Virus record (IMG/VR): IMGVR_UViG_3300009709_000001
Location: 160,001-224,000 of that record
Length of the DNA stretch: 64,000 nt
Reading direction: 5' to 3' (one strand)
DNA from: a virus
Taxonomy: Duplodnaviria; Heunggongvirae; Uroviricota; Caudoviricetes
The notes under the pieces: model-generated
The model's database searches: none
Seen by the model: the letters and a program-made list of their open reading frames with translations, nothing else
What the model was told of the DNA's origin: nothing
Translations under genes and position numbers: made by a program
Shown here: piece by piece, positions 1-64,000 of the stretch
How the letters are laid out: each line of letters starts with the position of its first letter
How positions within the stretch are numbered: position 1 is the stretch's first letter

Positions 1-17
1 CACTACGTCATACTCCC
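1..17 (-). tRNA. 5' fragment of a tRNA cut by the window edge
   Basis: Minus strand reads GGGAGTA-TG-ACGT-AGTG, an acceptor strand plus start of D arm; identity unknown. Confidence 0.5.
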
Positions 18-142
18 GGTGTTTGTTGAAAATATACGAAACTTTACCTTAGGCTGGTTAGTGCCTAATTATCACTGTGCGACCAGCATCATTAACCAAA
101 TGACGAGGTACGTTTGTGCGTCGGATGTATATTTTCGAACTC

Positions 143-217
143 TGGTGGGGGCACAGGGATTCGAACCCTGGACCATCGGATTAAAAGTCCGGTGCTCTAC
201 CACTGAGCTATACCCCC
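143..217 (-). tRNA. tRNA-Lys(UUU)
   Basis: Cloverleaf, TTCGAAT T-loop, anticodon loop CT-TTT-AA, encoded CCA. Confidence 0.95.
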
Positions 218-223
218 GAATTT

Positions 224-502
224 TTACAGCTTGGAAAGACCTAAAGCAATCTTATCAGCTTCAGTCAATTTCGCAAGTGCTGCTTCTTTTGCATTCTCGG
301 TGCAAAGAGCTTTGTATTCGTCGAATGAATCGACAATTACATATTGCAGAGAAATTTCTCTTGCATATCGCGGCCAGCTTCTCGACTCTGCTACGATTGC
401 ATCAGCAACGGTTTTGGAACCTGCATATGCAACGTGTTCGTCGTGCATGCCGCCACCATCAGGTGCGGAAACTTCCCAGCACTTAATTTCGATTTTTCGC
501 AT
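224..502 (-). CDS. hypothetical phage protein (~92 aa)
   Basis: ORF track 224..526; start moved to MRKIEIK, which follows a GGAG SD. Confidence 0.7.
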   Translation of the reverse strand: MRKIEIKCWEVSAPDGGGMHDEHVAYAGSKTVADAIVAESRSWPRYAREISLQYVIVDSFDEYKALCTENAKEAALAKLTEADKIALGLSKL

Positions 503-713
503 TTTGACGTTTCTCCAACGTATCATTTAAATCCTTGACTCCACCAGCCTGTGAACCTTCTAACCAGTGCACCAAGTTGGGAATCAAATACGATGTCAGC
601 TTCCTGTTCAGATCGCTATCGCCTTCGGCTTCGAACACTTCTGCTTGCAAGGCCTTGGCTTGCTGCAGGGCGAGAAACAGATTATTACTAATACGGTCTA
701 CTTTTTCTTGCAT
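483..713 (-). CDS. hypothetical phage protein (~76 aa)
   Basis: C-terminal part of ORF 483..863 from MQEKVD; the upstream extension overlaps the large ncRNA. Confidence 0.65.
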   Translation of the reverse strand: MQEKVDRISNNLFLALQQAKALQAEVFEAEGDSDLNRKLTSYLIPNLVHWLEGSQAGGVKDLNDTLEKRQNAKNRN

Positions 714-807
714 TTTAATCTTTCGGTAAAACCATATCAAAACATACCAAATATATAAACTAGGCTTCGGGAATCCATCACCGTAGCATATAAGATACGT
801 TTTGATA

Positions 808-1695
808 TAGTGGATGGCTGAGATTACACCATTACCTATCAACGCTCCGAGCATTATCAGCAAACCTTGCGAGTAAGCCTTCTCTCGACATCCACTATAG
901 CCCTTTCGGTACTATAGTCCGTTGACAGCATCGCCGTTTTAAGTCAGGCAGTAGACTTGACATCATATGCTATTCTACGCTTTCTATCCCACTAGCCTTG
1001 CGAGCTATTCATCTCCGCTAAGAGATTATGAAACTTCTTGCATAAACAGATTTCACCGTGCGAGCTACGTCCGACATGGTTAGCCTGCGCCCCATGTATT
1101 AGATGCTTTTCACATATGACCGAAGTAGTCTTTGCGTTTTTATTTGATTAAACCTATCAAGTTTGCTAATCTACTGTGATGTGCTACTTCCGTTGCTGAA
1201 TAACCTTTTGGGCTACCCAATACAACACACCACGTACCTTTTGCCTGCCGGCTACTCAGTGGTCTTTCTCGATTAATGTCATTAACTGCCAAAAACCGAT
1301 CATACTGCATACAAGCCCTAGAATGCGAGTCTCGGACAAATACACTACCCTTTCTCATACCAATTAACAAGTTTGGTATGTAGTGAAGATGGTACCACCC
1401 ACCTTTTCATCGACACGAGTTCCCCTTACGGGCTCGGCTGCCAACATTCTTTCCACTACACTTGCGTCCTTGCTACTTCACCCGGTGTTACCTCAGATAA
1501 AGCTCCCTTTCGGGAGTGAGCAGGCTTGCTTAAACGGACTATCTCTAGCGATGGTATGTAGACATTCCATCTTTGGGCGTCTCACGACGCTTACCCTTCT
1601 GATAGGCTGGGCGAACCATACCTATCAAGGAAATTAAGCTTCCCTGAATCCTTTACATTGCCAAAAACACCTAGTGCGCTTGGCAATGTAAAGCA
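808..1695 (-). ncRNA. large structured ncRNA, probably GOLLD RNA
   Basis: ~850 nt with no credible ORF; many GNRA-capped hairpins on minus strand (CTCGCAAG, CCGAAAGG, CCCGTAAGGG, CTCCCGAAAGGGAG); 3' motifs AAAACGGCGATG and TAATCTCAG as I recall for GOLLD; location in a phage tRNA cluster is typical. Boundaries approximate. Confidence 0.7.
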
Positions 1696-1707
1696 AATTT
1701 ACCTTAC

Positions 1708-1721
1708 ATTTTTAAAGAACG
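1708..1721 (-). promoter_or_regulatory. boxA-like antitermination element
   Basis: CGTTCTTTAAAAAT (cf. rrn boxA TGCTCTTTAACA), preceded by a small hairpin TGTTGTTAATAACAACA. Confidence 0.55.
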
Positions 1722-1747
1722 TTTGTTGTTATTAACAACATGCCTCT

Positions 1748-1776
1748 AGTTTAACTGTTTGTTAGCGGCATGTCAA
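1748..1776 (-). promoter_or_regulatory. sigma70-type promoter for the large ncRNA
   Basis: TTGACA-17 nt-TAAACT. Confidence 0.8.
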
Positions 1777-1782
1777 CAATTT

Positions 1783-2715
1783 TTAGTTTGGCTTTGATAT
1801 CCAGGCAGCATCGTGGCTAACCTTAGTATCATAGACCGAAAACTCAACAATCTTCTTCTCAAGTTCAAAACCAGCTGAGGCTAAGTCTTGAATAAAACTA
1901 TCGACTGTTGCGTCAAACTCGTCATACAGACCACTGTACCAACGAAGTGTCATCATCTGAACGAAGTTATCCTTGTCCAATACCTTGAACACATTCTTCG
2001 ACATATGTGCACCGTGAATTTCTGCGAGTTCATTTAAATCACTACGCCTTGCTTCCGATGTACGGACTGCAACGTGCGATTCGAAATAACAATCTTGCGG
2101 CATTAGGTCACCTTTTATCGATGGTGCTGCCGGATGCCATGGCACTGTTTCAATTTTTACTCTCACCACCTCAAACAGGTTTGCGGTAAGAAAGTTTTTA
2201 ATCCTCTGTGATTCTTCGTATGCCGAAGAATTATCGCCAAGATGAACAGACGATGTCATAACATCCTGCATCACGTTCTTGGACTGCAAATCTTGGAGAT
2301 CAAGTACAATCGGTTTAACACCGATGTGTTCACATGCATCACGGAAATCATTAATGTCATTTGTTTTCACTGTGACATGAATTTCATATGGAACAGGCTT
2401 ACCCTTTGTCTTTTCTTCCTTAGTTAGAATCTTATTCCACTTCAGAAGTTTTTCCTTGAACATTGCTTCCACTTCTTCATCAGTGAATCCCATGTGATAC
2501 GCAATCGAATAAGATACTAGAAGTGTGTCAATGACTTCTTCGAGCACTTGCTTCTTTTCGACAAAGCGGTGTCTTGTAGAACTTACATTCTCGTAAGGTG
2601 CGACAACTTTTGCAAGTTCGCCACCTTCCTCAAATAGCTTCATGACACGTTCACTAACCGTCTTTGTATCAAGGCCGGTTAGTAACTTAATATGCTCGAG
2701 TGTTGATTTTTCCAT
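1783..2715 (-). CDS. MazG-like NTP pyrophosphohydrolase fused to a C-terminal domain of unknown function
   Basis: N-terminal KLFEEGGELAK...EEVIDTL acidic MazG-type motif. Confidence 0.7.
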   Translation of the reverse strand: MEKSTLEHIKLLTGLDTKTVSERVMKLFEEGGELAKVVAPYENVSSTRHRFVEKKQVLEEVIDTLLVSYSIAYHMGFTDEEVEAMFKEKLLKWNKILTKEEKTKGKPVPYEIHVTVKTNDINDFRDACEHIGVKPIVLDLQDLQSKNVMQDVMTSSVHLGDNSSAYEESQRIKNFLTANLFEVVRVKIETVPWHPAAPSIKGDLMPQDCYFESHVAVRTSEARRSDLNELAEIHGAHMSKNVFKVLDKDNFVQMMTLRWYSGLYDEFDATVDSFIQDLASAGFELEKKIVEFSVYDTKVSHDAAWISKPN

Positions 2716-3074
2716 TAGGGTGAAAAGCCTTTATTTTTATTCTTCACTTTATTGTCGATATCCCATTTAATGGCTGCTCCGCTAGCGAATTTTTCACCTT
2801 TGCGAAATCTTGCACCATTAACGATAAACTCTTTCAACACTGAATCACCATTCCACCAGCCACGCTGAATATGGATATATCCTTCGGCGCCAAGTTTCTC
2901 TCTCAATGCTTTGAATTCGGGATGATCATCTGATGATATCGATGACCAATAACCCTTACCTTGTAAGACCTTGACGAGATCTTCCTCGGTTGGATTTTCC
3001 TTATCCGTGTAGCAATTCCCGGACTTACGAATAGTCACGCTTGTTAGGGATTCTGGGTTTATGGTAAAGTTCAT
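2715..3074 (-). CDS. hypothetical protein
   Basis: 119-aa ORF, stop overlaps the MazG-like start. Confidence 0.75.
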   Translation of the reverse strand: MNFTINPESLTSVTIRKSGNCYTDKENPTEEDLVKVLQGKGYWSSISSDDHPEFKALREKLGAEGYIHIQRGWWNGDSVLKEFIVNGARFRKGEKFASGAAIKWDIDNKVKNKNKGFSP

Positions 3075-3078
3075 AATA

Positions 3079-3168
3079 TGGCGGATAGTATAGGATTTGA
3101 ACCTATGTGCCCCGAAGGACCCACTCCTTAGCAGGGAGGGACGATTAGCCGGACTCTGTCAACTATCC
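3079..3168 (-). tRNA. tRNA-Ser(GCU)
   Basis: Loop CT-GCT-AA, long variable arm, G73, CCA. Confidence 0.9.
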
Positions 3169-3247
3169 ATGAATTTAGCGGCAATAGGAAGCTAGGGTTC
3201 GCTTTCGGGAATCACCTAACTTGTTCCCCTATTGCCGGGCCCAACAA

Positions 3248-3568
3248 TTATACTTTGTCAGGGTATTGACTGTCAATAAAGTCAATTGCAAGATGTGGAC
3301 TTGTACCTACATCGAGCATCTTGATGTTCTTGAAGCCATTTTCTTCTGTAATGAGTGATTCGTCCGCGCGAATACCACCCTTATACTTGCCGTCACCTTT
3401 CTTGTGCATCAGATTACCTGTTGCGGGATCAATAGAACCCCATTTAGGTGTATGTGCACCTTCGATCGGTTCGACAAAATATGTCTTGCCGGTACGTTGA
3501 GAATATACGATGAAACGACCTGTCTCGTCTGTGTTCGTTAAGAACTTACTGCGAATGTCATTGCTCAT
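3248..3568 (-). CDS. hypothetical phage protein
   Basis: 106-aa ORF with GGGGG SD. Confidence 0.8.
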   Translation of the reverse strand: MSNDIRSKFLTNTDETGRFIVYSQRTGKTYFVEPIEGAHTPKWGSIDPATGNLMHKKGDGKYKGGIRADESLITEENGFKNIKMLDVGTSPHLAIDFIDSQYPDKV

Positions 3569-3594
3569 ATAGCCCCCATGGTTAAAATGTTGTT

Positions 3595-3671
3595 TGGCAA
3601 GCCGTTGGGGACTCGAACCCCAGCCCTTCTGACTCAGAATCAGACCACACTGCCCCTTATGCTACCGGCCA
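3595..3671 (-). tRNA. tRNA-Gln(CUG)
   Basis: Loop TT-CTG-AG, T arm, G73-CCA; acceptor stem weak. Confidence 0.75.
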
Positions 3672-3675
3672 CTTG

Positions 3676-4098
3676 TTAATTTAATTTCTGAGATTTCACG
3701 ATACGACGCATTTCATTCTCAATATCGCGTTTCTTCTCAGATTCTCTCTTATCGTATTCCTTCTTACCCTTTGCAAGTCCAATCTTCAATTTGAACTTAC
3801 CACGCAATGGATAAATCTTCAACGGTATAAGAGTTAGTCCGCGTTCTTGAGTTCTACCCATAACGCGGTTAATTTCTTTCTTGTTCAAAAGCAGTTTTCG
3901 TGTGCGAAGTTGATCATTATCAGCACTTCCCATCGAAGCACCGACTAGATATACTTCACCGTTACGGATGACACAATGTGTGCCGGCAATCGAACACACG
4001 TCCGATGCAATGGCCTTTGCTTCCCATCCTTGCAAAACCATTCCGCTCTCAAATTCTTCAAGAATTTCGTAATCGTGATAAGCTTTCTTATTTTGCAT
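3676..4098 (-). CDS. smpB: SsrA-binding protein SmpB
   Basis: NKKAYHDYEILEEFESG, RTRKLLLNKKEI, TLIPLKIY, GLAKGKKEYDKRE motifs; ATG start at 4098 chosen because the TTG start overlaps a tRNA. Confidence 0.95.
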   Translation of the reverse strand: MQNKKAYHDYEILEEFESGMVLQGWEAKAIASDVCSIAGTHCVIRNGEVYLVGASMGSADNDQLRTRKLLLNKKEINRVMGRTQERGLTLIPLKIYPLRGKFKLKIGLAKGKKEYDKRESEKKRDIENEMRRIVKSQKLN

Positions 4099-4116
4099 TT
4101 CAAAACTCGCTATGTT

Positions 4117-4191
4117 TGGCAAGGGTGGTGAGAATCGAACTCACTAACCGTGGGTCAAAGCCACGTATGCATACCATTGCATATCACCCCA
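4117..4191 (-). tRNA. tRNA-Gln(UUG)
   Basis: Loop CT-TTG-AC, cloverleaf, CCA. Confidence 0.9.
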
Positions 4192-4319
4192 ATTGTAGAT
4201 CTAAACGTATGGCGATCCCCGTGTCACAGGCCGATGCTTTCGCATCGGCCCGGAAGGATTGATTACCTTCATCAGTTCTTACAAACAGAGTTGACGACTC
4301 TCTTCGTACATGCTTATTC

Positions 4320-4394
4320 TGGACCCCCTGCAAGGAATCAAACCTTGACCTGAACGTTCGTAGCGTTCTGTTCTATTCATTGAACTACAGGGAG
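4320..4394 (-). tRNA. tRNA-Arg(ACG)
   Basis: Loop CT-ACG-AA, T-loop variant TTTGATT, CCA. Confidence 0.85.
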
Positions 4395-4843
4395 TTATTC
4401 TTAATCAATATTTTGGATTTTTCTACCATCTCATCTGTGATTGCAATTTTACCGCCATGAATTTTTCTATGACAATTAGAGCAAACCACAATACATTTTT
4501 CAACTTCTTTTAGAATAGTATCTAACGGATATTTTGCAATCATCCCCGAAATATCATATTCTTTACTTTCCGGTTCAAGATGATGAAATTCAATACACTT
4601 TATGTAATCCTCGCCACATACTATGCATGATAGTGTCGATTTCCATCTTAACGCCGATTCTTTATAATTGCGATTTCTTTCACCGACTGCACTAACAATT
4701 TTTTCTCTGTGTAAGCGATAAGAATTTTTAGATGTCTCTCGCCTACAATCATTGCATTGTCCGTGCAGTTGATTTTTAGACCTAGATCTCCATGCATATT
4801 GGTCTAGGTCTTTAGTACACCTACATTTCGAACATACTTTCAT
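4385..4843 (-). CDS. HNH homing endonuclease
   Basis: CxxC pairs, IEFHHL, CIVVCSNCHRKIH; stop codon lies inside tRNA-Arg. Confidence 0.9.
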   Translation of the reverse strand: MKVCSKCRCTKDLDQYAWRSRSKNQLHGQCNDCRRETSKNSYRLHREKIVSAVGERNRNYKESALRWKSTLSCIVCGEDYIKCIEFHHLEPESKEYDISGMIAKYPLDTILKEVEKCIVVCSNCHRKIHGGKIAITDEMVEKSKILIKNNSL

Positions 4844-4893
4844 ATTTATTCCTGCTACGAAGTATATTATATTCGTAGCAAAAATACAGTATT

Positions 4894-4969
4894 TGGTGGA
4901 GCATAGTGGAGTCGAACCACTCTAACCTACCTTATGAGAGTAGTGCATCAGCCGCTCTGCCAATGCTCC
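4894..4969 (-). tRNA. tRNA with CAU anticodon (Met or Ile2)
   Basis: Loop CT-CAT-AA, paired G1-C72, A73. Confidence 0.85.
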
Positions 4970-4987
4970 ATAAATTTTATTCTGATG

Positions 4988-5479
4988 CTAGATTAAACCT
5001 TGCACCTTAGAAAAGTCCGGAATAAACCAATCCGGCATATCTCTATTTTTCCATCCAGCAATATGTTGCTTATGGACGTTGTAATAATTTCTGTAAGATT
5101 GAATGGGATCATCAACCTTAACATCATCAGGCATTGCCAGGCGGAATGGAGTAATACCCTTGCTTTCAATATTCGGATAAGGTAGATTACGAATCACATC
5201 GTAAGCTTTATGATTTACCGAATGCTCATACCTATACATCCATTCGTAATTGAGCGCTTCAGCAAGATCTCTCAACCAAAGCCAATTATCGAGTGACTCA
5301 CGTATCCAAATTGCACTTGGACGATTAACGTGTGTCAGTTTATAGCCTGCATCAATGCCACTAACTCGAACTGCACTACTCAATAGTTGTGCATATTCGG
5401 TAACCATCTTAACCACATGGCGATCAACGTGATATTTAGCGTTGGTCTCGTGATCAGAATCGAGATAAAAAATGTTCAT
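4988..5479 (-). CDS. pyrimidine dimer DNA glycosylase/endonuclease V-like protein, copy 1
   Basis: MNIFYLD...DRHVVKMVTEYAQLLS...YRNYY family signature. Confidence 0.8.
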   Translation of the reverse strand: MNIFYLDSDHETNAKYHVDRHVVKMVTEYAQLLSSAVRVSGIDAGYKLTHVNRPSAIWIRESLDNWLWLRDLAEALNYEWMYRYEHSVNHKAYDVIRNLPYPNIESKGITPFRLAMPDDVKVDDPIQSYRNYYNVHKQHIAGWKNRDMPDWFIPDFSKVQGLI

Positions 5480-5484
5480 GTGCA

Positions 5485-5513
5485 ATTATAACTTACAGAC
5501 TATTTTTTTGCAA
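5485..5513 (-). promoter_or_regulatory. sigma70-type promoter, probably giving a leaderless mRNA
   Basis: TTGCAA-17-TATAAT, 5 nt upstream of the ATG. Confidence 0.65.
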
Positions 5514-5622
5514 TTGAATTTGATTGTACCGCCCTAATGCAATATACCGAAGTAGTAACATATACGTTGACCATAACCTACGGCAGTATCTTAGTTATGA
5601 TGCACTATTTGCAATCGAAACT

Positions 5623-5696
5623 TGGTGCGGGCTAAGGGAATCGAACCCTTGATCTCTCGTTGGCAACGAAAAGTTTTACCATTAAACTAAGCACGC
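5623..5696 (-). tRNA. tRNA-Gly(GCC)
   Basis: Loop TT-GCC-AA; A73 instead of the usual bacterial U73. Confidence 0.85.
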
Positions 5697-5795
5697 GAAT
5701 ATGAATTAAGATAGTTGAAATAGCAAGGACGGAATCGAACCGCAACTACACCATGGCTTGATTATACCCGCTTCAATCAGGCGCTATCTTAAACT

Positions 5796-5886
5796 TGGCG
5801 GAAGTGGACGGATTCGAACCCTCTAACCCATTTCTGAATCAAACAGTTTTCAAGACTGTGCCGCTCTCCTAGACGGTAGCACTTCC
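5796..5886 (-). tRNA. tRNA-Ser(UGA)
   Basis: Loop CT-TGA-AA, long variable region, G73. Confidence 0.9.
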
Positions 5887-5891
5887 ATATT

Positions 5892-5970
5892 TGGTGCCCG
5901 GATAGAGAATCGAACTCTACACTTTTCCACTTGTAAGGAGGATGGCTTCACCAGCTGCAACTCTCCGGGC
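5892..5970 (-). tRNA. tRNA-Val(UAC)
   Basis: Loop CT-TAC-AA, acceptor GCCCGGA/TCCGGGC, CCA. Confidence 0.8.
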
Positions 5971-5982
5971 AATAATTCTATC

Positions 5983-6056
5983 TCACCTCATGTGGGCCCC
6001 GATCCGACGACCCCTATCCTATCGAATAGTGCTCTACCTCTGAGCTAATGTGATGA
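5983..6056 (-). pseudogene. degenerate tRNA (Ile-GAU-like)
   Basis: Intact D arm GCTC-AGAGGTA-GAGC but decayed T loop, acceptor and CCA. Confidence 0.5.
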
Positions 6057-6082
6057 TTTTATGAAACTTTCGTTTCAGTGAT

Positions 6083-6189
6083 TGGTGGAATCTACGGGGT
6101 TCGAACCCGCCACAGGCGCCGCCTGCTACTCCAGATACTCAGTTCAATATGAAATTGTGCACCCAGGATTGAACTTTTCAACAGATCCC
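6083..6189 (-). ncRNA. tRNA-like RNA with G3:U70 acceptor and no D stem
   Basis: GGGATCT/AGATTCC-A-CCA, T arm GCGGG-TTCGAAC-CCCGT, non-cloverleaf interior. Confidence 0.65.
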
Positions 6190-6195
6190 ATAATA

Positions 6196-6270
6196 TGGTG
6201 GACCGCTCAGGTCGCGAACCTGATGTAAGACTGACCGTGACGTTTTAAGCCACATAGCATTTAGCAGCCC
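6196..6270 (-). ncRNA. tRNA-like RNA with G3:U70 acceptor, AAA anticodon-like loop and no D stem
   Basis: GGGCTGC/GCGGTCC-A-CCA; GTGGC-TTAAAAC-GTCAC; T arm TCAGG-TTCGCGA-CCTGA. Confidence 0.65.
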
Positions 6271-6274
6271 GAAT

Positions 6275-6745
6275 TCAAAAAGTAGGAATAAACCAATCCG
6301 GCATATTCCTGTTTGTCCATTTTGCAAGATGTTGCTTGTGAACATTGTAATACTTTCGGTATGCCTGTACAGGATCTTCGTCCCTTACATCATCTGGCAT
6401 AGCCAATCTAAACGGTGTAATACCTTTAGATTCAATATTCGGTACAGGTAGAGACTGTATCACATTAAAAGCCTTATGATTTTCGCTGTGATCATATCTA
6501 TACATATATTCGTAGTTGAGTTCTGTTGCCAGCTCTCTCAACCACAACCAATTATCTTGTGACTCCCTTGTCCAAATTGCACAAGGATGATTCTGATGCG
6601 TAATTTTATAGCCTGCATCAACGCCTGTCAATCTCACCGCTGTACTCAAAAGTTGAGCATATTCGGTAACCATTTTGACCACATGCCTGTCGACATGGGC
6701 CTTGGCGCATTCGTGTAAATCGTTATCTAGATAAAAGATATTCAT
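6275..6745 (-). CDS. pyrimidine dimer DNA glycosylase/endonuclease V-like protein, copy 2
   Basis: Close paralogue of 4988..5479 with HQNHPC motif. Confidence 0.8.
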   Translation of the reverse strand: MNIFYLDNDLHECAKAHVDRHVVKMVTEYAQLLSTAVRLTGVDAGYKITHQNHPCAIWTRESQDNWLWLRELATELNYEYMYRYDHSENHKAFNVIQSLPVPNIESKGITPFRLAMPDDVRDEDPVQAYRKYYNVHKQHLAKWTNRNMPDWFIPTF

Positions 6746-6757
6746 TTTTCTTATTAT

Positions 6758-6835
6758 TGGTGCCCCGGGAGGGATTCGAACCCACACTGTACGGTTTCTA
6801 AAACCGGTGCCTCCTACCTATTGCGCTACCTGGGC
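6758..6835 (-). tRNA. tRNA-Leu(UAG), short variable loop
   Basis: Loop TT-TAG-AA, A73, CCA. Confidence 0.85.
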
Positions 6836-6836
6836 A

Positions 6837-7280
6837 TTATTTCTTGACTGCAACCATAATTACGGCACAGCCTGATGTATTGTCTTCAAGGACCATGGAA
6901 TGAATTTTCTTATGGTTAAATTCATAAACGTGATTTAGTGATACTACTGCTTCTTCATCTTCGGCAGTAATGATGCTTGTACCCTTCGGTAGTACCACGG
7001 GTATCACAAAAGTGCGCGGTTCAAACACATTGGGATCTAATAAGTCCGTATGTGGCTCAGCACCCTTGCACACGCTAAAATATACAAAATCCAGGCGGTT
7101 TTTGTCAACTCCCACAACGGTTGCGATCCGATCCATCAAAAGTGAATCGGCGCTGCTGACAGCATGGACCTGGAATTTCTTCGGTGTATTTGTTTTGTAA
7201 CTCTGGAGCTTAATGCTTTCGGCATTAATCGCAATTTGTTCCGGGACATCAATAATACCGTGACAAACAATCTTATCCAT
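6837..7280 (-). CDS. putative 2OG-Fe(II)/cupin-fold oxygenase
   Basis: PHTD (HxD) and distal IHSM His in a beta-rich pattern. Confidence 0.5.
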   Translation of the reverse strand: MDKIVCHGIIDVPEQIAINAESIKLQSYKTNTPKKFQVHAVSSADSLLMDRIATVVGVDKNRLDFVYFSVCKGAEPHTDLLDPNVFEPRTFVIPVVLPKGTSIITAEDEEAVVSLNHVYEFNHKKIHSMVLEDNTSGCAVIMVAVKK

Positions 7281-7295
7281 AGATTACTTTCATTT

Positions 7296-7372
7296 TGGAG
7301 ACTCTGGTGAGAATCGAACTCACTCTTTGAACTGTTTTGCAGACAGTTGCCTTCCCAATCGACCACAGAGCC
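7296..7372 (-). tRNA. tRNA-Cys(GCA)
   Basis: Loop CT-GCA-AA, U73. Confidence 0.9.
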
Positions 7373-7383
7373 ATTGAATTTGA

Positions 7384-7457
7384 TGGGTTGAACCGGGGAA
7401 TCGAACCCTCGCCTACTGTTTCACAGACAGTCTTGCTACCACTACACTAGGAACAAC
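7384..7457 (-). tRNA. tRNA-His(GUG)
   Basis: Loop CT-GTG-AA, G-1:C73; imperfect acceptor and T stems. Confidence 0.75.
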
Positions 7458-7471
7458 ATCGAAATTAAAAA

Positions 7472-7589
7472 CAGGTTCGCAATTTATATCCTACCATTAG
7501 ACGACAGTAGCGACCAACTCTACCGCTGGGATTCGAACCCAGATCTTCTTTTTTACAGAAAGATTATTATTTATTGCTGAAACGAACCT
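7472..7589 (-). ncRNA. circularly permuted tRNA-like RNA carrying the CAGCAA module (Y RNA/YrlA-like architecture)
   Basis: Order 5'-3': AGGTTCG-TTTCAGCAA, anticodon arm (GTA), T arm, loop-closed acceptor, D arm, CGAACCTG. Confidence 0.7.
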
Positions 7590-7604
7590 AAAGTCGAAAT
7601 AAGT

Positions 7605-7707
7605 CAGGATGGGTGACTGATGGCCGGGAGTCGAACCCTATGTCACTGGCCCCAATGGCCTGGCCCGCAAAGTTTTGGCTGCGTGAATTGCTTGCTGCAA
7701 TCATCCT
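7605..7707 (-). ncRNA. CAGCAA-module RNA with T-loop
   Basis: AGGATG-ATTGCAGCAA...GGG-TTCGACT-CCC...CATCCTG. Confidence 0.6.
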
Positions 7708-7716
7708 TTAGAAATT

Positions 7717-7793
7717 TGGTTCCCATGGTCGGATTCGAACCGACACTGAACAGTGTTTGAAACTGCTGACTCTACCGATTGGCCTACATGGGC
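7717..7793 (-). tRNA. tRNA-Leu(CAA), short variable loop
   Basis: Loop TT-CAA-AC, A73. Confidence 0.85.
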
Positions 7794-7802
7794 ATCGAAT
7801 AC

Positions 7803-8006
7803 TTACTTGGCTGGTGCATCCGGAATGTTATCGCAAACACCAGTCTGAGTGCATCTATAATCGACACATTCTCTCAACTTTGGATCGGCCTGGCACTTCT
7901 TATCAAATTCGGCCTTTTCGACCTGAGCTGGCGTTGGTTCGCCGCAAGCTGTTAACCCTGCAATAAAACCAAGTGATAGAAGAACTGTAAAAATTACCTT
8001 TGTCAT
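7803..8006 (-). CDS. small lipoprotein
   Basis: Hydrophobic signal peptide with LTAC lipobox; Cys-rich; ATAAATA motif upstream. Confidence 0.75.
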   Translation of the reverse strand: MTKVIFTVLLSLGFIAGLTACGEPTPAQVEKAEFDKKCQADPKLRECVDYRCTQTGVCDNIPDAPAK

Positions 8007-8092
8007 AATTATCTCCGTTGTGTAGTTTGTCTATTGGACAAACTATTTATGATGCTTTTCTTACTATTTTGAAAAATAGTAAAATCTAATAT

Positions 8093-8168
8093 TGGCCGGC
8101 TAGGAACGACTCGAACGCTCAACCTTTGGTTTTGGAGACCACTGCGCTGCCAATTGCGCTACTAACCG
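8093..8168 (-). tRNA. tRNA-Trp(CCA)
   Basis: Loop CT-CCA-AA, G73. Confidence 0.9.
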
Positions 8169-8175
8169 AAATTAT

Positions 8176-8250
8176 AGGTGCCGAGACTGGACTTAAAGAT
8201 TACAGAAAGGGCCAGTCCGTCCGGCGGTTGCTGAAGTGCAGTAACCTTTC
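8176..8250 (-). ncRNA. CAGCAA-module RNA variant
   Basis: AGGTTAC...TTCAGCAA followed by GCCGG..GACTGG/CCAGTC.CGGC stem. Confidence 0.45.
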
Positions 8251-8261
8251 TTACTAAATTA

Positions 8262-8338
8262 TGGCAGGGCGGGAGAGATTCGAACTCTCAACGTGCAATT
8301 TTGGAGACTGCTGTTTTACCAATTGAAACTACCGACCT
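8262..8338 (-). tRNA. tRNA-Trp(CCA), second copy
   Basis: Loop CT-CCA-AA, G73. Confidence 0.9.
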
Positions 8339-8347
8339 ATCGAAATT

Positions 8348-8423
8348 TGGCTCCGTGTGAACGATTCGAACGCTCCTCACCTGGTTAACAGCCAGGGGTA
8401 CTCACCAAGAATACGAACACGGA
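8348..8423 (-). tRNA. tRNA-Asn(GUU)
   Basis: Loop CT-GTT-AA. Confidence 0.9.
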
Positions 8424-8437
8424 ATTATTTTATATTA

Positions 8438-8516
8438 TGGAGCGGGCAGGGAGAATCGAACTCCGCGAGCTACGGTGTGGAAGACCGTTGTGCGCCCTTT
8501 GCACTAGTCAACCCGC
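8438..8516 (-). tRNA. tRNA-Gly(UCC), atypical D region
   Basis: Loop CT-TCC-AC, U73; 5' half overlapped by the HNH reading frame. Confidence 0.75.
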
Positions 8517-8913
8517 CTTTAATTAATGCACCTCTTCCTCGGCCCTTATTCTTAGAGCCGTAGAATTCGGTTTGTGTATGGCAATTTGGACATAGAAGAG
8601 TTAAATTATCTTCGTTATTATTCCGGCTATTACCGTCAATATGTTCCAATTGTAATGTCAGGGATTTACCATTCCAGGTATTGCCTTGTCTACATGACTG
8701 GCAAGTGTCATTAAACTTTTCAAGAATATATCGCCTAATAAACGAACTAGTCTGTGTCTCACCCTTTAGGCCATTTTCTAATCCGTTTTTCCAACGATCT
8801 ATATATTCATTATATTGATGTGTATGTTGGCACAGATGCCCACAGAATTTATTCTTCTTGTTGGAGGCTTTCTTTACACCAATTCCACAACAAAGGCAAA
8901 CATAAATAGACAT
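8470..8913 (-). CDS. HNH homing endonuclease
   Basis: CQSC...LQLEHIDGNSRNN...LLCPNCH. Confidence 0.9.
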   Translation of the reverse strand: MSIYVCLCCGIGVKKASNKKNKFCGHLCQHTHQYNEYIDRWKNGLENGLKGETQTSSFIRRYILEKFNDTCQSCRQGNTWNGKSLTLQLEHIDGNSRNNNEDNLTLLCPNCHTQTEFYGSKNKGRGRGALIKGGLTSAKGAQRSSTP

Positions 8914-9088
8914 AACGCGATCTCCTGTTATGATTATTTATGATCGCGTGGTTATTCGTGCCACGCATTTATGAATCGGCGTCTGACTTCCGATACTTAA
9001 AGATAGCACCGGCATTTCATCCGGTTTGCATGATCAAGGCCTGGCTATCTATGTTATGTTCTTGCGGGGGCCGTAGCCCCCGGCTTGT

Positions 9089-10120
9089 TTAGACCGTTGC
9101 AGCGGACCAGATCATCAGGTTCGTACCTTCGGTCAGCTTGCGGTTGACGGAAGTCGACTGGACGAAGATGTCGTACTGGCCATGTGCACCAGGAGCAACC
9201 TTGCAGTCACCCACATGCGGGAGGCCGAGCATGTCACGAGCAGAGAAACCACTGTAGACAGAACCGGACTTCTTGTCACGGATTGCGATCTGCTTGTAGT
9301 CCTGGACCGTTTCGGTCTTGGCCAGCTGATAGAAAGCGCAACCCTTCGTGAACGTCACACCTTGTGCTTGCACGAAATCGCGAATTTGCACGCCGTCGTT
9401 CACAGCGTCGACGCGATACACGTCAACTTCCTGCGAAATGTCCACCAGTGCAGCCTTGACTTCTGCCACCGAAACCTTGCTCAGGTCGGTGTAGAACTTG
9501 TCAGTAGAGCCAACACCTGCGGAACGTGCAGCATAGAAGCCCTTGAACGCAGCCTTGGTAGACGCAGTCGAAGCAGCCATGCCGCGCTGGGTTTGCTCCC
9601 ATTCCTGGATGTTGCCTGCGGGGATACCGTAGCGCACCAGTGTGGCTGCATCACCCTTCGGGACACGGAACACGAATGTCCAACGGTCGGTGGCTTGCAG
9701 TTGCTTGATCATTGCGCCGATCTGCGGACCGGAATACTTCACGCTGGCGTTCTCGCCACCGTCGGTAGTCACAAAGACCAGGAACGAAACTTCGGGATCA
9801 GCACCGTCCGGTGCAGCCTGCAGTTGCTCGATCAGGGAGCCAACAGCGTCGAACAGCGGCGTACCGCGGCCTTCTGCTGTGTAATCAGCCTCGGCAATGG
9901 GGGCCAGGGCGATGATCGAAGAATTCGAAACCACAGTACGAACATCGCTGGTGCGACCGTAACCGAGTTCAACAACCGACACGATAGTGTCGATGCCGTA
10001 TGCCACGGCTTCTTCCTTGATAGCTGCGATGCTGTCGTTGTAATCACGTGCGGCGTGACGAGCAATACCGCTCATCGAGCCGGAGTGATCTCGGGCAAAG
10101 CCGAAGTAATTCTTCTTCAT
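9089..10120 (-). CDS. von Willebrand factor A (MIDAS) domain protein
   Basis: DHSGS, TPLFDA, TTDG MIDAS motifs; visibly GC-richer than its neighbours. Confidence 0.85.
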   Translation of the reverse strand: MKKNYFGFARDHSGSMSGIARHAARDYNDSIAAIKEEAVAYGIDTIVSVVELGYGRTSDVRTVVSNSSIIALAPIAEADYTAEGRGTPLFDAVGSLIEQLQAAPDGADPEVSFLVFVTTDGGENASVKYSGPQIGAMIKQLQATDRWTFVFRVPKGDAATLVRYGIPAGNIQEWEQTQRGMAASTASTKAAFKGFYAARSAGVGSTDKFYTDLSKVSVAEVKAALVDISQEVDVYRVDAVNDGVQIRDFVQAQGVTFTKGCAFYQLAKTETVQDYKQIAIRDKKSGSVYSGFSARDMLGLPHVGDCKVAPGAHGQYDIFVQSTSVNRKLTEGTNLMIWSAATV

Positions 10121-10165
10121 AAATGCCTTTCTGTGTGTACGTCACAATTAACGTTTACAGGACTA

Positions 10166-10194
10166 ACTATATAAGTATGTCAAATTTTTGTCAA
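10166..10194 (-). promoter_or_regulatory. sigma70-type promoter for the vWA gene
   Basis: TTGACA-17-TATAGT. Confidence 0.75.
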
Positions 10195-10218
10195 CTGATT
10201 TTTATCAATTGATTTTTA

Positions 10219-10339
10219 TGGTTCCGCCCCAGGGAATCGAACCCCGTCTACTTCCTTATCATGGAATTTGAATTTATTGCTGAACGTATCCTTGGCAGGA
10301 TCACCTCGTTTAAGCATGCTACCGTTACATCAAAGCGGA
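10219..10339 (-). ncRNA. tRNA(GAU)-like RNA with the CAGCAA module inserted between D and anticodon arms
   Basis: TCCGCTT/GGGCGGA-A-CCA, D and T arms intact, insert ATCCTG-CCA-AGGATAC-GTTCAGCAA, hairpin TTCC-ATGATAA-GGAA. Confidence 0.7.
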
Positions 10340-10344
10340 ATTGT

Positions 10345-10437
10345 TGGTGCCAGAATTAGATATACCGATAGCGATCGTCTTTCCAGCATAGAAAATGGAG
10401 CAAGATACGTGATATAATCTAGTGATTCGTACCCGGC
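10345..10437 (-). ncRNA. rod-like RNA ending in ACCA
   Basis: GCCGGG/TCTGGC-A-CCA closing a long irregular hairpin; no T loop. Confidence 0.45.
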
Positions 10438-10443
10438 ACTGAA

Positions 10444-10505
10444 TGGCGCCACGTCTAATCCAACGTATACGGCTATAAGACCAGTTAGTTACGCAGGGAC
10501 ACGGC
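10444..10505 (-). ncRNA. 62-nt mini tRNA-like RNA
   Basis: GCCGTGT/ACGTGGC-G-CCA acceptor, no canonical D or T arms. Confidence 0.45.
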
Positions 10506-10511
10506 ATTGAT

Positions 10512-10587
10512 TGGTGGGTTCGCCCAGCATCGAACTGGGATCTCGCTGCTTAAGAGGCAGGACTCTAGCCAATTGAGTTACAAACCC
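10512..10587 (-). tRNA. tRNA-Lys(CUU)
   Basis: Loop CT-CTT-AA. Confidence 0.9.
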
Positions 10588-11429
10588 GTAACTTGTGATT
10601 TTGTTTCTATTCCTAATGCGGCAAATTGTGCCCTTATCTCGGTATTCACCATCGAATAATACTTTTTGGTATTGATTAAATGGCGGAGAAGCATGTGTCC
10701 GTCAATCTCTGGCGGTGTTTCATGATCCTCGATAGAAACGTTTGCGTAATGTTTCAACGCATTTGCATTGTTTCGGAACAGTAAATCAGTTCCAATTATG
10801 TCTGTCGACCAATGCATATTCAATTGCACTGATGGATTCTGGACATAATCATCTAGAAAATCTATAACATTGAAGTAAGACTTCATGTGTCCCACATTAT
10901 CATGGGCATAGATACAATGCTTTCTTGATAGCCAGTTCGTAAACTGACTAACATCAAATTCGTGTTCTCCACCAATTACCTTCAAATAAGGTGTAGTTAG
11001 GTTCAGAGAATGATAGGGTACATCAGCAGATGTAAGGATTGCAGGAATAGATCCGCCCGAATCAGCGAATACAACAGTTTTCTTTGTTGTACCATTGGTA
11101 TATAACTTCTCGTTCAGTATGTTTGCAATACCGAAGAAGGAATCACATACACCCATAATTCCGAGATAATTTGCAATGTAGACACCATGGTCTCTATTTG
11201 CATCTCTAATTGAAACTACGTTTACATGCTGACCTAGTTTATTGAAAAAGTGCTTCTTCCAAAAAACAAGAGTTCTTGCAATGCTCGAAGTAGTTGGGCC
11301 ACCTAGGCCATTAAACTGAATAAAAGTGACAGGCGATCTATCGCTAAAGTCAAATCCTATTCCATTTTCATGAATAAAAACTTGATCTGTTGATCTTCCG
11401 TAATTAATAGTTTCCGATGTATATGACAT
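10578..11429 (-). CDS. hypothetical protein, possible alpha/beta-hydrolase fold
   Basis: 283-aa ORF; VVFADSGG resembles a nucleophile elbow; stop lies inside tRNA-Lys. Confidence 0.6.
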   Translation of the reverse strand: MSYTSETINYGRSTDQVFIHENGIGFDFSDRSPVTFIQFNGLGGPTTSSIARTLVFWKKHFFNKLGQHVNVVSIRDANRDHGVYIANYLGIMGVCDSFFGIANILNEKLYTNGTTKKTVVFADSGGSIPAILTSADVPYHSLNLTTPYLKVIGGEHEFDVSQFTNWLSRKHCIYAHDNVGHMKSYFNVIDFLDDYVQNPSVQLNMHWSTDIIGTDLLFRNNANALKHYANVSIEDHETPPEIDGHMLLRHLINTKKYYSMVNTEIRAQFAALGIETKSQVTGL

Positions 11430-11436
11430 CGACTAT

Positions 11437-11727
11437 TTAGTACGGAAATTCATACCCGTATTCAGAAAGGTATCTTCGTGCCTTTCTCATAACTTCCTCA
11501 CTAGGCTGAACTTTCTTAAATCCAGTCCTTAGAATATAGAAATCTTCGCAATCGTTGTCAAATAACTCTATGTAATATAAATCGCCGCTGGTTAAACCTG
11601 CATGCGAATTACATACAAATAATGCCTTCTTGGCATTCGATGCGATGCGTACAACTTCTTCGCATTCGCCCGAAAGCGACCAGTCATATCGATAATTATC
11701 AGATACGTCGATAAAAAAAGGTTTCAT
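11437..11727 (-). CDS. hypothetical protein
   Basis: 96-aa ORF filling the gap between tRNAs. Confidence 0.65.
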   Translation of the reverse strand: MKPFFIDVSDNYRYDWSLSGECEEVVRIASNAKKALFVCNSHAGLTSGDLYYIELFDNDCEDFYILRTGFKKVQPSEEVMRKARRYLSEYGYEFPY

Positions 11728-11731
11728 ATCT

Positions 11732-11806
11732 TGGTACCCCTGACGGGATTCGAACCCGCCTGAGTAGGTTGAAAGCCTACGGACCTCACCAGAAGTCGAC
11801 AGGGGC
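11732..11806 (-). tRNA. tRNA-Glu(UUC)
   Basis: Loop CT-TTC-AA. Confidence 0.9.
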
Positions 11807-11812
11807 AGTGTT

Positions 11813-11898
11813 TGGTACCCTGTGGGGGATTCGAACCCCAGCCCTTTTGGGCATCACCTTGAAAGGGTGAGGACCGTTGCCAGCAGTCGACACAGGAT
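11813..11898 (-). tRNA. tRNA with UUC (Glu) anticodon and long variable arm
   Basis: Loop CT-TTC-AA; variable hairpin GCCC-AAAA-GGGC; A73. Confidence 0.75.
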
Positions 11899-11899
11899 A

Positions 11900-11973
11900 T
11901 GGTAGCTCCAACAAGAATCGAACTTGTGAGACCCGGTTATCGGCCGAGGATTATACCACTTAATTATGGAGCC
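11900..11973 (-). tRNA. tRNA-Ile(GAU)
   Basis: Loop CC-GAT-AA (C33 rather than U33). Confidence 0.85.
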
Positions 11974-12185
11974 ATTGATTGTTCGTATTGAATTAATTCC
12001 TGAATTATTTCGTCTCTATCAAAACTTCTTATGAAGTATGCATCTTCTGGGCTTATAGTACCCGGTTGATAATATCCGAATTTAATCAGAAAATCCATAG
12101 GAAGATGCCTAATCCTAAAATAGATATTATCTGTTCTAGGGATGTTATATTTCAGAGAGACATATAATTCGTCAATTTCATTCAT
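11964..12185 (-). CDS. hypothetical protein
   Basis: 73-aa ORF, stop inside tRNA-Ile. Confidence 0.55.
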   Translation of the reverse strand: MNEIDELYVSLKYNIPRTDNIYFRIRHLPMDFLIKFGYYQPGTISPEDAYFIRSFDRDEIIQELIQYEQSMAP

Positions 12186-12191
12186 AATATT

Positions 12192-12266
12192 TGGTTGCCA
12201 CGGTCAGGATCGAACTGACGACTCTTGCCTTATCAAGACACTACTCTACCACTGAGTTACGCGGCA
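12192..12266 (-). tRNA. tRNA-Ile(GAU), second copy
   Basis: Loop TT-GAT-AA. Confidence 0.9.
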
Positions 12267-12370
12267 ATAAATTCAAACGTGTTGCAGCTCATCTGCAATA
12301 CGGACAGCTATTGTAGTCACTGTCAAAACTAGATTGATAAAAATAAGTTCCATTTTATTTCTTTGTTAGT

Positions 12371-12449
12371 TGGTCGGGGATGCAGGATTCGAACCTGCGA
12401 CCTCTCACTTCCAAGGCGAGCCGTCTGACCTGACTGACAATAATCCCCG
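12371..12449 (-). tRNA. tRNA-Pro(UGG)
   Basis: Loop CT-TGG-AA, C1-G72, A73. Confidence 0.9.
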
Positions 12450-12512
12450 ATATTAGATAGTGCTGCCGGCTTCCATAACCGGTGGAATCTCATTCCCTAT
12501 ATCTAACGTTTT

Positions 12513-12588
12513 TGGTGCCGGCTAGAGGAATCGAACCCCTGACCTTCTGACTACAAAACAGTTGCTCTACCTACTGAGCTAAACCGGC
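12513..12588 (-). tRNA. tRNA-Thr(UGU)
   Basis: Loop TT-TGT-AG. Confidence 0.9.
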
Positions 12589-12598
12589 ATAATAAATT

Positions 12599-12653
12599 CA
12601 GAGTACGCTTTTTTCACCAATTGAAAGTAGTTTAAATTTGCTGAATGTACTCT
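12599..12653 (-). ncRNA. minimal CAGCAA-module RNA
   Basis: AGAGTAC-ATTCAGCAA...TTTCA-ATTGG-TGAAA...GTACTCTG. Confidence 0.6.
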
Positions 12654-12663
12654 TTAGAAAGCA

Positions 12664-12738
12664 TGGCGCCTCGTAGGGGAATCGAACCCCTTTGATCCGT
12701 TAGACAGACGGGCATAATAACCAGTATATGAACGAGGC
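12664..12738 (-). tRNA. tRNA-Asp(GUC)
   Basis: Loop CT-GTC-TA, G73. Confidence 0.9.
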
Positions 12739-12745
12739 AAAGATT

Positions 12746-12943
12746 TTAGTAATCGCTATAGATAATGTACCAGGATTCCTCTAATGGAGAAATTTCAATA
12801 CGAATAAGCTGAGATCGCATTACACCAGAATAGCGAAAGATGTAATCTTTCTCGTATTGTGGCATGTATCCAGAAGCAGCTTCAATACTAAAGTTCTGTG
12901 CTTCTTTTCTAAATTCAGCTGACCAAGGTACTTTTCGTTCCAT
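12746..12943 (-). CDS. hypothetical protein
   Basis: 65-aa ORF between RNA genes. Confidence 0.5.
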   Translation of the reverse strand: MERKVPWSAEFRKEAQNFSIEAASGYMPQYEKDYIFRYSGVMRSQLIRIEISPLEESWYIIYSDY

Positions 12944-12962
12944 AGCTTTATTTTGATTTAAT

Positions 12963-13016
12963 CAGTGTTCTTATTTTCAATTACAAGTTGAATTTTTAAT
13001 TTGCTGAACGAACACT
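12963..13016 (-). ncRNA. minimal CAGCAA-module RNA with UGU anticodon-like hairpin
   Basis: AGTGTTC-GTTCAGCAA...TTCAA-CTTGTAA-TTGAA...GAACACTG. Confidence 0.6.
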
Positions 13017-13023
13017 TTAGAAT

Positions 13024-13283
13024 TGGATTTAATGAGAAGACTCGAACTTCCACTGCCGGCTTAAATCGCGTATGCTGGGTACCGGAGTGCTACCTAGAAA
13101 AACTTCGAGTAATAATTCTTGATATGTCTAGTTTACCTTTTCTTGCTCTCGACCTGTTCCGCACTTCCCGGACTCACAGTGTTTGGTTTTAAAGCCTACG
13201 CGATTGTTATCGATTACATTACTTGGATACGTTCAATACCTGTCCTTAAGACCGTACTAATTTTTCCATTACACTACATTAAA
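13024..13283 (-). ncRNA. 260-nt tRNA-framed RNA with a ~190-nt structured insert replacing the anticodon loop
   Basis: TTTAATG/CATTAAA-T-CCA acceptor, T arm GGAAG-TTCGAGT-CTTCT, internal helices AATCGCGTA/TACGCGATT and CCGGGAAGTGC/GCACTCCGG. Confidence 0.65.
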
Positions 13284-13285
13284 AC

Positions 13286-13361
13286 TGGTGCCAAGGACTG
13301 GATTCGAACCAGTGACGCATAACTTTTCAGGCTACCGCTCTACCGCTGGAGCTACCCTGGC
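13286..13361 (-). tRNA. tRNA-Phe(GAA)
   Basis: Loop CT-GAA-AA. Confidence 0.9.
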
Positions 13362-13371
13362 ATGAAATTAT

Positions 13372-13446
13372 TGGTGGACCGTAGCGGAGTCGAACCGCTT
13401 TCATCGACGTGCAAGGCCGAGGTAATATCCCGTATACGAACAGCCC
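13372..13446 (-). tRNA. tRNA-Ala(UGC)
   Basis: Loop CT-TGC-AC, G3:U70. Confidence 0.85.
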
Positions 13447-13454
13447 AATAATTT

Positions 13455-13544
13455 TGGTGGACAATGCAAGAATCGAACTTGCACCTTGCCCCTATGCTAT
13501 TAGGGACTTTCAAATCAGCTGCAGATCATATCCCCAGCTTGTCC
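13455..13544 (-). ncRNA. non-canonical tRNA-like RNA (6-bp acceptor and 6-bp T stem)
   Basis: GGACAA/TTGTCC-A-CCA; TGCAAG-TTCGATT-CTTGCA; three internal hairpins. Confidence 0.55.
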
Positions 13545-13618
13545 AAATTGTCCAAATTGTTGTCCACCGACCGTCGGTGTGGACTCTAGAATGCTCTTGT
13601 GACTGCATTTCCAGGATT

Positions 13619-13695
13619 TGGTGGACACATTGGGGAATCGAACCCCAGACATCCTACTTGCAAGGCAGGCGTTCTCCCAACTGAACTAATGGCCC
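13619..13695 (-). tRNA. tRNA-Ala(UGC), second copy
   Basis: Loop CT-TGC-AA, G3:U70, bulged acceptor. Confidence 0.85.
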
Positions 13696-13907
13696 ATGAA
13701 ATTGGAGATAAGTGTGGCATATCGGTCGTTCCACAAGCTTTCGCATTACCCCTGCCTCTACTATCATCACCGGCGTGACTACCCTACTGGATGTAATGCA
13801 CTTTACTTACTCCGCTACCTGCTTCCGCGGTAGCATATAACTATTTGCAGTTGCAATTTTGACATAACTATTTAGCTTTGTCAACTGGCTTTGCAACTAC
13901 TTGAAAA

Positions 13908-13997
13908 TGGTGGACCGTAATAGATTTGAACTACTGAAGCTCCTTGGAGCGCCGTCGTCAAATGACGGTGGGTTTGTCCGCTTCCCCTAACGGGTCC
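13908..13997 (-). tRNA. type II tRNA-like gene with UUG anticodon
   Basis: CCGTC-ATTTGAC-GACGG, variable hairpin GCTCCAAGGAGC, bulged acceptor, A73. Confidence 0.6.
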
Positions 13998-14003
13998 GTA
14001 AAA

Positions 14004-14092
14004 TGGCGGGGCCTGATAGATTTGAACTACCGTGATCTTAAAGATAGTCGATTTTGGAGGTCGACCGGGTTCGCCCGCTTCCCTAAGTCCCC
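14004..14092 (-). tRNA. type II tRNA-like gene with CCA centred in a 9-nt anticodon loop
   Basis: GTCGA-CCTCCAAAA-TCGAC, long variable arm, G73. Confidence 0.6.
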
Positions 14093-14098
14093 ATTGAT

Positions 14099-14186
14099 TG
14101 GTGTGTACTGAAGGAATCGAACCTCTTGCCTACCTCCCACCTTATTTAGGCCACTGTTTTACAGACAGCGAGCGGGGACAGCACAC
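14099..14186 (-). tRNA. D-armless tRNA-Tyr(GUA)-like gene
   Basis: GCTGT-CTGTAAA-ACAGT, 26-nt variable region, D arm replaced by GTCCCCGCTC. Confidence 0.65.
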
Positions 14187-14407
14187 ATATATTCATTGTA
14201 AGCACTTCTTACGAAATGCCTATGGTAAAGAACACAAAAATTATCACTTTTATGCTCTTTACCATCCGGTTCTGACTCTCCACGTTATCGCCGCAGATTT
14301 TATACCCCGAACACGCCCTTTTGCCGGATGTTTTTTACAGTGCCCGACGAGGAACTCGTTTCCTCATATTTCACACTTTCCAAACGTTGCCTCTATTACC
14401 AAGGTCA

Positions 14408-14438
14408 ACAAAAAAGCCGCTTAGTTTCCTAGCGGCTT
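14408..14438 (-). terminator. intrinsic terminator of the putative attenuator
   Basis: AAGCCGCTAG-GAAA-CTAAGCGGCTT then TTTTGTT. Confidence 0.85.
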
Positions 14439-14464
14439 CCTCTTGTAAAAATTCTGGATACTTT

Positions 14465-14620
14465 TTATTTGTGTCCAGACTCCTTATAACAGGAAGCCAT
14501 CCTAATCGGATCTTGGTCGAGATTACTCGCATTAAATCCGAACCAATAACCGGCGCAGATGCGTTCAGCGGTGTTCAACACCTCTGTATGCATTGTCGAT
14601 TTAATGGACGAATTAAACAT
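14465..14620 (-). CDS. putative attenuator leader peptide (51 aa, contains all 20 amino acids)
   Basis: MFNSSIKSTMHTEVLNTAERICAGYWFGFNASNLDQDPIRMASCYKESGHK; below the ORF-track size cut-off; its 3' end overlaps the antiterminator. Confidence 0.7.
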   Translation of the reverse strand: MFNSSIKSTMHTEVLNTAERICAGYWFGFNASNLDQDPIRMASCYKESGHK

Positions 14621-14699
14621 TTCGTAATCCAAAAATTAAGGTTAAGCTACTTTGCACGACACCAATTGTCATACAAGTTTATTTATCATCTAAGCCGCA

Positions 14700-14728
14700 A
14701 GTTTAACAGTTTATAGTTAATCTGTCAA
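14700..14728 (-). promoter_or_regulatory. sigma70 promoter (proximal) of the tRNA array
   Basis: TTGACA-17-TAAACT, followed by GATAAATA. Confidence 0.85.
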
Positions 14729-14789
14729 GTAATCAAGTTATCTTCTGAAAACAGATATATCACTTGCGTACATTTATTTATCTTCTGCA

Positions 14790-14818
14790 AGTTTAACACT
14801 ATTTCAAAACGGTGTCAA
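14790..14818 (-). promoter_or_regulatory. sigma70 promoter (middle) of the tRNA array
   Basis: TTGACA-17-TAAACT, followed by GATAAATA. Confidence 0.85.
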
Positions 14819-14867
14819 TCTTGGCAGTTTTTGCAAGATTTGCGTTTAGCAACTCTGCATGTGACTA

Positions 14868-14896
14868 ATTGTATGCTAATTTAGTTAAGGTGTCAA
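14868..14896 (-). promoter_or_regulatory. sigma70 promoter (distal) of the tRNA array
   Basis: TTGACA-17-TACAAT. Confidence 0.8.
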
Positions 14897-15098
14897 GCCC
14901 CAATCTTTTATGCTTGAATGTAAAGTTTTCTTCTGTCATCACCATAAACAGCACACGAAATTATTTATCAGGGAGACCGTATAGACCGGGGCGTATCGTC
15001 GTCGCAGTTGGCACTACGAAACTTTATCTATTGTTAACCCATATAGGCCTGTGATGGTTCTAATTTTGCGCTATATTTATATTAGTTGTCAAATGCAC

Positions 15099-15890
15099 TC
15101 AAACGAGTGATCCGCCAAAAGTTGGAACTGTTTGTGTCGGATGATTTCGTTGCTGAATCGCCGATGTATAAGTTCCAGTGTAGGTATCAGGTATAACGCC
15201 TGCCGTTACTATATTGAGTGTTATTGTAATTGTCAAGACGGTAGCACTACCCGCAGCAGCATTCGCTACCATACTGATTGAATATGTACTTGCCGAGTAA
15301 ACTCCACCGTCATTGGCTGTGAATAATGATACCGAACCTGTACCAATATTCGAGCCGCCAGTGCCCGGATTATTCACAGTACCACCTGATCCTGTTCTGA
15401 AATGACCCTGATCGTAAATGACAATTGTTCCAATGTTAGAAAACATTGTAGCCAAGGTATTATCTGCAACTGTACCGGCACTCTGACTTGGAGAAATTTG
15501 GATACGACCACCATAGAAGAAATAATTCGTCAATGCGGCTGCACTAGCGAAACTCACGGTTAAGGTGTGCGTCCATGTTCTAGGAGAAGTCCAACCAGTA
15601 GTAGATTTTGTTCCACCTGCAGGAGTTGTCAGCGAATACTGGCCTGCATTTCCACAGAAGATTGCAGCCAAATCAGTATTTGGGCTCCATGCAATAGCCG
15701 ATGTCAACAAACTTGTATTCGGTATTCTCGAACCAAGATTCTGTTGGGCAGGGTTTGCTAATGGATCATACCGTGTTTGCAAATCCACACCTGCAACTCG
15801 ATAATTAACAAGGCCGGCAGCATTGTTAGTCACATGCGGTGCAAAAAGGGTATCAAGATCGACACCCCCGGATTGAATATTGGCTGCCAT
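15099..15890 (-). CDS. virion structural/tail fibre-associated protein
   Basis: Gly/Thr/Ser-rich 263 aa, directly follows the fibre gene. Confidence 0.65.
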   Translation of the reverse strand: MAANIQSGGVDLDTLFAPHVTNNAAGLVNYRVAGVDLQTRYDPLANPAQQNLGSRIPNTSLLTSAIAWSPNTDLAAIFCGNAGQYSLTTPAGGTKSTTGWTSPRTWTHTLTVSFASAAALTNYFFYGGRIQISPSQSAGTVADNTLATMFSNIGTIVIYDQGHFRTGSGGTVNNPGTGGSNIGTGSVSLFTANDGGVYSASTYSISMVANAAAGSATVLTITITLNIVTAGVIPDTYTGTYTSAIQQRNHPTQTVPTFGGSLV

Positions 15891-17615
15891 TTATTTCGAG
15901 CCTTTGATTAATGCCATGACTTGCTTCATTTGATTTTGCAAGTCTTCGATAACTTTCTGTTGTTCCTGAACTTTCGCCGTTAGAATTGTTGCTAGCTTGC
16001 CGTAATCGATACCAGAAGCTTTACCTTCCGCATCTTTCCCAACAACTTCTGGATATACCTGTTCCATTTCTTCTGCTACGAATCCAAATTCATGAGCCTG
16101 ATAATCTGTACGGTCGTATTCGCGTGGCTTCAAATCTGCAAATTTTGCAAGATAAGGTTTTCCGAGATTTTTAATCTTCTTCTTAACTCTCTTTGTGGAA
16201 GTTGAGTTAAATGTACCGGCAGTCATTGTTCCACTGATTGTCACAGAAGATGGCAATGACAAGGTAATAGCACCTGTACTTGCTGAAGATGTAATCTGAT
16301 TGGCTGTTCCAGCTACCGAAAGAACACCCGTATTACCGATTGTTACATTTCCAGTTGCTCCCGAGACAGAAATTCCCGAACCAGCGATATTACTAAGGAC
16401 TCCAGTATTCGAAATTGATGTTCCCGCAATATTGATACCGGTACCTGCTGTATAGGTTGCAGGACCGCCAAATTGAGAGAATACAATTGAAGTTACACCT
16501 ACAGTAATTGTACCGGTTGTAGTTTGAACCCATTGAGTTCCAGCAAGAGTACCTTGCTGAACATAGACTGCATCACCTGCCTGAATTTCAGTCGAAGGGG
16601 AACCGTTGAAGTCCGTAGCACGAGTCATCACCCAGTTTGCTGTTGCCTGAGTAACGGTATAAATTCCGTTTTGAAGTTGTGTGGTTTGATCCTTAACCAA
16701 TACACGATTGCCGATAACAGGAGTAATGCCACCAATAGATGGAATTGCACCAGTACCAGTTAATGTCGCACCGACTCCGCCGGAACCGTTGTTATAGGTT
16801 GCAGAAAGATTAGAACCATTTGTCGAAGTAACACATGCAGCATGGATTGTTAAACCAGATGCAATATCATCGACATATTGCTTAGTTACTGCACCGAGTG
16901 AATTTACAGGTGCAGCATTCAATATCAGATAACCAAGCATTGTATCACCGGCAACATTTACTGGTGTATATCCTAATGCGGTTGTGATATCAGGGTTTGT
17001 AACCGCAGAAGTTGCTGTTGTCAGCCCTTTTCCGTTAACTGTAATCCGTCTAAATGTGTCTGTTTGTGGCGAAACATTAACAGTTGCCAGCGTTATTGGG
17101 TTTGTGACGTTTGCCGATCCGTCAAAAGTGACAGACCATGTTGCATCACTAGTTGCAGAAATTGTTCTTGTGGTTTTAAGCGCAGATGCGGTTGTTGCAT
17201 TACCCGAGAAATTACCAATAAAGATAGGCGAAGTTACCGATGTGGTAAAGATACCTGCATCGGCATTTACACTTCCAGAAATTACAGCAGTCGCACCATT
17301 TAATGAACCCGACGCTGTTACTGACGACGCGCTAAGGCTTCCTGAAAAAGAACCAGTTGCACCGGTTAACGGTGCAGTAATTGTTGCCGGACCATTAACG
17401 GTCAACGGACCCGAAACTGTTGTGGGGCCGAATTTAGCGTTACCATTAACTTCGAGTGTTGCTGTCGGTGTTAATGTCCCGATGCCTACATTTCCAGAAA
17501 TCCTGGTATTGTTCCTAACATGCAATGTGCCGTCGATGTAGAAATCCATGTCGACTGCAGAATCTACGTTCTGATAAACGACAATACCGTCTTGTATCTT
17601 AATTCTTTGTGCCAT
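15891..17615 (-). CDS. tail fibre protein with C-terminal peptidase S74 intramolecular chaperone
   Basis: GNVGIGT, ALGYTP, RVLVKDQT..QNGIY fibre motifs; STKRVKKKI...GFVAEE...IDYGKL plus coiled coil. Confidence 0.85.
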   Translation of the reverse strand: MAQRIKIQDGIVVYQNVDSAVDMDFYIDGTLHVRNNTRISGNVGIGTLTPTATLEVNGNAKFGPTTVSGPLTVNGPATITAPLTGATGSFSGSLSASSVTASGSLNGATAVISGSVNADAGIFTTSVTSPIFIGNFSGNATTASALKTTRTISATSDATWSVTFDGSANVTNPITLATVNVSPQTDTFRRITVNGKGLTTATSAVTNPDITTALGYTPVNVAGDTMLGYLILNAAPVNSLGAVTKQYVDDIASGLTIHAACVTSTNGSNLSATYNNGSGGVGATLTGTGAIPSIGGITPVIGNRVLVKDQTTQLQNGIYTVTQATANWVMTRATDFNGSPSTEIQAGDAVYVQQGTLAGTQWVQTTTGTITVGVTSIVFSQFGGPATYTAGTGINIAGTSISNTGVLSNIAGSGISVSGATGNVTIGNTGVLSVAGTANQITSSASTGAITLSLPSSVTISGTMTAGTFNSTSTKRVKKKIKNLGKPYLAKFADLKPREYDRTDYQAHEFGFVAEEMEQVYPEVVGKDAEGKASGIDYGKLATILTAKVQEQQKVIEDLQNQMKQVMALIKGSK

Positions 17616-17675
17616 GTGCGGATTACCCTATTCTTCCTATATTTATCTCAATAATTGGTTTATGATACGGCCATA

Positions 17676-17703
17676 AAAATAGGCTACCGAAGTAGCCTAT
17701 TTA
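17676..17703. terminator. intrinsic terminator (bidirectional)
   Basis: AAAATAGGCTAC-CGAA-GTAGCCTATTT. Confidence 0.8.
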
Positions 17704-17721
17704 ATTTTCATTAAACCAGGT

Positions 17722-19044
17722 TTATGCTGGTTCGACAATCATCCAAGCAACAACCGATGTATCAGATGCGCTTGACGATAGAATAGTAAACGAAGTACCT
17801 GCTGTTCTTGCCGAAACAACTAGGAATCCAGCAGTTCCACCAACAGATTGTGTTGTAAGGAAAATACGGCTATTTGCAGTAACCGAAGTATTTGAAACCA
17901 CAACAGTTCCAGCTACCAAAGTCGCTACACCCATCTTAGCATTCGAACCTTCCTTAATACGAAGACCAGTACCAACGCGCTGGATCAATAGGTTACCGGT
18001 TGAATCGATACGAATCGATTCAGTAGTACCTGTCGAAATACCGACGCTGTTTGCAGCTGGAAGATACACACCGTTAGCAGGAGCAGTTGAACCAGTGACG
18101 TTAACAGTGGTTGCATGGAATGTACCAGACTGCGTCATTGCTGTGCCAGTAAATGCAATCGTGTTAACAGTATTGCCAGTACGTGTCATCGAGAATACAG
18201 GTGTAGAGCTGGCAAATGTATCATCGTCAACAGCGATGAAGAATGTACTAGAATTGTTAACACGAGTTTCCCAGACACGGTTATTAGCAGTTGCCGAAGT
18301 ATTGACAATTGTCATTTCCGGGAATGTACCAGTGCCGATGTATGTACCAGACGATAGTGCCAGATTCGATGGAGCGGTACCAATGGTTGTCCAGGTAGGT
18401 GCCGATGTAGCATTCGAACGGAGATACTGACCATTGGTACCAACGTTTGCCGAACCGTTTAACGACCATACACCGTTGTTGTTGATACGGAATCTTTCAT
18501 TACGTGTTGTACCATTGCCAGAAGTGAAGAAAATATCACCACCAGTTGGACCACCAGTTGATGTTCCGTTACCAGCGTTCAAGATTAGGTTACCACCAGT
18601 TCCACCTGCCGAACCTGCTGTCAATGTTAAGTTACCACCAGTCGATCCCGAACCTGCTGTAATGGAAATTGCGCCACCGGCAGCGGTTAATTGACCATTG
18701 GTACCCCGCATTGATATTAACTGCACCAGCGACTGTTGCCGGACCACTGAAGTTATCACCAACGCTACCGGCGTTAATCGTAAGGTTACCACCATTACCT
18801 GTACCGCCTGTCTGTGTACCTGCCGAGATTGTTACTGCACCACCGTTTGCGGTTGTCACCGACACACTTGTTACTGTACCGGTACCTGGCGGAGACGCCC
18901 ATGTACCCGAACTTCTAAATTTTAATGAATTTGCAGTGGTATCAAACCACACATCACCGTTAACAACAGTGTATGATCCTATCCAGTCTTACCTAATTTG
19001 AAATAAGGTACACTCGTACCTTTAGCATTGATTGTTACTGACAT
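17722..19044 (-). pseudogene. frameshifted tail fibre-like gene
   Basis: AGGAGG SD and MSVTINAKG start at 19044; fibre-like sequence continues across frame breaks near 18980 and 18705. Confidence 0.7.
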
Positions 19045-19101
19045 AGCCCTCCTGTTCAGGTGTTACCCTGTCTGATTCCCATCAGTCTAGTGCTTGCTCG
19101 T

Positions 19102-19139
19102 TATTTATCCAGAAATATGAATGTATCAGTTGATAAATA
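19102..19139. promoter_or_regulatory. divergent pair of late promoters (GATAAATA)
   Basis: tatttatc 19102-19109 (minus) and gataaata 19132-19139 (plus); variant of T4 TATAAATA. Confidence 0.75.
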
Positions 19140-19160
19140 ATAGAAACGAGGATTAGTAGA

Positions 19161-20468
19161 ATGCCAAGAATTTCTCTTTGGAATCCTGTAAAAGGTGATG
19201 ACTTCAATTATATCGACAGAGCTGTGGGCGAAGGCCTTAGAATTGCCGGCGACGGTGTTCTAGTTCATATGTATGAAGGTCCGACCACAGATGCAAATGG
19301 TAATACTGATACAAATCTAACTACAATTCAAGATGTGTTGTTTCTAACAAACAACAATCGAAAATATAATCCTAATGTTATCGAACTACGTGGGCATCAT
19401 GTTCCACAGGACGTGAACTACGACTTATCGCAATTTGGTATTTTTCTAAGTTCTGATATGATTCGCATTCAGTTTCATTTTAACGATATGATGGATGCAC
19501 TTGGTAGAAAACTTATTGCTGGCGATGTTCTCGAATTTCCTAGCATGAGAGATAAGCCAATTTTTGATAATGCTGTCGGAATTAACAAATATTATGTCGT
19601 TCAAGATGCACTCTATGCCGCAGGTGGATACGGACAAAAATGGTTCCCACATATTTGGCTTATTCGTGCAAAACAGATGACTGCATCTGTAGAGTTCCAA
19701 GAAATTATCGATCAAGCTTCTACAGGCCAAACTGCTGGCGGTGTTGGTCAAGGTATTGGTGTTATGCCACCTGGATTTACAGATACGGCAGACAATCAAG
19801 GTAACCCAGGATTAGGATGTAACCCGAATATTAAAAACTCACTCGACCTATTTTGCCAGATTATCAAGATTACTGATGAGATTGTTGCTGAGGCGGAAAA
19901 GAATGCCTTCTTCGATCCTAAGTTCTTCGAAAGTTCTAATCTATACATTTACCTCGATGAAAAAGGCTATCCAATCATCGGTAGTAATTATTTCAGTGGT
20001 GACGGTGCCCCACCAAACTGGTCGCCAGATTTAAATCAGGACTTGACACCAGGTGGTCCACTTGTTGGTGCAGGTGTTGCTTTTCCACCAGATATGCAAG
20101 ATGAAGAATATTACCTTCGCCTGGATTATTATCCGGAACGTTTGTTCCAAAAGCAAGGAAACTGCTACAAACTTATCGAGGTAAATGTTTTGAAAATCTG
20201 GACTGCTTACAACCGTGTTCTCGATACCTTTATCGACAATAATAGAGATACTGTTCTTTCCGACGGCACCGTTCTTCCAGAAAAACAAGCTCTTTCACAA
20301 GTGGTTAAACAGAAAGTTGACCTGTACGCGGAAAGAAAGGCTAAGGTACTTTCTGATGAAGCTGCAAGACAAGCGGTTGCAGATCAACGTGCTGCACTTC
20401 GTGGCAATAGTTCAAATACAGGTTCACCAGGTGTTGGCTCAGGCGGTACAGGTGGCTTACCAGGATAA
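19161..20468 (+). CDS. neck/head-completion protein (T4 gp14-like)
   Basis: DLSQFGIFLSSD...GDVLEFP motifs; lies upstream of the gp15-like gene. Confidence 0.65.
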   Translation: MPRISLWNPVKGDDFNYIDRAVGEGLRIAGDGVLVHMYEGPTTDANGNTDTNLTTIQDVLFLTNNNRKYNPNVIELRGHHVPQDVNYDLSQFGIFLSSDMIRIQFHFNDMMDALGRKLIAGDVLEFPSMRDKPIFDNAVGINKYYVVQDALYAAGGYGQKWFPHIWLIRAKQMTASVEFQEIIDQASTGQTAGGVGQGIGVMPPGFTDTADNQGNPGLGCNPNIKNSLDLFCQIIKITDEIVAEAEKNAFFDPKFFESSNLYIYLDEKGYPIIGSNYFSGDGAPPNWSPDLNQDLTPGGPLVGAGVAFPPDMQDEEYYLRLDYYPERLFQKQGNCYKLIEVNVLKIWTAYNRVLDTFIDNNRDTVLSDGTVLPEKQALSQVVKQKVDLYAERKAKVLSDEAARQAVADQRAALRGNSSNTGSPGVGSGGTGGLPG

Positions 20469-20471
20469 TAA

Positions 20472-21920
20472 ATGGATTTTTTCTACGACGGCCAAGTAAG
20501 GCGCTACCTAGTGCAATTCATGAGAATCTTTTCTGATATTAAGATCAGAAACGGTCCAGATTCCAACGGCCTATATACCATTCAACGAGTTCCAATTATG
20601 TACGGTGATCCATCGTATATGGTCGCACAACTCATCAAGGGTGCTAGTGAAAACACTATGCTCCCATCGCCTATCTTTAGTGCATACATCGATAATATTA
20701 AGATGGCGCCGAAGCGCAGACAAGATACGCAATATGTTGGTAAGATCTCTACAGTAGAAAGAGAGTTTGATAAACTTACAAGTGAATACGGACATGGCCC
20801 GGGTGTCAGACAAGATGTTGAAAGATACATGCCAGTTCCCTACGACTTGACTTTTAAACTCGATTGCTGGACAACTAATGTGACCACAAAGTTACAGATC
20901 ATGGAACAGATTTGCACAATCTTCAATCCATCGATTCAGCTTCAACAGAATAGTAATATCCTTGACTGGACAAGTATTTTTGAAGTTTGGCTCGAAGATG
21001 TAACTTGGACAAATAGATCTATTCCACAAGGAAGCGATGATGTTCGCGATGTTATATCATTTAAGTTCAAAATTGAAGCATGGATTAATCCGCCTGCGAA
21101 ACTCAAGAGAAGCGGACTTATTGCAGAAATTGTTACAAACGTTTTCAATGTCGCAGACGTAGCCGGTATTGAAAAATCATTGCGTCCTGACGAGTATGAT
21201 CCATTCAGAGAATGTCTTGGCGGCATTCCAATTCAGATTGTTACTACCGAAGGTAATTACAAAATTTCTGTTGCGATGAATGCAGGTGTTCAGGAAATTA
21301 CACTTCTAAATGAATGGGGACAAGTGGATCCAGCACTGAGCTGGGAAAGTCTAATACAGAAATACGGGCAAATAACGCCTGAAATTACAAAGATTCGTTT
21401 AAAGCTTGACCCGAACCTAGACGTTAGCGACAGTGACATTATTGGCGGAATTTTGCAGGATCCCGCACGACAGAACGTATTATTCTTTAACCCTGACGTC
21501 GACACTTTACCGCCAAACACAATGCCACCTATCACCAGCATCATCGATCCTAAGGAAGTTGTACCAGGTGATGGTTTACCTATGCCTATTCCAGGACAAC
21601 GTTATCTTCTTACCTCACACGACAGTGCCGGGGAAGAACCTGCAATCCCACCGGGTGTTCCAACAAGCCCATGGGGTTCATCAATTGTTGCCTATCCCAA
21701 CGATATCATTGAATTTAATGGAATTACCTGGGTCGTTGCTTTCGATTCAAGAAATTCTGTCGGAAACAATTATGTCGTAAATAATGAAAACGGTTCTCAG
21801 TATACCTTCAATGGTGAAGACTGGACATACACATACTTCGGTACCTATGCTCCGGGTTATTGGAGAATCGATAACATTATTCAGGCACCAGATGGAACCA
21901 CAATCAACAACTACGAATAA
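20472..21920 (+). CDS. tail terminator/sheath stabiliser (T4 gp15-like)
   Basis: FYDGQVRRYL..F...VPIMYG...PVPYDL...QIMEQI..FNP. Confidence 0.8.
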   Translation: MDFFYDGQVRRYLVQFMRIFSDIKIRNGPDSNGLYTIQRVPIMYGDPSYMVAQLIKGASENTMLPSPIFSAYIDNIKMAPKRRQDTQYVGKISTVEREFDKLTSEYGHGPGVRQDVERYMPVPYDLTFKLDCWTTNVTTKLQIMEQICTIFNPSIQLQQNSNILDWTSIFEVWLEDVTWTNRSIPQGSDDVRDVISFKFKIEAWINPPAKLKRSGLIAEIVTNVFNVADVAGIEKSLRPDEYDPFRECLGGIPIQIVTTEGNYKISVAMNAGVQEITLLNEWGQVDPALSWESLIQKYGQITPEITKIRLKLDPNLDVSDSDIIGGILQDPARQNVLFFNPDVDTLPPNTMPPITSIIDPKEVVPGDGLPMPIPGQRYLLTSHDSAGEEPAIPPGVPTSPWGSSIVAYPNDIIEFNGITWVVAFDSRNSVGNNYVVNNENGSQYTFNGEDWTYTYFGTYAPGYWRIDNIIQAPDGTTINNYE

Positions 21921-22362
21921 TATCCTACCAGACAAAATCGGCGTAGGAACTATTTTCGTATCCACCAAGACCAATAGAGTTCTTTTAAACCTCAGAGCAC
22001 CACATAAGACACACTCGATGTGTTGGTCGCTCTGGGGTGGAATGATGGAAGATGGTGAAAACCCTAAAGAAGCATTACTTCGTGAACTTAGCGAAGAAAT
22101 GGGGTTTGTCCCGGATATTGAAAAAATCTATCCCTTTGATGTATATCAAAGTAAAGATAAGCATTTCAAATACTACAGCTTCGTATCAATTGTAGAAGAA
22201 GAATTTGTTCCTATTCTAAATATAGAGAGCTGTGGTTACTGTTGGATCGACCTTGGGCAATGGCCTAAACCAATGCACCAAGGCGCTAAGATTAGTTTCT
22301 GTAATCTTCGTGCTACAGAAAAAATTAAGATGATATTAACTCAGCATCAAATTAGTGTCTAA
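21892..22362 (+). CDS. NUDIX hydrolase
   Basis: GGMMEDGENPKEALLRELSEEMG Nudix box. Confidence 0.9.
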   Translation: MEPQSTTTNNILPDKIGVGTIFVSTKTNRVLLNLRAPHKTHSMCWSLWGGMMEDGENPKEALLRELSEEMGFVPDIEKIYPFDVYQSKDKHFKYYSFVSIVEEEFVPILNIESCGYCWIDLGQWPKPMHQGAKISFCNLRATEKIKMILTQHQISV

Positions 22363-22968
22363 TTTCAAAGACAACTTCAAAATCCTCACAATCATAGAAC
22401 ATCTGTGGTGTGAGGTTTTTCTTTTCTTAATTAATTCTTCAAAGTTTGAGAAACTTGTGTAATAATCGGGTTCAGCCATTAATGCTGTCCTGACAAGTTC
22501 GACGCAACTTAAAGCATTATCATTTTTCAAATCGAATAGATTATCGTAAGGCTTACCAACTTCTGATTTAGCCTTGACAAGAATTGCTGTCCAGTCATCG
22601 ATCTCCATGTTCTTTGGTTTTAGAAGAACAACAGAATTACAATCGAAAACTTTATCAAACGGTGTGTATTCAACACCAACACCAATGGCTTCAACAATTC
22701 TAAAGTCTGCATCACTTTTTACTTCATCTTCTGCATTCATAAATGCATGAGACCAATAACTCCATTTTCCGGATAATACAAAATTGGCAAAGGAAATCAT
22801 ATATGTCGAAAGATGATTATTACGACGCGAAAGCATAATGTAATAATTTCCTTTGAGCATTGTCCTAATTTCATCTTGTTCACTTGATGTAAGTGTATTC
22901 TTCGGTGCCCAATGAATCTTACCGAGGCCTTCAATAACTTCAATCCAAATTCTTTTAAAGATATTCAT
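22352..22968 (-). CDS. permuted papain-like NlpC/P60 (YiiX/YebB) protein, frameshifted near the C-terminus
   Basis: WSHA..VEA..GKPYD..LSCVELV; the expected LTPQMF tail lies in the -1 frame after an A run at ~22416-22420. Confidence 0.75.
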
Positions 22969-22969
22969 T

Positions 22970-23530
22970 TTATTCTCCGTAAATCTTTGGCCAACCACTC
23001 ATTACATCTATACTCATTGGATCTGAACTTGCCAATGCTGCTTGTCTTTTCTGCTCAGCAACTGCGTGAATTGTCACATCGGATGTGACAGCGGCTTGGA
23101 ATACCTGTGCTGCAAGAGTAGGAGTCATATTCACAAAATCACCCGACATTGTTTTCCACATAAGATTGGCTGGTAAATTCTGTCCAATCATAACTAGACC
23201 AATCTGCTGTGTTCTAGAAAATGTGTCAGGGTGGTACCAGTAGTTTCCTACCTTATAACCACCCTCGGTCTTTCTCCTATCACGTTCATTCTTAATTTGT
23301 TCCCACATGAAATCTTTTTGCTCTTGAAGGATCAAGGCTGCATAGGTTTCGGAATCGGGTGTATTAATCTGATTTGTTTCGGTAAAGATCCATTTTGCAG
23401 GACCGATTTCCATTGCAAATTCTTCATTATCGAAAATAGGATCTATAATCCAATTAGAATCATTTACAATATCCGGAAATGAATCAGTGCTGGATCATTC
23501 GAGTGTAATCTTGTTAAATGCTCTACTCAT
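22970..23530 (-). CDS. DUF4376-like tail fibre assembly protein with in-frame TGA at codon 12
   Basis: IKNERDRRK..GG..WKTMSG..GWP; in-frame ATG at 23530 coupled to the upstream stop; TGA at 23495-23497. Confidence 0.65.
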
Positions 23531-23676
23531 TAATAGGCCTCTATGGTATGATAGTATTTGGTAACTGTACTTGTGGCACCATTCTGAGTACAGGTGATTA
23601 ATAATGTCTGGGCGGTTGTGCTATTCACTGCCGAGGTGCCAGAAATTGCAGGCCCGGTAGCAATCTTGGTAGAAAT
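23530..23676 (-). pseudogene. C-terminal remnant of a tail fibre-like gene
   Basis: ATGPAISGTSAVNSTTAQTLLITCTQ...IEAY with no recognisable 5' part. Confidence 0.5.
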
Positions 23677-23970
23677 TTGCCGCAGGAATGGAAAGATAAC
23701 ATAGGTAAAGGCCAATTAGGCAAACCTAAGAAAAAAGGCAATACAAGTAGTTTCAAAGGAAAATCTCATTCCGAGGAATTTAAGAAAGAAATGAGTAATC
23801 GCAGGAAGGGTGTTGCCGCAAGGACGGGTATCCCTTTTTCAGACGAAACTAAAAAGATGATGTCCGAAAATAGAAAAGGTAAATCTAAACAACCATGGTC
23901 TGAGGAGCGTAAGGAAGCAAGAAGAAGACTCCTATTAGACAAAAAGAATAGTCAAGAAAAAAGCCCCTAA
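23677..23970 (+). pseudogene. NUMOD3-repeat fragment of a homing endonuclease
   Basis: GKSHSEEFKKEMS, FSDETKKMMS, PWSEERK repeats; no nuclease domain. Confidence 0.65.
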
Positions 23971-23984
23971 TTTAGGGGCTTTTT
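23957..23984. terminator. intrinsic terminator (bidirectional) after the capsid gene
   Basis: AAAAAGCCCCTA-AT-TTAGGGGCTTTTT. Confidence 0.85.
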
Positions 23985-24030
23985 CATTTTTACGAACTAC
24001 GCTTGTAGCACCATTAAATCTGGAGTCGAT

Positions 24031-25203
24031 TTAATAGAACTTGAGTGTCGAGCTGTCGATACCAACCTTCGAGAGATAGTCGGCCGCGTTACCGAACGAG
24101 TTAGCGGTGTTGGTAAGTTCCAAGTAACCGTAACGTGTCATGAACGAAACAACTGGTTCGAAAGTCTGTGGATCCATAACTGGACCAACGCTCATCAATG
24201 GGATGTATGGGCAGTAATAAGCTGCTGCGTCGGTTTCGGTAGGTCCCTTGTAACCCAAGAGAACTGGATCGCTGTCGCCTGCGTACTGGTTAACGTAGAC
24301 GCGCATTGTGCTGTTCAAAGTACCAACGAACTTGGTGTTAGTTGGAGCTTCGAAAGTACCTTCAGTGGTACGTGCGAACGACGAAGTTGTTGCAGACTGA
24401 AGAATTGTCAACGCTGTTGGCGAAACAACTGCCCAGTTAGCAGCACCACGACGTGTACGTGCAGCGATCAAGTTAGCTTGCTGGTTGATCATAACTGCAA
24501 GAGCAGCCATTTCATCACCAACATAGGTTGCTGTACCAGATACAGCGGCTTGATTAAATGTAGTTGGAGCGACAGGAACCAATGCACCCAACTTGAAGAG
24601 CATTTCCTGGTCGATTTCAACTGTGATTTCTTGTGCAAGAGCTTGCATGATTTCGGCTTCAATGTCGATACCATGGATTGCGTTAGCATCTTGGGCCGCT
24701 TCGAAGGTCCAGCGAGCCGACAACCTACGTGTCTTAGCTTCGACGGTTTCCTTCAAGATCTGGATGCTCATCTTGTTACCTGGAACGCCTTCAAGACGTG
24801 CGGTAGATGCTGCACCTGGATCTGCAACTACTTCGTTACCCGAATATGCTTTCGCAATTTCGAATGGACCAAGAGCTTCAGTACCAGCGGTTACACCAGC
24901 TGCGGTGTTAGCATAGCGAACACGCAAAGTGTGGATTTGGCCGACTGGACCAGTCATTGGCTGAACGCCCATGATTTCGTTAGCGATAACGGTTGGCATA
25001 ACACGTCTGATCAACGGAAGCATTACCTTGTTGAGTACAGCGATGTTACCTGCTTGGGTTGCGCCAGCGGTTGCCGATTCAGCCAAGTAACGGCGTGTAT
25101 TTTCGAACACGACGTCCATTGCTTGACGGCGAGTACCGTTAAGGCCTTCTAGAAGGGCTTCTTTTGTTGCGCCCCAGTTTGATTCAAATAGCTTAGTTGC
25201 CAT
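24031..25203 (-). CDS. major capsid protein (T4 gp23-like)
   Basis: LIRRVMP...GVQPMTGPVGQI...AKTRRLSARWT...YYCPYIPL...FMTRYG. Confidence 0.95.
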   Translation of the reverse strand: MATKLFESNWGATKEALLEGLNGTRRQAMDVVFENTRRYLAESATAGATQAGNIAVLNKVMLPLIRRVMPTVIANEIMGVQPMTGPVGQIHTLRVRYANTAAGVTAGTEALGPFEIAKAYSGNEVVADPGAASTARLEGVPGNKMSIQILKETVEAKTRRLSARWTFEAAQDANAIHGIDIEAEIMQALAQEITVEIDQEMLFKLGALVPVAPTTFNQAAVSGTATYVGDEMAALAVMINQQANLIAARTRRGAANWAVVSPTALTILQSATTSSFARTTEGTFEAPTNTKFVGTLNSTMRVYVNQYAGDSDPVLLGYKGPTETDAAAYYCPYIPLMSVGPVMDPQTFEPVVSFMTRYGYLELTNTANSFGNAADYLSKVGIDSSTLKFY

Positions 25204-25217
25204 TGTATTTCTCCTAA

Positions 25218-26336
25218 TTATTTTCTAATTCCGGCTAAGGACAAAATATGTTTCAATTCTGAGGACTCATCAGTTCCCTCAATTTGAGCGACCTTCGCTC
25301 TGTTACCTGTATTGGCTGACAATGTTGCCTCGTTCAACTGTGTCTTGTTAGACGCAGGTTTACGTTCAGCGGCTTCACTGAGAACGCTTGGTAGATACTT
25401 GTTGTATGCACCTTGCAAATTCTTTGTCTGTACCGATTCAAGCAATTCTTTCATTACCTCTTTCTTGTCCTTAGACAATGGAGCAAGTAATTCGTTCATA
25501 ACTTTCTGTCTTTCGACTAGATCTTGAGTTGCTTTCAACTTGGTGTCGAGACCTTCCATCAAGTTCTTGTTCTTCTTAACCGATTCGTTAAGAGTTGCAA
25601 GTTCCTTGTTCTTAGATTCCAATACCTTCTGAAGCTTCTTAAGCTCTGTACCTTCATTGAGATACGAAGTCATGAATTCAGCTGCAACACTTTCAAAGAT
25701 CTTACGACCGAAATCGTTTTCACGGGCAACACGAATGTCTTCCTTGAACTGACCAATTTCAGAACGCAAAGTCTTTTCGATGTTCGACTCGACGATCTGA
25801 GCTGCACGCTTGATAAACTGTGCCTTTGTTTCTTGTAGCTTCTGCTTGCCTTCTGCAACCATTTTGACTTTCTGTTCCACGAGGGACTTCTTGTCTGCAC
25901 GGAACTCGCGAATTTCTTCTGCAAGTTGCTTCAAAAGGAAGTTTTCCAACTTTCTGAAGTTTTCCTTCATTGCGACCTTTTCGTCGCGGAATTCCTTCAT
26001 TTCCTTAGCTACGGCTTCTGTGATGAACTTGTTTAGCATTCCAGTGTGTTCAACGAGCTTGCTTTTGTAAGCAATTCGTTCTGCGACAAGTTTTCTCTTG
26101 TCTTCGGCGAATTCTTCGAGTTCAACGCGGACTTTGTCTGTCAAGAAACGATCCATTGACTCAACAATGACACCCTTGTCGTGTTCGAATCTACGAGCAA
26201 ATTCCTCACGGAGTGTTGCTGCAACTTCTTCACGAGCTTCAGATAGTCTTGCTTCCCACAAACCAACAATCTGGTTACGGGCGTCTTCGGACAGTCCAAC
26301 GCTTTCACTCAAGATCTCATCAATTTTCTTTGCCAT
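25218..26336 (-). CDS. prohead scaffolding protein (gp22-like)
   Basis: Coiled-coil E/K-rich protein between protease and capsid genes. Confidence 0.85.
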   Translation of the reverse strand: MAKKIDEILSESVGLSEDARNQIVGLWEARLSEAREEVAATLREEFARRFEHDKGVIVESMDRFLTDKVRVELEEFAEDKRKLVAERIAYKSKLVEHTGMLNKFITEAVAKEMKEFRDEKVAMKENFRKLENFLLKQLAEEIREFRADKKSLVEQKVKMVAEGKQKLQETKAQFIKRAAQIVESNIEKTLRSEIGQFKEDIRVARENDFGRKIFESVAAEFMTSYLNEGTELKKLQKVLESKNKELATLNESVKKNKNLMEGLDTKLKATQDLVERQKVMNELLAPLSKDKKEVMKELLESVQTKNLQGAYNKYLPSVLSEAAERKPASNKTQLNEATLSANTGNRAKVAQIEGTDESSELKHILSLAGIRK

Positions 26337-26347
26337 CTTGAGTTCTC

Positions 26348-26980
26348 CTAAATTTTTAACTCTTGAATAAATCTCTGAATGTCTTTCATGAGTTGTTTCT
26401 GAGCTGCTGCTTCAGTCAATGCTTCCCTTGCGGTGGTAATGATTCTGCTGCCGCCCTTCATATTGAAAAGACTTTCATATATCGTTCTAGGGAACGCATT
26501 CGGAGCACTTGGTTGTGCAACAATGTCGACAGTAATAATTTCGAAATCCGAAACAGTACCATCGTCATTTACGTTTCCAGAACCACGGGATGAAACGCCC
26601 AACTTTGCGCCCGATAGCAATAGTGTCTTTACAATATTGCCCACCGGAGTTGGAACGATTTTCAACTTACCGTATCCATCAGCGCCATCCATCCACATTT
26701 CTGTGATTAGATGACTTACGCGGTCAAGGTTAATAGAAAGTTCTTCAGGGTGATCAAGTTCACCCATAACCGACTGACCTACGTTTAATTTTTCGGTAAT
26801 AGAGTTAACAGCCCTGGCAATTTCTCGAACAGGATACACGCGCTGGTTTTGGTTTCTTACGTCACCCTGAATAAAGATACCCTTCATGCAGAGATCTTTA
26901 CCGCCAGTCTTGTTATCCTCTTCGAGCAATTGGACGTGTGCCTTGTCGAACGACAGATACTCGTACAGTTTATTTGCCAT
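26348..26980 (-). CDS. prohead protease (gp21-like)
   Basis: NQNQRVYP, GELDHP, LGVSSRGSG, DIVAQPSAP. Confidence 0.95.
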   Translation of the reverse strand: MANKLYEYLSFDKAHVQLLEEDNKTGGKDLCMKGIFIQGDVRNQNQRVYPVREIARAVNSITEKLNVGQSVMGELDHPEELSINLDRVSHLITEMWMDGADGYGKLKIVPTPVGNIVKTLLLSGAKLGVSSRGSGNVNDDGTVSDFEIITVDIVAQPSAPNAFPRTIYESLFNMKGGSRIITTAREALTEAAAQKQLMKDIQRFIQELKI

Positions 26981-26995
26981 AACTTCTATCTATCC

Positions 26996-28012
26996 TTAAG
27001 ATGGCTTCTTGGTTAGAGGAGACTTAGTGAAACCTGGGCCTGCTGCCTTACCGCCGGTATACTTGGCAGTTGTGTCAGCCTTGATGCCTGATTTCTTTGG
27101 TTCAACCTTAACGTTATCGGTAGGGGTGTCATCTTTAGCAGAGTCACCATTGTACTTGCCGTATTCACCGCCTGTACCACCGTTACCACCAATCTTAGTT
27201 GGCTTTCCACCGTAATCCTTGCGAGCTGGGATATTGGTATAAGGAGACTTGTCTTGTTCAGCACCTAGCGGAGTATTCTTCCCGGTACCAACTAGACCTG
27301 CCTTACCCTTTTGACCGGTATCAGCAACCTTTTGCAAGAATTGGGTTTCTTCATCAACCTTCTTGTCTTTCTTCTTGTCTTTTGCCTGTGGAGCAACTTC
27401 AAGTTTCTTGTCTTTCTTCTTTTCGTGCATGACTGCTACGACTTCACCAACGACTTGTTCTTGTCCACCCATATCAGGTGCACCGCCCATATCGCCCATT
27501 CCGCCGTCGCCGAATTCGTCTTCGATGCCACTCATTTCATCGCCTAGATCAGCGTGTTGTGGTTCCATCATTTCTTCGCCCATAAGTGCGTCGAATTCTG
27601 CACGTAGTTCAGCTAGTTGAGACTCTAGGTCTTCGACGCGATCTTCCACGCTGCCGTCGCCCATACCATCATCTTCGCCGCCGAAAGCGTCATCGCCGCC
27701 TTCTTCATCATCTGCTTCGCCGTCATCTTCGCTATCGTCAGATCCAGCTTCGCCGTCGTTTTCTTCGTCAGCGTCTACTTCGTCTTTATCAGCACCGATT
27801 TCATCAGTAAAGTCTTTATTTGGTTCACCACCAACTTCATCGCTTTCTGTAAGCTCTTCATCGTCATCTTTGACTTCGTCTTCGTCGACGATGCTTTCAT
27901 AGATGGTTCGTGCTTTTTCTACAATGATTTGATGGAGAAGTTCAGCTGCCTGGTCTGAATCTTCGCTAAGTAGCAAATCCAGTACCTTTTCAAGCTTCTG
28001 TTGTTGTGACAT
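26996..28012 (-). CDS. acidic prohead core protein
   Basis: Very D/E-rich; lies in the head operon; AGGAGA SD. Confidence 0.65.
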   Translation of the reverse strand: MSQQQKLEKVLDLLLSEDSDQAAELLHQIIVEKARTIYESIVDEDEVKDDDEELTESDEVGGEPNKDFTDEIGADKDEVDADEENDGEAGSDDSEDDGEADDEEGGDDAFGGEDDGMGDGSVEDRVEDLESQLAELRAEFDALMGEEMMEPQHADLGDEMSGIEDEFGDGGMGDMGGAPDMGGQEQVVGEVVAVMHEKKKDKKLEVAPQAKDKKKDKKVDEETQFLQKVADTGQKGKAGLVGTGKNTPLGAEQDKSPYTNIPARKDYGGKPTKIGGNGGTGGEYGKYNGDSAKDDTPTDNVKVEPKKSGIKADTTAKYTGGKAAGPGFTKSPLTKKPS

Positions 28013-28184
28013 GCCCAATCTCTCCTTGATCAGTTAAAGTTCCAATTACTACTTTAGTAGTATTCTAGGTATTTAACGCGAGAGATGGGATTAGTGGTGG
28101 AAATGGGTCAGAAAGACGCCATTTTGGGATTTTGATCGTTCTAATGATTATTTAGTGACGGCTGAACTGAGATAAAAATCCGCT

Positions 28185-28412
28185 TTATAGGCCGCCAGGT
28201 GCACCAGCTGCAGGTTCTGCAGAAACACCGTACATATCAGGAAGGAAATCAAGATGCTGAGCTTTTTCATATTTTTCGGCATCTCTTGACTTACGAAGTT
28301 TCTGCAAATGTGTCATAGTCAGGCGTGGACGACGGGTGTCATCCATTTTCGCCTGGCCAAGTTTATCGTCGGCTGGATCGTAAAATTCAACTAAGAGGTC
28401 TTTTGCTTTCAT
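28185..28412 (-). CDS. small head-operon protein
   Basis: 75 aa, DTRRPRLT motif, follows the portal gene. Confidence 0.75.
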   Translation of the reverse strand: MKAKDLLVEFYDPADDKLGQAKMDDTRRPRLTMTHLQKLRKSRDAEKYEKAQHLDFLPDMYGVSAEPAAGAPGGL

Positions 28413-28430
28413 ACCTGTATTTACCTATTA

Positions 28431-30161
28431 CTAGCCGCCAAAGCCGTTGACTTCATCGTCTGATACTTCACCTGGAGTTTCTCCGCCGGGCAATTCTTCA
28501 TCTTCTGGAGACATATTGTCAATGCCAGAACTTGTAATACCGACATCAGAAAGTCCAGTAGGTGCTGATCCACCAACACCTGGTGCTCCACCGCCACCCA
28601 ATCCTGCATCAGGTGCAAAGGTCTTGGTAAGTCTGCTACGCTCTTCCTTCCACATACGCTCGTTCTTTTCAAGCTGTGCTTCTGTCCATCCCAAATATTC
28701 GATAAGAATAAATCTCTTCGAAACATAAGGAACATCCATTAGAGCAGTGAAAGTATTAATTCTTGCAGAATCGAGTTCTAGTTGACGATATTCAGAGAAC
28801 GATTGCGGAGGTGTAAATTCAATGTCGAACAAACTGTTGTCGATAGAAACACCACGATGCTTCAAGAACAACTTGAATTCCATATCCAATGGCTCGATAA
28901 CTTGTTGCTGATAACGAGAAACAACTTTAGCGAAACGGAATTCCTGAATAAATGCCGAACCCACACGACCGTCATTAACGGTTGCTGTTCCGTCTTCCGG
29001 ACCTGTCGGAAGATACGAGCTTGGAACACCAAGCGCACGAAGCATCTTGTTATTGAAATAACGCAAGTCATCAATATCACCAAGATTTTCACCGCCCGGT
29101 AGAACTTCAACTTTGGAACCACGGCCTTCACTGGTTACAGCAAAGAAGTAGTCTTCAAGAATCGACATTGGATTATATGTAGAATCTACAACGTTTGCAC
29201 CGCCGCCAGTTCTGCTAGGAATACGTTTCTGTTGAACTTCATAACGAATACGTTCTAGGTATTGCGATGCCTTGTTAGGTGGCATGGTACCGACGTCAAT
29301 GAAGAAAACACGACGTTCAGGTGCACGGTGAACACGATAGATAAGAATCGCATCTTCTAACAATTCCTTCTGTTTGTAAACCTTATAGATTTGTTCCAGA
29401 ATACTTAGACCAAAAGGCCAAGCTGCATTCATACCATCAGTGAGAGATAGTTGGACAATGTGTTCAGCATCTACTGCCAAGGCGCCACCGTCCTGATAGT
29501 TCGCTGTTCCGGCTCCACCGTAACCACCAGAAATGTAATTCATATTACCTTGCATTGGCGGCGAAAACACGACACTGTTGGATCCAAATGCTTCATTTGA
29601 AACTTTGTTAAGTTGGTTTGTGGCAACCATACTCTTAACATTTAGGTCTACATCCTTAATGAAATAGCTTTCAATTTTCTTACCATCGCTTTCGTTAACG
29701 ATAACCTTTTCGACCTTAGCCGGGTCAACCCAATAAAGTTCGAATGTTTCAGGATCGCGAATGAAAAACTGATCACCGTACTGTAATGTCGATCTAAACA
29801 TTCTCCATAGACGTTTGGTTAGTTTATTCAATCTAACCCATTGTCCTAGAGATTTTTCTAGAATCTGAATTTCAGATGGTGTAGGATCATCATTATATTT
29901 GATAACCAATGGCAATTGAGTTGTTTCGTCGTTTTCTGTTCCAAAGTCGGCAATAGTATCTAACGCCGCGCTGATTTCATGATCGAAATTCATCTGATCA
30001 TAAACAGAATATCTTTGCAGACGATCCGGCGGACCAGAATATACTTCCGGTAGCCAGTTACTATACTTCGCTGTCGAAGCATATGCAGAGGTACTATCAA
30101 CAGTTCTTTGTGCAGCCGGAAGAACTGAGTTTACAGGACGAAACATTTTCTTCCAAGTCAT
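28431..30161 (-). CDS. portal protein (gp20-like)
   Basis: LLEDAILIYRVHRAPERRVFFIDVG, EDYFF, LPGGENLG. Confidence 0.95.
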   Translation of the reverse strand: MTWKKMFRPVNSVLPAAQRTVDSTSAYASTAKYSNWLPEVYSGPPDRLQRYSVYDQMNFDHEISAALDTIADFGTENDETTQLPLVIKYNDDPTPSEIQILEKSLGQWVRLNKLTKRLWRMFRSTLQYGDQFFIRDPETFELYWVDPAKVEKVIVNESDGKKIESYFIKDVDLNVKSMVATNQLNKVSNEAFGSNSVVFSPPMQGNMNYISGGYGGAGTANYQDGGALAVDAEHIVQLSLTDGMNAAWPFGLSILEQIYKVYKQKELLEDAILIYRVHRAPERRVFFIDVGTMPPNKASQYLERIRYEVQQKRIPSRTGGGANVVDSTYNPMSILEDYFFAVTSEGRGSKVEVLPGGENLGDIDDLRYFNNKMLRALGVPSSYLPTGPEDGTATVNDGRVGSAFIQEFRFAKVVSRYQQQVIEPLDMEFKLFLKHRGVSIDNSLFDIEFTPPQSFSEYRQLELDSARINTFTALMDVPYVSKRFILIEYLGWTEAQLEKNERMWKEERSRLTKTFAPDAGLGGGGAPGVGGSAPTGLSDVGITSSGIDNMSPEDEELPGGETPGEVSDDEVNGFGG

Positions 30162-30664
30162 TTTACTCTCCTGTTTTGTGCTTCACGTCGAGCAGCCGAC
30201 CACGGCTGACCTTTCTTAGTTTCAGAAATCTTTTGATTTCTTCCATCATCGATTCTTCCCATATTTGCCTTTCTAATATTTTCGGCATGCTCTGCAGACT
30301 TTTTCTTTCTGTAGTTTTTCTTCTGTTCTTCGGTCCTAATCTTGCCAGAATTTCCTTTAGAGATTTTTATTCTAGATTCGATACTTAATTTCTTTCCTAG
30401 CATACCCCTAGGACTCGCATGACCGCCATGTATCTTATTTTCAAGTATTCCAGTTCCATCAATCTTTAAACCATAAAATTCAGTAAGTTCTCGTTCGATA
30501 CAAAGCGCTTCCTGTTCGGTAAGATTAAATTTAATTATTTCAATCTGAGATTTATCTTTAGGAACCCTTTGTCCACGGTGTAAATCATAAGCTCTATTAC
30601 CGTGACCCATACCGATATAATATGGCTGTCCATTTTCCATATATCGATAAACATAATAGCTCAT
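30158..30664 (-). CDS. GIY-YIG/NUMOD3 homing endonuclease
   Basis: YYVY...PYYIGMG..R; NUMOD3 repeats. Confidence 0.85.
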   Translation of the reverse strand: MSYYVYRYMENGQPYYIGMGHGNRAYDLHRGQRVPKDKSQIEIIKFNLTEQEALCIERELTEFYGLKIDGTGILENKIHGGHASPRGMLGKKLSIESRIKISKGNSGKIRTEEQKKNYRKKKSAEHAENIRKANMGRIDDGRNQKISETKKGQPWSAARREAQNRRVK

Positions 30665-33264
30665 TGGTTTCTCGTATATCTCAAAATATCCTTGTTAACG
30701 GCAAGCAAGCCATTAATACCAAGAAGAATTTGTTCCTGTAACAACCCTTGATAATTGAGTAGACTATTTATGTCAGTGTTACGGGCGGCTTTCTCAAGAC
30801 TTGATCCAGGTTGCGACGATGGAATACTTGCAGCCATTTCAGTATTTGTCGAAGGCTGTTCTTCCTTGGGTGCATTTCCTGCCGATGGACTATCGATTGT
30901 AGAACGCATCGGTGTTTTCGGAACTGTAACAACTTTCTCTAGTGTCGACTGTTTTGCCTGAGCAGGAGGTGTTACTACAACCACTGTAGGTTGTTGTGTC
31001 TGAGGTTGTGGTGTAGGTTTTGTATTTTGTTTATCTACTCTTGCCTTACGTTCTTCGTCAGCCTTGGCTTCTTGTTCTTCTAACTTTCTGCGACCCTCAA
31101 TTCGATCTCTCGCATCGGAACCAATTGATCCCGGAATATAGGAAAGAAGTTTATCGATTGCTTGGAAAACAAAATCGAACAATTTTGTTACAAATTCAAA
31201 TTTACTTAGAATTTTATTAAGTTGAGTTCCAATCATGTAACCAATGTCGAAAGCACCCCATAGGGCCCCAAGTACACCAAGGAAACGGCCTGCAAAGCCG
31301 AGAACTTTTCCTAAGAAGGCACCTAGGTCTGCAAGGATAGGTCCAACTCTAGAAAGTAAACCTTCAAACAATGTTCCGATACTTCCAAAGAATTTAGAAA
31401 ACACATTCTTAATCCAGGATCCAGCAGCAACAATACCATCGACGATTGCCGAAAATGCATTCTTAAACCAAGTGCCGATATTAGAACCTATCCCGGTAAT
31501 TGCATTCTTAAGCCATGTACCAGCAGAAACAATTCCATCACCCACTGCTGAAATCTTGGATAGAATATTTGCCCATAGGTTAGTTAGCTTTGTGCCCATT
31601 CCGGAAAACGCAGAAGAAATAAATTCTCCGGCGGCCATAAACGGTCGTTTAATAAATCCAAAAATTGCTTTCGCACCATTTGCAATTCCGGAACCAAGAC
31701 TCTTAAATGCTCGAGTAACTACACCCTTACCATTTAATAATTTCGAAGTAATAGCATCAAATTTTCTAATTGCCAAAGTTACCGATGCAATTAGACCAGT
31801 TGCAATAACACCGACACCAATCCAGCTTCTTGTCTCACCATTAATTTTACCAATGACACCATAGATAGCATCATTGAGTAATTTCATTGCACCGGTTACA
31901 GCGTTAACTTGAGATTCGAGTGGGAAGAATGCTGCTTGAAGACTTGCTGTAAACTTTTCAACCTGAGTTTGCAGGCCGGCAATAGTTGCTTCAGTCTTGG
32001 TTGCACTATCCTGTTGTTTTTCGGTTGCATTAGAAACACCACGAGCTTGTTGTTGCAAACCATTAATGAGTTCCAACGATGCCTGGGCTGATTGATTTCC
32101 GGCTGCTAATTGACTTTGCAGGGCAGAAATAGTTCCCGGTGAAATTCCTTTAAGAAGAGAATCTAATCTTTTCTGAGCTTCTGTAGGATCCAGGTATCTA
32201 GCATCTTTTGCAAGTCTACCGAGTTGATTTGCTAAGTCACCAAGACCAGCGTGTTGCAAATCTTTATAGGCCTGAGTAAAGACTGGATCGATTGCGGCAG
32301 CCATTTGCTGGAATACCTTACCAACACTTTGATCTTTAAATCCAGCAGTAAATTCCGCCACTCTTTTTGCCGCTTCTTCACCGTAGGTTGCTGCAACCAA
32401 TGTTGAATCAGCCGAGCGAGCGTTCGCCTTCATATTCTCTTGAAGTTGCTGTCTGCTCAATCCGACAGTCTGCGACAACTTGTTTAAATCGGCACCCAAT
32501 TTAATTGCATCGGCCGCAAGGGAATCCGCAGACTTGCCACGAATATCTGAATAGCCAGATTCGGCCTCCATCAAAGTTCCGAGCAATTCTGCCTGTTGTT
32601 CTGAACTGTAGCCAAGGGCTATCAGTTTCGTATTGGTCATTGAAAGAGTTTTACCAAACTTTGCAACACCGACTGCATTAACAGTGGTCGAATATTTTTC
32701 CATTACCTTCTGTAAAGTTTCAAGACGCAGACCAGTTTGATTGACAAGCTTGTTTAGCATATCAAATCCACTGGTAGTTTCATCCTGACCATTTAATACA
32801 TTAATACCGGATTTATATAGGGAATCGTATACATCGAGATAGGCAGACTCGGCTTTAAAAACCTTTGTGCCAATTGCTGCCAAGTTTCCAAGAGCGAAGT
32901 TAACTCGATCGTTGAAAAGTTTATCTTTCTTTTCCCTTTCTCTTTTTTGCTTCTCAGCCTTTTCGTCGTCTTTGGCACGCTTCTGCTGCTTTTCGCCTTC
33001 CTTATTAGCTTTCGCTAAATTCTTAATGTATTCATCAAGACCCTTGTTGACTTTATCAACATCGTCGGCAGAAAGGCCGTTACCTTTAGAGGTAGCAGAC
33101 TTTATGAGTTGAGCAAGGGATTTTGTTTGAACATCGAGACTCTTTCTAAGATACATCTCAATGTGTTCCGCTGTATCCTGAGTAGCCCACGGCGGAAGCC
33201 CGTTAAGGGCATCGGTAAAAGCGCCTTCTGCAGCGCCTGTTATGAATACTGAATTATCAGCCAT
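30661..33264 (-). CDS. tape-measure-like protein
   Basis: 867 aa helical, with W/F-periodic amphipathic repeats. Confidence 0.65.
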   Translation of the reverse strand: MADNSVFITGAAEGAFTDALNGLPPWATQDTAEHIEMYLRKSLDVQTKSLAQLIKSATSKGNGLSADDVDKVNKGLDEYIKNLAKANKEGEKQQKRAKDDEKAEKQKREREKKDKLFNDRVNFALGNLAAIGTKVFKAESAYLDVYDSLYKSGINVLNGQDETTSGFDMLNKLVNQTGLRLETLQKVMEKYSTTVNAVGVAKFGKTLSMTNTKLIALGYSSEQQAELLGTLMEAESGYSDIRGKSADSLAADAIKLGADLNKLSQTVGLSRQQLQENMKANARSADSTLVAATYGEEAAKRVAEFTAGFKDQSVGKVFQQMAAAIDPVFTQAYKDLQHAGLGDLANQLGRLAKDARYLDPTEAQKRLDSLLKGISPGTISALQSQLAAGNQSAQASLELINGLQQQARGVSNATEKQQDSATKTEATIAGLQTQVEKFTASLQAAFFPLESQVNAVTGAMKLLNDAIYGVIGKINGETRSWIGVGVIATGLIASVTLAIRKFDAITSKLLNGKGVVTRAFKSLGSGIANGAKAIFGFIKRPFMAAGEFISSAFSGMGTKLTNLWANILSKISAVGDGIVSAGTWLKNAITGIGSNIGTWFKNAFSAIVDGIVAAGSWIKNVFSKFFGSIGTLFEGLLSRVGPILADLGAFLGKVLGFAGRFLGVLGALWGAFDIGYMIGTQLNKILSKFEFVTKLFDFVFQAIDKLLSYIPGSIGSDARDRIEGRRKLEEQEAKADEERKARVDKQNTKPTPQPQTQQPTVVVVTPPAQAKQSTLEKVVTVPKTPMRSTIDSPSAGNAPKEEQPSTNTEMAASIPSSQPGSSLEKAARNTDINSLLNYQGLLQEQILLGINGLLAVNKDILRYTRNQ

Positions 33265-33343
33265 AGATTTTCTTGATTAAGTACCGTGATAAATAAGCGA
33301 AACAATATCAAATACTATTTATCAAAGTATTTTCAGGAGAATT

Positions 33344-34216
33344 ATGGACAGACCAATGACACAAATGCCACAGGCACCTGCAGCAAGAGCAAATCCTCTA
33401 TCGCAGTTCTTCAGATCTGTGAAAATGTATATTTCGCTACCAAGCGGAAGCGCCTATTACGGACCCGGCGTTGTTAACCTAACTGCATCTGGTGAAGTCG
33501 GTGTTATGGCAATGACCGGCAAAGACGAAATTGCACTAAAGAATCCAGATGGATTGCTAAACGGCGAAGCCTTGATTGAGGTTATAACGAGTTGTGTTCC
33601 GAATGTAATCAATCCACGAGCATTGCTCGCAAACGATATTGATGCAATCATTACTGCAATTCGATATGCAACTTACAACGATACTCTCGAAACAGAGTTA
33701 ATCTGCCCTAACTGCAAGGCCGAAAATACGTTTAAGGTCGATATGCAACAAGCGCTCGATCATATGGAATTCCTTGATCCAGAATACATTGTGGATCTTG
33801 AGAGCGGATTGAGTGTTTTTGTAAAACCTTATGCCTTCCCCGAAATTCTAAAGGGTTTGCATATCCAACTTGAAAACGCAAAAATCGGTCGTGCTATCGA
33901 TAGCCAACAACTTACCGACGAACAGCGTTCAGCAATGTTTGGCAAGGCCTTCAAAGAAATTGCAACCACAAAGTTCGAATTGCTAACTACGGCTATCGTT
34001 AAGATTCAGAAAGAATCGGATGGGCTTGAAGTTACTGACAAGAAATTCATCAAAGAATTCCTAGTAAACATCGATAAGAAGGATGTTGATAAAATTCACG
34101 ACCTTATTGAAAAGATTAATCAGATTGGTATCAAAAGAACTTTCCAAGCTAAATGCTCGGCTTGCGAACACGAATGGGAAAGTGACATTGACTTCAATCC
34201 AGTAAATTTTTCCTGA
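33344..34216 (+). CDS. baseplate hub assembly protein/tail chaperone (gp26-like)
   Basis: LPSG..Y, MTGKDE, AIRYATY, two CxxC motifs, ends FNPVNFS. Confidence 0.75.
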   Translation: MDRPMTQMPQAPAARANPLSQFFRSVKMYISLPSGSAYYGPGVVNLTASGEVGVMAMTGKDEIALKNPDGLLNGEALIEVITSCVPNVINPRALLANDIDAIITAIRYATYNDTLETELICPNCKAENTFKVDMQQALDHMEFLDPEYIVDLESGLSVFVKPYAFPEILKGLHIQLENAKIGRAIDSQQLTDEQRSAMFGKAFKEIATTKFELLTTAIVKIQKESDGLEVTDKKFIKEFLVNIDKKDVDKIHDLIEKINQIGIKRTFQAKCSACEHEWESDIDFNPVNFS

Positions 34217-34443
34217 GGTCCTTAATTACTTTACCAGCCGAGAAATTAAGAGACCTGATCGATTCCTACATTAAGGATGGTATCAGTCTTAAAGAGCAAA
34301 TCTCTGACCTCATATACCACATGGAAGGCGGCATTGAATTCAATTCTGCCTGGGGTATGAGTTTCGAGGACAGAGAGATTGCAGTAAGGATTATAAACAA
34401 GAGACTCAAAGAACAGAACCCAGGTGGTAAGGAATATATGTAA
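34210..34443 (+). CDS. gp51-like extension in the -1 frame (probable programmed frameshift product)
   Basis: Open frame FLRSLITLP...MSFEDRE...EYM starting at slippery A AAT TTT (34204-34210); missing from the ORF track. Confidence 0.6.
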   Translation, partial: FLRSLITLPAEKLRDLIDSYIKDGISLKEQISDLIYHMEGGIEFNSAWGMSFEDREIAVRIINKRLKEQNPGGKEYM

Positions 34444-34445
34444 TC

Positions 34446-35015
34446 ATGCATAAGAAAACTATTCTCAAAGACATAGATGTACCTGTCAATGATCTAGATT
34501 GCTGGGAGAGATATCCGAAACATCGTTGGGTATATGAGGCCACACGCCTGTTTGATACACAAAATATTTCGTGGTCCTTATTCAGCACAAAAGAACAAGA
34601 TTCTGCTGTCAGGTGCATTGACATAGACACTGCTGAGAGCTATAAAACTGGGCAAATTTTCACAAAAACTCCAACTGGGACTCATATGTTCACAGAGGTG
34701 TTTATCGTCAAGGGCGAGATCAAACACATCAGGCATATCGATCCCACAAGTGGAGAACTTCAATCGCAAATAATCGGAGAAATCGAGCTAAAACTCAATG
34801 CCTTCGTGACATTGCATTTTCAAAAGTTTACTGGTGTCATCACGACAGAAACTTATTCAAACGAGATTCATAGTATTCGTCTCAAACCAAAGTCAGACCT
34901 AGGCCAAGAAACAAATTTAGAAATAGTTAAACTGATTAAGAGAATTTACAAGAAAACAGATTTAACATTAAGCGGTCTTACAGACCGTGTTTTTCATGAA
35001 TCACTCGCTTCGTAA
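34446..35015 (+). CDS. hypothetical protein
   Basis: 189-aa ORF. Confidence 0.75.
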   Translation: MHKKTILKDIDVPVNDLDCWERYPKHRWVYEATRLFDTQNISWSLFSTKEQDSAVRCIDIDTAESYKTGQIFTKTPTGTHMFTEVFIVKGEIKHIRHIDPTSGELQSQIIGEIELKLNAFVTLHFQKFTGVITTETYSNEIHSIRLKPKSDLGQETNLEIVKLIKRIYKKTDLTLSGLTDRVFHESLAS

Positions 35016-35680
35016 ACTACGCTCGTAATTCCTTCAAACAAGATGCTGCGCATCTATCAAGAACAATATTGATTGTTTTCAAACTGCCTGACGGTAGAGT
35101 CAGACCAAGGGTATCTAAAACCTAGATACTGGACAGCTTGACAGCGTCGCCAGACGTTGAACCGAAATATTTGTGCAGTGTTGGATTGATTATGTCAACT
35201 GCGCGCTACTCCCATAGCGTTTCGGAAGGGGCCTAAGATCTTGCGAGATCATACGGGCTCATCGAATGCGTAACTTTTCTTCAACGAAAAAGTTACTCGA
35301 CCTGTGGGCCATACCCTGTTTTCACATACCCACAGCAACTTGATATTCATCTTAATACCGAATACACGGCTTTCTTATGAATTTGCCGATGTCTACCCAT
35401 CGGGCCTGTCTATTGCGCTCCATTCCGAACGATACGACCTGCGCTATAAAGGTGCGCTAACCTATTGTAGAATAACCGAATTGTATTGGATTTAATTAAG
35501 GATTGGGTTTTGTGCTTTCGTTGTAAAACCTAAATGCTGTTGACCTTATACGTTCACGGGGCGCATTAGTCCCGCTATCTGTTTTTATCTGCTTTCGTGT
35601 ACTATAAAACATCAGCTTTGCGCTGTTGTTACACTATTTTAGCAGAACAAAATTGCGCTGGCTCATAATATTGAGCGCAA
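35000..35680. other. long hairpin-rich non-coding region (candidate large ncRNA or replication origin)
   Basis: ~680 nt with no credible ORF and many inverted repeats. Confidence 0.45.
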
Positions 35681-35683
35681 GCG

Positions 35684-35709
35684 CAAACAGGGCCCAAAGG
35701 CCCTGTTTT
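35684..35709. terminator. intrinsic terminator after the endolysin
   Basis: AAACAGGGCC-CAAA-GGCCCTGTTT. Confidence 0.75.
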
Positions 35710-35723
35710 ATCGTGTTTTACCG

Positions 35724-36308
35724 TCAGGAAAAGTCTACATCCGGATTGGTTGTGAAGTCGCGCATTTCAGAAATTCTGCGCAACCAGCCTTTTAAGAAAC
35801 GACCCTGCTCGGGCTTTCTTGCAACAATGGCTTGATAGAATTGTTCACGTTGATCGCAAATTGACATGCATAGTTCGATTTCGTCCATACTATTGACTGC
35901 GCCTAGACTTTGTGGGCCAAGAATACCATCAGTTGACATACCGACAGCAGCCTGCAAAAATTTGTTGGCGCGACCAATTCCGTGATTTACACAACCGTCA
36001 AAGTGAAGGACTGCGACGCGCGGCGGCAGTTGATCACAGGAACCAGTTAACCAGTATCTGCGATAATAGACATCCTTCGCCGTTGCCCAATCTAGATTGG
36101 TAATGTCAAGGTCTTGGTTAGCATTCTTTGCTACACCATATTTTGTTTCACCACCGCGATCGAGTGGATCGTTGACATAGCCAACATTTCTTCTTTGCTG
36201 AGGAGTATCAATTAACCCCGCCTCGACTTCGGGAGTTAGACGCCACTGACTGCCAACTTCGTAAAGCATGGCATGATTCACTGCATCTTCGAACGCATTC
36301 GAGTACAT
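35724..36308 (-). CDS. endolysin, glycosyl hydrolase family 108 with PG-binding domain
   Basis: YVNDPLDRGGETKYGV, VNHG, DGILGP, FLKGWLRR. Confidence 0.9.
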   Translation of the reverse strand: MYSNAFEDAVNHAMLYEVGSQWRLTPEVEAGLIDTPQQRRNVGYVNDPLDRGGETKYGVAKNANQDLDITNLDWATAKDVYYRRYWLTGSCDQLPPRVAVLHFDGCVNHGIGRANKFLQAAVGMSTDGILGPQSLGAVNSMDEIELCMSICDQREQFYQAIVARKPEQGRFLKGWLRRISEMRDFTTNPDVDFS

Positions 36309-36371
36309 AGGATCCTCCTTTATTTCCAGTATTTATAAACCGTGATAAATAATGAAAACAGGGGATTTAAT

Positions 36372-36929
36372 ATGCCATCGAAATCAAAAGCAAAGGGTAA
36401 CAGTTGGGAACTAGATGTCGCAAAGTTTCTCACAGAAACTTACGGTGAAACTTTCTTGCGTGTTCCAAGTAGCGGAGCGTTTGTCGGCGGCAAAAATGCT
36501 CATAGGAAAACTACTCTAGATGCTTCACAGCTTCAGAGTAAGAAGGGCGATATACACCCACCACAGTCGTGGAAACATTTTAACTGCGAATGTAAATCCT
36601 ACAAAGATTTTCCATTTCACCAGTTATTCTATACAGACGTGAAAATCCTCGACTCGTGGATTCAACAGCAACACGATGTCGAGGATGTAGGTGACTTGAA
36701 TATTATCTTAATTAAGATTTCAAGGAAGGAACGATGGGTTGTTGTGCCTCAATCACTAGGTTTTGTAACCACTCGAGCCCTGGAGTATAAGGGATGGGTG
36801 TTCTTAGAATGGGATCAGTTTTGGTCTTCTTCGCAGAACGTTTCTTTGGTTGAGAAGCTTTCAAAAGACGCAACTGTTTCTTTGTTTCCTTTTCCAGTAG
36901 TTCCCGAGCCTTCTTCTCAGACCGCTTAG
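36372..36929 (+). CDS. Holliday junction resolvase-like PD-(D/E)XK nuclease
   Basis: KSKAKGNSWE...GDI...ECKSYK. Confidence 0.8.
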   Translation: MPSKSKAKGNSWELDVAKFLTETYGETFLRVPSSGAFVGGKNAHRKTTLDASQLQSKKGDIHPPQSWKHFNCECKSYKDFPFHQLFYTDVKILDSWIQQQHDVEDVGDLNIILIKISRKERWVVVPQSLGFVTTRALEYKGWVFLEWDQFWSSSQNVSLVEKLSKDATVSLFPFPVVPEPSSQTA

Positions 36930-37470
36930 TCTTATAGTTTTCAAACGGCAGTTCAATATCTTGAAGAATGCCGTCAAAACCATCTACTTCAAAATCCCAC
37001 CAATTAACGATAGTCTTAGCAGATACTTTTCTGTTAGGCGTACCGTCTAGGTTGAAATTAATTTCGATATTACTCGACTTAGGAATGTGAGCATATGCCG
37101 AACCCGGGATGAGAAAGAAATAGAAAGTATCTGTTAGTCTTTCGTAGATAACACATCGCAATAACCCTTTCTTATTGAAAATATCCCTAATTGGTGCAGA
37201 ATATTTTGTGCCAGAAAAAGTCCATCGTACAGATGAACTTTTAGCATCAGTACCGTCGACAAAGTCTCTGCCGACGGTATCGTGTCTTTCTAATCCCTTT
37301 TTCTTTGAAATTGCAGCTTCTAGGAGCTTCCCAGCTCCGAATAATCTATGTTTAACCATGTCTTCTTCGTAAGCATGTTTTCTGATTACGGCAGACGCGT
37401 CGGGATAGATTATTGGATGTAACAATCCAAAGAATTTTTCGTCTAGAATAGGATCTTTATCTTTTGCCAT
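36712..37470 (-). CDS. hypothetical protein, possible PD-(D/E)XK nuclease
   Basis: E...RDFVDGTDAK pattern; basic C-terminal tail overlaps the resolvase. Confidence 0.55.
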   Translation of the reverse strand: MAKDKDPILDEKFFGLLHPIIYPDASAVIRKHAYEEDMVKHRLFGAGKLLEAAISKKKGLERHDTVGRDFVDGTDAKSSSVRWTFSGTKYSAPIRDIFNKKGLLRCVIYERLTDTFYFFLIPGSAYAHIPKSSNIEINFNLDGTPNRKVSAKTIVNWWDFEVDGFDGILQDIELPFENYKTKRSEKKARELLEKETKKQLRLLKASQPKKRSAKKTKTDPILRTPIPYTPGLEWLQNLVIEAQQPIVPSLKS

Positions 37471-37533
37471 GTGTCCTTTATTTTTCTGTGTTGAATCTAG
37501 TTTGCACGAAATCCCACAGAAAAAGCAAATTTA

Positions 37534-39312
37534 TCAAGGCGCTTCGTCAGCAGTTTCAAAGGATGTAAAGCCACCTTCCTTAACAACCTTCAAAACATTA
37601 GATACTCGGCCAATAAGTTCATCACGGTGAGAAATTAGATAAATGTTTCTCTTATTCTCTCTTGCCATTTTCTTAAGAATTGCAAGTGAAGATTCGACAC
37701 CGCTCGAATCCAGCCCAGAGTCGATAAGTTCGTCGATGAATAGCAAGTTGATTTTATCATTCATACTCTCATAAACGTCACGGAATGCCCAAGATAATGA
37801 AAGGATCAAACGAGTACGTTCGCCACGACTTAGGTTATCAAAGTCAAATTCCTTACCATATAGTGTAATTTCTACTTCCAGATCTGATTTGAATTTAACG
37901 GCATGCGGCAAACCAATATCAGAAAGGTAATGTGCAAGACGATGATTTAAGAATGTCAGATTCTGATCGATAATCTTTTTACGAATGAAACTATCTTTAT
38001 TGGTAAGAAGTTTCGCTAGAAAGTCTTGGTGATCTCTTAGCTTCACCAATTCATTCATTCGTGTGAAATCAATCTCCTGAAGTCCATCTCTCTTAAGAGT
38101 TTCGATTTGTTCTAGATAAGGATTAATTGTTTCTAGCTCAGACGAAAGACTATTACCGAACGTATCTAATGTGGTTTTATGGTTATATGCTTCGTCGATC
38201 GTTGCATAATATGTTGCCGGCAACTTAGGAATCATAGAGGATACGGACAGAGCTAGAGCTTTGACTTCGTCTCTCTTTGCGATCTTTTCTCTAAGTTTAC
38301 CTTGTGAACTCAGATGCAGAGCAATATATTCATTATGAACCTTATCGTGAGTTTCTTTGTCCATCTCTTGGTTACAAGTGGGACAAATCTTTTCGACGGA
38401 GGTTGACAAGATCCTATCGAGCTTAACGATTTCTTGACTGGATGATTGGACATCCTTTTCTAGAGTACCAAGTTCCTTAGAAAGGGAACGATACTCGGAT
38501 GTTAAATCCTCGACTTCTTTCTTTGATTTATGAAGAGCAATTTCGTCATCGATGTTGAGTTCTAAGAGAGACATGATTGAGCTTTGTAGCTTATCTATTT
38601 TCTCTTTCTTCGACCTCTCCCACGCTTTTGACTTAGTGTCCATGCCTGCAATATTTGCCTCAATCCTTTTATTTGCTTCGTTGGCCGCCGAAATGCGGAA
38701 CTCCTCTTCTTTAATCTCATCTCGTGTTACCTTTGCTTCTTCCTTAAGCTTTTCCGCTTTTTCGGACAGCTTTGTAATACCAAGCAATTGCTCGATAATT
38801 ACACGCTGATCGTTTGTACGAAGTGCCAAGAAAGGTTCGACATAGGTATTCAGCGCAAGGATATGTTTGAACATATCATGTGACACACCAATGATTCTTT
38901 CGATTTCTTCTTGGGTATGTCTGTTTTCGCCTTGCGCTTCGTTATCATCCTTGGAATCTTTATCGTCATCAATGCCATTCTTGATGAATTTAAAAATACC
39001 GGGCTTTCTACCGCGTTCGATTTTATAGTTGACTCCATTAACTTCGAATGTTAAAGTCACCAATAGATGCTTCATATTCGATTTATTAATGAGATTGTCT
39101 TTCTTGATGTTGGTTAGAGCAGATCCGAAAAGTGCGTAACTCAGAGCATTCACAATTGTCGATTTACCGACACCGTTACGATTATCATTTCCGCCCAAGT
39201 CAAGATTTTCTCCTAGCACAAGTACCAAGTCATTGTTACTGAATGTGATAGATTGAGTAACGTTACCGATACTCATGAAATTCTTAATGGTTAGGGCATG
39301 TAGTTTCAGCAT
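37534..39312 (-). CDS. recombination endonuclease ATPase subunit (gp46/SbcC/Rad50-like)
   Basis: NGVGKST Walker A, CPTC hook, LSRGE signature, LFIDE. Confidence 0.95.
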   Translation of the reverse strand: MLKLHALTIKNFMSIGNVTQSITFSNNDLVLVLGENLDLGGNDNRNGVGKSTIVNALSYALFGSALTNIKKDNLINKSNMKHLLVTLTFEVNGVNYKIERGRKPGIFKFIKNGIDDDKDSKDDNEAQGENRHTQEEIERIIGVSHDMFKHILALNTYVEPFLALRTNDQRVIIEQLLGITKLSEKAEKLKEEAKVTRDEIKEEEFRISAANEANKRIEANIAGMDTKSKAWERSKKEKIDKLQSSIMSLLELNIDDEIALHKSKKEVEDLTSEYRSLSKELGTLEKDVQSSSQEIVKLDRILSTSVEKICPTCNQEMDKETHDKVHNEYIALHLSSQGKLREKIAKRDEVKALALSVSSMIPKLPATYYATIDEAYNHKTTLDTFGNSLSSELETINPYLEQIETLKRDGLQEIDFTRMNELVKLRDHQDFLAKLLTNKDSFIRKKIIDQNLTFLNHRLAHYLSDIGLPHAVKFKSDLEVEITLYGKEFDFDNLSRGERTRLILSLSWAFRDVYESMNDKINLLFIDELIDSGLDSSGVESSLAILKKMARENKRNIYLISHRDELIGRVSNVLKVVKEGGFTSFETADEAP

Positions 39313-40325
39313 TATAGTCTGTTGTAGATCTCGATTAGTTTTGTAGATTCGAAAGCATCGCTATCGATATTTGTAAGTTGTTCGATAACAATCTGGTCAA
39401 CTGTCTTAAAGGTAATATCTTTAGAATAATCCTTTTCTAGCTCGTCTTCTTGATTTCTTACTAGTTTGAATTCACGAACACTATATTGGCCTAAGAAAGT
39501 TTCTCTTAGGAAAGTTGCTTCTTCGTATGTAATTTCTAGATCAAGTGTGACCTGTAGATAAGTTTTCGGCTTTAGATACAGATCTGGATTTGCGAGAAGT
39601 GCAGAAAGATTAATGCTGATGAAACGTGGTCCATCTGCCCAATCTAGATATTCTGGTTCCTTATCCCACTCTAATACCATTGCTCCACGTTCGAAATCCC
39701 ACACATCAGAATAGTTGTGTCCGAAGGGATTACCGATGTAATTGATCTTACCTTTAGTTTGACGTTTGTGGAAGTGCCCAGAAAAGACATAGTCTTGATG
39801 TGGAAAATGGTCAGCATTAAGAGCACCATGATCTGGCATTTCGACCATTGCATTCATTTTGAAACCCGGAAGTTCCAGGTGTCCGAATACATATTTTGTC
39901 TTAATTTCGGAAACATTTTTCCATTCGTCTTCTACAAGCCAAGGAATGAGTGCAACATCGCCTTCTACTAAGACATTGTCAACAAGCTGGATATTTTCAA
40001 ACTCAGACCCAACAACCATAGAGTGGACTTCACGTTTTTCGCGATAGAAAAGATCGTGATTGCCGACCATAATGTAGACTTTCTTGAATGCAGCATTAAG
40101 TTTTCTTAATGCATGCATGGTATAGTCCAGTGTTAGAATGTTGATGTTAGACCTATGGTGATGCCAATCACCAAGGAACATGCAAGTTTCGATGTTTCTC
40201 TTTTTTGCTTCGTCGATCATCCAGTCGATAAATTCGACACAATCCTTGTTGTGTTCAGCGGAATTGTGTCGAAGACCAAAGTGAATATCTGAGAAGCAAA
40301 TTACCTTATCAAATAAATTACTCAT
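39312..40325 (-). CDS. recombination endonuclease nuclease subunit (gp47/SbcD/Mre11-like)
   Basis: SDIH, GDWHH, GNHD, GHFH metallophosphoesterase motifs. Confidence 0.95.
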   Translation of the reverse strand: MSNLFDKVICFSDIHFGLRHNSAEHNKDCVEFIDWMIDEAKKRNIETCMFLGDWHHHRSNINILTLDYTMHALRKLNAAFKKVYIMVGNHDLFYREKREVHSMVVGSEFENIQLVDNVLVEGDVALIPWLVEDEWKNVSEIKTKYVFGHLELPGFKMNAMVEMPDHGALNADHFPHQDYVFSGHFHKRQTKGKINYIGNPFGHNYSDVWDFERGAMVLEWDKEPEYLDWADGPRFISINLSALLANPDLYLKPKTYLQVTLDLEITYEEATFLRETFLGQYSVREFKLVRNQEDELEKDYSKDITFKTVDQIVIEQLTNIDSDAFESTKLIEIYNRL

Positions 40326-41265
40326 CGCGGGCAGCATCCTGTGCATCTTCACGAAGCATTCTAATTTCATTTTCACGAGCAAGTTGTCTCGAGAAGCTCG
40401 GGCTTGCACCTTGTTCGATAAGCAAGTCGTCGCGAAGAACTTGTGTCTTCTTTTCTTGATTCAGAACTCTTGTGAAACTGTTCTGCAAAGACATGGTGTA
40501 ATACGAGAATGGATTATCGCTTCGCATTTCATCGAATTGCAATCCCATCTGTGCGAGTTGAAGTAGTGCCTGACCTTTCATTTCGTCGAGATATGTATAT
40601 CCACGCCAGTTACCACGTTGTGCATACTTGTTCACCATAAGGATAAACATCGTTGCCAGTTTGTGTGAAATAGATCCATGTTCTTGACTGAACGTTCCTT
40701 TCTTGGAATGAGAGCGACCCACTTCCTTTGCAACTCCGGATTCGATAATGAAGTGCTTGAATGGATCGAAGTTAAGTTTCACATATCTATCAGCTTCAGA
40801 TTTTGGATTTTTCTTACGACCTGGCGCTAATGGAATATGTTCGAAAGTCATTACTCTGAAAACTAAATCATCTACAGAAATTGTTTCTGGCTTGACTTTG
40901 TGTTCTGCAAGTTTAGGCTTATCCTTAGGTCCTGCAGCCGCAACTGCTGCTTCGAATGCTTGTGCTGCCATTCTTGCTGCACGAGCTGCTTTGGCCTTCT
41001 CCTGCACATCTAATGAAAAGATTTCAAACGTGTTCGTGACAATTACATCGTAGTCCATGTATTTCGGATCAGTGAATTCACTGAAGGAATTTTTGCTGCG
41101 ATGAATTTCTTTAAGCATGTCCTTGTTGTTTAGATAATTAACTTTCTTGACGGGAGCGATAACAACAGGTTCATCCACCTCGTCGTCTTCGTCTTCCTCG
41201 ATTGAATTTTCCAATTCAGCATCGAAGTCGTCTTTGTTATCATCGTTGTCTAGTATGTTGTTCAT
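40318..41265 (-). CDS. late-transcription sigma factor (gp55-like)
   Basis: NYLNNKD, NWRGYTY.DEM, FD..SDNPFSYYT. Confidence 0.85.
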   Translation of the reverse strand: MNNILDNDDNKDDFDAELENSIEEDEDDEVDEPVVIAPVKKVNYLNNKDMLKEIHRSKNSFSEFTDPKYMDYDVIVTNTFEIFSLDVQEKAKAARAARMAAQAFEAAVAAAGPKDKPKLAEHKVKPETISVDDLVFRVMTFEHIPLAPGRKKNPKSEADRYVKLNFDPFKHFIIESGVAKEVGRSHSKKGTFSQEHGSISHKLATMFILMVNKYAQRGNWRGYTYLDEMKGQALLQLAQMGLQFDEMRSDNPFSYYTMSLQNSFTRVLNQEKKTQVLRDDLLIEQGASPSFSRQLARENEIRMLREDAQDAARDE

Positions 41266-41290
41266 TGAAATCCTCAGAAATATTTTCGTT

Positions 41291-41319
41291 AGTATAATTG
41301 TGTTTCAAGTGAAAGTCAA
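41291..41319 (-). promoter_or_regulatory. sigma70 promoter for the gp55-47-46 operon
   Basis: TTGACT-17-TATACT. Confidence 0.75.
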
Positions 41320-41383
41320 GAATTTCTTGATTAAAACGTCGGTTTATGACCTTGATAAATAAGCAAAGTTAGGAGAAACAGAG

Positions 41384-42094
41384 ATGCCACAACAAGACTA
41401 TCGTGCCAGGCTCCAGCCAAAATCACTTTATAGCGGAACGGAGACAGTCGGGGGAACCTCGGTACCTACCAACGATATTTTAGGCCCACGCCATGCAAGT
41501 AATATTCTTTACCCGCTATGGTCGACAAGAGGCGTTCTTTTTCCTTATACTCCAGCAATCACGGCTGGTAGCGTAGCCGATTACGATCTGTCATCGTTTA
41601 TTCATACCAACTATGGATATAACGCATATATCAAGTCGTATCCTAAACCTATTAGTATGACTGCTGAGTTTACCGCTCAGACAAACGATGAAGCTCTATA
41701 TTTATTGTCGGTAATTCACTTCTTTCGTAGCGTAACGAAATCATATTTTGGTATTACGCCGTATGAAAAAGCTGGTACTCCGCCTCCGGTTCTATACTTT
41801 AGCTACCTCGGTGAATATCAGTATAACAACGTTCCGGTACTAATTAAGAGTTTTGACTTTACCTATGATGCTAACATCGACTATGTTCCAGTTTACACCG
41901 GATCAAATGCAGGATATTCTGCAAACATCGGAGTTTCTCTTCCAAATGGAAACAGTGGTGGTTACACATATGTTCCGACGCATTTAACCGTTTCTATTGA
42001 AATGGATACGCAGTATATTCCGATTAAACTTAGAAATGAGTTTAACCTCGACGAATTTAGAATGGGTAAACTGGTCAATAAGGGATACATCTAA
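41384..42094 (+). CDS. baseplate/tail tube initiator-like protein
   Basis: FPYTP, GTPPPVL motifs; first gene of the baseplate operon, after GATAAATA. Confidence 0.6.
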   Translation: MPQQDYRARLQPKSLYSGTETVGGTSVPTNDILGPRHASNILYPLWSTRGVLFPYTPAITAGSVADYDLSSFIHTNYGYNAYIKSYPKPISMTAEFTAQTNDEALYLLSVIHFFRSVTKSYFGITPYEKAGTPPPVLYFSYLGEYQYNNVPVLIKSFDFTYDANIDYVPVYTGSNAGYSANIGVSLPNGNSGGYTYVPTHLTVSIEMDTQYIPIKLRNEFNLDEFRMGKLVNKGYI

Positions 42095-42381
42095 TGGCAC
42101 AGAATTCAAAAGACACAAGTCAGTATCTATCAACACCGATTAAGGATTGGTATCTTGACCTTTGGGTTCCACGCTCTGTTCCCAAGAGTGATTTTGACAA
42201 GATTGTTGTTATTCCTCCAGCATACGATCAGCGTCCAGATCTAATGAGCCAAGCCGAATATGGCACTCCCCGCCTGTGGTGGGTTTTCTGTATTAGGAAT
42301 CCAGATTTGATCAATGATCCAATTCAGGATTTTGTTGCAGGATTAGAAATTTTCGTTCCAGCAAACATTCTAAAGAAATAA
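42094..42381 (+). CDS. baseplate wedge protein (gp53-like, LysM-like)
   Basis: RPDLMS..EYGTPRLWWVF..RN. Confidence 0.85.
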   Translation: MAQNSKDTSQYLSTPIKDWYLDLWVPRSVPKSDFDKIVVIPPAYDQRPDLMSQAEYGTPRLWWVFCIRNPDLINDPIQDFVAGLEIFVPANILKK

Positions 42382-42382
42382 T

Positions 42383-45049
42383 ATGTCCGCAAAAGATTTT
42401 ATGTCGTCGACGAGTTCGTCGCTACCGTCATCGTTGCTCTCTGGTACGTCGTTTAACGATGTAGTCGCCGGCAAAACTGTCGATAAGGTAAAAGAATATC
42501 TAAATCCAGCAGGTGTTAGTCCAACCACAACATCCGGTATTCCTAAATTCGAAAAGATTGATCAATCTCCCTATTCGCACGAAGGAAATAACTATCCTAA
42601 TGTTTCTGCACAATCATTTGAAACTGTTAATTTGAATCTACAGTTTCAACCAAATGTCCTTGACAATTTTGATACTGTAACCTATCACTTTAAACTTTTC
42701 ATTACCGATCCAGAGTCATCAAGCACTGGTCAAATTTTCGATCCAGATAATCAGACAATCATTGCCGAATCTGGTGTTTCGGATTTAACAATCGATAAAG
42801 TAGAAGTTCGAAGCATTGCCACACCGACAGTAGAAATTGGCACAGGAACTTCGACGCATGTAAAATTTGAAATTACCGAACCATCTGGTGCTGGTCTAAT
42901 TGATAAACTATTCTATCAATCCGTGGCACTCGGTATCGGAAACTGGGCAGTCATGCCAGTCTATCTACAATTACAATTCCGAGCACGTGATCCCGATACA
43001 GCATCGACTATTAATGGATCGCCCGGTTCGTTAGCTAGCCTAAAATGGATTTGGAGATTAAAACTTACCGATATCAAGGCCAACGTAACCACTGTTGGAA
43101 CGAGATACGAATTTGATGCAATCATCTATAGCGAATTTGCACAATCCAACGCTCTCTTTACCTTGCAACATAACACCACATTGAATAATTTGAAAACATT
43201 CGGTGATGCAATGAAGGATCTGCAAGATAAACTTAATGCCGACCAATTAATCAAACTTCTCAGCAATTATAGCGTTCCAGATTCATTCAAGATCGTCGTA
43301 GATCCGAAAATTATTGGTTATCAGATTACTCCACCGGAGGCTAATACCAATTCACGAAGAGGAGACAACTTTGTCGAATTTGGTGATAAAGATGCATCCT
43401 TTAGTTCTGGCACGGCCATTAATAACGTTATCGATTCTTTGTTATCGAATACCAATGAATACCAGGAGGCAATGAAGAAGTCCACGACGCCTGGTGCCGA
43501 CGGAGTTCCAATGACTCAAGAAGGTAATCAGATGAAGAAAATTTGGAGAGTTATTACAGAAACTCGTCCATTGACTTTTGATCCTAGAAGACAGACCATT
43601 GCTAATGAATTTACGATCTATGTTGTTGATTATGACATTGGTATTCTCGATCAGAACGTATTTCAAACTTCTGCCCCACCGCTAACACTCGAAGCAGAGC
43701 GTCAGCGCCTAATGACCTATGTTCAAAGATCTATTCTAAAGAAGAAATATAATTATATCTTCACAGGATTGAATGATCAGATTTTGAATTTCGATGTAAC
43801 TATTAATGCCGGATATGCAGCCGCAATGTCACGCTTCAACGGCATCTACCTAAATCCTGTAATGTCTGATAAAGGTGTAGTAAATCAAGACCGCGCAAAG
43901 CAGGAAATCGAAGTTACAGAAAAAGTTACAAAAGCAATCGGACTTCAGAATAACGCGAAGAGTACAAATGCAGCCGATGCCCAAGCTGCTATGGAAGATG
44001 CAAAGAACGCAATTGCAGCCGCCGATATTTCGGATGATCTAAAATCTCGTTATACCGTATTACTTGAAAAATCTAAGCCAGAAAGCAGAATGAACTTTCT
44101 CGAAGATGTACGCCAAGCTGGTGGTTTGAACAATGACGGTAAATTAAATAGTTCCCGAGCTGACGCTCAGAACCTTGCTAAACCAGTAACTGAAAAAATT
44201 TCGAATAAGCAATATAGTTTCATTTCTGATGTTGATCCGCAATCTAAGGCATCGAAAAATGCTTACACCAGATATGTCGAAGATACAAAAGGCAAGCTTC
44301 GTCCTATTGCAAGAATTGAAACAATGCAAGATCGTCAGATTGGTATGGGTGTTGAATCTAACAGTAATCCGGGACTGCAGAAAATTTCGTCACTCTTTTC
44401 GCAAGCACTTCATAGCGGACTTGATAGTTCATTCCAGAGAATGCGAATGACAATTAAAGGCGATCCATTCTGGTTGTTTCCACAACCTATTACTGACAAC
44501 GATAGGCAATCATACAGCATTTTCAAACCAGCCGACGAAGCAATTGATTATATCAAAAGGGCACACTTCAAGGCAACTGATTCGGTAAACATATACGGAA
44601 CTGATAACTTTATTCTTGTTAGATTTAGAACACCGAGAATTTATAATCTCGATGATAATGATAACAATAATGATCCGAACACCGATGTCGAAACATTTAG
44701 CGGTGTTTATAAAGTAATCGAAATTACAAGTAGATTTGAAATGGGTAAATTTACTCAGGAATTATTATGCAACCTTGATCCCGAAATCAGAATATTGAAT
44801 TTCATCGATCAAATTGAAGCAGATGCAAGGAAACAAGATATTCCTACAAAACCGGGTGATCTAGTTGCTGAAAGACTTCCTATCCCAGAGACTGCAAAAT
44901 CCAAGGATAGAATTATGGGTGCAACTGAAACTAAACTTGAACAATTGGCATCAAGTACCGCAGGACAGATAAATTCTGCAGTTTCAAATATTCCGACTGT
45001 AATTCCGAGTACATTACCGCAATATAAGAATCTATTCAAACAAGGGTAA
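42383..45049 (+). CDS. baseplate hub protein
   Basis: IKGDP...FSGVYKVIEI.S.F..GKFTQ.L C-terminal hub motif. Confidence 0.65.
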   Translation: MSAKDFMSSTSSSLPSSLLSGTSFNDVVAGKTVDKVKEYLNPAGVSPTTTSGIPKFEKIDQSPYSHEGNNYPNVSAQSFETVNLNLQFQPNVLDNFDTVTYHFKLFITDPESSSTGQIFDPDNQTIIAESGVSDLTIDKVEVRSIATPTVEIGTGTSTHVKFEITEPSGAGLIDKLFYQSVALGIGNWAVMPVYLQLQFRARDPDTASTINGSPGSLASLKWIWRLKLTDIKANVTTVGTRYEFDAIIYSEFAQSNALFTLQHNTTLNNLKTFGDAMKDLQDKLNADQLIKLLSNYSVPDSFKIVVDPKIIGYQITPPEANTNSRRGDNFVEFGDKDASFSSGTAINNVIDSLLSNTNEYQEAMKKSTTPGADGVPMTQEGNQMKKIWRVITETRPLTFDPRRQTIANEFTIYVVDYDIGILDQNVFQTSAPPLTLEAERQRLMTYVQRSILKKKYNYIFTGLNDQILNFDVTINAGYAAAMSRFNGIYLNPVMSDKGVVNQDRAKQEIEVTEKVTKAIGLQNNAKSTNAADAQAAMEDAKNAIAAADISDDLKSRYTVLLEKSKPESRMNFLEDVRQAGGLNNDGKLNSSRADAQNLAKPVTEKISNKQYSFISDVDPQSKASKNAYTRYVEDTKGKLRPIARIETMQDRQIGMGVESNSNPGLQKISSLFSQALHSGLDSSFQRMRMTIKGDPFWLFPQPITDNDRQSYSIFKPADEAIDYIKRAHFKATDSVNIYGTDNFILVRFRTPRIYNLDDNDNNNDPNTDVETFSGVYKVIEITSRFEMGKFTQELLCNLDPEIRILNFIDQIEADARKQDIPTKPGDLVAERLPIPETAKSKDRIMGATETKLEQLASSTAGQINSAVSNIPTVIPSTLPQYKNLFKQG

Positions 45050-45052
45050 TCT

Positions 45053-47419
45053 ATGGCGTATCTAAATACGAATGCAAGAACAACAAAGCCGACAACAAAT
45101 GAAAGTTTTCAACCGTTGGGTCGCATGTCGGCTTTGTTCGGTGTGTTTGTTGGTTTTGTAAAACGAGCAGAAGACGTACAAAGAAATGGTCGTCTACAAG
45201 TCTGGATACCGGAATTTGGTTCTGCACCAGAAGAAGAACAGGGTTGGATCACCGTAAACTATTGTTCACCATTCGCTGGCGCAACAAATGTAGAAACAAT
45301 TAGTAAGACCGATATTGAATCTTTCGATAAAACACAAACCTCCTATGGTATGTGGTTTGTCCCGCCGGACATTAACAATCAGGTATTGGTAATGTTTGTC
45401 GGTGGCGACTCGAACCGCGGTATTTGGATTGGCTCACTTTATAACCAGTTTATGAATAACATGGTTCCGGGTATGGCCGCCGATGCAAAGAATCATCAGT
45501 ATCCTGGCAAGCAAATTCCTGTCGCCGAATATAACAAATGGGATACCAAGGTAACTCAGCCGGATCGTGCATTCCACCCATATGAAGAAACAAAATTCAA
45601 AGGTGTAGGCAATCAGGGTTTGATTACCGATCAAGGTCGCGGCGTAACTAATTCAAGTGCCCGTCGTGAAGCACCATCCAAAGTGTTTGGTATTCTTACA
45701 CCGGGTCCAGCAATTGACGATACAGTCAGTGCTCAGAATATCCGTAGAAAAGGTGGTTCATCGTTTATTATGGATGACGGCACCGGTTCTGAATATGTTC
45801 AGCTTGCAACAAAGACTGGTGCACAAATCAAAATTGACGAAACAAATGGTTACGTGTATGTAATCAATCGCGACGGCACTTCTTGGATTCAAATGGACCA
45901 GAAAGGCCATATTGATATTTTCAGTCAATTTGATGTATCTATTCGTGCAATGAGAGATTTGAATTTCAGAGCAGATAGAAACATTAATATGGAAGCTGGA
46001 CAAAACGTTTTCATTGCTGCCGCCAAAGATACGAAACTTAATGGTTCGAAAGATATCGTTTATGATATCAATAACGTTCCTAAGAAGTTTGATGTTCCTT
46101 GGTATCAGAAAACTGAACGTGGTGCAGGTGAAGGTGGAAATATTGTATTCGAAGCACAATGGGATATGCATTCGACTGTTGTGCAGAACAATCTATATGT
46201 CACCACAAAAGCCGGTAAGCAAGAATACAATTCGAAAAAGAATATTGATATCTTTACCGACGACAATTACAATCTGAAAGTCACAAATAATATCAATATC
46301 AACGCCGGTCAAAATATTAGTGAGAAGACTCCTAATATCAAAATCGAAGCAACATCATCTTATGGCTTGAAGTCGCCTACAATTACCAACGAAGGTGCGG
46401 TAAAAATTAAGGGTACACTCGATGTTACAGGAAACACAGGCCTTGGCGGAACATTGGGTGTTACCGGTACGACTACCGGTGCTAACGCTAACTTCAATAC
46501 TATTCGTGGATTCTTCCCACAAATCAACAATGGTTCGGGTCCTAACCCAGGTTCCAATTCTGGAGGATTCTCTCCGCCGTCTGTAAACAGCCCGAACACT
46601 CCTACAGATCCGGTAACTTCTGCACTTGCCGAAATTAAAGCATTGACTGATGCTGGTGATATTTTGCCACCTATCAAGTCACCATATTTCAAGCGCGGAA
46701 TGCAATCGTGGCCTACTATTGTTACTCGTTGGCCGACCTATGAGCCGTGCCCATTGCACGAACAATTCAAGTTTAGTTCAACAACTGGTTATACACCAAA
46801 ACTAAACGAAGGCGATAAGACTTATAACGGATCGGGCGGTGCAGGTAACGGTGCAACTACATCTCCGCCACCAAATACGACCCCTGGTGCAGATAACAAG
46901 GTATTACCGCCACCAGATACACAAGACAGTATCGTTGCAAAAGATCTGAACTTGAAGGCACTTGAATGTCAACTTAAAATTCACGAAGGTGTAAGATACA
47001 ATGTTTATCTTGACTCTCTCGGATTACCAACAGCTGGTATCGGGCACCTACTTCGTTCGAATGAGCAACAACCAGTTGGCACACCTATTTCTGAAGATCA
47101 AGTTACTCGTTGGTTCCAATCTGACTCGTCGACTTGCATTAAGGATGCACAGAACTTTGTCGGTATGGATACATGGTCCGATCTCGATGATAACAGAAAA
47201 CGCGCTCTTTCTGACCTTGCGTATAACATGGGCGGAGCACGTCTTGGTAAGTTTACTACTTTCCGAACAGCGATGCAGAGAAAAGATTTTACCGCTGCAG
47301 GCGAAGCACTCAAGAATTCAAAATGGTTCACGCAAGTCGGTAGACGCGGTCCTGCAATCGTATCGCAAATTGTAAATGGTGTTGATCCTAACGGTTGCGA
47401 TAAGAAATTTCCACCGTGA
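45053..47419 (+). CDS. baseplate spike (gp5/VgrG-like) with C-terminal T4-type lysozyme
   Basis: GRLQVWIPE OB fold, beta-helix repeats, HEG..YLDSLGLPTAGIGH...SKWFTQVGRR. Confidence 0.9.
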   Translation: MAYLNTNARTTKPTTNESFQPLGRMSALFGVFVGFVKRAEDVQRNGRLQVWIPEFGSAPEEEQGWITVNYCSPFAGATNVETISKTDIESFDKTQTSYGMWFVPPDINNQVLVMFVGGDSNRGIWIGSLYNQFMNNMVPGMAADAKNHQYPGKQIPVAEYNKWDTKVTQPDRAFHPYEETKFKGVGNQGLITDQGRGVTNSSARREAPSKVFGILTPGPAIDDTVSAQNIRRKGGSSFIMDDGTGSEYVQLATKTGAQIKIDETNGYVYVINRDGTSWIQMDQKGHIDIFSQFDVSIRAMRDLNFRADRNINMEAGQNVFIAAAKDTKLNGSKDIVYDINNVPKKFDVPWYQKTERGAGEGGNIVFEAQWDMHSTVVQNNLYVTTKAGKQEYNSKKNIDIFTDDNYNLKVTNNININAGQNISEKTPNIKIEATSSYGLKSPTITNEGAVKIKGTLDVTGNTGLGGTLGVTGTTTGANANFNTIRGFFPQINNGSGPNPGSNSGGFSPPSVNSPNTPTDPVTSALAEIKALTDAGDILPPIKSPYFKRGMQSWPTIVTRWPTYEPCPLHEQFKFSSTTGYTPKLNEGDKTYNGSGGAGNGATTSPPPNTTPGADNKVLPPPDTQDSIVAKDLNLKALECQLKIHEGVRYNVYLDSLGLPTAGIGHLLRSNEQQPVGTPISEDQVTRWFQSDSSTCIKDAQNFVGMDTWSDLDDNRKRALSDLAYNMGGARLGKFTTFRTAMQRKDFTAAGEALKNSKWFTQVGRRGPAIVSQIVNGVDPNGCDKKFPP

Positions 47420-47465
47420 TAAGTAGCCATATAATTTCCTTGATAAATATGAAAAAGGGGATTAT

Positions 47466-47885
47466 ATGGCAAACCAATCTAAAGGATATGTCCAGCAACA
47501 AAGAGTAACAAGAAAGCCTTACTTCGTAGGCTTCAATACCGTTGACCAGCCAAATCCTCCATACTCCTTGACAAATGTCGATATTGTCAAGAGAGATATT
47601 TTAAATCAATTCGCAACACCTCTTGGTGCCAGAGTTATGTTACCTGGATTTGGCACCAATATCTACAATTATCTTTTTGATCCGTTCGACGAATATACGA
47701 AAAATGCAATTATCGAAGATGCAGTTCGTGTTGTCGGGGACGATTCTCGAGTAGAACTCGTTTCGGTCGATGTATATCAAGAAGAACAAGCATTGAACGT
47801 TATCATGGTTCTGTTATTCAAACCCGAATCTGTAACTGATAACTTGTTTGTAACCTTTTCACTTAAAGATCGAGAAACATTCTAA
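47466..47885 (+). CDS. baseplate wedge subunit (gp25-like)
   Basis: T..GARVMLPGFG....LFDP...DSRV. Confidence 0.9.
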   Translation: MANQSKGYVQQQRVTRKPYFVGFNTVDQPNPPYSLTNVDIVKRDILNQFATPLGARVMLPGFGTNIYNYLFDPFDEYTKNAIIEDAVRVVGDDSRVELVSVDVYQEEQALNVIMVLLFKPESVTDNLFVTFSLKDRETF

Positions 47886-50800
47886 TGTCTGAGTCAATTC
47901 GTCAAAATAATCTTTTCGCAGCCGAAGATTACAAAAAGATTTTCAAAGCTTATCAATTTATTGATTATACCGCCTATGACTTCGATACACTGAAGCAAGC
48001 GCTGATCAATTATGTCCAAACCTATTACCCAGAAGACTTTAACGATTATATCGAAAGTTCGGAATTTATTGCAATCATTGAATTGATTGCATACCTTGGC
48101 ACAAGTTTGGCATTTAGAACTGATCTTAATAGCCGTGAAAACTTTATCGATACAGCAGAGCGCAGAGAAAGTGTTATTCGACTTGCACAGATGGTTAACT
48201 ACGTTCCACGTAGAAATATTTCTGCAAGCGGACTTTTCAAAATTGCGGCAGTCCAAACTAATCAGCCACTCATTGATGCAAACGGTGTCAATATTAATGA
48301 CTTGACCGTTTACTGGAATGATCCTAACAATCCAGATTGGTTCGATCAATTTATTCAGATCTGTAATGCTGCATTCAGCACATTGAATCCTTTCGGTCGC
48401 CCAACTAAGAGTGGAAGCATCGGAAGTATTCCTACTGACCTATATCAACTAAACAACGTTATCAACCTAAACGTTGCATATTCGAATACAATTTCGATTA
48501 ATGGTCAACAGTATCCTATCGATGTTTGCAATCCAGATTTTATTCCTAACGAAACAATTTTCGAAAGACATCCAAATCCTGCAAACGCATTCAACTTCAT
48601 CTACAGAAACGATAGCCTGGGAGTATCGTCGCCCAATACTGGTTTCTTCTTGTACTTCAAACAGGGTAACCTAATTAACATCGATACCAACTACGAGTTT
48701 CCTGTTCCTAACAGAGTAACACCAATTGCTGTCCAGAATGTTAACCAAGATGACGTCTATGTGCAAGAAACAGACCAGTCAGGTAATGTGATTTCACAGT
48801 GGACAAAGGTTCCTGCTCTTGCCGGCGAAAACATTATCTATAACAGTATTCAGTTCTCTGTTAGAAATATCTTTGATGTAATTTCGGGTCCAAACGATAC
48901 AGTTTCTATTCGTTTCGCTGATGGAAATTTCGGTAATGTTCCAACTGGCCTATTCAGAACATGGGTACGTGTTAGTGCGAATGAAGCACTTGTAATTCGT
49001 CCAACCGATGCACAAGGTTTGCAAATGAACATTCCTTATATCGGTGCTGATGGTCAACAATACACCTTGCGCCTTGTCTATAGTCTAGAACAGACTATCA
49101 GTAATGCTGCTGCAACCGAAACTGATGAACAGATTAAGCTTCGCGCTCCGGAAGTTTTCTCGACACAATCGAGAATGGTTAACAACAGCGACTATAATGT
49201 CTTGCCGCTTGTTTATGGAAATCAAATTGCGAAGATTCAGGCAATCGATAGAACCTATAGTGGCCAGAGTCGTTATATCGATTTAACTGACCCAACAGGT
49301 TTCCACAGGGATTTGATTATCTTCGGTCAAGACGGTGCACTATTTAGAGATAATCAGAATGTACTTGAACAAGTCATTGAGGATTCATCTAATTCTGGAA
49401 CTATTGAATCGATCCTTGTGAACACAATACAAGAAATGCTTAGAGACAGTCAAGTTTCTGCATTTTTCTATGATGAATATCTTCCACAATTCGAATCTAC
49501 CATTCGTGTTAACCGCAATGATCCATCGGACCCAAATGGCCCGCAACCAGAAGGTTATTCGTTGCTGAATATTGCAAACCCAAATCAACTTCCACTTATT
49601 TGGAAAACTTCTCCATTGAAGTTTAAGAACGATACTGGTTTCTTTACTAATTCTCCATTAAGCGATACAGCGGTTGCTCTTATTAACACTCTAACTCCGG
49701 ATAATCCATCTGGTGTTGATTACACATATCAACCATGGGGATTCTTGAGAGCAGGTGCGGTAGTTGATTTTGCAAATGTGTCGACACCTACTCCGACTGG
49801 ATTAAATTCTGTAACCATTAACAATGTGGTACAGAATGGTCTGCCATTGATTGTTAACAGTTCAAATCCATATTCCAATATCGGCCCAGTTGAATTGGGT
49901 AAAGAGGAACAAATTAACTTCCAGGCAGTTCGAGTTTATCCTGTATTTAGAAATGACCTGAATACCAGTGAAATTGTCGAAATTACTACTGCAATTGATG
50001 CAGGTATTTCTTTCTGGTTGTATTACGATCTACTTACAGACGAATGGCATACTTCGACTACAGCAACACCAGGTCTTTTAGATCAAGCTGAACAGCCATG
50101 GAAGTACGCACCACCAGAAATTATTTCAGGTGTTGAGCAAATTTATTCCGATTGGGCACCTTATCCAGCAGGTGGCTTGCTTTACATTTCCATCGCAAGC
50201 AACAATCAAATCGGAACTACTACCTATGATTTAACCGCACGTGGTCGAGTCTATGTATTCGAGTCATATCGTGATGTTCGATTCTATTGGGAACCTAATC
50301 AGATTGTTATCGACAATGCAACCGGCCAAGCCTTGCAAGATACAATCGAAATTATGCCGTTTGTAAATACCAATAGTTCGATTGATAATAACGAACCAGA
50401 TATTGTCGATCCTACTCAAGCGTTCTTGAAGGAACAGGTAGATTTCAATATCACTGGTGTATTCATTCAGCCCGATGGATATCTCGATAGTTCTAAAGTC
50501 GAGGTATCATTAATCGATGGCGACTCCGATGGTATTCCAGATGATCCCGAAGGATTCAATAAAATTGTCGCACCTAATGACAGAATTGTCTTTGAATATT
50601 ATGTTAACGAAGTTAGCGGATACCAAAGCACAAGGCCTTGGATTACAAACTGGAATATTGATTTCGAAAACTATGGCGGGCTATTCTATGTTTACTTTCC
50701 AGTAAGCCTAAGCGATCCGACGAAACTATATAGCCCGCCATATATTTCGGCAACACTTGTTCCAGATCCATTGTTACCACCTCCAGATGCTGTATTCATG

Positions 50801-51796
50801 GATACTGTTAACCTGTTGTTTATTAACAACTTGGCGCAGCTACAACTCGATACAGTTACTCCGGGTCTTCAGACAATTGCAAATCAGGTTACGGCATTCT
50901 TCAATAACGATGAAACTACCTTTCCGTGGATTACCAATATTTCGGCAGTCACAGACAAGATTGATCTAGTTACAAATTATTTCATTAAGAAATCATATCT
51001 ATTGTCATCAATTAGTCCTCCGGGCTTTGGTGTGTATTACACCATGGCATTTGAAGATACATCTAACTTGTTGGTATATCCAACAGGTAAAATGGTAGGT
51101 GACATTCCAGACAAGTATCACTATGACAGAAATGGTAAAGTATTCACACAGAATACATCGATTGAAGAACTACAGCGTCTTCCACTATATTTCAAGTGGA
51201 GTCATTACTCGCCAATCGATCAACGTGTAGATCCGTCGCCTACAAACATTATCGATATGATTGTTGTCACCGACAACTATTATCGCGATGTTTTGATTTG
51301 GAAGAATGTCAACGGTAGTATCGCAACATTCCCTCCAGCACCAACAACTGAAGAACTTAGAATTCAGTTCCAGGATCTAAACCAATATAAGATGGTTAGT
51401 GATGCAATGGTTTGGAATTCGGGTACATTTAAGATTCTATTCGGCACACAGGCAGAATCGGAATTGCAAGCAACATTCAAGGTTGTTAAAGCACCGTCGA
51501 CAAACATCAGTGACAACGAAGTCAAGACAAAGGTTATCAAAGCAATTGATACTTATTTTGATATTCGTAACTGGGACTTCGGTGAAAAATTCTTCTACAC
51601 TGAATTGGCAGCATTCATTCACCAGCAGCTTTCGCGCATTATCAGTTCTGTGGTTATTGTTCCTAACAATGCAAATTCACAGTTCGGTAACTTGTTTGAA
51701 ATTGTTGCAAACCCTAACGAACTATTCTTGTCTACCGCAACGGTAAACAATGTTCAGATTGTTTCTAATCTAACTGATCAGAACCTGAGAGTTTAA
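47885..51796 (+). CDS. baseplate wedge subunit (gp6-like)
   Basis: DFDTLKQAL, DFNDYIESS, FADGNFG, ETDEQIK.RAP, RMV..DY. Confidence 0.9.
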   Translation: MSESIRQNNLFAAEDYKKIFKAYQFIDYTAYDFDTLKQALINYVQTYYPEDFNDYIESSEFIAIIELIAYLGTSLAFRTDLNSRENFIDTAERRESVIRLAQMVNYVPRRNISASGLFKIAAVQTNQPLIDANGVNINDLTVYWNDPNNPDWFDQFIQICNAAFSTLNPFGRPTKSGSIGSIPTDLYQLNNVINLNVAYSNTISINGQQYPIDVCNPDFIPNETIFERHPNPANAFNFIYRNDSLGVSSPNTGFFLYFKQGNLINIDTNYEFPVPNRVTPIAVQNVNQDDVYVQETDQSGNVISQWTKVPALAGENIIYNSIQFSVRNIFDVISGPNDTVSIRFADGNFGNVPTGLFRTWVRVSANEALVIRPTDAQGLQMNIPYIGADGQQYTLRLVYSLEQTISNAAATETDEQIKLRAPEVFSTQSRMVNNSDYNVLPLVYGNQIAKIQAIDRTYSGQSRYIDLTDPTGFHRDLIIFGQDGALFRDNQNVLEQVIEDSSNSGTIESILVNTIQEMLRDSQVSAFFYDEYLPQFESTIRVNRNDPSDPNGPQPEGYSLLNIANPNQLPLIWKTSPLKFKNDTGFFTNSPLSDTAVALINTLTPDNPSGVDYTYQPWGFLRAGAVVDFANVSTPTPTGLNSVTINNVVQNGLPLIVNSSNPYSNIGPVELGKEEQINFQAVRVYPVFRNDLNTSEIVEITTAIDAGISFWLYYDLLTDEWHTSTTATPGLLDQAEQPWKYAPPEIISGVEQIYSDWAPYPAGGLLYISIASNNQIGTTTYDLTARGRVYVFESYRDVRFYWEPNQIVIDNATGQALQDTIEIMPFVNTNSSIDNNEPDIVDPTQAFLKEQVDFNITGVFIQPDGYLDSSKVEVSLIDGDSDGIPDDPEGFNKIVAPNDRIVFEYYVNEVSGYQSTRPWITNWNIDFENYGGLFYVYFPVSLSDPTKLYSPPYISATLVPDPLLPPPDAVFMDTVNLLFINNLAQLQLDTVTPGLQTIANQVTAFFNNDETTFPWITNISAVTDKIDLVTNYFIKKSYLLSSISPPGFGVYYTMAFEDTSNLLVYPTGKMVGDIPDKYHYDRNGKVFTQNTSIEELQRLPLYFKWSHYSPIDQRVDPSPTNIIDMIVVTDNYYRDVLIWKNVNGSIATFPPAPTTEELRIQFQDLNQYKMVSDAMVWNSGTFKILFGTQAESELQATFKVVKAPSTNISDNEVKTKVIKAIDTYFDIRNWDFGEKFFYTELAAFIHQQLSRIISSVVIVPNNANSQFGNLFEIVANPNELFLSTATVNNVQIVSNLTDQNLRV

Positions 51797-51869
51797 CCGG
51801 GTTTTAATTTTCGTGATAAATACAGGAACAAGGTAACCAAGTTACCTTGATCTTCTACGGAAATTATCA

Positions 51870-54800
51870 ATGACTCAGTATATCAAAAAGCTACCGGCAG
51901 TCTTCCAGACAGTCACTGAAAAGAAATTCTTTGATGCAACTTTCGATCAAGTCTTTTCTAAGAAAGATAGCGACCTTCTTGCAGGTTTCCTCGGTCGTCG
52001 CGATCCAGGCCTTTACAATCCGATTACTGATTTTTATCTTCCAGAACCATCAAAGAATAGAACCTGGTGGCAGCTAGAGGCTACCGCATTTGCACGCGAT
52101 AGCGATACAACCAAGACAAATATCTTCTTCTATGAAGATCTTCTTGAAAATATCGAATACTACGGTGGCAATACCCTAAACCAGGATCGTCTATTCGAAT
52201 CTGAATATTACAGCTTCGGTCCTCCGATTGATTATGACATGTTCATTAATTACCAGTCATATTACTGGGTTGAACAGGGTCTACCTACAATTACAATCAC
52301 CGGAGTTATGGGTGCCGATATCATTGGCAAATCTTCCTATACAACTCCACCTACAGCAGTACCGGCAAACTTTACATTGACTACCGGCATGTCAATTTCA
52401 TTGGCAGATGATCCGGAATACTCGTCACCGCATACTGTTGAAAATATCGGTAACTGTATCGGTATTCGTTTAGTACCTCAGTTCCCTGATTTTACCGCCG
52501 GTACACTTTTTGAATTCCTTCCTTGGGATGGAGAATTCGAACTTGCTAACGGCCGTATCATTGATAATAGATATTGGGATTCGTTGACCTGGGAAACTCA
52601 GGCACAGCCATCTAACGGCGATTACATTACAATCGAACGTGGTTCACTAGACCGTAATGCTTGGTCACGTACAAACAAATGGTTCCACATCGATGCAATT
52701 ACACAAACCATTGCAGCTACCGGAACTGTATTTCCTGCAAATGCGACAAGAGCATTGCGCCCCATCATTCAATTTATTGCTGACCTGATTCTTTATAAAT
52801 CCGGTACACAATTTAGATCTGAAATTCAATATGGTTTCCGTGACAATCAATTCGGGCAACCATTGTTGTTCGCGGATTATCAAAATCAATCAGTTCTTTC
52901 AATCAATACTGCTTTCGGCATTGATTTGTCAGAAGGTGATCTTGTTAGCTTCTTCAACGACACTACCCCGATTAATGTTGATTACTTCCCATGGGATATG
53001 TTCGACTGGGATACCAACGATTGGGATGCAGTCTTTCCATCGACAATTAACCAATGGATTTTCGAAGCTAAGATCCAGCCCGATGGAACTGTAAACTTCG
53101 TTCCTTACACATCTTGGGCAACTCCTGTCCTTGAAGGCGATATTGTCTTCATTACCGAAGATGCTCCGTTTGATGGCGCATTGCGCGGTCAGACATGGTA
53201 TTACAGCAATGGCACATGGCAAGAAGCATTCAACGATAAGATTAGATTAAATCAGCCACCGTTGTTCCAGTTGTACGATCACGACACTGTTCCTCTCGAC
53301 GATACTGCAAAATATCCAGATAGCACATTCCGTGGCAGTGAAATTTTCTCCTACAAGGTTAACACTGAACCTGGTGCGACCGTTGACCCAGTTCTAAAGT
53401 TTCCGATTGTGTATACATCGCTCGGGCAAGCTTCCGACATTGTATTCCAAAATGACTTGATTACAACTCGTTACGCCTACGGATCGTTTAAACCGATTGA
53501 TGGTTACTACTATTACAAGACCGTTACCGATCCTGTAACATTCAATAACTGGAATCTATATCAGCCATGCCCGTGCGATGATATTATTCCTCCGCCTCCA
53601 TGCAATTGTCTCGAAACAAGCAAACAACGAGTTATCGAGAAGTATGTTGTAGGTTACGGAACTGAGTTCCAATTTAAACTCAGTGTCACTCCTTACGGCT
53701 ATCCTGCAACTCCCGACATTATTGTCTCTGTAAATGGCGTTGAGGTAAAGTCTGCTGCGGACCAGACTGATGGGTACACGTTATCCGTCATAAATGACAG
53801 GATTTACGTCGTTCTCACTACCTATCTAACTAACTTGTTGTCGACTGTACAGTCGCAGCCTCCTGTGGTTGAAGTACAGACTTATACCCATGGGTTGTTG
53901 GATCCTGCAGAACCGGGTTATTTTGAGATTCCACAACAACTCGAAGCAAATCCTAATCAGCTTGAAGTTAGCGAAATTAGTGCAAGTGATTTGACACAAC
54001 AATTTGCATCGATTATTTCTAATCAGATTGGTGCAACTGGCGTTGCATTCGGTGGCAGCAATAATTACCGTGATACAAGAAAGAATAGATCTGTCGGTCA
54101 GTACATTCTACAAAACGTAGCACCGGCGCTAAAGTCGATGCTTATTGCATCAGAGGATGACCTTGATTTTATTACTGGTCTAAGATTTAGTCAATCTGAA
54201 TATACCAAATTTAAGAATAAGTATCTCAGAACTGCTCAGCAGTTGATTAACCAACAATTTAGTCCAGTTCAATTCTACACCAACACTGTGGTTATTAGCC
54301 TGTGGGTGGAAGAAATTCTTAAGGTGGTTAATGTTTCCAAGGAATTCTCAAACGCTTTCGCATATTCCTACATGATTGCGAATGGTAGCCCGTTTGCTAA
54401 CGAAACCATCACAGTACCGGCCGGCGGCTTGGTTACATTAACCAATTATGTTGATCTCAGTGATCCGAAGAATGCTCTGTACGCATATGATGTATCCGGA
54501 CAAGAAACTCTTTTGATTATCGGTAAAGATTACGAAATCGTTTCTACCAACCTTGCAATTGATATTCAATTCAATACTGCATCTGTGCCGGTGGGTAGAT
54601 CTGTTTTTGTTGCTCTTTACAAGAATCCATTGCCGGCATACATTCCATCGACTCCAACAAAGGTCGGTGCATACCCTACCTATGTTCCGCGCATTGAATT
54701 AGATACAACCTATACTAATCCGACAAATGTCATTATTGGCCACGATGGATCAAAGACAATCGCATTCGGTGATTATAGAGACCAATTGTTACTCGAACTT

Positions 54801-57800
54801 GAAAAGAGAATTTATAATCTCTTGAACTTTAAGTATCGACACGAGTATGCATTGCCGCTTCGTGTTGAATCAATTCGTTCCGGTTACTTTAGAGAAACAC
54901 GTTACTCTAGACAAGAATATCTCGATATTACCGAATCGTATCTAAACAAATGGTCGGCAATGAATCGTGCTAACTATCGTGCCAACGATTGGGCGACAGC
55001 GAGTGTTTCAACTCCACCGTCTCTACTCTGGAAGCTCTACAATTACCGTCTAGCCGAAAATACACTCGGTCAACCATTGAACCTACCGGGCAATTGGAAG
55101 GGTGTCTATCTCTACCTTTACGACACTATCAATCCTGATACACGTCCATGGGAGATGCTTGGATTCACCGATCAACCAGATTGGTGGGAAATCGAATATG
55201 GTGCACCTATCCTGAACCTTGCAGGTCAGGAAGTCTGGGGTTCTAATGCTGCTGGTCTACATAATATGTATTCCGACCTAGAAGCAGGTATTATCCGTCA
55301 GGGACCGTGCGCAATTTACGACCCGATTACCTTGCAACCAGTTCCACAAGAAATGTGGGCACGTCCAGGTCTGTTGACATTGATTCCTGTAACTACATCG
55401 GGCGAGATTATTTCTGTCATGACATTGTTCAATGTCGTGTACTCCGGTAATCCATATGCACCATTTGACGGCTTTGATATCGAATGGATATACGGTGATG
55501 GTAGTCCAGTTGAGATGGCGTGGATGTCGACTTCGGCATACGCCTTCAGTACTCAAGAGTTTATGTATCTCATGAGACCTGCTCCTTACGGAGAACTCAT
55601 GTGGGATACTCTCGGTACTGAACTTTCTCCTGGCATGATTGACGTTCCTGGTATCGAAAGTCCTGTACAATCGACTATTAACTGGCAATATGTTCAGAAT
55701 GATATCTATTCGGATGACGATCCATTCTTTGCATGGATGCGTCCAAAGAACGCTGATCAAGTAGTTCATGCTGAAAATATCGATAGCGAAATTCAAATTA
55801 GATACGGATATCAGCGTTGGATTAGTGATAGGATTCTTTTCCTAGGAAAAGACATTGGCACCACATTCGGTCAGAAGGTTAGAACACTCGATGTAAATCT
55901 TGCAAATAAACTTGCCGGCTTTACAAACAAGGATACAACCAATACCTACATCGAATCCGTAACTCCGGGTTCTACAACCAACAGCTTGATTATTCCATCG
56001 ACAAACTTCGATGTTAAACTTCATAAGAGTCCAGTTGTCGATACCTATTCCTATAGCGGTATTGTAATTCGTGCCCTAATTGACGGAACATTCGCAATCT
56101 ACGGATACGATTTACTCAGTTCTGAATTCACAGTTCTCGAAAGATCTACCGACAAACTTATCGATGTTACTGTCGGTGGTACACCTGCGGAATTCAAATA
56201 TTTCAACATTGGCGAAACTTATAACGCTGGCGACATTGTCAAGTACAATGGTGTCTATTATGTCTCACTTGTGACACAGATTGCAGTTGTTAAGTTCGAA
56301 GCATCTGGCTGGCAGCGCCTTGCAGGATTGCCAACAGTAGGTGGTATTTCTGTTTCCTACAAGCCATTAACCACAGGTAAGATTGTGAAAGTTCCGTATG
56401 GTACTGTCTTGCCTACCGCACAAGCAGTGTTCGATTTAATGATTAGCTGGGGTGCATATCTTGAAGCACAAGGTTGGAAATTCGACGAAGTTAGTCAACA
56501 AACCAACATGCTCAGCGACTGGCTTGCATCTGCTAAACAATTCCTATTCTGGTTGAATACTGAATGGGCACCCGATGCATCTATTCAATTGAGCCCACTT
56601 GCCAACAAGGCAACCTTGGTTGTTAAGCGTGGTTATCCAAACGATGTCGAAACTATGTCTAACGGTGTTTACAGCATCCTAGACAAGTACGGCGTTGCAA
56701 TTGCACCACAGAACACAACAACCGATCGTGATGGTCCTAGCATTACCGTTGAACCATCAGATCTTGCTGTTGGCGGAATTTATTTCTTGACTGTTAATAC
56801 TTCCGAAACAGAACACGTTCTGATTTTTGATAACACCACAAACTTTAACGATGTGGTATATTCGCCACTATTGAGGGCACGCCAACAGAGATTGCGCTTC
56901 AATGGATTCAGAAGCAATGGTTGGTACGGTAAGATGGAAGCACCTGGTTATCTTGTTATGGATAACGAGCTTGTTCCAAACTATGACACAATCGTGAATA
57001 GCATGCGCTATTTCTATGATCCGAATGTTACACTTGATAACCCAAGCTTAGAAGATTTGGGACGCCATCTTATTGGTTACGAAAGCAAGAGTTATCTCGA
57101 TAACTTACAGGTTTCTAACGATGTTCAGTACCTTTTCTATCAAGGTGCTATTCGTCAGAAAGGAACTCAGCAAGCATTCGACAAGCTCTTTAGATCGACC
57201 AAAGTTCAAGGCGATAAGGTCATTGAAGTATTTGAAGAGTGGGCATTGAAGCTTGCTGACTTCGGTAACACTATTGAACAAGTTTCCACAGAATTCATAC
57301 TTCGTCCTGAACAGAACACAGGTGAAGTTGTTGTCGCACGCCTAAACTACATTCCATCTAAGATTGGTTTCCTACGTCAAATCAATATCCTGAATGCTGA
57401 AAATACCTACACTTCGGTACCGAAGGTAATTATTACAGCACCAGATGCAGATCCGATGGACCCAGATTTGACTGCTCCTTTAAGGCAGGCAAAGGCCTAT
57501 ATTGTTCTGGATTCTATTGGAAGAATTTCTCGTGTTGATATCACAGACCCAGGATACGGATATCTAAAAGCACCTTACATCGAAATCGATTCCGGACTTG
57601 AGCCACACAATCTCGATAGATTGTTTAGCGTTTGGCAAGGCGAGATCATCAAGGACGAAACACTCGATAATATCATCAACATTGATATTGATCGCACTGA
57701 TCAATGGACTGTTCGACCAGTAGATCCAACATTCTCTCTCGTCTTCCCAGAGACACCAAGAATTGATTATCCATTGCCTAATGCAGGTTATGTCAACTTC

Positions 57801-60800
57801 AATGATGTCGATTTGACTTCGTTTGGTGTTGTCCAGACTGCTGTTCAGTGGGGAACTGACCTATTCAATCCAGTTGCTAATCAGACATTGTGGATGGCCA
57901 AGACTTTCACCGAAGATTGGGATGTCTATAAGATCGTTAAGCAGAATATACCGTTTGAAGTTGTCAAGGATGAGAACAACGATCTATTCCTGAGAACAGA
58001 TTTGTCGTACAACCTCACACCGCAATTTGCAGGTGGCCTGCATCAGACTGACTTCGGTAACATGATTGTTCTTCAGGTTATTGAAGCTCGTGCAGATGCG
58101 GTTATTGATACTGGTGTTATCACTGAAATCAATATTACCAAGGAAGGTTCTGGTTATATCAATGAACCATTAGTTACCATTACCGGCGACGGAACAGGTG
58201 CTACTGCTAAAGCAATCATCGGTGGTGGAGTTGTTTCGGGCATTGAAATTACAAACGGTGGTACCGGTTATACAACCGCAACTGTAACAATCGCTCCACC
58301 ACCGAAGGTTAACCCTGTAACCAACTTTACTGTCGGTTTTGGCTATAGCTATTCGGATTTGGTTTACAACTATTACAGTCTTCTAACTCTCGACGGTGTT
58401 CCAATCACTGCAGATGAAATCACTGTATTTGAAGACTTCACTGACTTCATGTTGTTCAAATCCATGCGCTTCTTGACTACACCTGTAATTCCATCTTATG
58501 TGGTTGCTGGTGATAAAATTTGGGTTGATAATGTCAATAACCTATGGACAGTGTTCAATTACGACGGTGTTGATCTAACTGCCTTCAGACAGCAAACTCC
58601 GCTTATCGATACATTCTTGTTCGAAAGCGCAAGTGTGTTCTCGACAAATACAACCAACGAGCTTGTTCAACTTCCAGTCTACGATCCGTTCAAGGGAATA
58701 CTCCCGGGCCCAGCAAGACAGAACATTACCTATACTTCTTTGCAGGATCCTGCAAGATATAATGTCACGCCTGATCAAAGATTGTTTAGTGAAAACATTA
58801 TCTTTGGTAAGAGACAAGTTGGACAATTGTGGTGGGATCTTTCATCAGCAAGATACGTTTATTACGAACAGCCGATTGCCCTAGACGGTACCGAAACTGA
58901 TCTAGATAATTTGATTTACAGAAGAGATAACTGGGGATCTTTGTTCCCGGGTAGCACAATCGACATTTACGAATGGGTCGAGAGTGATGTTATTCCTTCC
59001 GAATATACAGGTTCGGGAACTCCACGCGACACTACTTCTTATGTCCAGATCATCACATCGAACAGATTTACAAACGCCGAAGAAATCAAGTATTACTTCT
59101 GGGTGTTGAATACAACTGATAAGCCAAATGTTGAAAATAGAACAATGGCCGCACTCGATGTATCTAGATTGTTGCAAATTCCAAAGAGCCAAGGTTTTGT
59201 CTTCTTTGCACCTATTCAACAAACTGCAACGAACAATTCTTATATGTTCTACAACGTACAAGAAATTCTTGCATACCAGGGCGACAATGTTCAGATTCAA
59301 TACCGTGTATCTGAAAGAGATGATCAGAAGCACACCCAATGGGCATTCTTCCGTGAAGGTGACCCAGGGTCCACTGTTACAGATCAGTTCTGGAACAAGA
59401 TGGTTGATAGCCTCTGTGGTTACACAAAGGTACTTCCATTATCCGATGAATACGATAACGGAATCATTGTAGCCGATGATCTTCCATGGGACATCTTTGG
59501 TTGGGATATTACTCCGTGGGATTCGGCAGACTCGACAACATCACCAATTTACGGCGAGATCCTCGAAGTTCCTGATCCAACTCTGAGTGAAGGTGAGAAA
59601 TATGGTATTAAGTATCGTCCACGTCAGGGCATGTTCGTTAACCTATACGCAGCAAGAAAAGTCTTCGTACAGGCTGCGAATAGCTTACTGAAGTACATTC
59701 CTATTAGAGACGACAATCCAGGATGGGATGCTGATGTTACTACCGATGATTACTGGACATATACCACATGGTACAAAGCCGGTTTTGAAGATGTAACACC
59801 TAATGTTGTTTTCCAAACATTATCGCAAGCCAATATCGCATTGGTTAGTGGTCAGCTGAAGAATGACGATATTGTTCAGGTTACAAACGGAACTGTCGAT
59901 GGTAGATTTGTTCTATATGTTGTAGTTCAACTCAATCCTAATGTTCCTGCTCAAAGTCTTGAAGAAATCGGTATTCAGAACAGTGCAATCAAATTGCTCG
60001 ATACAATCTATACTGTGAAGAATGTTTATGGTTTGTCTGTTGAACTTAGACAGCTCCTAAACGCATTCAGAACAGAAGTTATGGTCGATGCTAATAAGGT
60101 TGATCAAAACGAATTGTACTTCTCGATGCTTAACTATGTGGTTAGCGAACAGAAGAATCCAGATTGGGTCTTCAAGACTTCGTATATCTACATCAAGGAA
60201 AATGACTTGCCATTGGCACAAGGTCAATTGTACGTACCTGATCAGATTGATAACATTATCCAATACATCACCGATGCTAAACCATATCATACAAAGATCA
60301 GAGATTATACCAGCACCTATGTAACTCAGGATATTGCTGTCGGAACTGCTGCCGATTCCTACAAATGGAATATCAAACTTAAATTCGGTCCAGATGCATT
60401 GCCAGGCAACCAATTGAGTCTATATCCAGATTGGATGGGACAGAACGGAAACACACTCGATGCAACATACGGTTGGGATTTGAATCAGGGTCCGTATACC
60501 TTGCCATGGGATACCTTTACATGGGACGTTCCGCTTGACGTGAATGGATTCCCATTGACCATGAATAACATTCTAAATCAAAGTGTTTCGGGATCGCACC
60601 CTGCTCCTATCATCCCAGGTGATTGGCCGGGTAATACTGTTCCATTGGTTGCATATACCGGCGTTACACGCGCGCAGAAAGCTGGCTATTCTAGTTTGTA
60701 TCCATATCAATTTGTTGCACCGACATTAGATGACCCACAGTCGTTTATTCCACCGGAAAACATTGTTGGAGTTCAGGCCGATGATCAAATCCTGTACTAC

Positions 60801-61715
60801 GGACAGGATTACTATGTCGAGTACTTCGAGACAACTAATGATTACACCGTGTTCTTCTACAATGATCCGAGTGTGTATACAAGCCTCGTAGGATTGGTAT
60901 GGTTTGATGGCGGCCAATTATTGAATACCAGTTTCGATACCTATAGAAACGAACTTGTTCTTGGTTTCCCACAGGACGACTTTGTTGTTAATGTCGATAC
61001 AAAACTTCCGGTAGTTAACAATACCAATGACGGCACTACAATCGGATTTGGCGATATGTGGGACTTCTTCGATCCAATCATCGAAGACATCCTCGAAACA
61101 GAAAACGGCGGTCCTCCACCTAGCGGTGGTGTATGGCTTGGTTTTGATTCTGGTATGTGGGATCAGGGCAGTGATGCACCTTCTGCACCAGGATATGAGA
61201 CTGTAATTCTTGATAACACAATCAGTTACAAAGAAAACATTGAGATGAACGAAACCGCTAGATTCTATAGAAATGTTGAAGTAGAATCGGGTGAACTTGT
61301 TACTGATTTGCCAGCTCCTACAGGCGAAACTGAAAACGTTGCATCGATAATTGTAACTGCTGCAACCGATGTATTCCCAGAACCGATTAATAATCCGGGC
61401 GTTGTCTGGGTAGAAGGTGAACGTATCGAGTACATGCTCAAGGAACCGGCTGGACCTAATCAGTGGAGACTTGGATTGTTACGTCGTGGTACAGATGGTA
61501 CAGCACCGACATTGCATCTTGCAAATGCTAAGGTTTGGAGCGAAAAGAGCAACTTGTTACCATTTAATTCCGATCAAGAAGTTTGGAATGCTACCGATCC
61601 GTTGCCACAACCCGGCGATGAAAATGTAAATAGCGTTCCGCTTGGTGGACTTTGGTACGCTCAAACTCCTCAAGCTATCTTCCTAAAGCAGAAGCAAGGG
61701 AAGGCAGTACCTTAA
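51870..61715 (+). CDS. giant baseplate wedge/virion structural protein (gp7-like), 3281 aa
   Basis: Follows gp6; LPAVFQT start, QKGT and KPYHTK motifs, GxGY Ig-like repeats. Confidence 0.75.
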   Translation: MTQYIKKLPAVFQTVTEKKFFDATFDQVFSKKDSDLLAGFLGRRDPGLYNPITDFYLPEPSKNRTWWQLEATAFARDSDTTKTNIFFYEDLLENIEYYGGNTLNQDRLFESEYYSFGPPIDYDMFINYQSYYWVEQGLPTITITGVMGADIIGKSSYTTPPTAVPANFTLTTGMSISLADDPEYSSPHTVENIGNCIGIRLVPQFPDFTAGTLFEFLPWDGEFELANGRIIDNRYWDSLTWETQAQPSNGDYITIERGSLDRNAWSRTNKWFHIDAITQTIAATGTVFPANATRALRPIIQFIADLILYKSGTQFRSEIQYGFRDNQFGQPLLFADYQNQSVLSINTAFGIDLSEGDLVSFFNDTTPINVDYFPWDMFDWDTNDWDAVFPSTINQWIFEAKIQPDGTVNFVPYTSWATPVLEGDIVFITEDAPFDGALRGQTWYYSNGTWQEAFNDKIRLNQPPLFQLYDHDTVPLDDTAKYPDSTFRGSEIFSYKVNTEPGATVDPVLKFPIVYTSLGQASDIVFQNDLITTRYAYGSFKPIDGYYYYKTVTDPVTFNNWNLYQPCPCDDIIPPPPCNCLETSKQRVIEKYVVGYGTEFQFKLSVTPYGYPATPDIIVSVNGVEVKSAADQTDGYTLSVINDRIYVVLTTYLTNLLSTVQSQPPVVEVQTYTHGLLDPAEPGYFEIPQQLEANPNQLEVSEISASDLTQQFASIISNQIGATGVAFGGSNNYRDTRKNRSVGQYILQNVAPALKSMLIASEDDLDFITGLRFSQSEYTKFKNKYLRTAQQLINQQFSPVQFYTNTVVISLWVEEILKVVNVSKEFSNAFAYSYMIANGSPFANETITVPAGGLVTLTNYVDLSDPKNALYAYDVSGQETLLIIGKDYEIVSTNLAIDIQFNTASVPVGRSVFVALYKNPLPAYIPSTPTKVGAYPTYVPRIELDTTYTNPTNVIIGHDGSKTIAFGDYRDQLLLELEKRIYNLLNFKYRHEYALPLRVESIRSGYFRETRYSRQEYLDITESYLNKWSAMNRANYRANDWATASVSTPPSLLWKLYNYRLAENTLGQPLNLPGNWKGVYLYLYDTINPDTRPWEMLGFTDQPDWWEIEYGAPILNLAGQEVWGSNAAGLHNMYSDLEAGIIRQGPCAIYDPITLQPVPQEMWARPGLLTLIPVTTSGEIISVMTLFNVVYSGNPYAPFDGFDIEWIYGDGSPVEMAWMSTSAYAFSTQEFMYLMRPAPYGELMWDTLGTELSPGMIDVPGIESPVQSTINWQYVQNDIYSDDDPFFAWMRPKNADQVVHAENIDSEIQIRYGYQRWISDRILFLGKDIGTTFGQKVRTLDVNLANKLAGFTNKDTTNTYIESVTPGSTTNSLIIPSTNFDVKLHKSPVVDTYSYSGIVIRALIDGTFAIYGYDLLSSEFTVLERSTDKLIDVTVGGTPAEFKYFNIGETYNAGDIVKYNGVYYVSLVTQIAVVKFEASGWQRLAGLPTVGGISVSYKPLTTGKIVKVPYGTVLPTAQAVFDLMISWGAYLEAQGWKFDEVSQQTNMLSDWLASAKQFLFWLNTEWAPDASIQLSPLANKATLVVKRGYPNDVETMSNGVYSILDKYGVAIAPQNTTTDRDGPSITVEPSDLAVGGIYFLTVNTSETEHVLIFDNTTNFNDVVYSPLLRARQQRLRFNGFRSNGWYGKMEAPGYLVMDNELVPNYDTIVNSMRYFYDPNVTLDNPSLEDLGRHLIGYESKSYLDNLQVSNDVQYLFYQGAIRQKGTQQAFDKLFRSTKVQGDKVIEVFEEWALKLADFGNTIEQVSTEFILRPEQNTGEVVVARLNYIPSKIGFLRQINILNAENTYTSVPKVIITAPDADPMDPDLTAPLRQAKAYIVLDSIGRISRVDITDPGYGYLKAPYIEIDSGLEPHNLDRLFSVWQGEIIKDETLDNIINIDIDRTDQWTVRPVDPTFSLVFPETPRIDYPLPNAGYVNFNDVDLTSFGVVQTAVQWGTDLFNPVANQTLWMAKTFTEDWDVYKIVKQNIPFEVVKDENNDLFLRTDLSYNLTPQFAGGLHQTDFGNMIVLQVIEARADAVIDTGVITEINITKEGSGYINEPLVTITGDGTGATAKAIIGGGVVSGIEITNGGTGYTTATVTIAPPPKVNPVTNFTVGFGYSYSDLVYNYYSLLTLDGVPITADEITVFEDFTDFMLFKSMRFLTTPVIPSYVVAGDKIWVDNVNNLWTVFNYDGVDLTAFRQQTPLIDTFLFESASVFSTNTTNELVQLPVYDPFKGILPGPARQNITYTSLQDPARYNVTPDQRLFSENIIFGKRQVGQLWWDLSSARYVYYEQPIALDGTETDLDNLIYRRDNWGSLFPGSTIDIYEWVESDVIPSEYTGSGTPRDTTSYVQIITSNRFTNAEEIKYYFWVLNTTDKPNVENRTMAALDVSRLLQIPKSQGFVFFAPIQQTATNNSYMFYNVQEILAYQGDNVQIQYRVSERDDQKHTQWAFFREGDPGSTVTDQFWNKMVDSLCGYTKVLPLSDEYDNGIIVADDLPWDIFGWDITPWDSADSTTSPIYGEILEVPDPTLSEGEKYGIKYRPRQGMFVNLYAARKVFVQAANSLLKYIPIRDDNPGWDADVTTDDYWTYTTWYKAGFEDVTPNVVFQTLSQANIALVSGQLKNDDIVQVTNGTVDGRFVLYVVVQLNPNVPAQSLEEIGIQNSAIKLLDTIYTVKNVYGLSVELRQLLNAFRTEVMVDANKVDQNELYFSMLNYVVSEQKNPDWVFKTSYIYIKENDLPLAQGQLYVPDQIDNIIQYITDAKPYHTKIRDYTSTYVTQDIAVGTAADSYKWNIKLKFGPDALPGNQLSLYPDWMGQNGNTLDATYGWDLNQGPYTLPWDTFTWDVPLDVNGFPLTMNNILNQSVSGSHPAPIIPGDWPGNTVPLVAYTGVTRAQKAGYSSLYPYQFVAPTLDDPQSFIPPENIVGVQADDQILYYGQDYYVEYFETTNDYTVFFYNDPSVYTSLVGLVWFDGGQLLNTSFDTYRNELVLGFPQDDFVVNVDTKLPVVNNTNDGTTIGFGDMWDFFDPIIEDILETENGGPPPSGGVWLGFDSGMWDQGSDAPSAPGYETVILDNTISYKENIEMNETARFYRNVEVESGELVTDLPAPTGETENVASIIVTAATDVFPEPINNPGVVWVEGERIEYMLKEPAGPNQWRLGLLRRGTDGTAPTLHLANAKVWSEKSNLLPFNSDQEVWNATDPLPQPGDENVNSVPLGGLWYAQTPQAIFLKQKQGKAVP

Positions 61716-61738
61716 CATAAAGTAGGGCGATAATTACC

Positions 61739-61885
61739 ATGATAAATAAAGAAAACGAGAATAAGCCGGAACCTGTTGAAAATAAGGAACCCGGCCTTAT
61801 TGATGTTGCATTAATGGATGTGCAATGTCATCTTCTAATTAAAGATAAAGATACCGGGCAAGTTCTGGTGAATAAAAGGGGTTGA
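61739..61885 (+). CDS. small protein (48 aa)
   Basis: MINKENE...HLLIKDKDTGQVLVNKRG, resembling the N-terminus of the next gene. Confidence 0.55.
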   Translation: MINKENENKPEPVENKEPGLIDVALMDVQCHLLIKDKDTGQVLVNKRG

Positions 61886-61886
61886 G

Positions 61887-62651
61887 ATGCAAGAATTTAT
61901 TCGTGCTTCTATTCAGGGTTTTGTCAAGATTATCGACAAAGACACAAAAGAAGTTTTAGTTGATACACATAACGATGTCCTGTATGGAAATATGTCGGCA
62001 GCCCTTGCGCATGCTCTAATCGGCAATTCGAACAGTTTTCTTTATTACATTGCATTCGGTAACGGTGGTGCCTATGTTGGTCCTACCGGTACAATTTCAT
62101 ATAAGCCATCTTTGGGTGGTGCAGGTAGCCTTATTAAGAATCCTACTGCGAATTTGTATAACACCATTTATGTCAAGAAGTTGTCAAATGATGCAACCGA
62201 TACTCCGGATTACGATCCGCTTTCGCGCGCATACATTCCGGCTGAAAACTATGCGACCAATTACGAAGACATCATTGTTGACGTAACTATCGGTTATAGT
62301 GAACCACCAACTGGTATTAATCCGTCGACTACAATTCAGCAGACATCAATTGATGATTCCACATTTATCGGAAGTAGCTCGAGTAACCCTGTAACAAATT
62401 TCGACCCACAAACTCTTGTCTTTAACGAGATTGGTTTGTTTGCAGGTTCGAATAATCTGTTCCCTGGAAATTTTACCCAGACTACAACCGAAGTAAATAA
62501 CTTCATTGCACAAACCCCGAACTTTTCAAATGCACCTGGCGTCGAATCGAAACTTATGTTGACGCATGTAATCTTCCACCCTATTCAGAAGTCTGCGAAT
62601 AGATCCCTTGAGATCATCTACACTTTGAGGATACAAATGGGGGCTTCCTGA
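61887..62651 (+). CDS. virion/baseplate structural protein
   Basis: [24 protein letters not shown]...I.YTL motifs. Confidence 0.75.
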
Positions 62652-63238
62652 TGTTCTATGTCTATGCATATATTCGAGATAAAAATTCGGAAATTGCAAA
62701 TGCTGGAACACCTTATTACATCGGCAAAGGAAAGAATAATAGGGCATACGAAAAGCATGCCTTTTTAAACCCGCCATCTGATAGATCTAGAATAATAATT
62801 CTTGAATCAAATCTTACAGAACTTGGTGCGTTTGCACTAGAAAGAAGATATATTAAATGGTGGGGGCGAAAAGATAATAACACCGGCATACTGGAAAATA
62901 AAACAGATGGCGGTGAAGGCAGCTCCGGCACGGTACATTCAGTAGAGACAAGATTGAAAAGATCCAAGTCATTACAGGGAAGAGCCGGGTCTATGTTAGG
63001 AAAGAAACATTCTAATGAGACTAAAGAAAATATGTCTCATTCGAGAAAAGGCATTAGAACATCATCGGGTAAACTTGGGTATGTTGTACCGCAGGAAGAA
63101 AAAGATAAAATTTCTGCAGCACAGAAAGGGATACCAAAACCTAAATATAGATGTCCACATTGCAATAAAGAAGCGTCAATTGCGAGATTAACCCAATGGC
63201 ACTTTGATAGATGCAAGTTGATAAATAATAGAAACTAA
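62651..63238 (+). CDS. GIY-YIG/NUMOD3 homing endonuclease
   Basis: FYVYAY...PYYIGKG..R, N.TDGGEG, HSxETK repeats, CPHC. Confidence 0.9.
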
Positions 63239-63251
63239 GGAATTCTTAATC

Positions 63252-63749
63252 ATGTCATATAACGTTTACAAGCCGACTGGTGCCACTGGTACTAATCCAA
63301 TTGTCGTTCCAGATAACGCAATTGATGGCAGCCTGTATGATTCCACTAACAAGGTTGGTGTTCAGCTTGTGGGCCGAAATGCCATCGACTATGGTACTGC
63401 AATCGCGCAGAATATAGTCCAGATGACTTCGAACTTTGCAGGTTCTGTAACTCCACCTCCTGGAAAGGCACTACAAGGTCAACTCTGGTTTAATGCATCT
63501 TCTTCGACAACTGGCGAAATCTATGTCAGAAAAACATCGAGTACAGCAGCACAGCCAAACCAAGCAACCGATATTGCTACCAACTGGCAAAAGGTTGTTA
63601 CCGTTGCAGGTAACCAAACTGGTCGTCCAGCAGTAGTAAATCCAACATCCGGTACAGAACAAGACGGTGATATTCAAGTCGTTGGCTCAGTGATCTCTAT
63701 TTGGGCTGCAGGTGCTTGGAGACAAATCTTCCCAGCAGTTTACTCGTAA
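63252..63749 (+). CDS. virion structural protein
   Basis: LVGRN..YG...NFA..PP...GQLWF motif. Confidence 0.7.
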   Translation: MSYNVYKPTGATGTNPIVVPDNAIDGSLYDSTNKVGVQLVGRNAIDYGTAIAQNIVQMTSNFAGSVTPPPGKALQGQLWFNASSSTTGEIYVRKTSSTAAQPNQATDIATNWQKVVTVAGNQTGRPAVVNPTSGTEQDGDIQVVGSVISIWAAGAWRQIFPAVYS

Positions 63750-63763
63750 TCAAGGAATAATTC

Positions 63764-64000
63764 ATGTCTTATGTTACCGGGGGCCTAATCGAGGCCGTTG
63801 ACTACAACACATTCGCGACGCTGGCTGCCAGCATGAACGAAGTGTTTGCTGATCTACATCCTGGTGCAACTACAATCGGCGCTGGTGCAGATTACGGATA
63901 TGGTCAAACTCCGGCACTTACGGCTGTATCAGCTGGTAACTCAGTTCTAGCAACTGAATGGGCTGATCTCTTCGATACTATCAGGGATACTGGTACGCAT
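63764..64000 (+). CDS. virion structural protein (partial, runs off window)
   Basis: AGGA SD, MSYVTGGLIEAVDYN..., open to the window end. Confidence 0.7.
   Translation, partial: MSYVTGGLIEAVDYNTFATLAASMNEVFADLHPGATTIGAGADYGYGQTPALTAVSAGNSVLATEWADLFDTIRDTGTH

What the first reader, a model, noticed from the sequence alone, without database searches (positions are those of the whole stretch)
7472..13016. Six-copy 'CAGCAA' RNA module dispersed among the tRNAs
Seen: six minus-strand elements (7472-7589, 7605-7707, 8176-8250, inside 10219-10339, 12599-12653, 12963-13016) share AG-[stem]-N-(T)T/GCAGCAA-linker-cargo-[stem']-CTG; the 8176 copy fits least well. The stems differ but covary: AGGTTCG/CGAACCT, AGGATG/CATCCT, AGAGTAC/GTACTCT, AGTGTTC/GAACACT. 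The cargo is tRNA-derived: anticodon-like hairpins (GTA, GAT, TGT) or a T loop. Inference: a protein-binding handle that displays tRNA parts. These could be Y-RNA-like partners of a Ro60/TROVE protein (none in this window) or anticodon decoys for host tRNases.
Basis: partly seen in the sequence, partly recalled or inferred. Interest (0 to 1): 0.85.

Follow-up and report, generated by a model that had tools for sequence, protein, structure and literature searches.

The report
Handle RNAs for phage Ro60-like protein
Hidden among the tRNA genes of a 385-kb phage are small RNA genes that share one conserved "handle" and carry imitation tRNA parts; across hundreds of phages this handle sits beside the gene for a Ro60-shaped RNA-binding ring protein, so they are most likely that protein's partner RNAs, a pairing that is only hinted at in print.

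Summary
Five of the six elements are real members of one RNA family. E3 is borderline, and its true motif and borders differ from those given.

The shared handle is UAAAG, a 7-bp covarying stem, N-U-(U/A), CNGCAA, cargo, the 3' stem strand and CUG. The cargo is tRNA-derived:
- an anticodon stem-loop alone (E5, E6);
- a circularly permuted tRNA body (E1);
- T-loop hairpins (E2);
- a whole tRNA with the handle capped and inserted at position 26/27 (E4).

My covariance model finds nine copies in the genome, all on one strand. One is a mini-handle 11 nt before the start codon of a DUF2828+DUF7788 gene, 33 kb outside the window. That protein folds like Ro60.

In 80 viral loci holding this gene, 73% of handle hits lie within 500 nt of it, against 10% of tRNAs. 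All hits are on the gene's strand. So the Y-RNA-like reading is supported. Binding and expression are not shown.

The handle is in no Rfam family. It has the same build as the Class I RNAs of Dictyostelium.

A preprint reports that a Ro60-like protein of phage Bas63 defeats the Ppl defence. By its description it belongs to this family.

This scan has noted the same system many times on other DNA.

The parts
7472..7589 (-). E1: long handle RNA. Order: AGGUUCG, UUU-CAGCAA, linker, anticodon-like arm (loop CUGUAAA), variable region, T arm, a 6-bp acceptor-like stem capped by the 9-nt loop AGUUGGUCG, U8-N9, D arm, CGAACCU-G. This is a circularly permuted tRNA body opened at position 26/27.
   Evidence: R2 gives 40.8 bits, E 9e-9. 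Homologues in G002, G003, L068 and L105 show compensatory changes in the closing stem, T stem and capped acceptor, and carry different anticodons.
7605..7707 (-). E2: handle RNA. Order: AGGAUG, AUUG-CAGCAA, an 80-nt cargo (a hairpin with loop CCAAAAC, a GGCC hairpin, and a T-loop-like UUCGACU inside the GUGAC/GUCAC stem), CAUCCU-G.
   Evidence: R2 gives 25.0 bits, E 1.3e-4. There is a homologue in G001 at 74% identity.
8203..8251 (-). E3: borderline candidate.
   Evidence: R2 gives 15.7 bits, E 0.035. BLAST finds no homologue in three related complete genomes.
10219..10340 (-). E4: tRNA-Ile(GAU)-like gene with normal acceptor stem, D arm, anticodon arm, T arm and encoded CCA. It carries a 46-nt insert between the D stem and the anticodon stem.
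   Evidence: The sequence is and the fold. ARAGORN and the Rfam tRNA model do not call it. It is conserved in G001, G002 and G003 with anticodons CAU, CAG and UCU.
10277..10301 (-). Capped handle inside E4: AUCCU-G-CCA-AGGAU-AC-GUU-CAGCAA. The usual 3' CUG and 5' AAG are joined by 1-3 nt (2 in E4) instead of being RNA ends.
   Evidence: In alignment A5 the handle reads CUG-CC-AAG, CUG-UA-AAG, CUG-UCU-AAG and CUG-CA-AAG in four phages, with a compensatory AUCCU/AGGAU to AUUCU/AGAAU change.
12599..12653 (-). E5: short handle RNA (55 nt). Order: AGAGUAC, AUU-CAGCAA, A/U linker, hairpin UUUCA-AUUGG-UGAAA, GUACUCU-G. It lies 10 nt after tRNA-Asp and 10 nt before tRNA-Thr.
   Evidence: R2 gives 55.4 bits. 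RF01414 gives 26.0 bits. The same cargo with other closing stems occurs in L019, L099 and L105.
12963..13016 (-). E6: short handle RNA (54 nt). Order: AGUGUUC, GUU-CAGCAA, A-rich linker, anticodon-like arm UUCAA-CUUGUAA-UUGAA (UGU), AAUAA, GAACACU-G.
   Evidence: R2 gives 62.3 bits. RF01414 gives 24.1 bits. Relatives in L077, L036, L068 and L082 carry loop CUUUUAA.

Best explanation
These are genes for small non-coding RNAs of about 54-120 nt, embedded in the phage's polycistronic tRNA array. Each has a constant handle and a variable cargo.

**The handle.** It is a 7-bp clamp helix whose two outer pairs are nearly always A-U and G-C. Three linker bases follow, then a single-stranded CNGCAA. 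The 3' strand of the helix closes it, followed by an invariant G.

**The cargo.** It is made of tRNA parts, in one of three forms:
- an anticodon stem-loop alone;
- a T arm, a capped acceptor stem and a D arm, with or without an anticodon arm;
- a whole tRNA with the handle inserted at position 26/27.

**Proposed mechanism.** The handle is most likely the docking site for the phage's Ro60-like ring protein (DUF2828+DUF7788/vWA, genome 125897-127306). The RNAs would then work like Y RNAs. They sit on the ring and hold out a tRNA look-alike. That look-alike recruits or traps proteins that recognise tRNA, such as host tRNA-targeting defence nucleases or RNA processing and repair enzymes. The mini-handle that overlaps the protein gene's own ribosome-binding site would give feedback control of the protein's synthesis.

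**Shown here:** the family, its covariation, its synteny with the gene, and the Ro60 fold.

**Inferred:** that the RNAs are cut out as discrete molecules, that the protein binds the handle, and what the cargo does.
For: 1. **The family is real.** R2 finds nine hits in the 385-kb genome, all on the minus strand, at E 5e-13 to 8e-3. The closing stem is 99.2% paired on 85 distinct sequences, and all 7 pairs show compensatory changes. C15, G17 and the 3' G are invariant in 85 of 85.
2. **The partner has the Ro60 fold.** The AF2 model has pLDDT 82.6 and pTM 0.84. The top 13 Foldseek PDB matches are all Ro60/TROVE, at E 1e-9 to 7e-6 and TM 0.47-0.65 over the full length. The MIDAS motif DVSGSM is invariant.
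3. **The handle lies beside the gene.** In 80 IMG/VR loci with the gene (46-81% identity), all 108 R1 hits are on the gene's strand. 79 lie within 500 nt, and 58 of 80 loci have one there. Only 10% of the 481 tRNAs in the same loci lie that close. At least 16 of the 30 loci without any tRNA still keep the handle within 500 nt of the gene.
4. **The association holds more widely.** It holds in 45 loci from genome bins at 30-53% identity, where 44 of 46 hits are on the gene's strand. It also holds in cultured phages EC6 and MiniLon.
5. **The reverse test agrees.** Records found by the handle pattern alone carry the gene in all 3 complete genomes and in 4 of 9 fragments.
6. **A mini-handle precedes the gene.** At genome 127317-127358 it ends 11 nt before the ATG, and its CUG abuts the AGGAG. 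Close relatives keep 39-43-nt hits at the same place.
7. **The flanks are part of the recognised unit.** In the capped E4 form the flanking CUG and AAG are kept even though they are no longer RNA ends.
8. **There is published precedent.**
   - Y RNAs lie beside Ro60 genes on the same strand and mimic tRNA (PMC4201824).
   - Thermus phage Ro60 binds two phage Y-like RNAs and host PNPase (PMC12135203).
   - Bas63 gp130 is Ro60-like and counters the Ppl defence (PMC11482910).
Against: - There are no expression, end-mapping or binding data.
- The six window copies lie 33-46 kb from the protein gene, although they are on the same strand.
- 19 of the 80 gene loci gave no model hit within 6 kb, and 3 more gave only distant ones.
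- Bas63 gp130 alone, moved into T7 or expressed from a plasmid without Bas63's RNAs, restored growth on the Ppl strain. So at least that activity does not need phage-encoded partner RNAs.
- The handle does not resemble the known Ro60-binding motifs (GGUCCGA, GNCGAAN0-1G).
- Folding energies alone are unremarkable, with z from -0.1 to -2.2.
The pair counts on model-fitted alignments therefore lean towards the structure.
Confidence: 0.6

Rival explanations
1. The RNAs are free-standing tRNA decoys. They soak up host anticodon nucleases or other tRNA-targeting defence proteins on their own. The handle serves only for excision from the tRNA transcript and for stability, not for binding the Ro60-like protein.
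For: - The cargo keeps canonical anticodon-loop features far above chance: 59 of 146 elements against 8.0 +/- 2.4 in shuffles.
- The commonest loops are UGU, UUU and GUA.
- Lys(UUU) and Tyr(GUA) tRNAs are known nuclease targets (own knowledge: PrrC, PARIS, retron Eco7/PtuAB; the T5 tRNA-Tyr preprint is listed).
- The elements sit in the array like tRNAs, with 9-15 nt spacers.
- Anticodons differ between orthologous copies, as expected in an arms race.
Against: - This does not explain why the handle clusters within 500 nt of the DUF2828 gene when tRNAs do not.
- It does not explain the cargo-less mini-handle in that gene's 5' UTR.
- It does not explain the invariant single-stranded CNGCAA.
- Many cargos have no anticodon-like loop.
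Confidence: 0.15
2. The handle marks unusual tRNA genes: permuted, split or intron-bearing. It is removed or rejoined during maturation to yield working tRNAs, as with the permuted tRNA genes of the red alga Cyanidioschyzon. The Ro60-like protein and RtcB would act as maturation factors.
For: - E4-type genes have a full acceptor stem, an encoded CCA and varied normal anticodons. The handle lies exactly between the D stem and the anticodon stem.
- E1-type genes are exact circular permutations of a tRNA body.
- The genome encodes RtcB ligase.
Against: - Most members (64 of 85 in A3) are short forms of about 57 nt or mini-handles, with only a hairpin or nothing as cargo.
- The capped acceptor of E1 has 6 bp and no CCA.
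- The phage already has canonical tRNA-Ile and tRNA-Tyr genes.
- No bulge-helix-bulge or group I intron features are present, and Rfam finds none.
Confidence: 0.07
3. The handle binds some other protein, for example an RRM-type or host protein, as Class I RNAs bind Rnp1A in Dictyostelium. Its closeness to the DUF2828 gene reflects only a shared operon or a shared pathway.
For: - The build is the same as Class I RNA, whose one proven direct binder is an RRM protein.
- gp130 acts without phage RNAs.
Against: - No RRM or other RNA-binding gene was seen to travel with the handle, although this was not searched systematically.
- The mini-handle over the DUF2828 ribosome-binding site points to that protein.
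- Synteny is kept through rearrangements: the handle is upstream in some clades and downstream in others.
Confidence: 0.1
4. The elements are cis-acting signals of the tRNA operon (processing sites, terminators or insulators), or a chance resemblance among spacers.
For: - The flanks UUUCUAA and AUUUAAU are conserved in this genome.
- The elements always lie between tRNAs or genes on the transcribed strand.
Against: - Covariation is strong and core bases are invariant across very distant phages.
- The cargo is structured, conserved and tRNA-like.
- The elements occur in loci without tRNAs.
- There is no run of U after the stem.
Confidence: 0.03

Closest known systems
Ro60 (Rsr) with Y RNAs, especially bacterial and phage YrlA (Rfam RF02553; Chen et al. 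2014, PMC4201824) and Thermus phage phiLo Ro60 with Yrl1/Yrl2 (PMC12135203)
   Same: - A ring protein of HEAT repeats plus a vWA domain with a MIDAS motif.
- The partner RNA is closed by pairing of its 5' and 3' ends, with a short conserved motif on the 5' side.
- The RNA is encoded on the same strand beside the protein gene.
- The effector module imitates tRNA.
- The long forms use the same order as YrlA: T arm, capped acceptor, D arm. The mycobacteriophage MiniLon copy gives a partial YrlA match on exactly that module (37.7 bits, model positions 23-89).
   Different: - The protein is Pfam DUF2828+DUF7788, not TROVE.
- The motif is a single-stranded CNGCAA after a 7-bp stem, not GNCGAAN0-1G or GGUCCGA in a bulged helix.
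- Most members are only about 57 nt and carry just an anticodon-like hairpin.
- There are many copies per genome, scattered through tRNA arrays.
- No element of this window reaches even E 5 for RF02553 or for any Y RNA family.
Class I RNAs of dictyostelid social amoebae (Rfam RF01414; Kjellin et al. 2021, PMC7919456)
   Same: - The start is AAG and the end is CUG(U).
- A short covarying terminal stem begins with an invariant G paired to C.
- An unpaired motif ending in CAGCAA lies directly after the 5' strand.
- The five positions conserved in all dictyostelids (U3, C6, C9, A10, A11) match phage positions that are 91-100% conserved.
- The remainder is variable. Length is about 60 nt (57 here) and G+C about one third.
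- RF01414 is the only Rfam family that these elements hit: 21.9-31.9 bits for six members.
   Different: - All scores are below the gathering score of 41.5.
- The linker is one base shorter in this genome.
- There is no DUSE promoter.
- The phage RNAs lie inside tRNA operons and often carry tRNA parts.
- The hosts are bacteria.
- The known Dictyostelium binder is an RRM protein, and Class I RNAs were reported as absent outside Dictyostelia.
Bas63 (Felix-O1-like coliphage) gp130, a Ro60-like counter of the Ppl defence (PhageMaP preprint, PMC11482910)
   Same: - A Ro60-like protein is encoded directly upstream of the phage's tRNA genes. The authors guessed that some annotated tRNAs are Y RNAs.
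- Felix-O1-like phage EC6 has a 42% identical homologue of this genome's protein. Four handle RNAs lie in the tRNA array just after it.
   Different: - The preprint identifies no RNA, no handle and no binding.
- gp130 worked without the phage's RNAs.
- I could not fetch the Bas63 record itself, so the equivalence rests on the paper's description and on its Felix-O1-like relatives.
Circularly permuted tRNA genes of Cyanidioschyzon merolae (own knowledge, Soma et al. 2007)
   Same: E1-type genes encode the 3' part of a tRNA body before the 5' part. The natural ends are joined by a loop, and the new ends are paired.
   Different: - There is no bulge-helix-bulge motif and no CCA.
- The acceptor stem has 6 bp.
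- The paired new ends carry the conserved CNGCAA handle, which also occurs without any tRNA body.

Membership tests
Y RNA / YrlA (Rfam RF00019, RF02553) | Match to the Rfam covariance model at or above its gathering score | tested here: not met
   No Y RNA or YrlA match at E up to 5 in window 1-16000. Related loci gave only partial matches: 25.2 and 37.7 bits against a gathering score of 69.
Y RNA / YrlA (Rfam RF00019, RF02553) | 5' and 3' ends pair into a stem that carries the Ro60-binding motif (GGUCCGA or GNCGAAN0-1G) | tested here: not met
   A closing stem is present and covaries. But the conserved motif is CNGCAA, lying after the stem.
Y RNA / YrlA (Rfam RF00019, RF02553) | Encoded near a Ro60 gene, on the same strand | tested here: met
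   79 of 108 hits lie within 500 nt of the Ro60-like gene, and all are on its strand. In this genome three copies lie within 1.4 kb of the gene, and the six window copies lie 33-46 kb away.
Y RNA / YrlA (Rfam RF00019, RF02553) | tRNA-like effector domain (T arm, D arm, acceptor-like stem) | tested here: met
   Met for the long forms: E1, E4 and genome 128426-128547. The short forms carry only an anticodon-like hairpin.
Y RNA / YrlA (Rfam RF00019, RF02553) | Bound by Ro60 in cells or in vitro | not testable with these tools
Dictyostelium Class I RNA (Rfam RF01414) | Score at or above the gathering score (41.5 bits) | tested here: not met
   E5 26.0, E6 24.1 and E1 21.9 bits. Relatives score 31.9, 28.8 and 27.5 bits. 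Four of the six are above the >=25 bits that Kjellin et al. used for candidates; E6 and E1 are below it.
Dictyostelium Class I RNA (Rfam RF01414) | AAG start, CUGU end, and a short terminal stem with an invariant 5' G paired to C | tested here: met
   The consensus is UAAAG...CCUG(A/U). The G-C pair occurs in 84 of 85 and the 3' G in 85 of 85. Whether these are the true RNA ends is unknown.
Dictyostelium Class I RNA (Rfam RF01414) | 11-nt motif next to the 5' stem strand, with U3, C6, C9, A10 and A11 conserved | tested here: met
   U 79/85, C 85/85, C 84/85, A 82/85 and A 77/85 (compared). The family consensus is uUaCAGCAA. The copies in this window have a linker one base shorter.
Dictyostelium Class I RNA (Rfam RF01414) | DUSE promoter about 60 nt upstream; found in Dictyostelia | tested here: not met
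   The elements lie 9-15 nt from neighbouring tRNAs inside a phage tRNA operon.
Ro60 / TROVE protein family (for the presumed partner) | Ring of HEAT repeats plus a C-terminal vWA domain with MIDAS | tested here: met
   The model matches Ro60 structures over the full length, with the top 13 hits all Ro60. DVSGSM is invariant.
Ro60 / TROVE protein family (for the presumed partner) | Match to Pfam TROVE (PF05731) | tested here: not met
   No match at E up to 1 in the whole genome. The profile hits a TROVE chain only on the MIDAS stretch, at E 4e-4.
Canonical tRNA | Called by ARAGORN or by Rfam RF00005 at its gathering score | tested here: not met
   None of the six elements is called. E1 gives a partial 25.1 bits against 29.

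The most novel reading that the evidence does not exclude
The phage handle and the Dictyostelium Class I RNA motif are the same protein-binding module. Class I RNAs, unexplained since 2004 and thought unique to social amoebae, would then be Y-RNA-like partners of a Ro60-like (DUF2828-type) protein, and the module has moved between viruses and amoebae.

There is a concrete lead. The protein of unknown function DDB_G0281243 was pulled down with Class I RNA DdR-21 (bioRxiv 10.1101/2020.04.05.026054). It might be that protein. I could not look it up.
Probability: 0.15. Interest if true: 0.9.

Novelty: new variant of a known kind. Interest (0 to 1): 0.78.

Why it matters
Three things would follow if this holds.

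1. **A function for an uncharacterised protein family.** DUF2828+DUF7788 is present in 711 cultured phage records, including Felix-O1-like, KVP40-like, Listeria, Staphylococcus, Campylobacter and mycobacterial phages. One member already appears to defeat a bacterial defence. The protein would gain a defined RNA ligand.

2. **An explanation for odd entries in phage tRNA arrays.** Many records annotate unexplained "tRNA-OTHER" or "pseudo-tRNA" genes there. These would be modular adaptor RNAs, not decoders.

3. **A testable hypothesis for the Class I RNAs of Dictyostelium.**

The system is easy to test in laboratory phages. The interchangeable cargos (anticodon loops of Thr, Lys and Tyr, whole tRNA bodies, handle-tagged tRNAs) suggest a programmable way of presenting tRNA look-alikes. 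That bears on how phages cope with tRNA-targeting immunity.

Tried and rejected
- **Rfam.** The gathering-score scan found only tRNAs and GOLLD.
- **Cultured phages.** No cultured phage matches the region at the DNA level beyond its tRNAs.
- **Pattern scan.** The bare pattern scan of IMG/VR returned about the chance number of loci. Only those with a closing stem were kept.
- **Model R1.** Built from short forms, it missed E2, E3 and E4. A broader model, R2, was needed. No model can score the permuted E4 as a whole.
- **Folding energy.** It does not single the elements out.
- **The Dictyostelium question.**
  - The Avesson 2011 paper is not held.
  - A search for longer DUF2828 relatives found none.
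  - The protein atlas returned only viral clusters.
  - No tool here searches eukaryotic genomes.
- **Bas63.** My guess at its accession was wrong: it returned Bas51.
- **A second vWA partner.** I tested whether the G+C-rich 343-aa ORF beside E4 (its DHSGSM looks like a MIDAS motif) is a second vWA partner. It has no Pfam family and no profile similarity to the DUF2828 family.
- **Another repeated motif.** A suspected second motif (CCGG...GCCGGCAG hairpins) gave nothing clear.
- **Armless tRNAs.** I considered and rejected this reading of the short forms. The outer A-U and G-C pairs are invariant, the single-stranded CNGCAA is conserved, there is no CCA, and cargo-less mini-handles exist. None of this fits a decoder.

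Full report
**Setting.** The window is bases 160001-224000 of a single 385,394-bp virus record with terminal repeats. The minus strand of its first 14 kb is a dense tRNA array. ARAGORN tRNAs in the window and 54 tRNAs plus a tmRNA in the genome. A GOLLD RNA lies at 815-1233.

**The observation.** Read on the minus strand, the reported elements have the stated shape. E6 (13016-12963), E5 (12653-12599), E1 (7589-7472) and E2 (7707-7605) each begin AG. A 6-7-bp stem follows, then two to four bases, then CAGCAA. Each ends with the complementary strand followed by G.
- A strict scan of the whole genome finds this pattern only on the minus strand and only in the tRNA array. It adds two copies just outside the window, at genome 159525-159459 and 158520-158433. 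The flanks UUUCUAA and AUUUAAU are also conserved.
- TCAGCAA is enriched: 26 copies against 10.9 expected.

**E3 and E4 need correction.**
- E3 fits best as 8251-8203, with UUA-CUGCAC as the motif. It scores only 15.7 bits (E 0.035) and has no detectable homologue in relatives.
- E4 is a complete tRNA-Ile(GAU)-like gene at 10340-10219. The handle is capped by a short loop and inserted between the D stem and the anticodon stem (10301-10277).

**The family beyond this genome.**
- A pattern scan of IMG/VR gave about the chance number of loci. About 17 of them had a perfect 7-bp closing stem plus G at 29-101 nt, each with a different stem sequence. Further copies lay nearby.
- An alignment of 19 short forms gave model R1.
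- A model-guided alignment of 92 matches gave model R2.
- On 85 distinct sequences the stem is 99.2% paired, and all seven pairs show double changes. There are 211 such cells against 58 in shuffles, and slid controls pair at 33-41%.
- One caveat applies. The seeds were chosen for pairing, and the alignment is fitted to the model.
- The consensus is UAAAG-N5-N-U-(U/A)-C-A-G-C-A-A ... N5-CUG. C, G and the 3' G are invariant, and the A of CAG is sometimes C, U or G. Median length is 57 nt and G+C about 0.32.
- R2 scores E6 62.3, E5 55.4, E1 40.8 and E2 25.0 bits. It finds nine copies in the genome, all on the minus strand.

**The cargo.**
- Of 146 distinct elements, 59 contain a 4-5-bp stem with a seven-base loop that has pyrimidine-U at its start and a purine at position 6. 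Shuffles give 8.0 +/- 2.4. About a quarter to a third of these are T loops (UUCGARU and UUCAAAU). The rest are anticodon-like, led by UGU, UUU and GUA.
- E1 and its homologues in four other phages have the order handle, anticodon arm, variable region, T arm, a 6-bp acceptor-like stem capped by RGUUGGUCR, U8-N9, D arm, handle. This is a tRNA body circularly permuted at position 26/27. Compensatory changes occur in every helix, and the anticodons differ: GUA, AAC, UGU, UGA and UCA.
- E4 and its homologues in three complete relatives are the reverse permutation: an ordinary tRNA with encoded CCA and the capped handle at 26/27. Their anticodons are GAU, CAU, CAG and UCU.
- In these copies the usual 3' CUG and 5' AAG are kept and joined by one to three bases. 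So the flanks belong to the recognised unit and are not mere cleavage sites.

**Comparison with known RNA families.**
- No Y RNA or YrlA match appears even at E 5.
- The only family hit is the Dictyostelium Class I RNA, RF01414. It gives 26.0, 24.1 and 21.9 bits here and 31.9, 28.8 and 27.5 bits in relatives, all below the gathering score of 41.5.
- The published description of Class I RNA matches point for point: an AAG start, a CUGU end, a 6-bp covarying stem with invariant G, an unpaired 11-nt motif after the 5' strand, a length of about 60 nt and G+C of 32-41%.
- Its five universally conserved motif positions correspond to phage positions that are 91-100% conserved.

**The protein.** Earlier notes of this scan pointed to a DUF2828 gene. 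I tested this independently.
- The genome has no Pfam TROVE match. It does have one DUF2828+DUF7788 ORF of 469 aa at 125897-127306 on the minus strand, and an RtcB gene.
- A model built on 33 homologues has pLDDT 82.6 and pTM 0.84. Its 13 best PDB matches are all Ro60/TROVE structures over the full length: Xenopus, human, Deinococcus and Thermus phage phiLo.
- The MIDAS motif DVSGSM is invariant.

**Association of handle and gene.**
- I fetched 80 IMG/VR loci around homologues of the protein, at 46-81% identity. R1 gave 108 hits there, all on the gene's strand. 79 lie within 500 nt of the gene: 58 upstream and 21 downstream. 58 loci have at least one there.
- As a control, the same loci hold 481 tRNAs, also all co-oriented. 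Only 10% of them lie within 500 nt. At least 16 of the 30 loci without any tRNA still keep a handle within 500 nt of the gene. The handle follows the gene, not the tRNAs.
- The result repeats in 45 loci from genome bins at 30-53% identity, where 44 of 46 hits are on the gene's strand and most are adjacent to the gene.
- In the reverse direction, records found by the handle pattern alone carry the gene in all three complete genomes and in four of nine fragments.
- In this genome two handle RNAs lie 1.1-1.4 kb upstream of the gene.
- A 36-nt mini-handle (AGAGUUA-AAA-CAGCAU-12 nt-UAAUUCU-G) ends directly at the AGGAG before the start codon. Close relatives have 39-43-nt hits at the same spot. This is the layout expected for translational feedback by an RNA-binding protein.

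**What is already in print.**
- Chen et al. 2014 found YrlA RNAs beside Ro60 genes in more than 250 bacteria and 22 phages. They showed that these RNAs mimic tRNA, with a 5' motif GNCGAAN0-1G.
- Iyer et al. 2021 noted TROVE proteins in a few jumbo phages.
- The Thermus phage phiLo Ro60 binds two phage Y-like RNAs and host PNPase.
- The PhageMaP preprint found that Bas63 gp130 is Ro60-like and counters the Ppl defence. gp130 does so even when moved alone into T7. The authors guessed that some Bas63 "tRNAs" are Y RNAs.
- The DUF2828 protein has homologues in 711 cultured phage records. Some are annotated "Ro-like RNA binding protein".
- In Felix-O1-like EC6, four handle RNAs lie in the tRNA array just after the gene. 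In mycobacteriophage MiniLon, three lie directly after it. The middle MiniLon copy gives a partial YrlA match on its T arm, acceptor and D arm module. Both proteins are DUF2828+DUF7788 and not TROVE.
- I found no paper or Rfam family that describes the CNGCAA handle, the short anticodon-loop forms, the handle-tagged tRNAs, the mini-handle, or the likeness to Class I RNA. The family could still be hidden, unnamed, in a large catalogue such as PMC10690425.

**Interpretation.** The best-supported reading is a Y-RNA-like system. The handle docks on the Ro60-like ring, and the tRNA-derived cargo is the effector end. What the cargo does is open. Canonical anticodon-loop features are kept while anticodons turn over, and one family member appears to have an anti-defence role. 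Both favour recruitment or trapping of tRNA-recognising proteins. That gp130 works without phage RNAs warns that the RNAs may modulate the protein and may not be needed for it to act.

**A new lead.** In the preprint version of Kjellin et al., the proteins pulled down with Class I RNA DdR-21 are GuaB, NdkC, Rnp1A and DDB_G0281243, whose function is unknown. Whether it is Ro60-like could not be checked with the tools at hand.

**Verdict.** The finding is real and its interpretation is supported. It is a new variant of the Ro60/Y RNA kind. This scan has already seen it many times on other DNA.

Noticed in passing
window 815-1233 (-): GOLLD RNA (RF02032, 212 bits) at the downstream end of the tRNA array.
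   Followed up: no
genome 158433-158520, 159459-159525, 128426-128547, 128606-128715 and 127317-127358 (all minus strand, outside the window): Five more handle elements of the same family. Two follow tRNA-Tyr just before the window. Two lie upstream of the DUF2828 gene. One is a mini-handle in that gene's 5' UTR.
   Followed up: yes
window 9089-10120 (-): A 343-aa ORF with 52-58% G+C in a 37-45% neighbourhood, with its own TTGACA/TATAGT-like promoter directly after E4. It begins with a MIDAS-like DHSGSM. It has no Pfam family and no profile similarity to the DUF2828 family.
   Followed up: partly
window 13040-13110 (-), 8441-8517 (-) and 14102-14187 (-): Further tRNA-like pieces that ARAGORN does not call. 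The first has a T arm, GGAAG-UUCGAGU-CUUCU. The other two give weak tRNA-Sec-like Rfam matches of 28.9 and 27.9 bits, and the one at 8441-8517 overlaps the end of an HNH endonuclease ORF (8470-8913).
   Followed up: no
window 12452-12505 (-) and 9000-9056 (-): Two hairpins closed by GAUAG.../...CUAUC, each holding an inner CCGG...GCCGG helix. They are not members of the handle family, and their function is unknown.
   Followed up: partly
L259 3934-4199 (Mycobacterium phage MiniLon, MT889383.1 42122-42387): Three handle RNAs lie directly after the annotated "Ro-like RNA binding protein". Part of this stretch is annotated as a 47-aa hypothetical protein (gene 58). In this clade the handle ends are GGAC.../...GUCC-AG.
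   Followed up: partly
Felix-O1-like phage records, e.g. L260 5252-6026: Many records annotate "tRNA-OTHER" or "tRNA-Pseudo-GTA" genes in the stretch after the DUF2828 gene. These are probably handle RNAs whose anticodon-like cargo misleads tRNA finders.
   Followed up: partly
L052 5080-5559 and L057 1011-1307: Tandem rows of four to five handle RNAs with different cargos lie immediately before the DUF2828 gene in two fragmentary viral contigs. One cargo is a tRNA body in which the handle stem takes the place of the acceptor stem.
   Followed up: partly

What the first reader, a model, noticed from the sequence alone, without database searches (positions are those of the whole stretch)
7472..10339. 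Two RNAs that are circular permutants of the same tRNA-plus-module architecture
Seen: 7472-7589 runs module 5' half, anticodon arm, T arm, loop-closed acceptor, D arm, module 3' half, and has no CCA. 10219-10339 is a normal CCA-ending tRNA with the module inserted at the D/anticodon junction and its ends joined by a GCCA loop. The two therefore open the same circle at different points. Established: bacterial YrlA RNAs have a loop-closed acceptor and mimic tRNA, but their Ro-binding stem replaces the anticodon arm, whereas it is retained here. Inference: one form may be chargeable and the other not, or both pass through a circular or ligated intermediate.
Basis: partly seen in the sequence, partly recalled or inferred. 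Interest (0 to 1): 0.78.

Follow-up and report, generated by a model that had tools for sequence, protein, structure and literature searches.

The report
Permuted tRNA-like Ro60-partner RNAs
Two small RNA genes in a giant phage's tRNA cluster are the same design, a complete tRNA body joined to a conserved "handle", opened at different points. The handle marks them as likely partner RNAs of the phage's Ro60-like protein, not as ordinary or spliced tRNAs.

Summary
On the minus strand, 7472-7589 is handle 5' strand, UUCAGCAA motif, anticodon arm (GUA), T arm, loop-closed 6-bp acceptor, D arm, handle 3' strand, with no CCA. 10219-10339 is a CCA-ending tRNA-Ile(GAU) with a 48-nt insert at position 26/27 holding the same handle closed by a GCCA loop. 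ARAGORN calls tRNAs only after un-permuting or excising.

The handle is a 7-8 bp stem, one spacer base, UUCNGCAA, an A-rich return strand and a 3' G. It defines a large phage RNA family carrying anticodon hairpins, tRNA elbows or whole tRNAs, with strong covariation.

The family travels with a ~470-aa DUF2828/DUF7788 protein. It is present in 15 of 16 near-complete viral records with the pattern, against 1.4% of isolate phages. It is often adjacent to the RNAs, and here lies about 33 kb before the window. Its predicted fold is Ro60.

Best reading: a Y-RNA-like branch in which the handle binds the Ro60-like protein and displays a tRNA body whose anticodon varies freely. Splicing or circular intermediates are unsupported. 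The family is in neither Rfam nor the papers I searched. This scan has noted it before on other DNA (92 notes, at least 78 genomes).

The parts
7472..7596 (-). RNA1: open-handle, circularly permuted tRNA-like RNA with anticodon GUA, including its 5' leader
   Evidence: Homologue in Synechococcus phage BUCT-ZZ01 with compensatory changes. Covariation on 32 sequences.
7582..7589 (-). RNA1 handle, 5' strand of the closing stem (AGGUUCGU)
   Evidence: Pairs with 7472-7479. Pairs 17/135, 19/133 and 20/132 of alignment A3 change on both sides.
7574..7581 (-). RNA1 handle motif UUCAGCAA
   Evidence: Invariant in 32 homologues. It lies one base after the 7-bp stem in 204 of 214 family members.
7547..7563 (-). 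RNA1 anticodon arm: 5-bp stem, loop CUGUAAA, anticodon GUA at 7554-7556
   Evidence: The stem covaries. U33 and A37-38 are fixed. The three anticodon columns are the most variable of the arm (1.1-2.0 bits; 14 anticodons in 32 sequences).
7526..7542 (-). RNA1 T arm (CUGGG-UUCGAAU-CCCAG)
   Evidence: 100% paired, 3 pairs change on both sides.
7505..7525 (-). RNA1 acceptor-like hairpin: 6 bp (CGGUAG/CUACUG) closed by the loop AGUUGGUCG, no CCA
   Evidence: all 6 pairs change on both sides. The loop GUCG (7511-7514) pairs with the leader CGAC (7593-7596).
7488..7502 (-). RNA1 D arm (GUCU-AAUGGUA-GGAU)
7472..7479 (-). RNA1 handle, 3' strand of the closing stem (CGAACCU) plus the conserved 3' G
   Evidence: The G after the stem was required by the search. 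It is also the first loop base in nearly all closed handles.
10219..10339 (-). RNA2: CCA-ending tRNA-Ile(GAU)-like RNA with a closed handle inserted at position 26/27
   Evidence: Relatives L100 and BUCT-ZZ01 have compensatory acceptor changes. Closed-handle relatives with 11 different hairpin stems are listed.
10267..10314 (-). RNA2 48-nt insert (the handle): A-rich strand, hairpin AUCCU-GCCA-AGGAU (10288-10301), ACG, UUCAGCAA (10277-10284), A/U-rich linker
   Evidence: the insert is delimited; removing it gives a tRNA call. (the hairpin covaries across relatives and the loop nearly always starts with G).
10252..10266 (-). RNA2 anticodon arm UUCC-AUGAUAA-GGAA, anticodon GAU at 10258-10260
   Evidence: The same frame carries CAU, GAC, GUC, UCG and UUC in relatives.
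10219..10229 (-). RNA2 acceptor 3' strand GGGCGGA, discriminator A, encoded CCA
7605..7707 (-). Third handle RNA: stem AGGAUG/CAUCCU + G, motif UUGCAGCAA, anticodon-arm-like hairpin, further hairpin, T-loop hairpin inside a GUGAC/GUCAC stem
   Evidence: The homologue in L100 has compensatory changes in the closing stem and the inner hairpin.
12599..12653 (-). Mini handle RNA: stem AGAGUAC/GUACUCU + G, UUCAGCAA, hairpin UUUCA-AUUGG-UGAAA
   Evidence: The same cargo hairpin occurs in L026 and in mycobacteriophage Chaser.
12963..13016 (-). Mini handle RNA: stem AGUGUUC/GAACACU + G, UUCAGCAA, bare anticodon-type hairpin UUCAA-CUUGUAA-UUGAA (UGU)

Best explanation
RNA1 and RNA2 are two topological forms of one family of phage Y-RNA-like RNAs. 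The shared module is a handle: a 7-8 bp stem, one spacer base, UUCNGCAA, an A/U-rich linker, an A-rich return strand, and a G after the stem. I infer that it is the binding site of the phage's Ro60-like protein (DUF2828 + DUF7788, 469 aa). That gene lies at genome position 125,897-127,306 on the minus strand, about 33 kb before the window. The handle presents a tRNA-derived cargo. In RNA1 the handle carries the 5' and 3' ends, and the acceptor is sealed and tied to the leader, so RNA1 is a non-chargeable tRNA mimic. In RNA2 the handle is a closed hairpin grafted at the D/anticodon junction of a body that keeps a free 7-bp acceptor and CCA. Both expose a canonical anticodon loop whose triplet changes freely between related phages. 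By analogy with Ro60/Y-RNA particles, I infer that the cargo recruits or titrates tRNA-binding host factors, and the variable anticodon would suit anticodon-specific ones. I also infer that the particle serves counter-defence or RNA surveillance. What is shown: the anatomy, the covariation, the family, the co-occurrence and adjacency with the protein gene, and the Ro60 fold of the protein. What is inferred: binding, the partner of the cargo, and the biological role.
For: (1) Anatomy and permutation. (2) Structure is conserved with compensatory changes. (3) The handle consensus comes from 214 distinct members, with a fixed 1-nt spacing in 204 of them. (4) The handle carries many cargos: bare anticodon hairpins, T/D elbows, whole tRNAs in three topologies, and a 212-nt RNA. 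(5) Protein link. DUF7788 is found in 54 of 99 viral records that hold the pattern, and in 15 of 16 that are at least 90% complete. The one exception is a false pattern match. Fragments of 5-7 kb hold both. The background is 711 of 50,697 isolate phage records. (6) Adjacency is seen in Felix O1, BUCT-ZZ01, mycobacteriophage Chaser and the window's own genome. Handle-descriptor hits within 1.5 kb of 29 such genes number 104, against 24 in shuffles. (7) The protein model has pLDDT 88 and pTM 0.89. Its 13 best PDB matches are all Ro60/TROVE, TM up to 0.64. (8) The Rfam YrlA model matches the tRNA-like core of a sister handle RNA at genome 128,427-128,544 with 41.9 bits, E 3e-7. (9) Known Ro60 partners have the same plan: a 5'-3' stem flanking an internal loop that holds a short motif (PMC4201824; PMC12135203). 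(10) A Ro60-like protein encoded just upstream of the tRNA cluster of the Felixounavirus Bas63 counters the Ppl defence, and its authors guessed that some 'tRNAs' there are Y RNAs (bioRxiv 10.1101/2024.10.10.617714).
Against: No binding data exist, and none could be computed here. RNA1 and RNA2 lie about 40 kb from the protein gene in this genome; only sister copies are adjacent to it. The motif (GCAA type) differs from the CGAA-type motif of described Y RNAs, and Pfam TROVE does not match anything in the genome. In the Bas63 study, gp130 alone, expressed from a plasmid or from T7, which lacks these RNAs, restored plaquing on Ppl. So at least that activity does not need the phage's handle RNAs. 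I did not verify that gp130 belongs to this protein family. The co-occurrence control is isolate phages in general, not tRNA-rich large phages specifically.
Confidence: 0.65

Rival explanations
1. RNA1 is a true permuted tRNA gene and RNA2 an intron-bearing tRNA gene. The module would be removed, or the ends joined, by cleavage and ligation through a circular intermediate, as in the red alga Cyanidioschyzon merolae. The products would be working tRNA-Tyr and tRNA-Ile.
For: All four tRNA arms are present and are scored as tRNAs after in-silico repair. The genome is rich in tRNA and RNA-repair functions according to earlier notes of this scan, which I did not check. Elsewhere in the family some open-handle members carry a 7-bp acceptor, a discriminator, an encoded CCA and a short spacer, e.g. 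L095, L036, L087, L088, L029.
Against: There is no bulge-helix-bulge: the stem is a plain 7-8 bp helix. The handle sequence is conserved far beyond what a spacer needs. It also flanks bare hairpins and non-tRNA cargo, for which splicing would leave a tiny circle. RNA1 has a 6-bp acceptor with a G.A at position 1-72, no CCA, and a loop paired to its leader. The genome already has an ordinary class-II tRNA-Tyr(GUA) and two tRNA-Ile(GAU). The anticodon changes freely on a constant body.
Confidence: 0.08
2. Handle-bearing RNAs with free or processable acceptor ends (RNA2, and the CCA-plus-spacer members elsewhere) are charged and used in translation with the handle still attached. RNA1-type copies would be inactive derivatives.
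For: RNA2-type members have covarying 7-bp acceptors and an encoded CCA. In the few cases read, the discriminator fits the anticodon: G73 with GUC in three, A73 with GAU, GAC and UCG. This rests and on my own recall of E. coli identity rules.
Against: A 48-nt arm at position 26/27 sits where the D and anticodon stems stack. From general knowledge of ribosome-tRNA contacts it is likely to clash; this was not modelled. One member pairs CAU with G73. Decoding is redundant with the normal tRNAs. Neither ARAGORN nor the Rfam tRNA model accepts native RNA2.
Confidence: 0.1
3. The handle is a protein-independent processing or stability cassette. For example, it could be a pseudo-acceptor stem with a discriminator-like G, cut by RNase P, RNase Z or RNase E, that simply releases and protects small RNAs from the tRNA-cluster transcript.
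For: The stem is 7 bp, preceded by a U run and followed by G then U-rich sequence. Units sit head to tail with short spacers. In some members the closing stem literally replaces the acceptor stem of a normally ordered tRNA body, e.g. in L142 and L152.
Against: This does not explain the invariant UUCNGCAA at a fixed distance, the closed-hairpin form inside RNA2, or the tight linkage to the Ro60-like gene. It can coexist with the main explanation.
Confidence: 0.12
4. Both are decayed tRNA pseudogenes, and the shared 13-mer is a chance or recombination remnant.
For: Standard tRNA finders reject both.
Against: There are hundreds of homologues with compensatory changes in every helix. An exact 13-mer shared by the two is not expected by chance.
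Confidence: 0.02

Closest known systems
Bacterial and phage Y RNAs of the YrlA type with Ro60/Rsr (Chen et al. 2014, PMC4201824; Rfam RF02553), and Yrl1/Yrl2 of Thermus phage phiLo (PMC12135203)
   Same: The ends pair in a terminal stem next to an internal loop that holds a short conserved motif. The rest mimics a tRNA (T arm, loop-closed acceptor, D arm). The genes are linked to a ring-plus-vWA protein with the Ro60 fold. Several copies occur per genome.
   Different: The motif is UUCNGCAA, not GNCGAA/CGAA. The partner protein is DUF2828/DUF7788, not a Pfam TROVE match. A complete anticodon arm is kept and its triplet is hypervariable. The handle also occurs closed, grafted into CCA-ending tRNAs, and on bare anticodon hairpins. 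RNA1 and RNA2 get no Rfam YrlA match at E <= 5.
Permuted tRNA genes of Cyanidioschyzon merolae and some green algae and archaea (from my own knowledge; mentioned in PMC3400036 and PMC4238349 found, not read)
   Same: In RNA1 the 3' half of the tRNA precedes the 5' half, and a short loop joins the acceptor strands.
   Different: Those are matured through a bulge-helix-bulge cut, a circular intermediate and end trimming to normal tRNAs. Here there is no such motif. The junction carries a conserved handle. The acceptor has 6 bp and no CCA. The break is at position 26/27.
Two-piece tmRNA from permuted ssrA genes (one is called by ARAGORN in this genome and one in BUCT-ZZ01)
   Same: A circularly permuted tRNA-like domain whose acceptor strands are joined by a loop in the primary transcript. 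Some handle RNAs elsewhere have CCA plus a spacer, as permuted ssrA does.
   Different: No mRNA-like part and no tag. RNA1 has no CCA.
Dictyostelium Class I RNAs (Rfam RF01414)
   Same: A short terminal stem followed by a CAGCAA-containing motif. Three handle RNAs of the window give weak matches of 21.9-26 bits.
   Different: The scores are far below the gathering score of 41.5, and kinship was not tested here. It is a resemblance only.

Membership tests
YrlA / Y RNA-like (RF02553) | Score at or above the Rfam gathering threshold (69 bits) | tested here: not met
   No YrlA match to RNA1 or RNA2 at E <= 5. A sister handle RNA at genome 128,427-128,544 scores 41.9 bits over the tRNA-like core only, model positions 24-84.
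YrlA / Y RNA-like (RF02553) | tRNA-like domain with T arm, loop-closed acceptor-like stem and D arm | tested here: met
   RNA1. RNA2 has the arms but an open acceptor with CCA.
YrlA / Y RNA-like (RF02553) | Conserved GNCGAAN0-1G motif near the 5' end (PMC4201824) | tested here: not met
   The motif here is UUCAGCAA. Across 214 members it is NNC-N-GCAA.
YrlA / Y RNA-like (RF02553) | Encoded next to a Ro60/Rsr (TROVE) gene | tested here: inconclusive
   There is no Pfam TROVE match in the genome. A DUF2828/DUF7788 protein with a Ro60 fold lies about 1.1 kb from sister handle RNAs, but about 40 kb from RNA1 and RNA2.
YrlA / Y RNA-like (RF02553) | Bound by Ro60 in cells | not testable with these tools
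   Needs pull-down or gel-shift.
Permuted tRNA gene (C. merolae type) | 3' half upstream of 5' half, all arms present | tested here: met
   RNA1 un-permuted is called tRNA-Tyr(GUA) by ARAGORN.
Permuted tRNA gene (C. merolae type) | Bulge-helix-bulge at the paired termini for the splicing endonuclease | tested here: not met
   The termini form an uninterrupted 7-8 bp helix, 98% of cells paired.
Permuted tRNA gene (C. merolae type) | A 7-bp acceptor that can be trimmed to a mature, chargeable end | tested here: not met
   RNA1 has 6 bp, then G.A, no CCA, and a loop paired to the leader. Some other family members do meet this.
tRNA (RF00005) | Recognised by the Rfam tRNA model or by ARAGORN | tested here: not met
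   Native RNA1 and RNA2 are not called. RNA2 minus its insert is called tRNA-Ile. The two BUCT-ZZ01 closed-handle tRNAs pass Rfam at 37.6 and 50.7 bits.
CAGCAA-handle RNAs linked to DUF2828 (a family defined by this scan, not published as far as I found) | A 7-8 bp closing stem, 1-nt spacer, NNCNGCAA, an A-rich return strand, and G after the stem | tested here: met
   RNA1 has the open form and RNA2 the closed-hairpin form.
CAGCAA-handle RNAs linked to DUF2828 (a family defined by this scan, not published as far as I found) | The genome encodes the DUF2828/DUF7788 Ro60-like protein | tested here: met

The most novel reading that the evidence does not exclude
The handle turns any tRNA body into a cargo of a Ro60-like particle, and the free anticodon makes that particle programmable. 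Each copy would capture or blunt one anticodon-specific host factor, such as an anticodon nuclease, a modification enzyme or a synthetase. Or it would capture a tRNA with the complementary anticodon. The CCA-ending, closed-handle form (RNA2) would even be aminoacylated while bound. That would be a viral, RNA-guided system aimed at the host's tRNA pool or at tRNA-directed defences.
Probability: 0.2. Interest if true: 0.85.

Novelty: new variant of a known kind. Interest (0 to 1): 0.68.

Why it matters
Ro60/Y-RNA particles are known from animals, bacteria and a few phages, but what the tRNA-like part of bacterial Y RNAs does is still open. This branch gives a large protein family of unknown function (DUF2828/DUF7788; 1.4% of isolate phages, including Felix O1-like, Listeria, Staphylococcus, Campylobacter and mycobacterial phages) a likely RNA partner. 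It also shows the tRNA mimicry in its most explicit form: complete tRNAs in three topologies, one of them still CCA-ended, with an anticodon under diversifying change. That makes the open question testable in tractable phages such as Felix O1, Bas63 and Chaser. It also explains many 'gaps' and odd tRNA calls in phage tRNA clusters. A practical point follows: tRNA finders miss these genes, or could mislabel them as intron-bearing or pseudo-tRNAs.

Tried and rejected
- Rfam at gathering and at E <= 5 over 1-15,000 gave nothing for RNA1 or RNA2 except a chance-level match to Dictyostelium Class I RNA. No known self-cleaving ribozyme family matched.
- (Rfam on L003/L004) only re-found ordinary tRNAs.
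- There is no bulge-helix-bulge or group I intron reading of the 48-nt insert, by inspection.
- T4 stable RNAs C and D lack the handle, and the T4 tRNA region gave 0 descriptor hits.
- Pfam TROVE is absent from the genome.
- Sequence searches of the protein against PDB sequences were only suggestive. The fold search was decisive.
- The 343-aa ORF beside RNA2 (9089-10120) has a DxSGSM motif but is not related to the Ro60-like protein.
- The one near-complete record without the protein (L053) turned out to be a tRNA with a long insert in its anticodon loop, a false pattern match.
- My first loose stem+motif descriptor was too noisy on the whole genome and was tightened. Even the later one has a background of about 0.2-0.3 hits per kb, so family counts rest on members with the full consensus.
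- The cross-pairing control for the leader-loop helix was not clean, because most variants share a GACC core. The shuffled-loop control (mean 3.0 against 5.2 bp) and five divergent variants carry that claim.
- I gave wrong coordinates for L090; that row is meaningless.
- A guessed accession for phage Bas63 was a different phage, so I did not verify that Bas63 gp130 belongs to this family.
- Two reviews on bacterial Y RNAs and the supplements of Chen et al. 2014 were not held. So I could not check which phage RNAs that study listed.


Full report
**What the window is.** The window is bases 160,001-224,000 of a complete 385,394-bp phage record with terminal repeats. Its first 15 kb is a minus-strand cluster of 29 ARAGORN tRNAs and a GOLLD RNA. 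The whole genome has 54 tRNA calls and a permuted tmRNA. It includes an ordinary class-II tRNA-Tyr(GUA) at 159,536-159,621 and two tRNA-Ile(GAU). So neither RNA of the finding is needed to complete the decoding set.

**The observation.** Both RNAs read on the minus strand.
- RNA1 (7589 to 7472) runs: closing stem AGGUUCG(U); UUCAGCAA; an A/U-rich linker; anticodon arm UCUUU-CUGUAAA-AAAGA; AGAU; T arm; a 6-bp acceptor closed by AGUUGGUCG; UC; D arm; AUAUAAAUUG; closing stem CGAACCU; G.
- RNA2 (10339 to 10219) runs: a 7-bp acceptor; UG; D arm; G26; a 48-nt insert; anticodon arm UUCC-AUGAUAA-GGAA; variable loop; T arm; acceptor; A73; CCA.
- The insert holds an A-rich strand, the hairpin AUCCU-GCCA-AGGAU, ACG, UUCAGCAA and a linker.

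The two share the exact 13-mer UUCAGCAAUAAAU, which occurs nowhere else in the genome. ARAGORN rejects both native sequences. It calls tRNA-Ile(GAU) when the insert is cut out, and tRNA-Tyr(GUA) when RNA1 is re-ordered.

**It is conserved and structured.** RNA1 has a homologue in Synechococcus phage BUCT-ZZ01, with compensatory changes in the closing stem, acceptor and D stem, and a different anticodon, GGA.

On 32 RNA1-type sequences the proposed structure is 95.1% paired. Column shuffles give 81.1% (0 of 500 reach the observed value) and slid partners give 43-52%. Eighteen pairs change on both sides, including all six acceptor pairs.

In the window this is CGAC with GUCG. Relatives use GACCA/UGGUC, UACCU/AGGUA, AUCCC/GGGAU and AUACCAA/UUGGUAU. 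Every sequence has at least 4 contiguous pairs, mean 5.2, against 3.0 for shuffled loops. This ties the sealed acceptor into the fold and argues that RNA1 is not meant to be opened.

**The anticodon.** Within the anticodon arm, U33 and A37-A38 are almost fixed (0.2 bits). The three anticodon columns carry 1.3, 2.0 and 1.1 bits. There are 14 different triplets in 32 sequences on a near-constant body. RNA2-type relatives show the same pattern on the frame UUCC-AU-NNN-AA-GGAA: GAU, CAU, GAC, GUC, UCG, UUC.

**The module is a handle shared by a large family.** From 214 distinct open-handle members in the DNA I fetched, the consensus is as follows:
- a U-rich 5' flank;
- a 7-bp stem starting A-G-G;
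- one spacer base (204 of 214 members);
- NNCNGCAA, where UUCAGCAA occurs 107 times, UACAGCAA 44, AACAGCAA 15 and UGCAGCAA 14;
- an A/U-rich linker, then the cargo;
- five or six A's, then the 3' strand ending C-C-U;
- then G-U-U.

The start of the stem, the C and GCAA of the motif, and the G were search criteria. The rest was free.

In closed form the stem covaries through at least 11 different sequences, and the loop almost always begins with that same G.

Cargo ranges widely:
- bare anticodon-type hairpins, including the two minis of this window at 12,599-12,653 and 12,963-13,016;
- T/D elbows;
- RNA1-type permuted tRNAs;
- permuted tRNAs with a 7-bp acceptor, discriminator, encoded CCA and a short spacer;
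- normally ordered tRNA bodies whose acceptor stem is replaced by the handle stem;
- a 212-nt RNA.

A third handle RNA lies right next to RNA1 at 7605-7707 and covaries with its homologue in L100. So 'the same circle opened at different points' is true of the family as well as of this pair. Chaser's open-handle RNA carries the same UUCC-AUGAUAA-GGA arm as the window's closed-handle RNA2.

**The protein link.**
- In Felix O1, a 471-aa 'RNA-binding protein' (DUF2828 + DUF7788) sits just upstream of a tRNA cluster that holds four handle RNAs.
- In BUCT-ZZ01 the same kind of protein is flanked by handle RNAs and by two closed-handle tRNAs.
- In mycobacteriophage Chaser the 'Ro-like RNA binding protein' gene is followed by three handle RNAs.
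- The window's own genome encodes a 469-aa member at 125,897-127,306. That is about 1.1 kb downstream of three handle RNAs.
- Of 99 viral records holding the pattern, 54 have DUF7788. Of the 16 that are at least 90% complete, 15 have it. The exception is a false pattern match.
- Fragments of only 5-7 kb hold both.
- Among 50,697 isolate phage records, 711 (1.4%) have the protein.
- Within 1.5 kb of 29 such genes my descriptor found 104 handle candidates, against 24 in shuffles. About 19 of the 29 loci have clear members by eye.

**The protein is Ro60-like.** An AlphaFold2 model from 25 homologues has pLDDT 88 and pTM 0.89. Its 13 best PDB matches are all Ro60/TROVE proteins: Xenopus, human, Deinococcus Rsr and Thermus phage phiLo. 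TM-scores reach 0.64 over the whole length, and the next matches are isolated vWA domains. Pfam's TROVE model does not match the genome. PHROGs files the protein under phrog_850, 'RNA-binding protein'. The Rfam YrlA model recognises the tRNA-like core, but not the flanks, of the sister RNA at 128,427-128,544.

**Comparison with what is known.**
- Chen et al. 2014 (PMC4201824) defined YrlA RNAs. They are encoded beside Ro60, carry a GNCGAA motif near the 5' end, and have T, closed acceptor-like and D stem-loops. Only the 7-bp acceptor of M. smegmatis YrlA is cut by RNase P and receives CCA.
- The phiLo study (PMC12135203) describes a 5'-3' stem flanking an internal loop with CGAA, and a complex with host PNPase.
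- A jumbo-phage survey notes TROVE proteins 'with a tRNA-like partner' (PMC7824862).
- The Bas63 preprint (10.1101/2024.10.10.617714) shows that a Ro60-like gp130, encoded just upstream of the tRNA cluster of a Felixounavirus, counters the Ppl defence. It guesses that some of those 'tRNAs' are Y RNAs. It also shows that gp130 alone helps T7, which lacks such RNAs.

I found no paper or Rfam family that describes the UUCNGCAA handle, its closed form inside CCA-tRNAs, or the variable anticodon. Notes of this scan record the same handle-plus-DUF2828 pairing on other DNA (92 notes, at least 78 genomes) and in this genome. I reached it independently, before reading the notes. Those notes are not evidence.

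**Mechanism, with odds.**
- I put about 0.65 on the handle being the docking site of the Ro60-like protein, with the tRNA body as the displayed module. Anatomy, linkage and fold are shown. Binding is inferred.
- RNA1 is then a sealed, non-chargeable mimic.
- RNA2 is a mimic that keeps a natural CCA end. Whether it is charged is open. A bulky arm at position 26/27 probably keeps it off the ribosome, which is an inference from general knowledge.
- What the cargo engages is unknown. Given the free anticodon in a canonical loop, my favoured guess (about 0.2-0.3) is anticodon-specific host factors, in a counter-defence role.
- Maturation through splicing or circles gets about 0.08. Translation with the handle attached gets about 0.1. 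A purely processing or stability role for the handle gets about 0.12, and it could coexist with the main reading.

**Verdict.** Its YrlA comparison pointed the right way. The splicing/circle inference is not supported. It is a new variant of a known kind, a Ro60/Y-RNA-type particle, and its explicit, permutable tRNA cargo makes the old question of why Y RNAs mimic tRNA directly testable.

Noticed in passing
window 815-1233 (-): A full-length GOLLD RNA (212 bits, Rfam RF02032) at the downstream end of the tRNA cluster.
   Followed up: no
window 9089-10120 (-): A 343-aa ORF between RNA2 and an HNH gene. It is a GC island (55-58% against about 40% around it) with an N-terminal DxSGSM, a MIDAS-like motif. 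It matches phrog_26613 (unknown function), has no Pfam hit, and is not related to the Ro60-like protein.
   Followed up: partly
window 8441-8517 (-): A tRNA-like gene with CCA and anticodon loop CUUCCAC (UCC). It has an odd D region, with 7 nt between the acceptor and a GUGC/GCAC stem. ARAGORN misses it, and Rfam gives only a weak tRNA-Sec match of 28.9 bits.
   Followed up: no
window 8203-8253 (-): Possible further handle copy: AGAAAGG/CCUUUCU + G with CUUCAGCAA. The spacing is atypical, and a competing long hairpin (GCCGGACGGACUGG/CCAGUCUCGGC) overlaps it.
   Followed up: no
own genome 128,427-129,334 (-), outside the window: Three handle RNAs just upstream of the Ro60-like gene. One has a YrlA-like core and no anticodon arm. 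One has a 212-nt cargo of unknown kind.
   Followed up: partly
own genome 144,387-144,463 and 149,048-149,415 (-), outside the window: ARAGORN calls a tRNA with anticodon CUA (an amber reader, labelled Pyl) and a permuted two-piece tmRNA with a 24-residue tag. BUCT-ZZ01 also has a CUA tRNA and a permuted tmRNA.
   Followed up: no
L095, L036, L087, L088, L029 (4733-4854), L039/L147: Open-handle permuted tRNAs whose acceptor is 7 bp, followed by a discriminator, an encoded CCA and a 3-17 nt spacer. RNase P and 3' trimming could turn them into two-piece, chargeable tRNAs held together by the handle.
   Followed up: partly
L142 450-550, L139 471-567, L152 2811-2907, L147 3260-3356 (all on the - strand): Handle RNAs in which the closing stem takes the place of the acceptor stem of a normally ordered D-anticodon-T body. 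This is a third topology of the same design.
   Followed up: no
L053 1068-1190 (+) and L111: A tRNA-like gene with an insert of about 55 nt inside the anticodon loop, in a complete 95-kb phage that lacks the Ro60-like gene. It is not a handle RNA.
   Followed up: no
window 12,599-12,653, 12,963-13,016 and 7540-7588 (-): Three handle RNAs give weak Rfam matches (21.9-26 bits) to Dictyostelium Class I RNA, which also has a terminal stem followed by a CAGCAA-containing motif.
   Followed up: no
window 12,654-12,660 and 13,017-13,023 (5' flanks); genome 158,521-158,527 and 159,526-159,532: In this phage the mini handle RNAs share conserved flanks: UUUCUAA before the stem and GAUUUAAU (or GAAUUUAU) after it. 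These could be processing signals.
   Followed up: no
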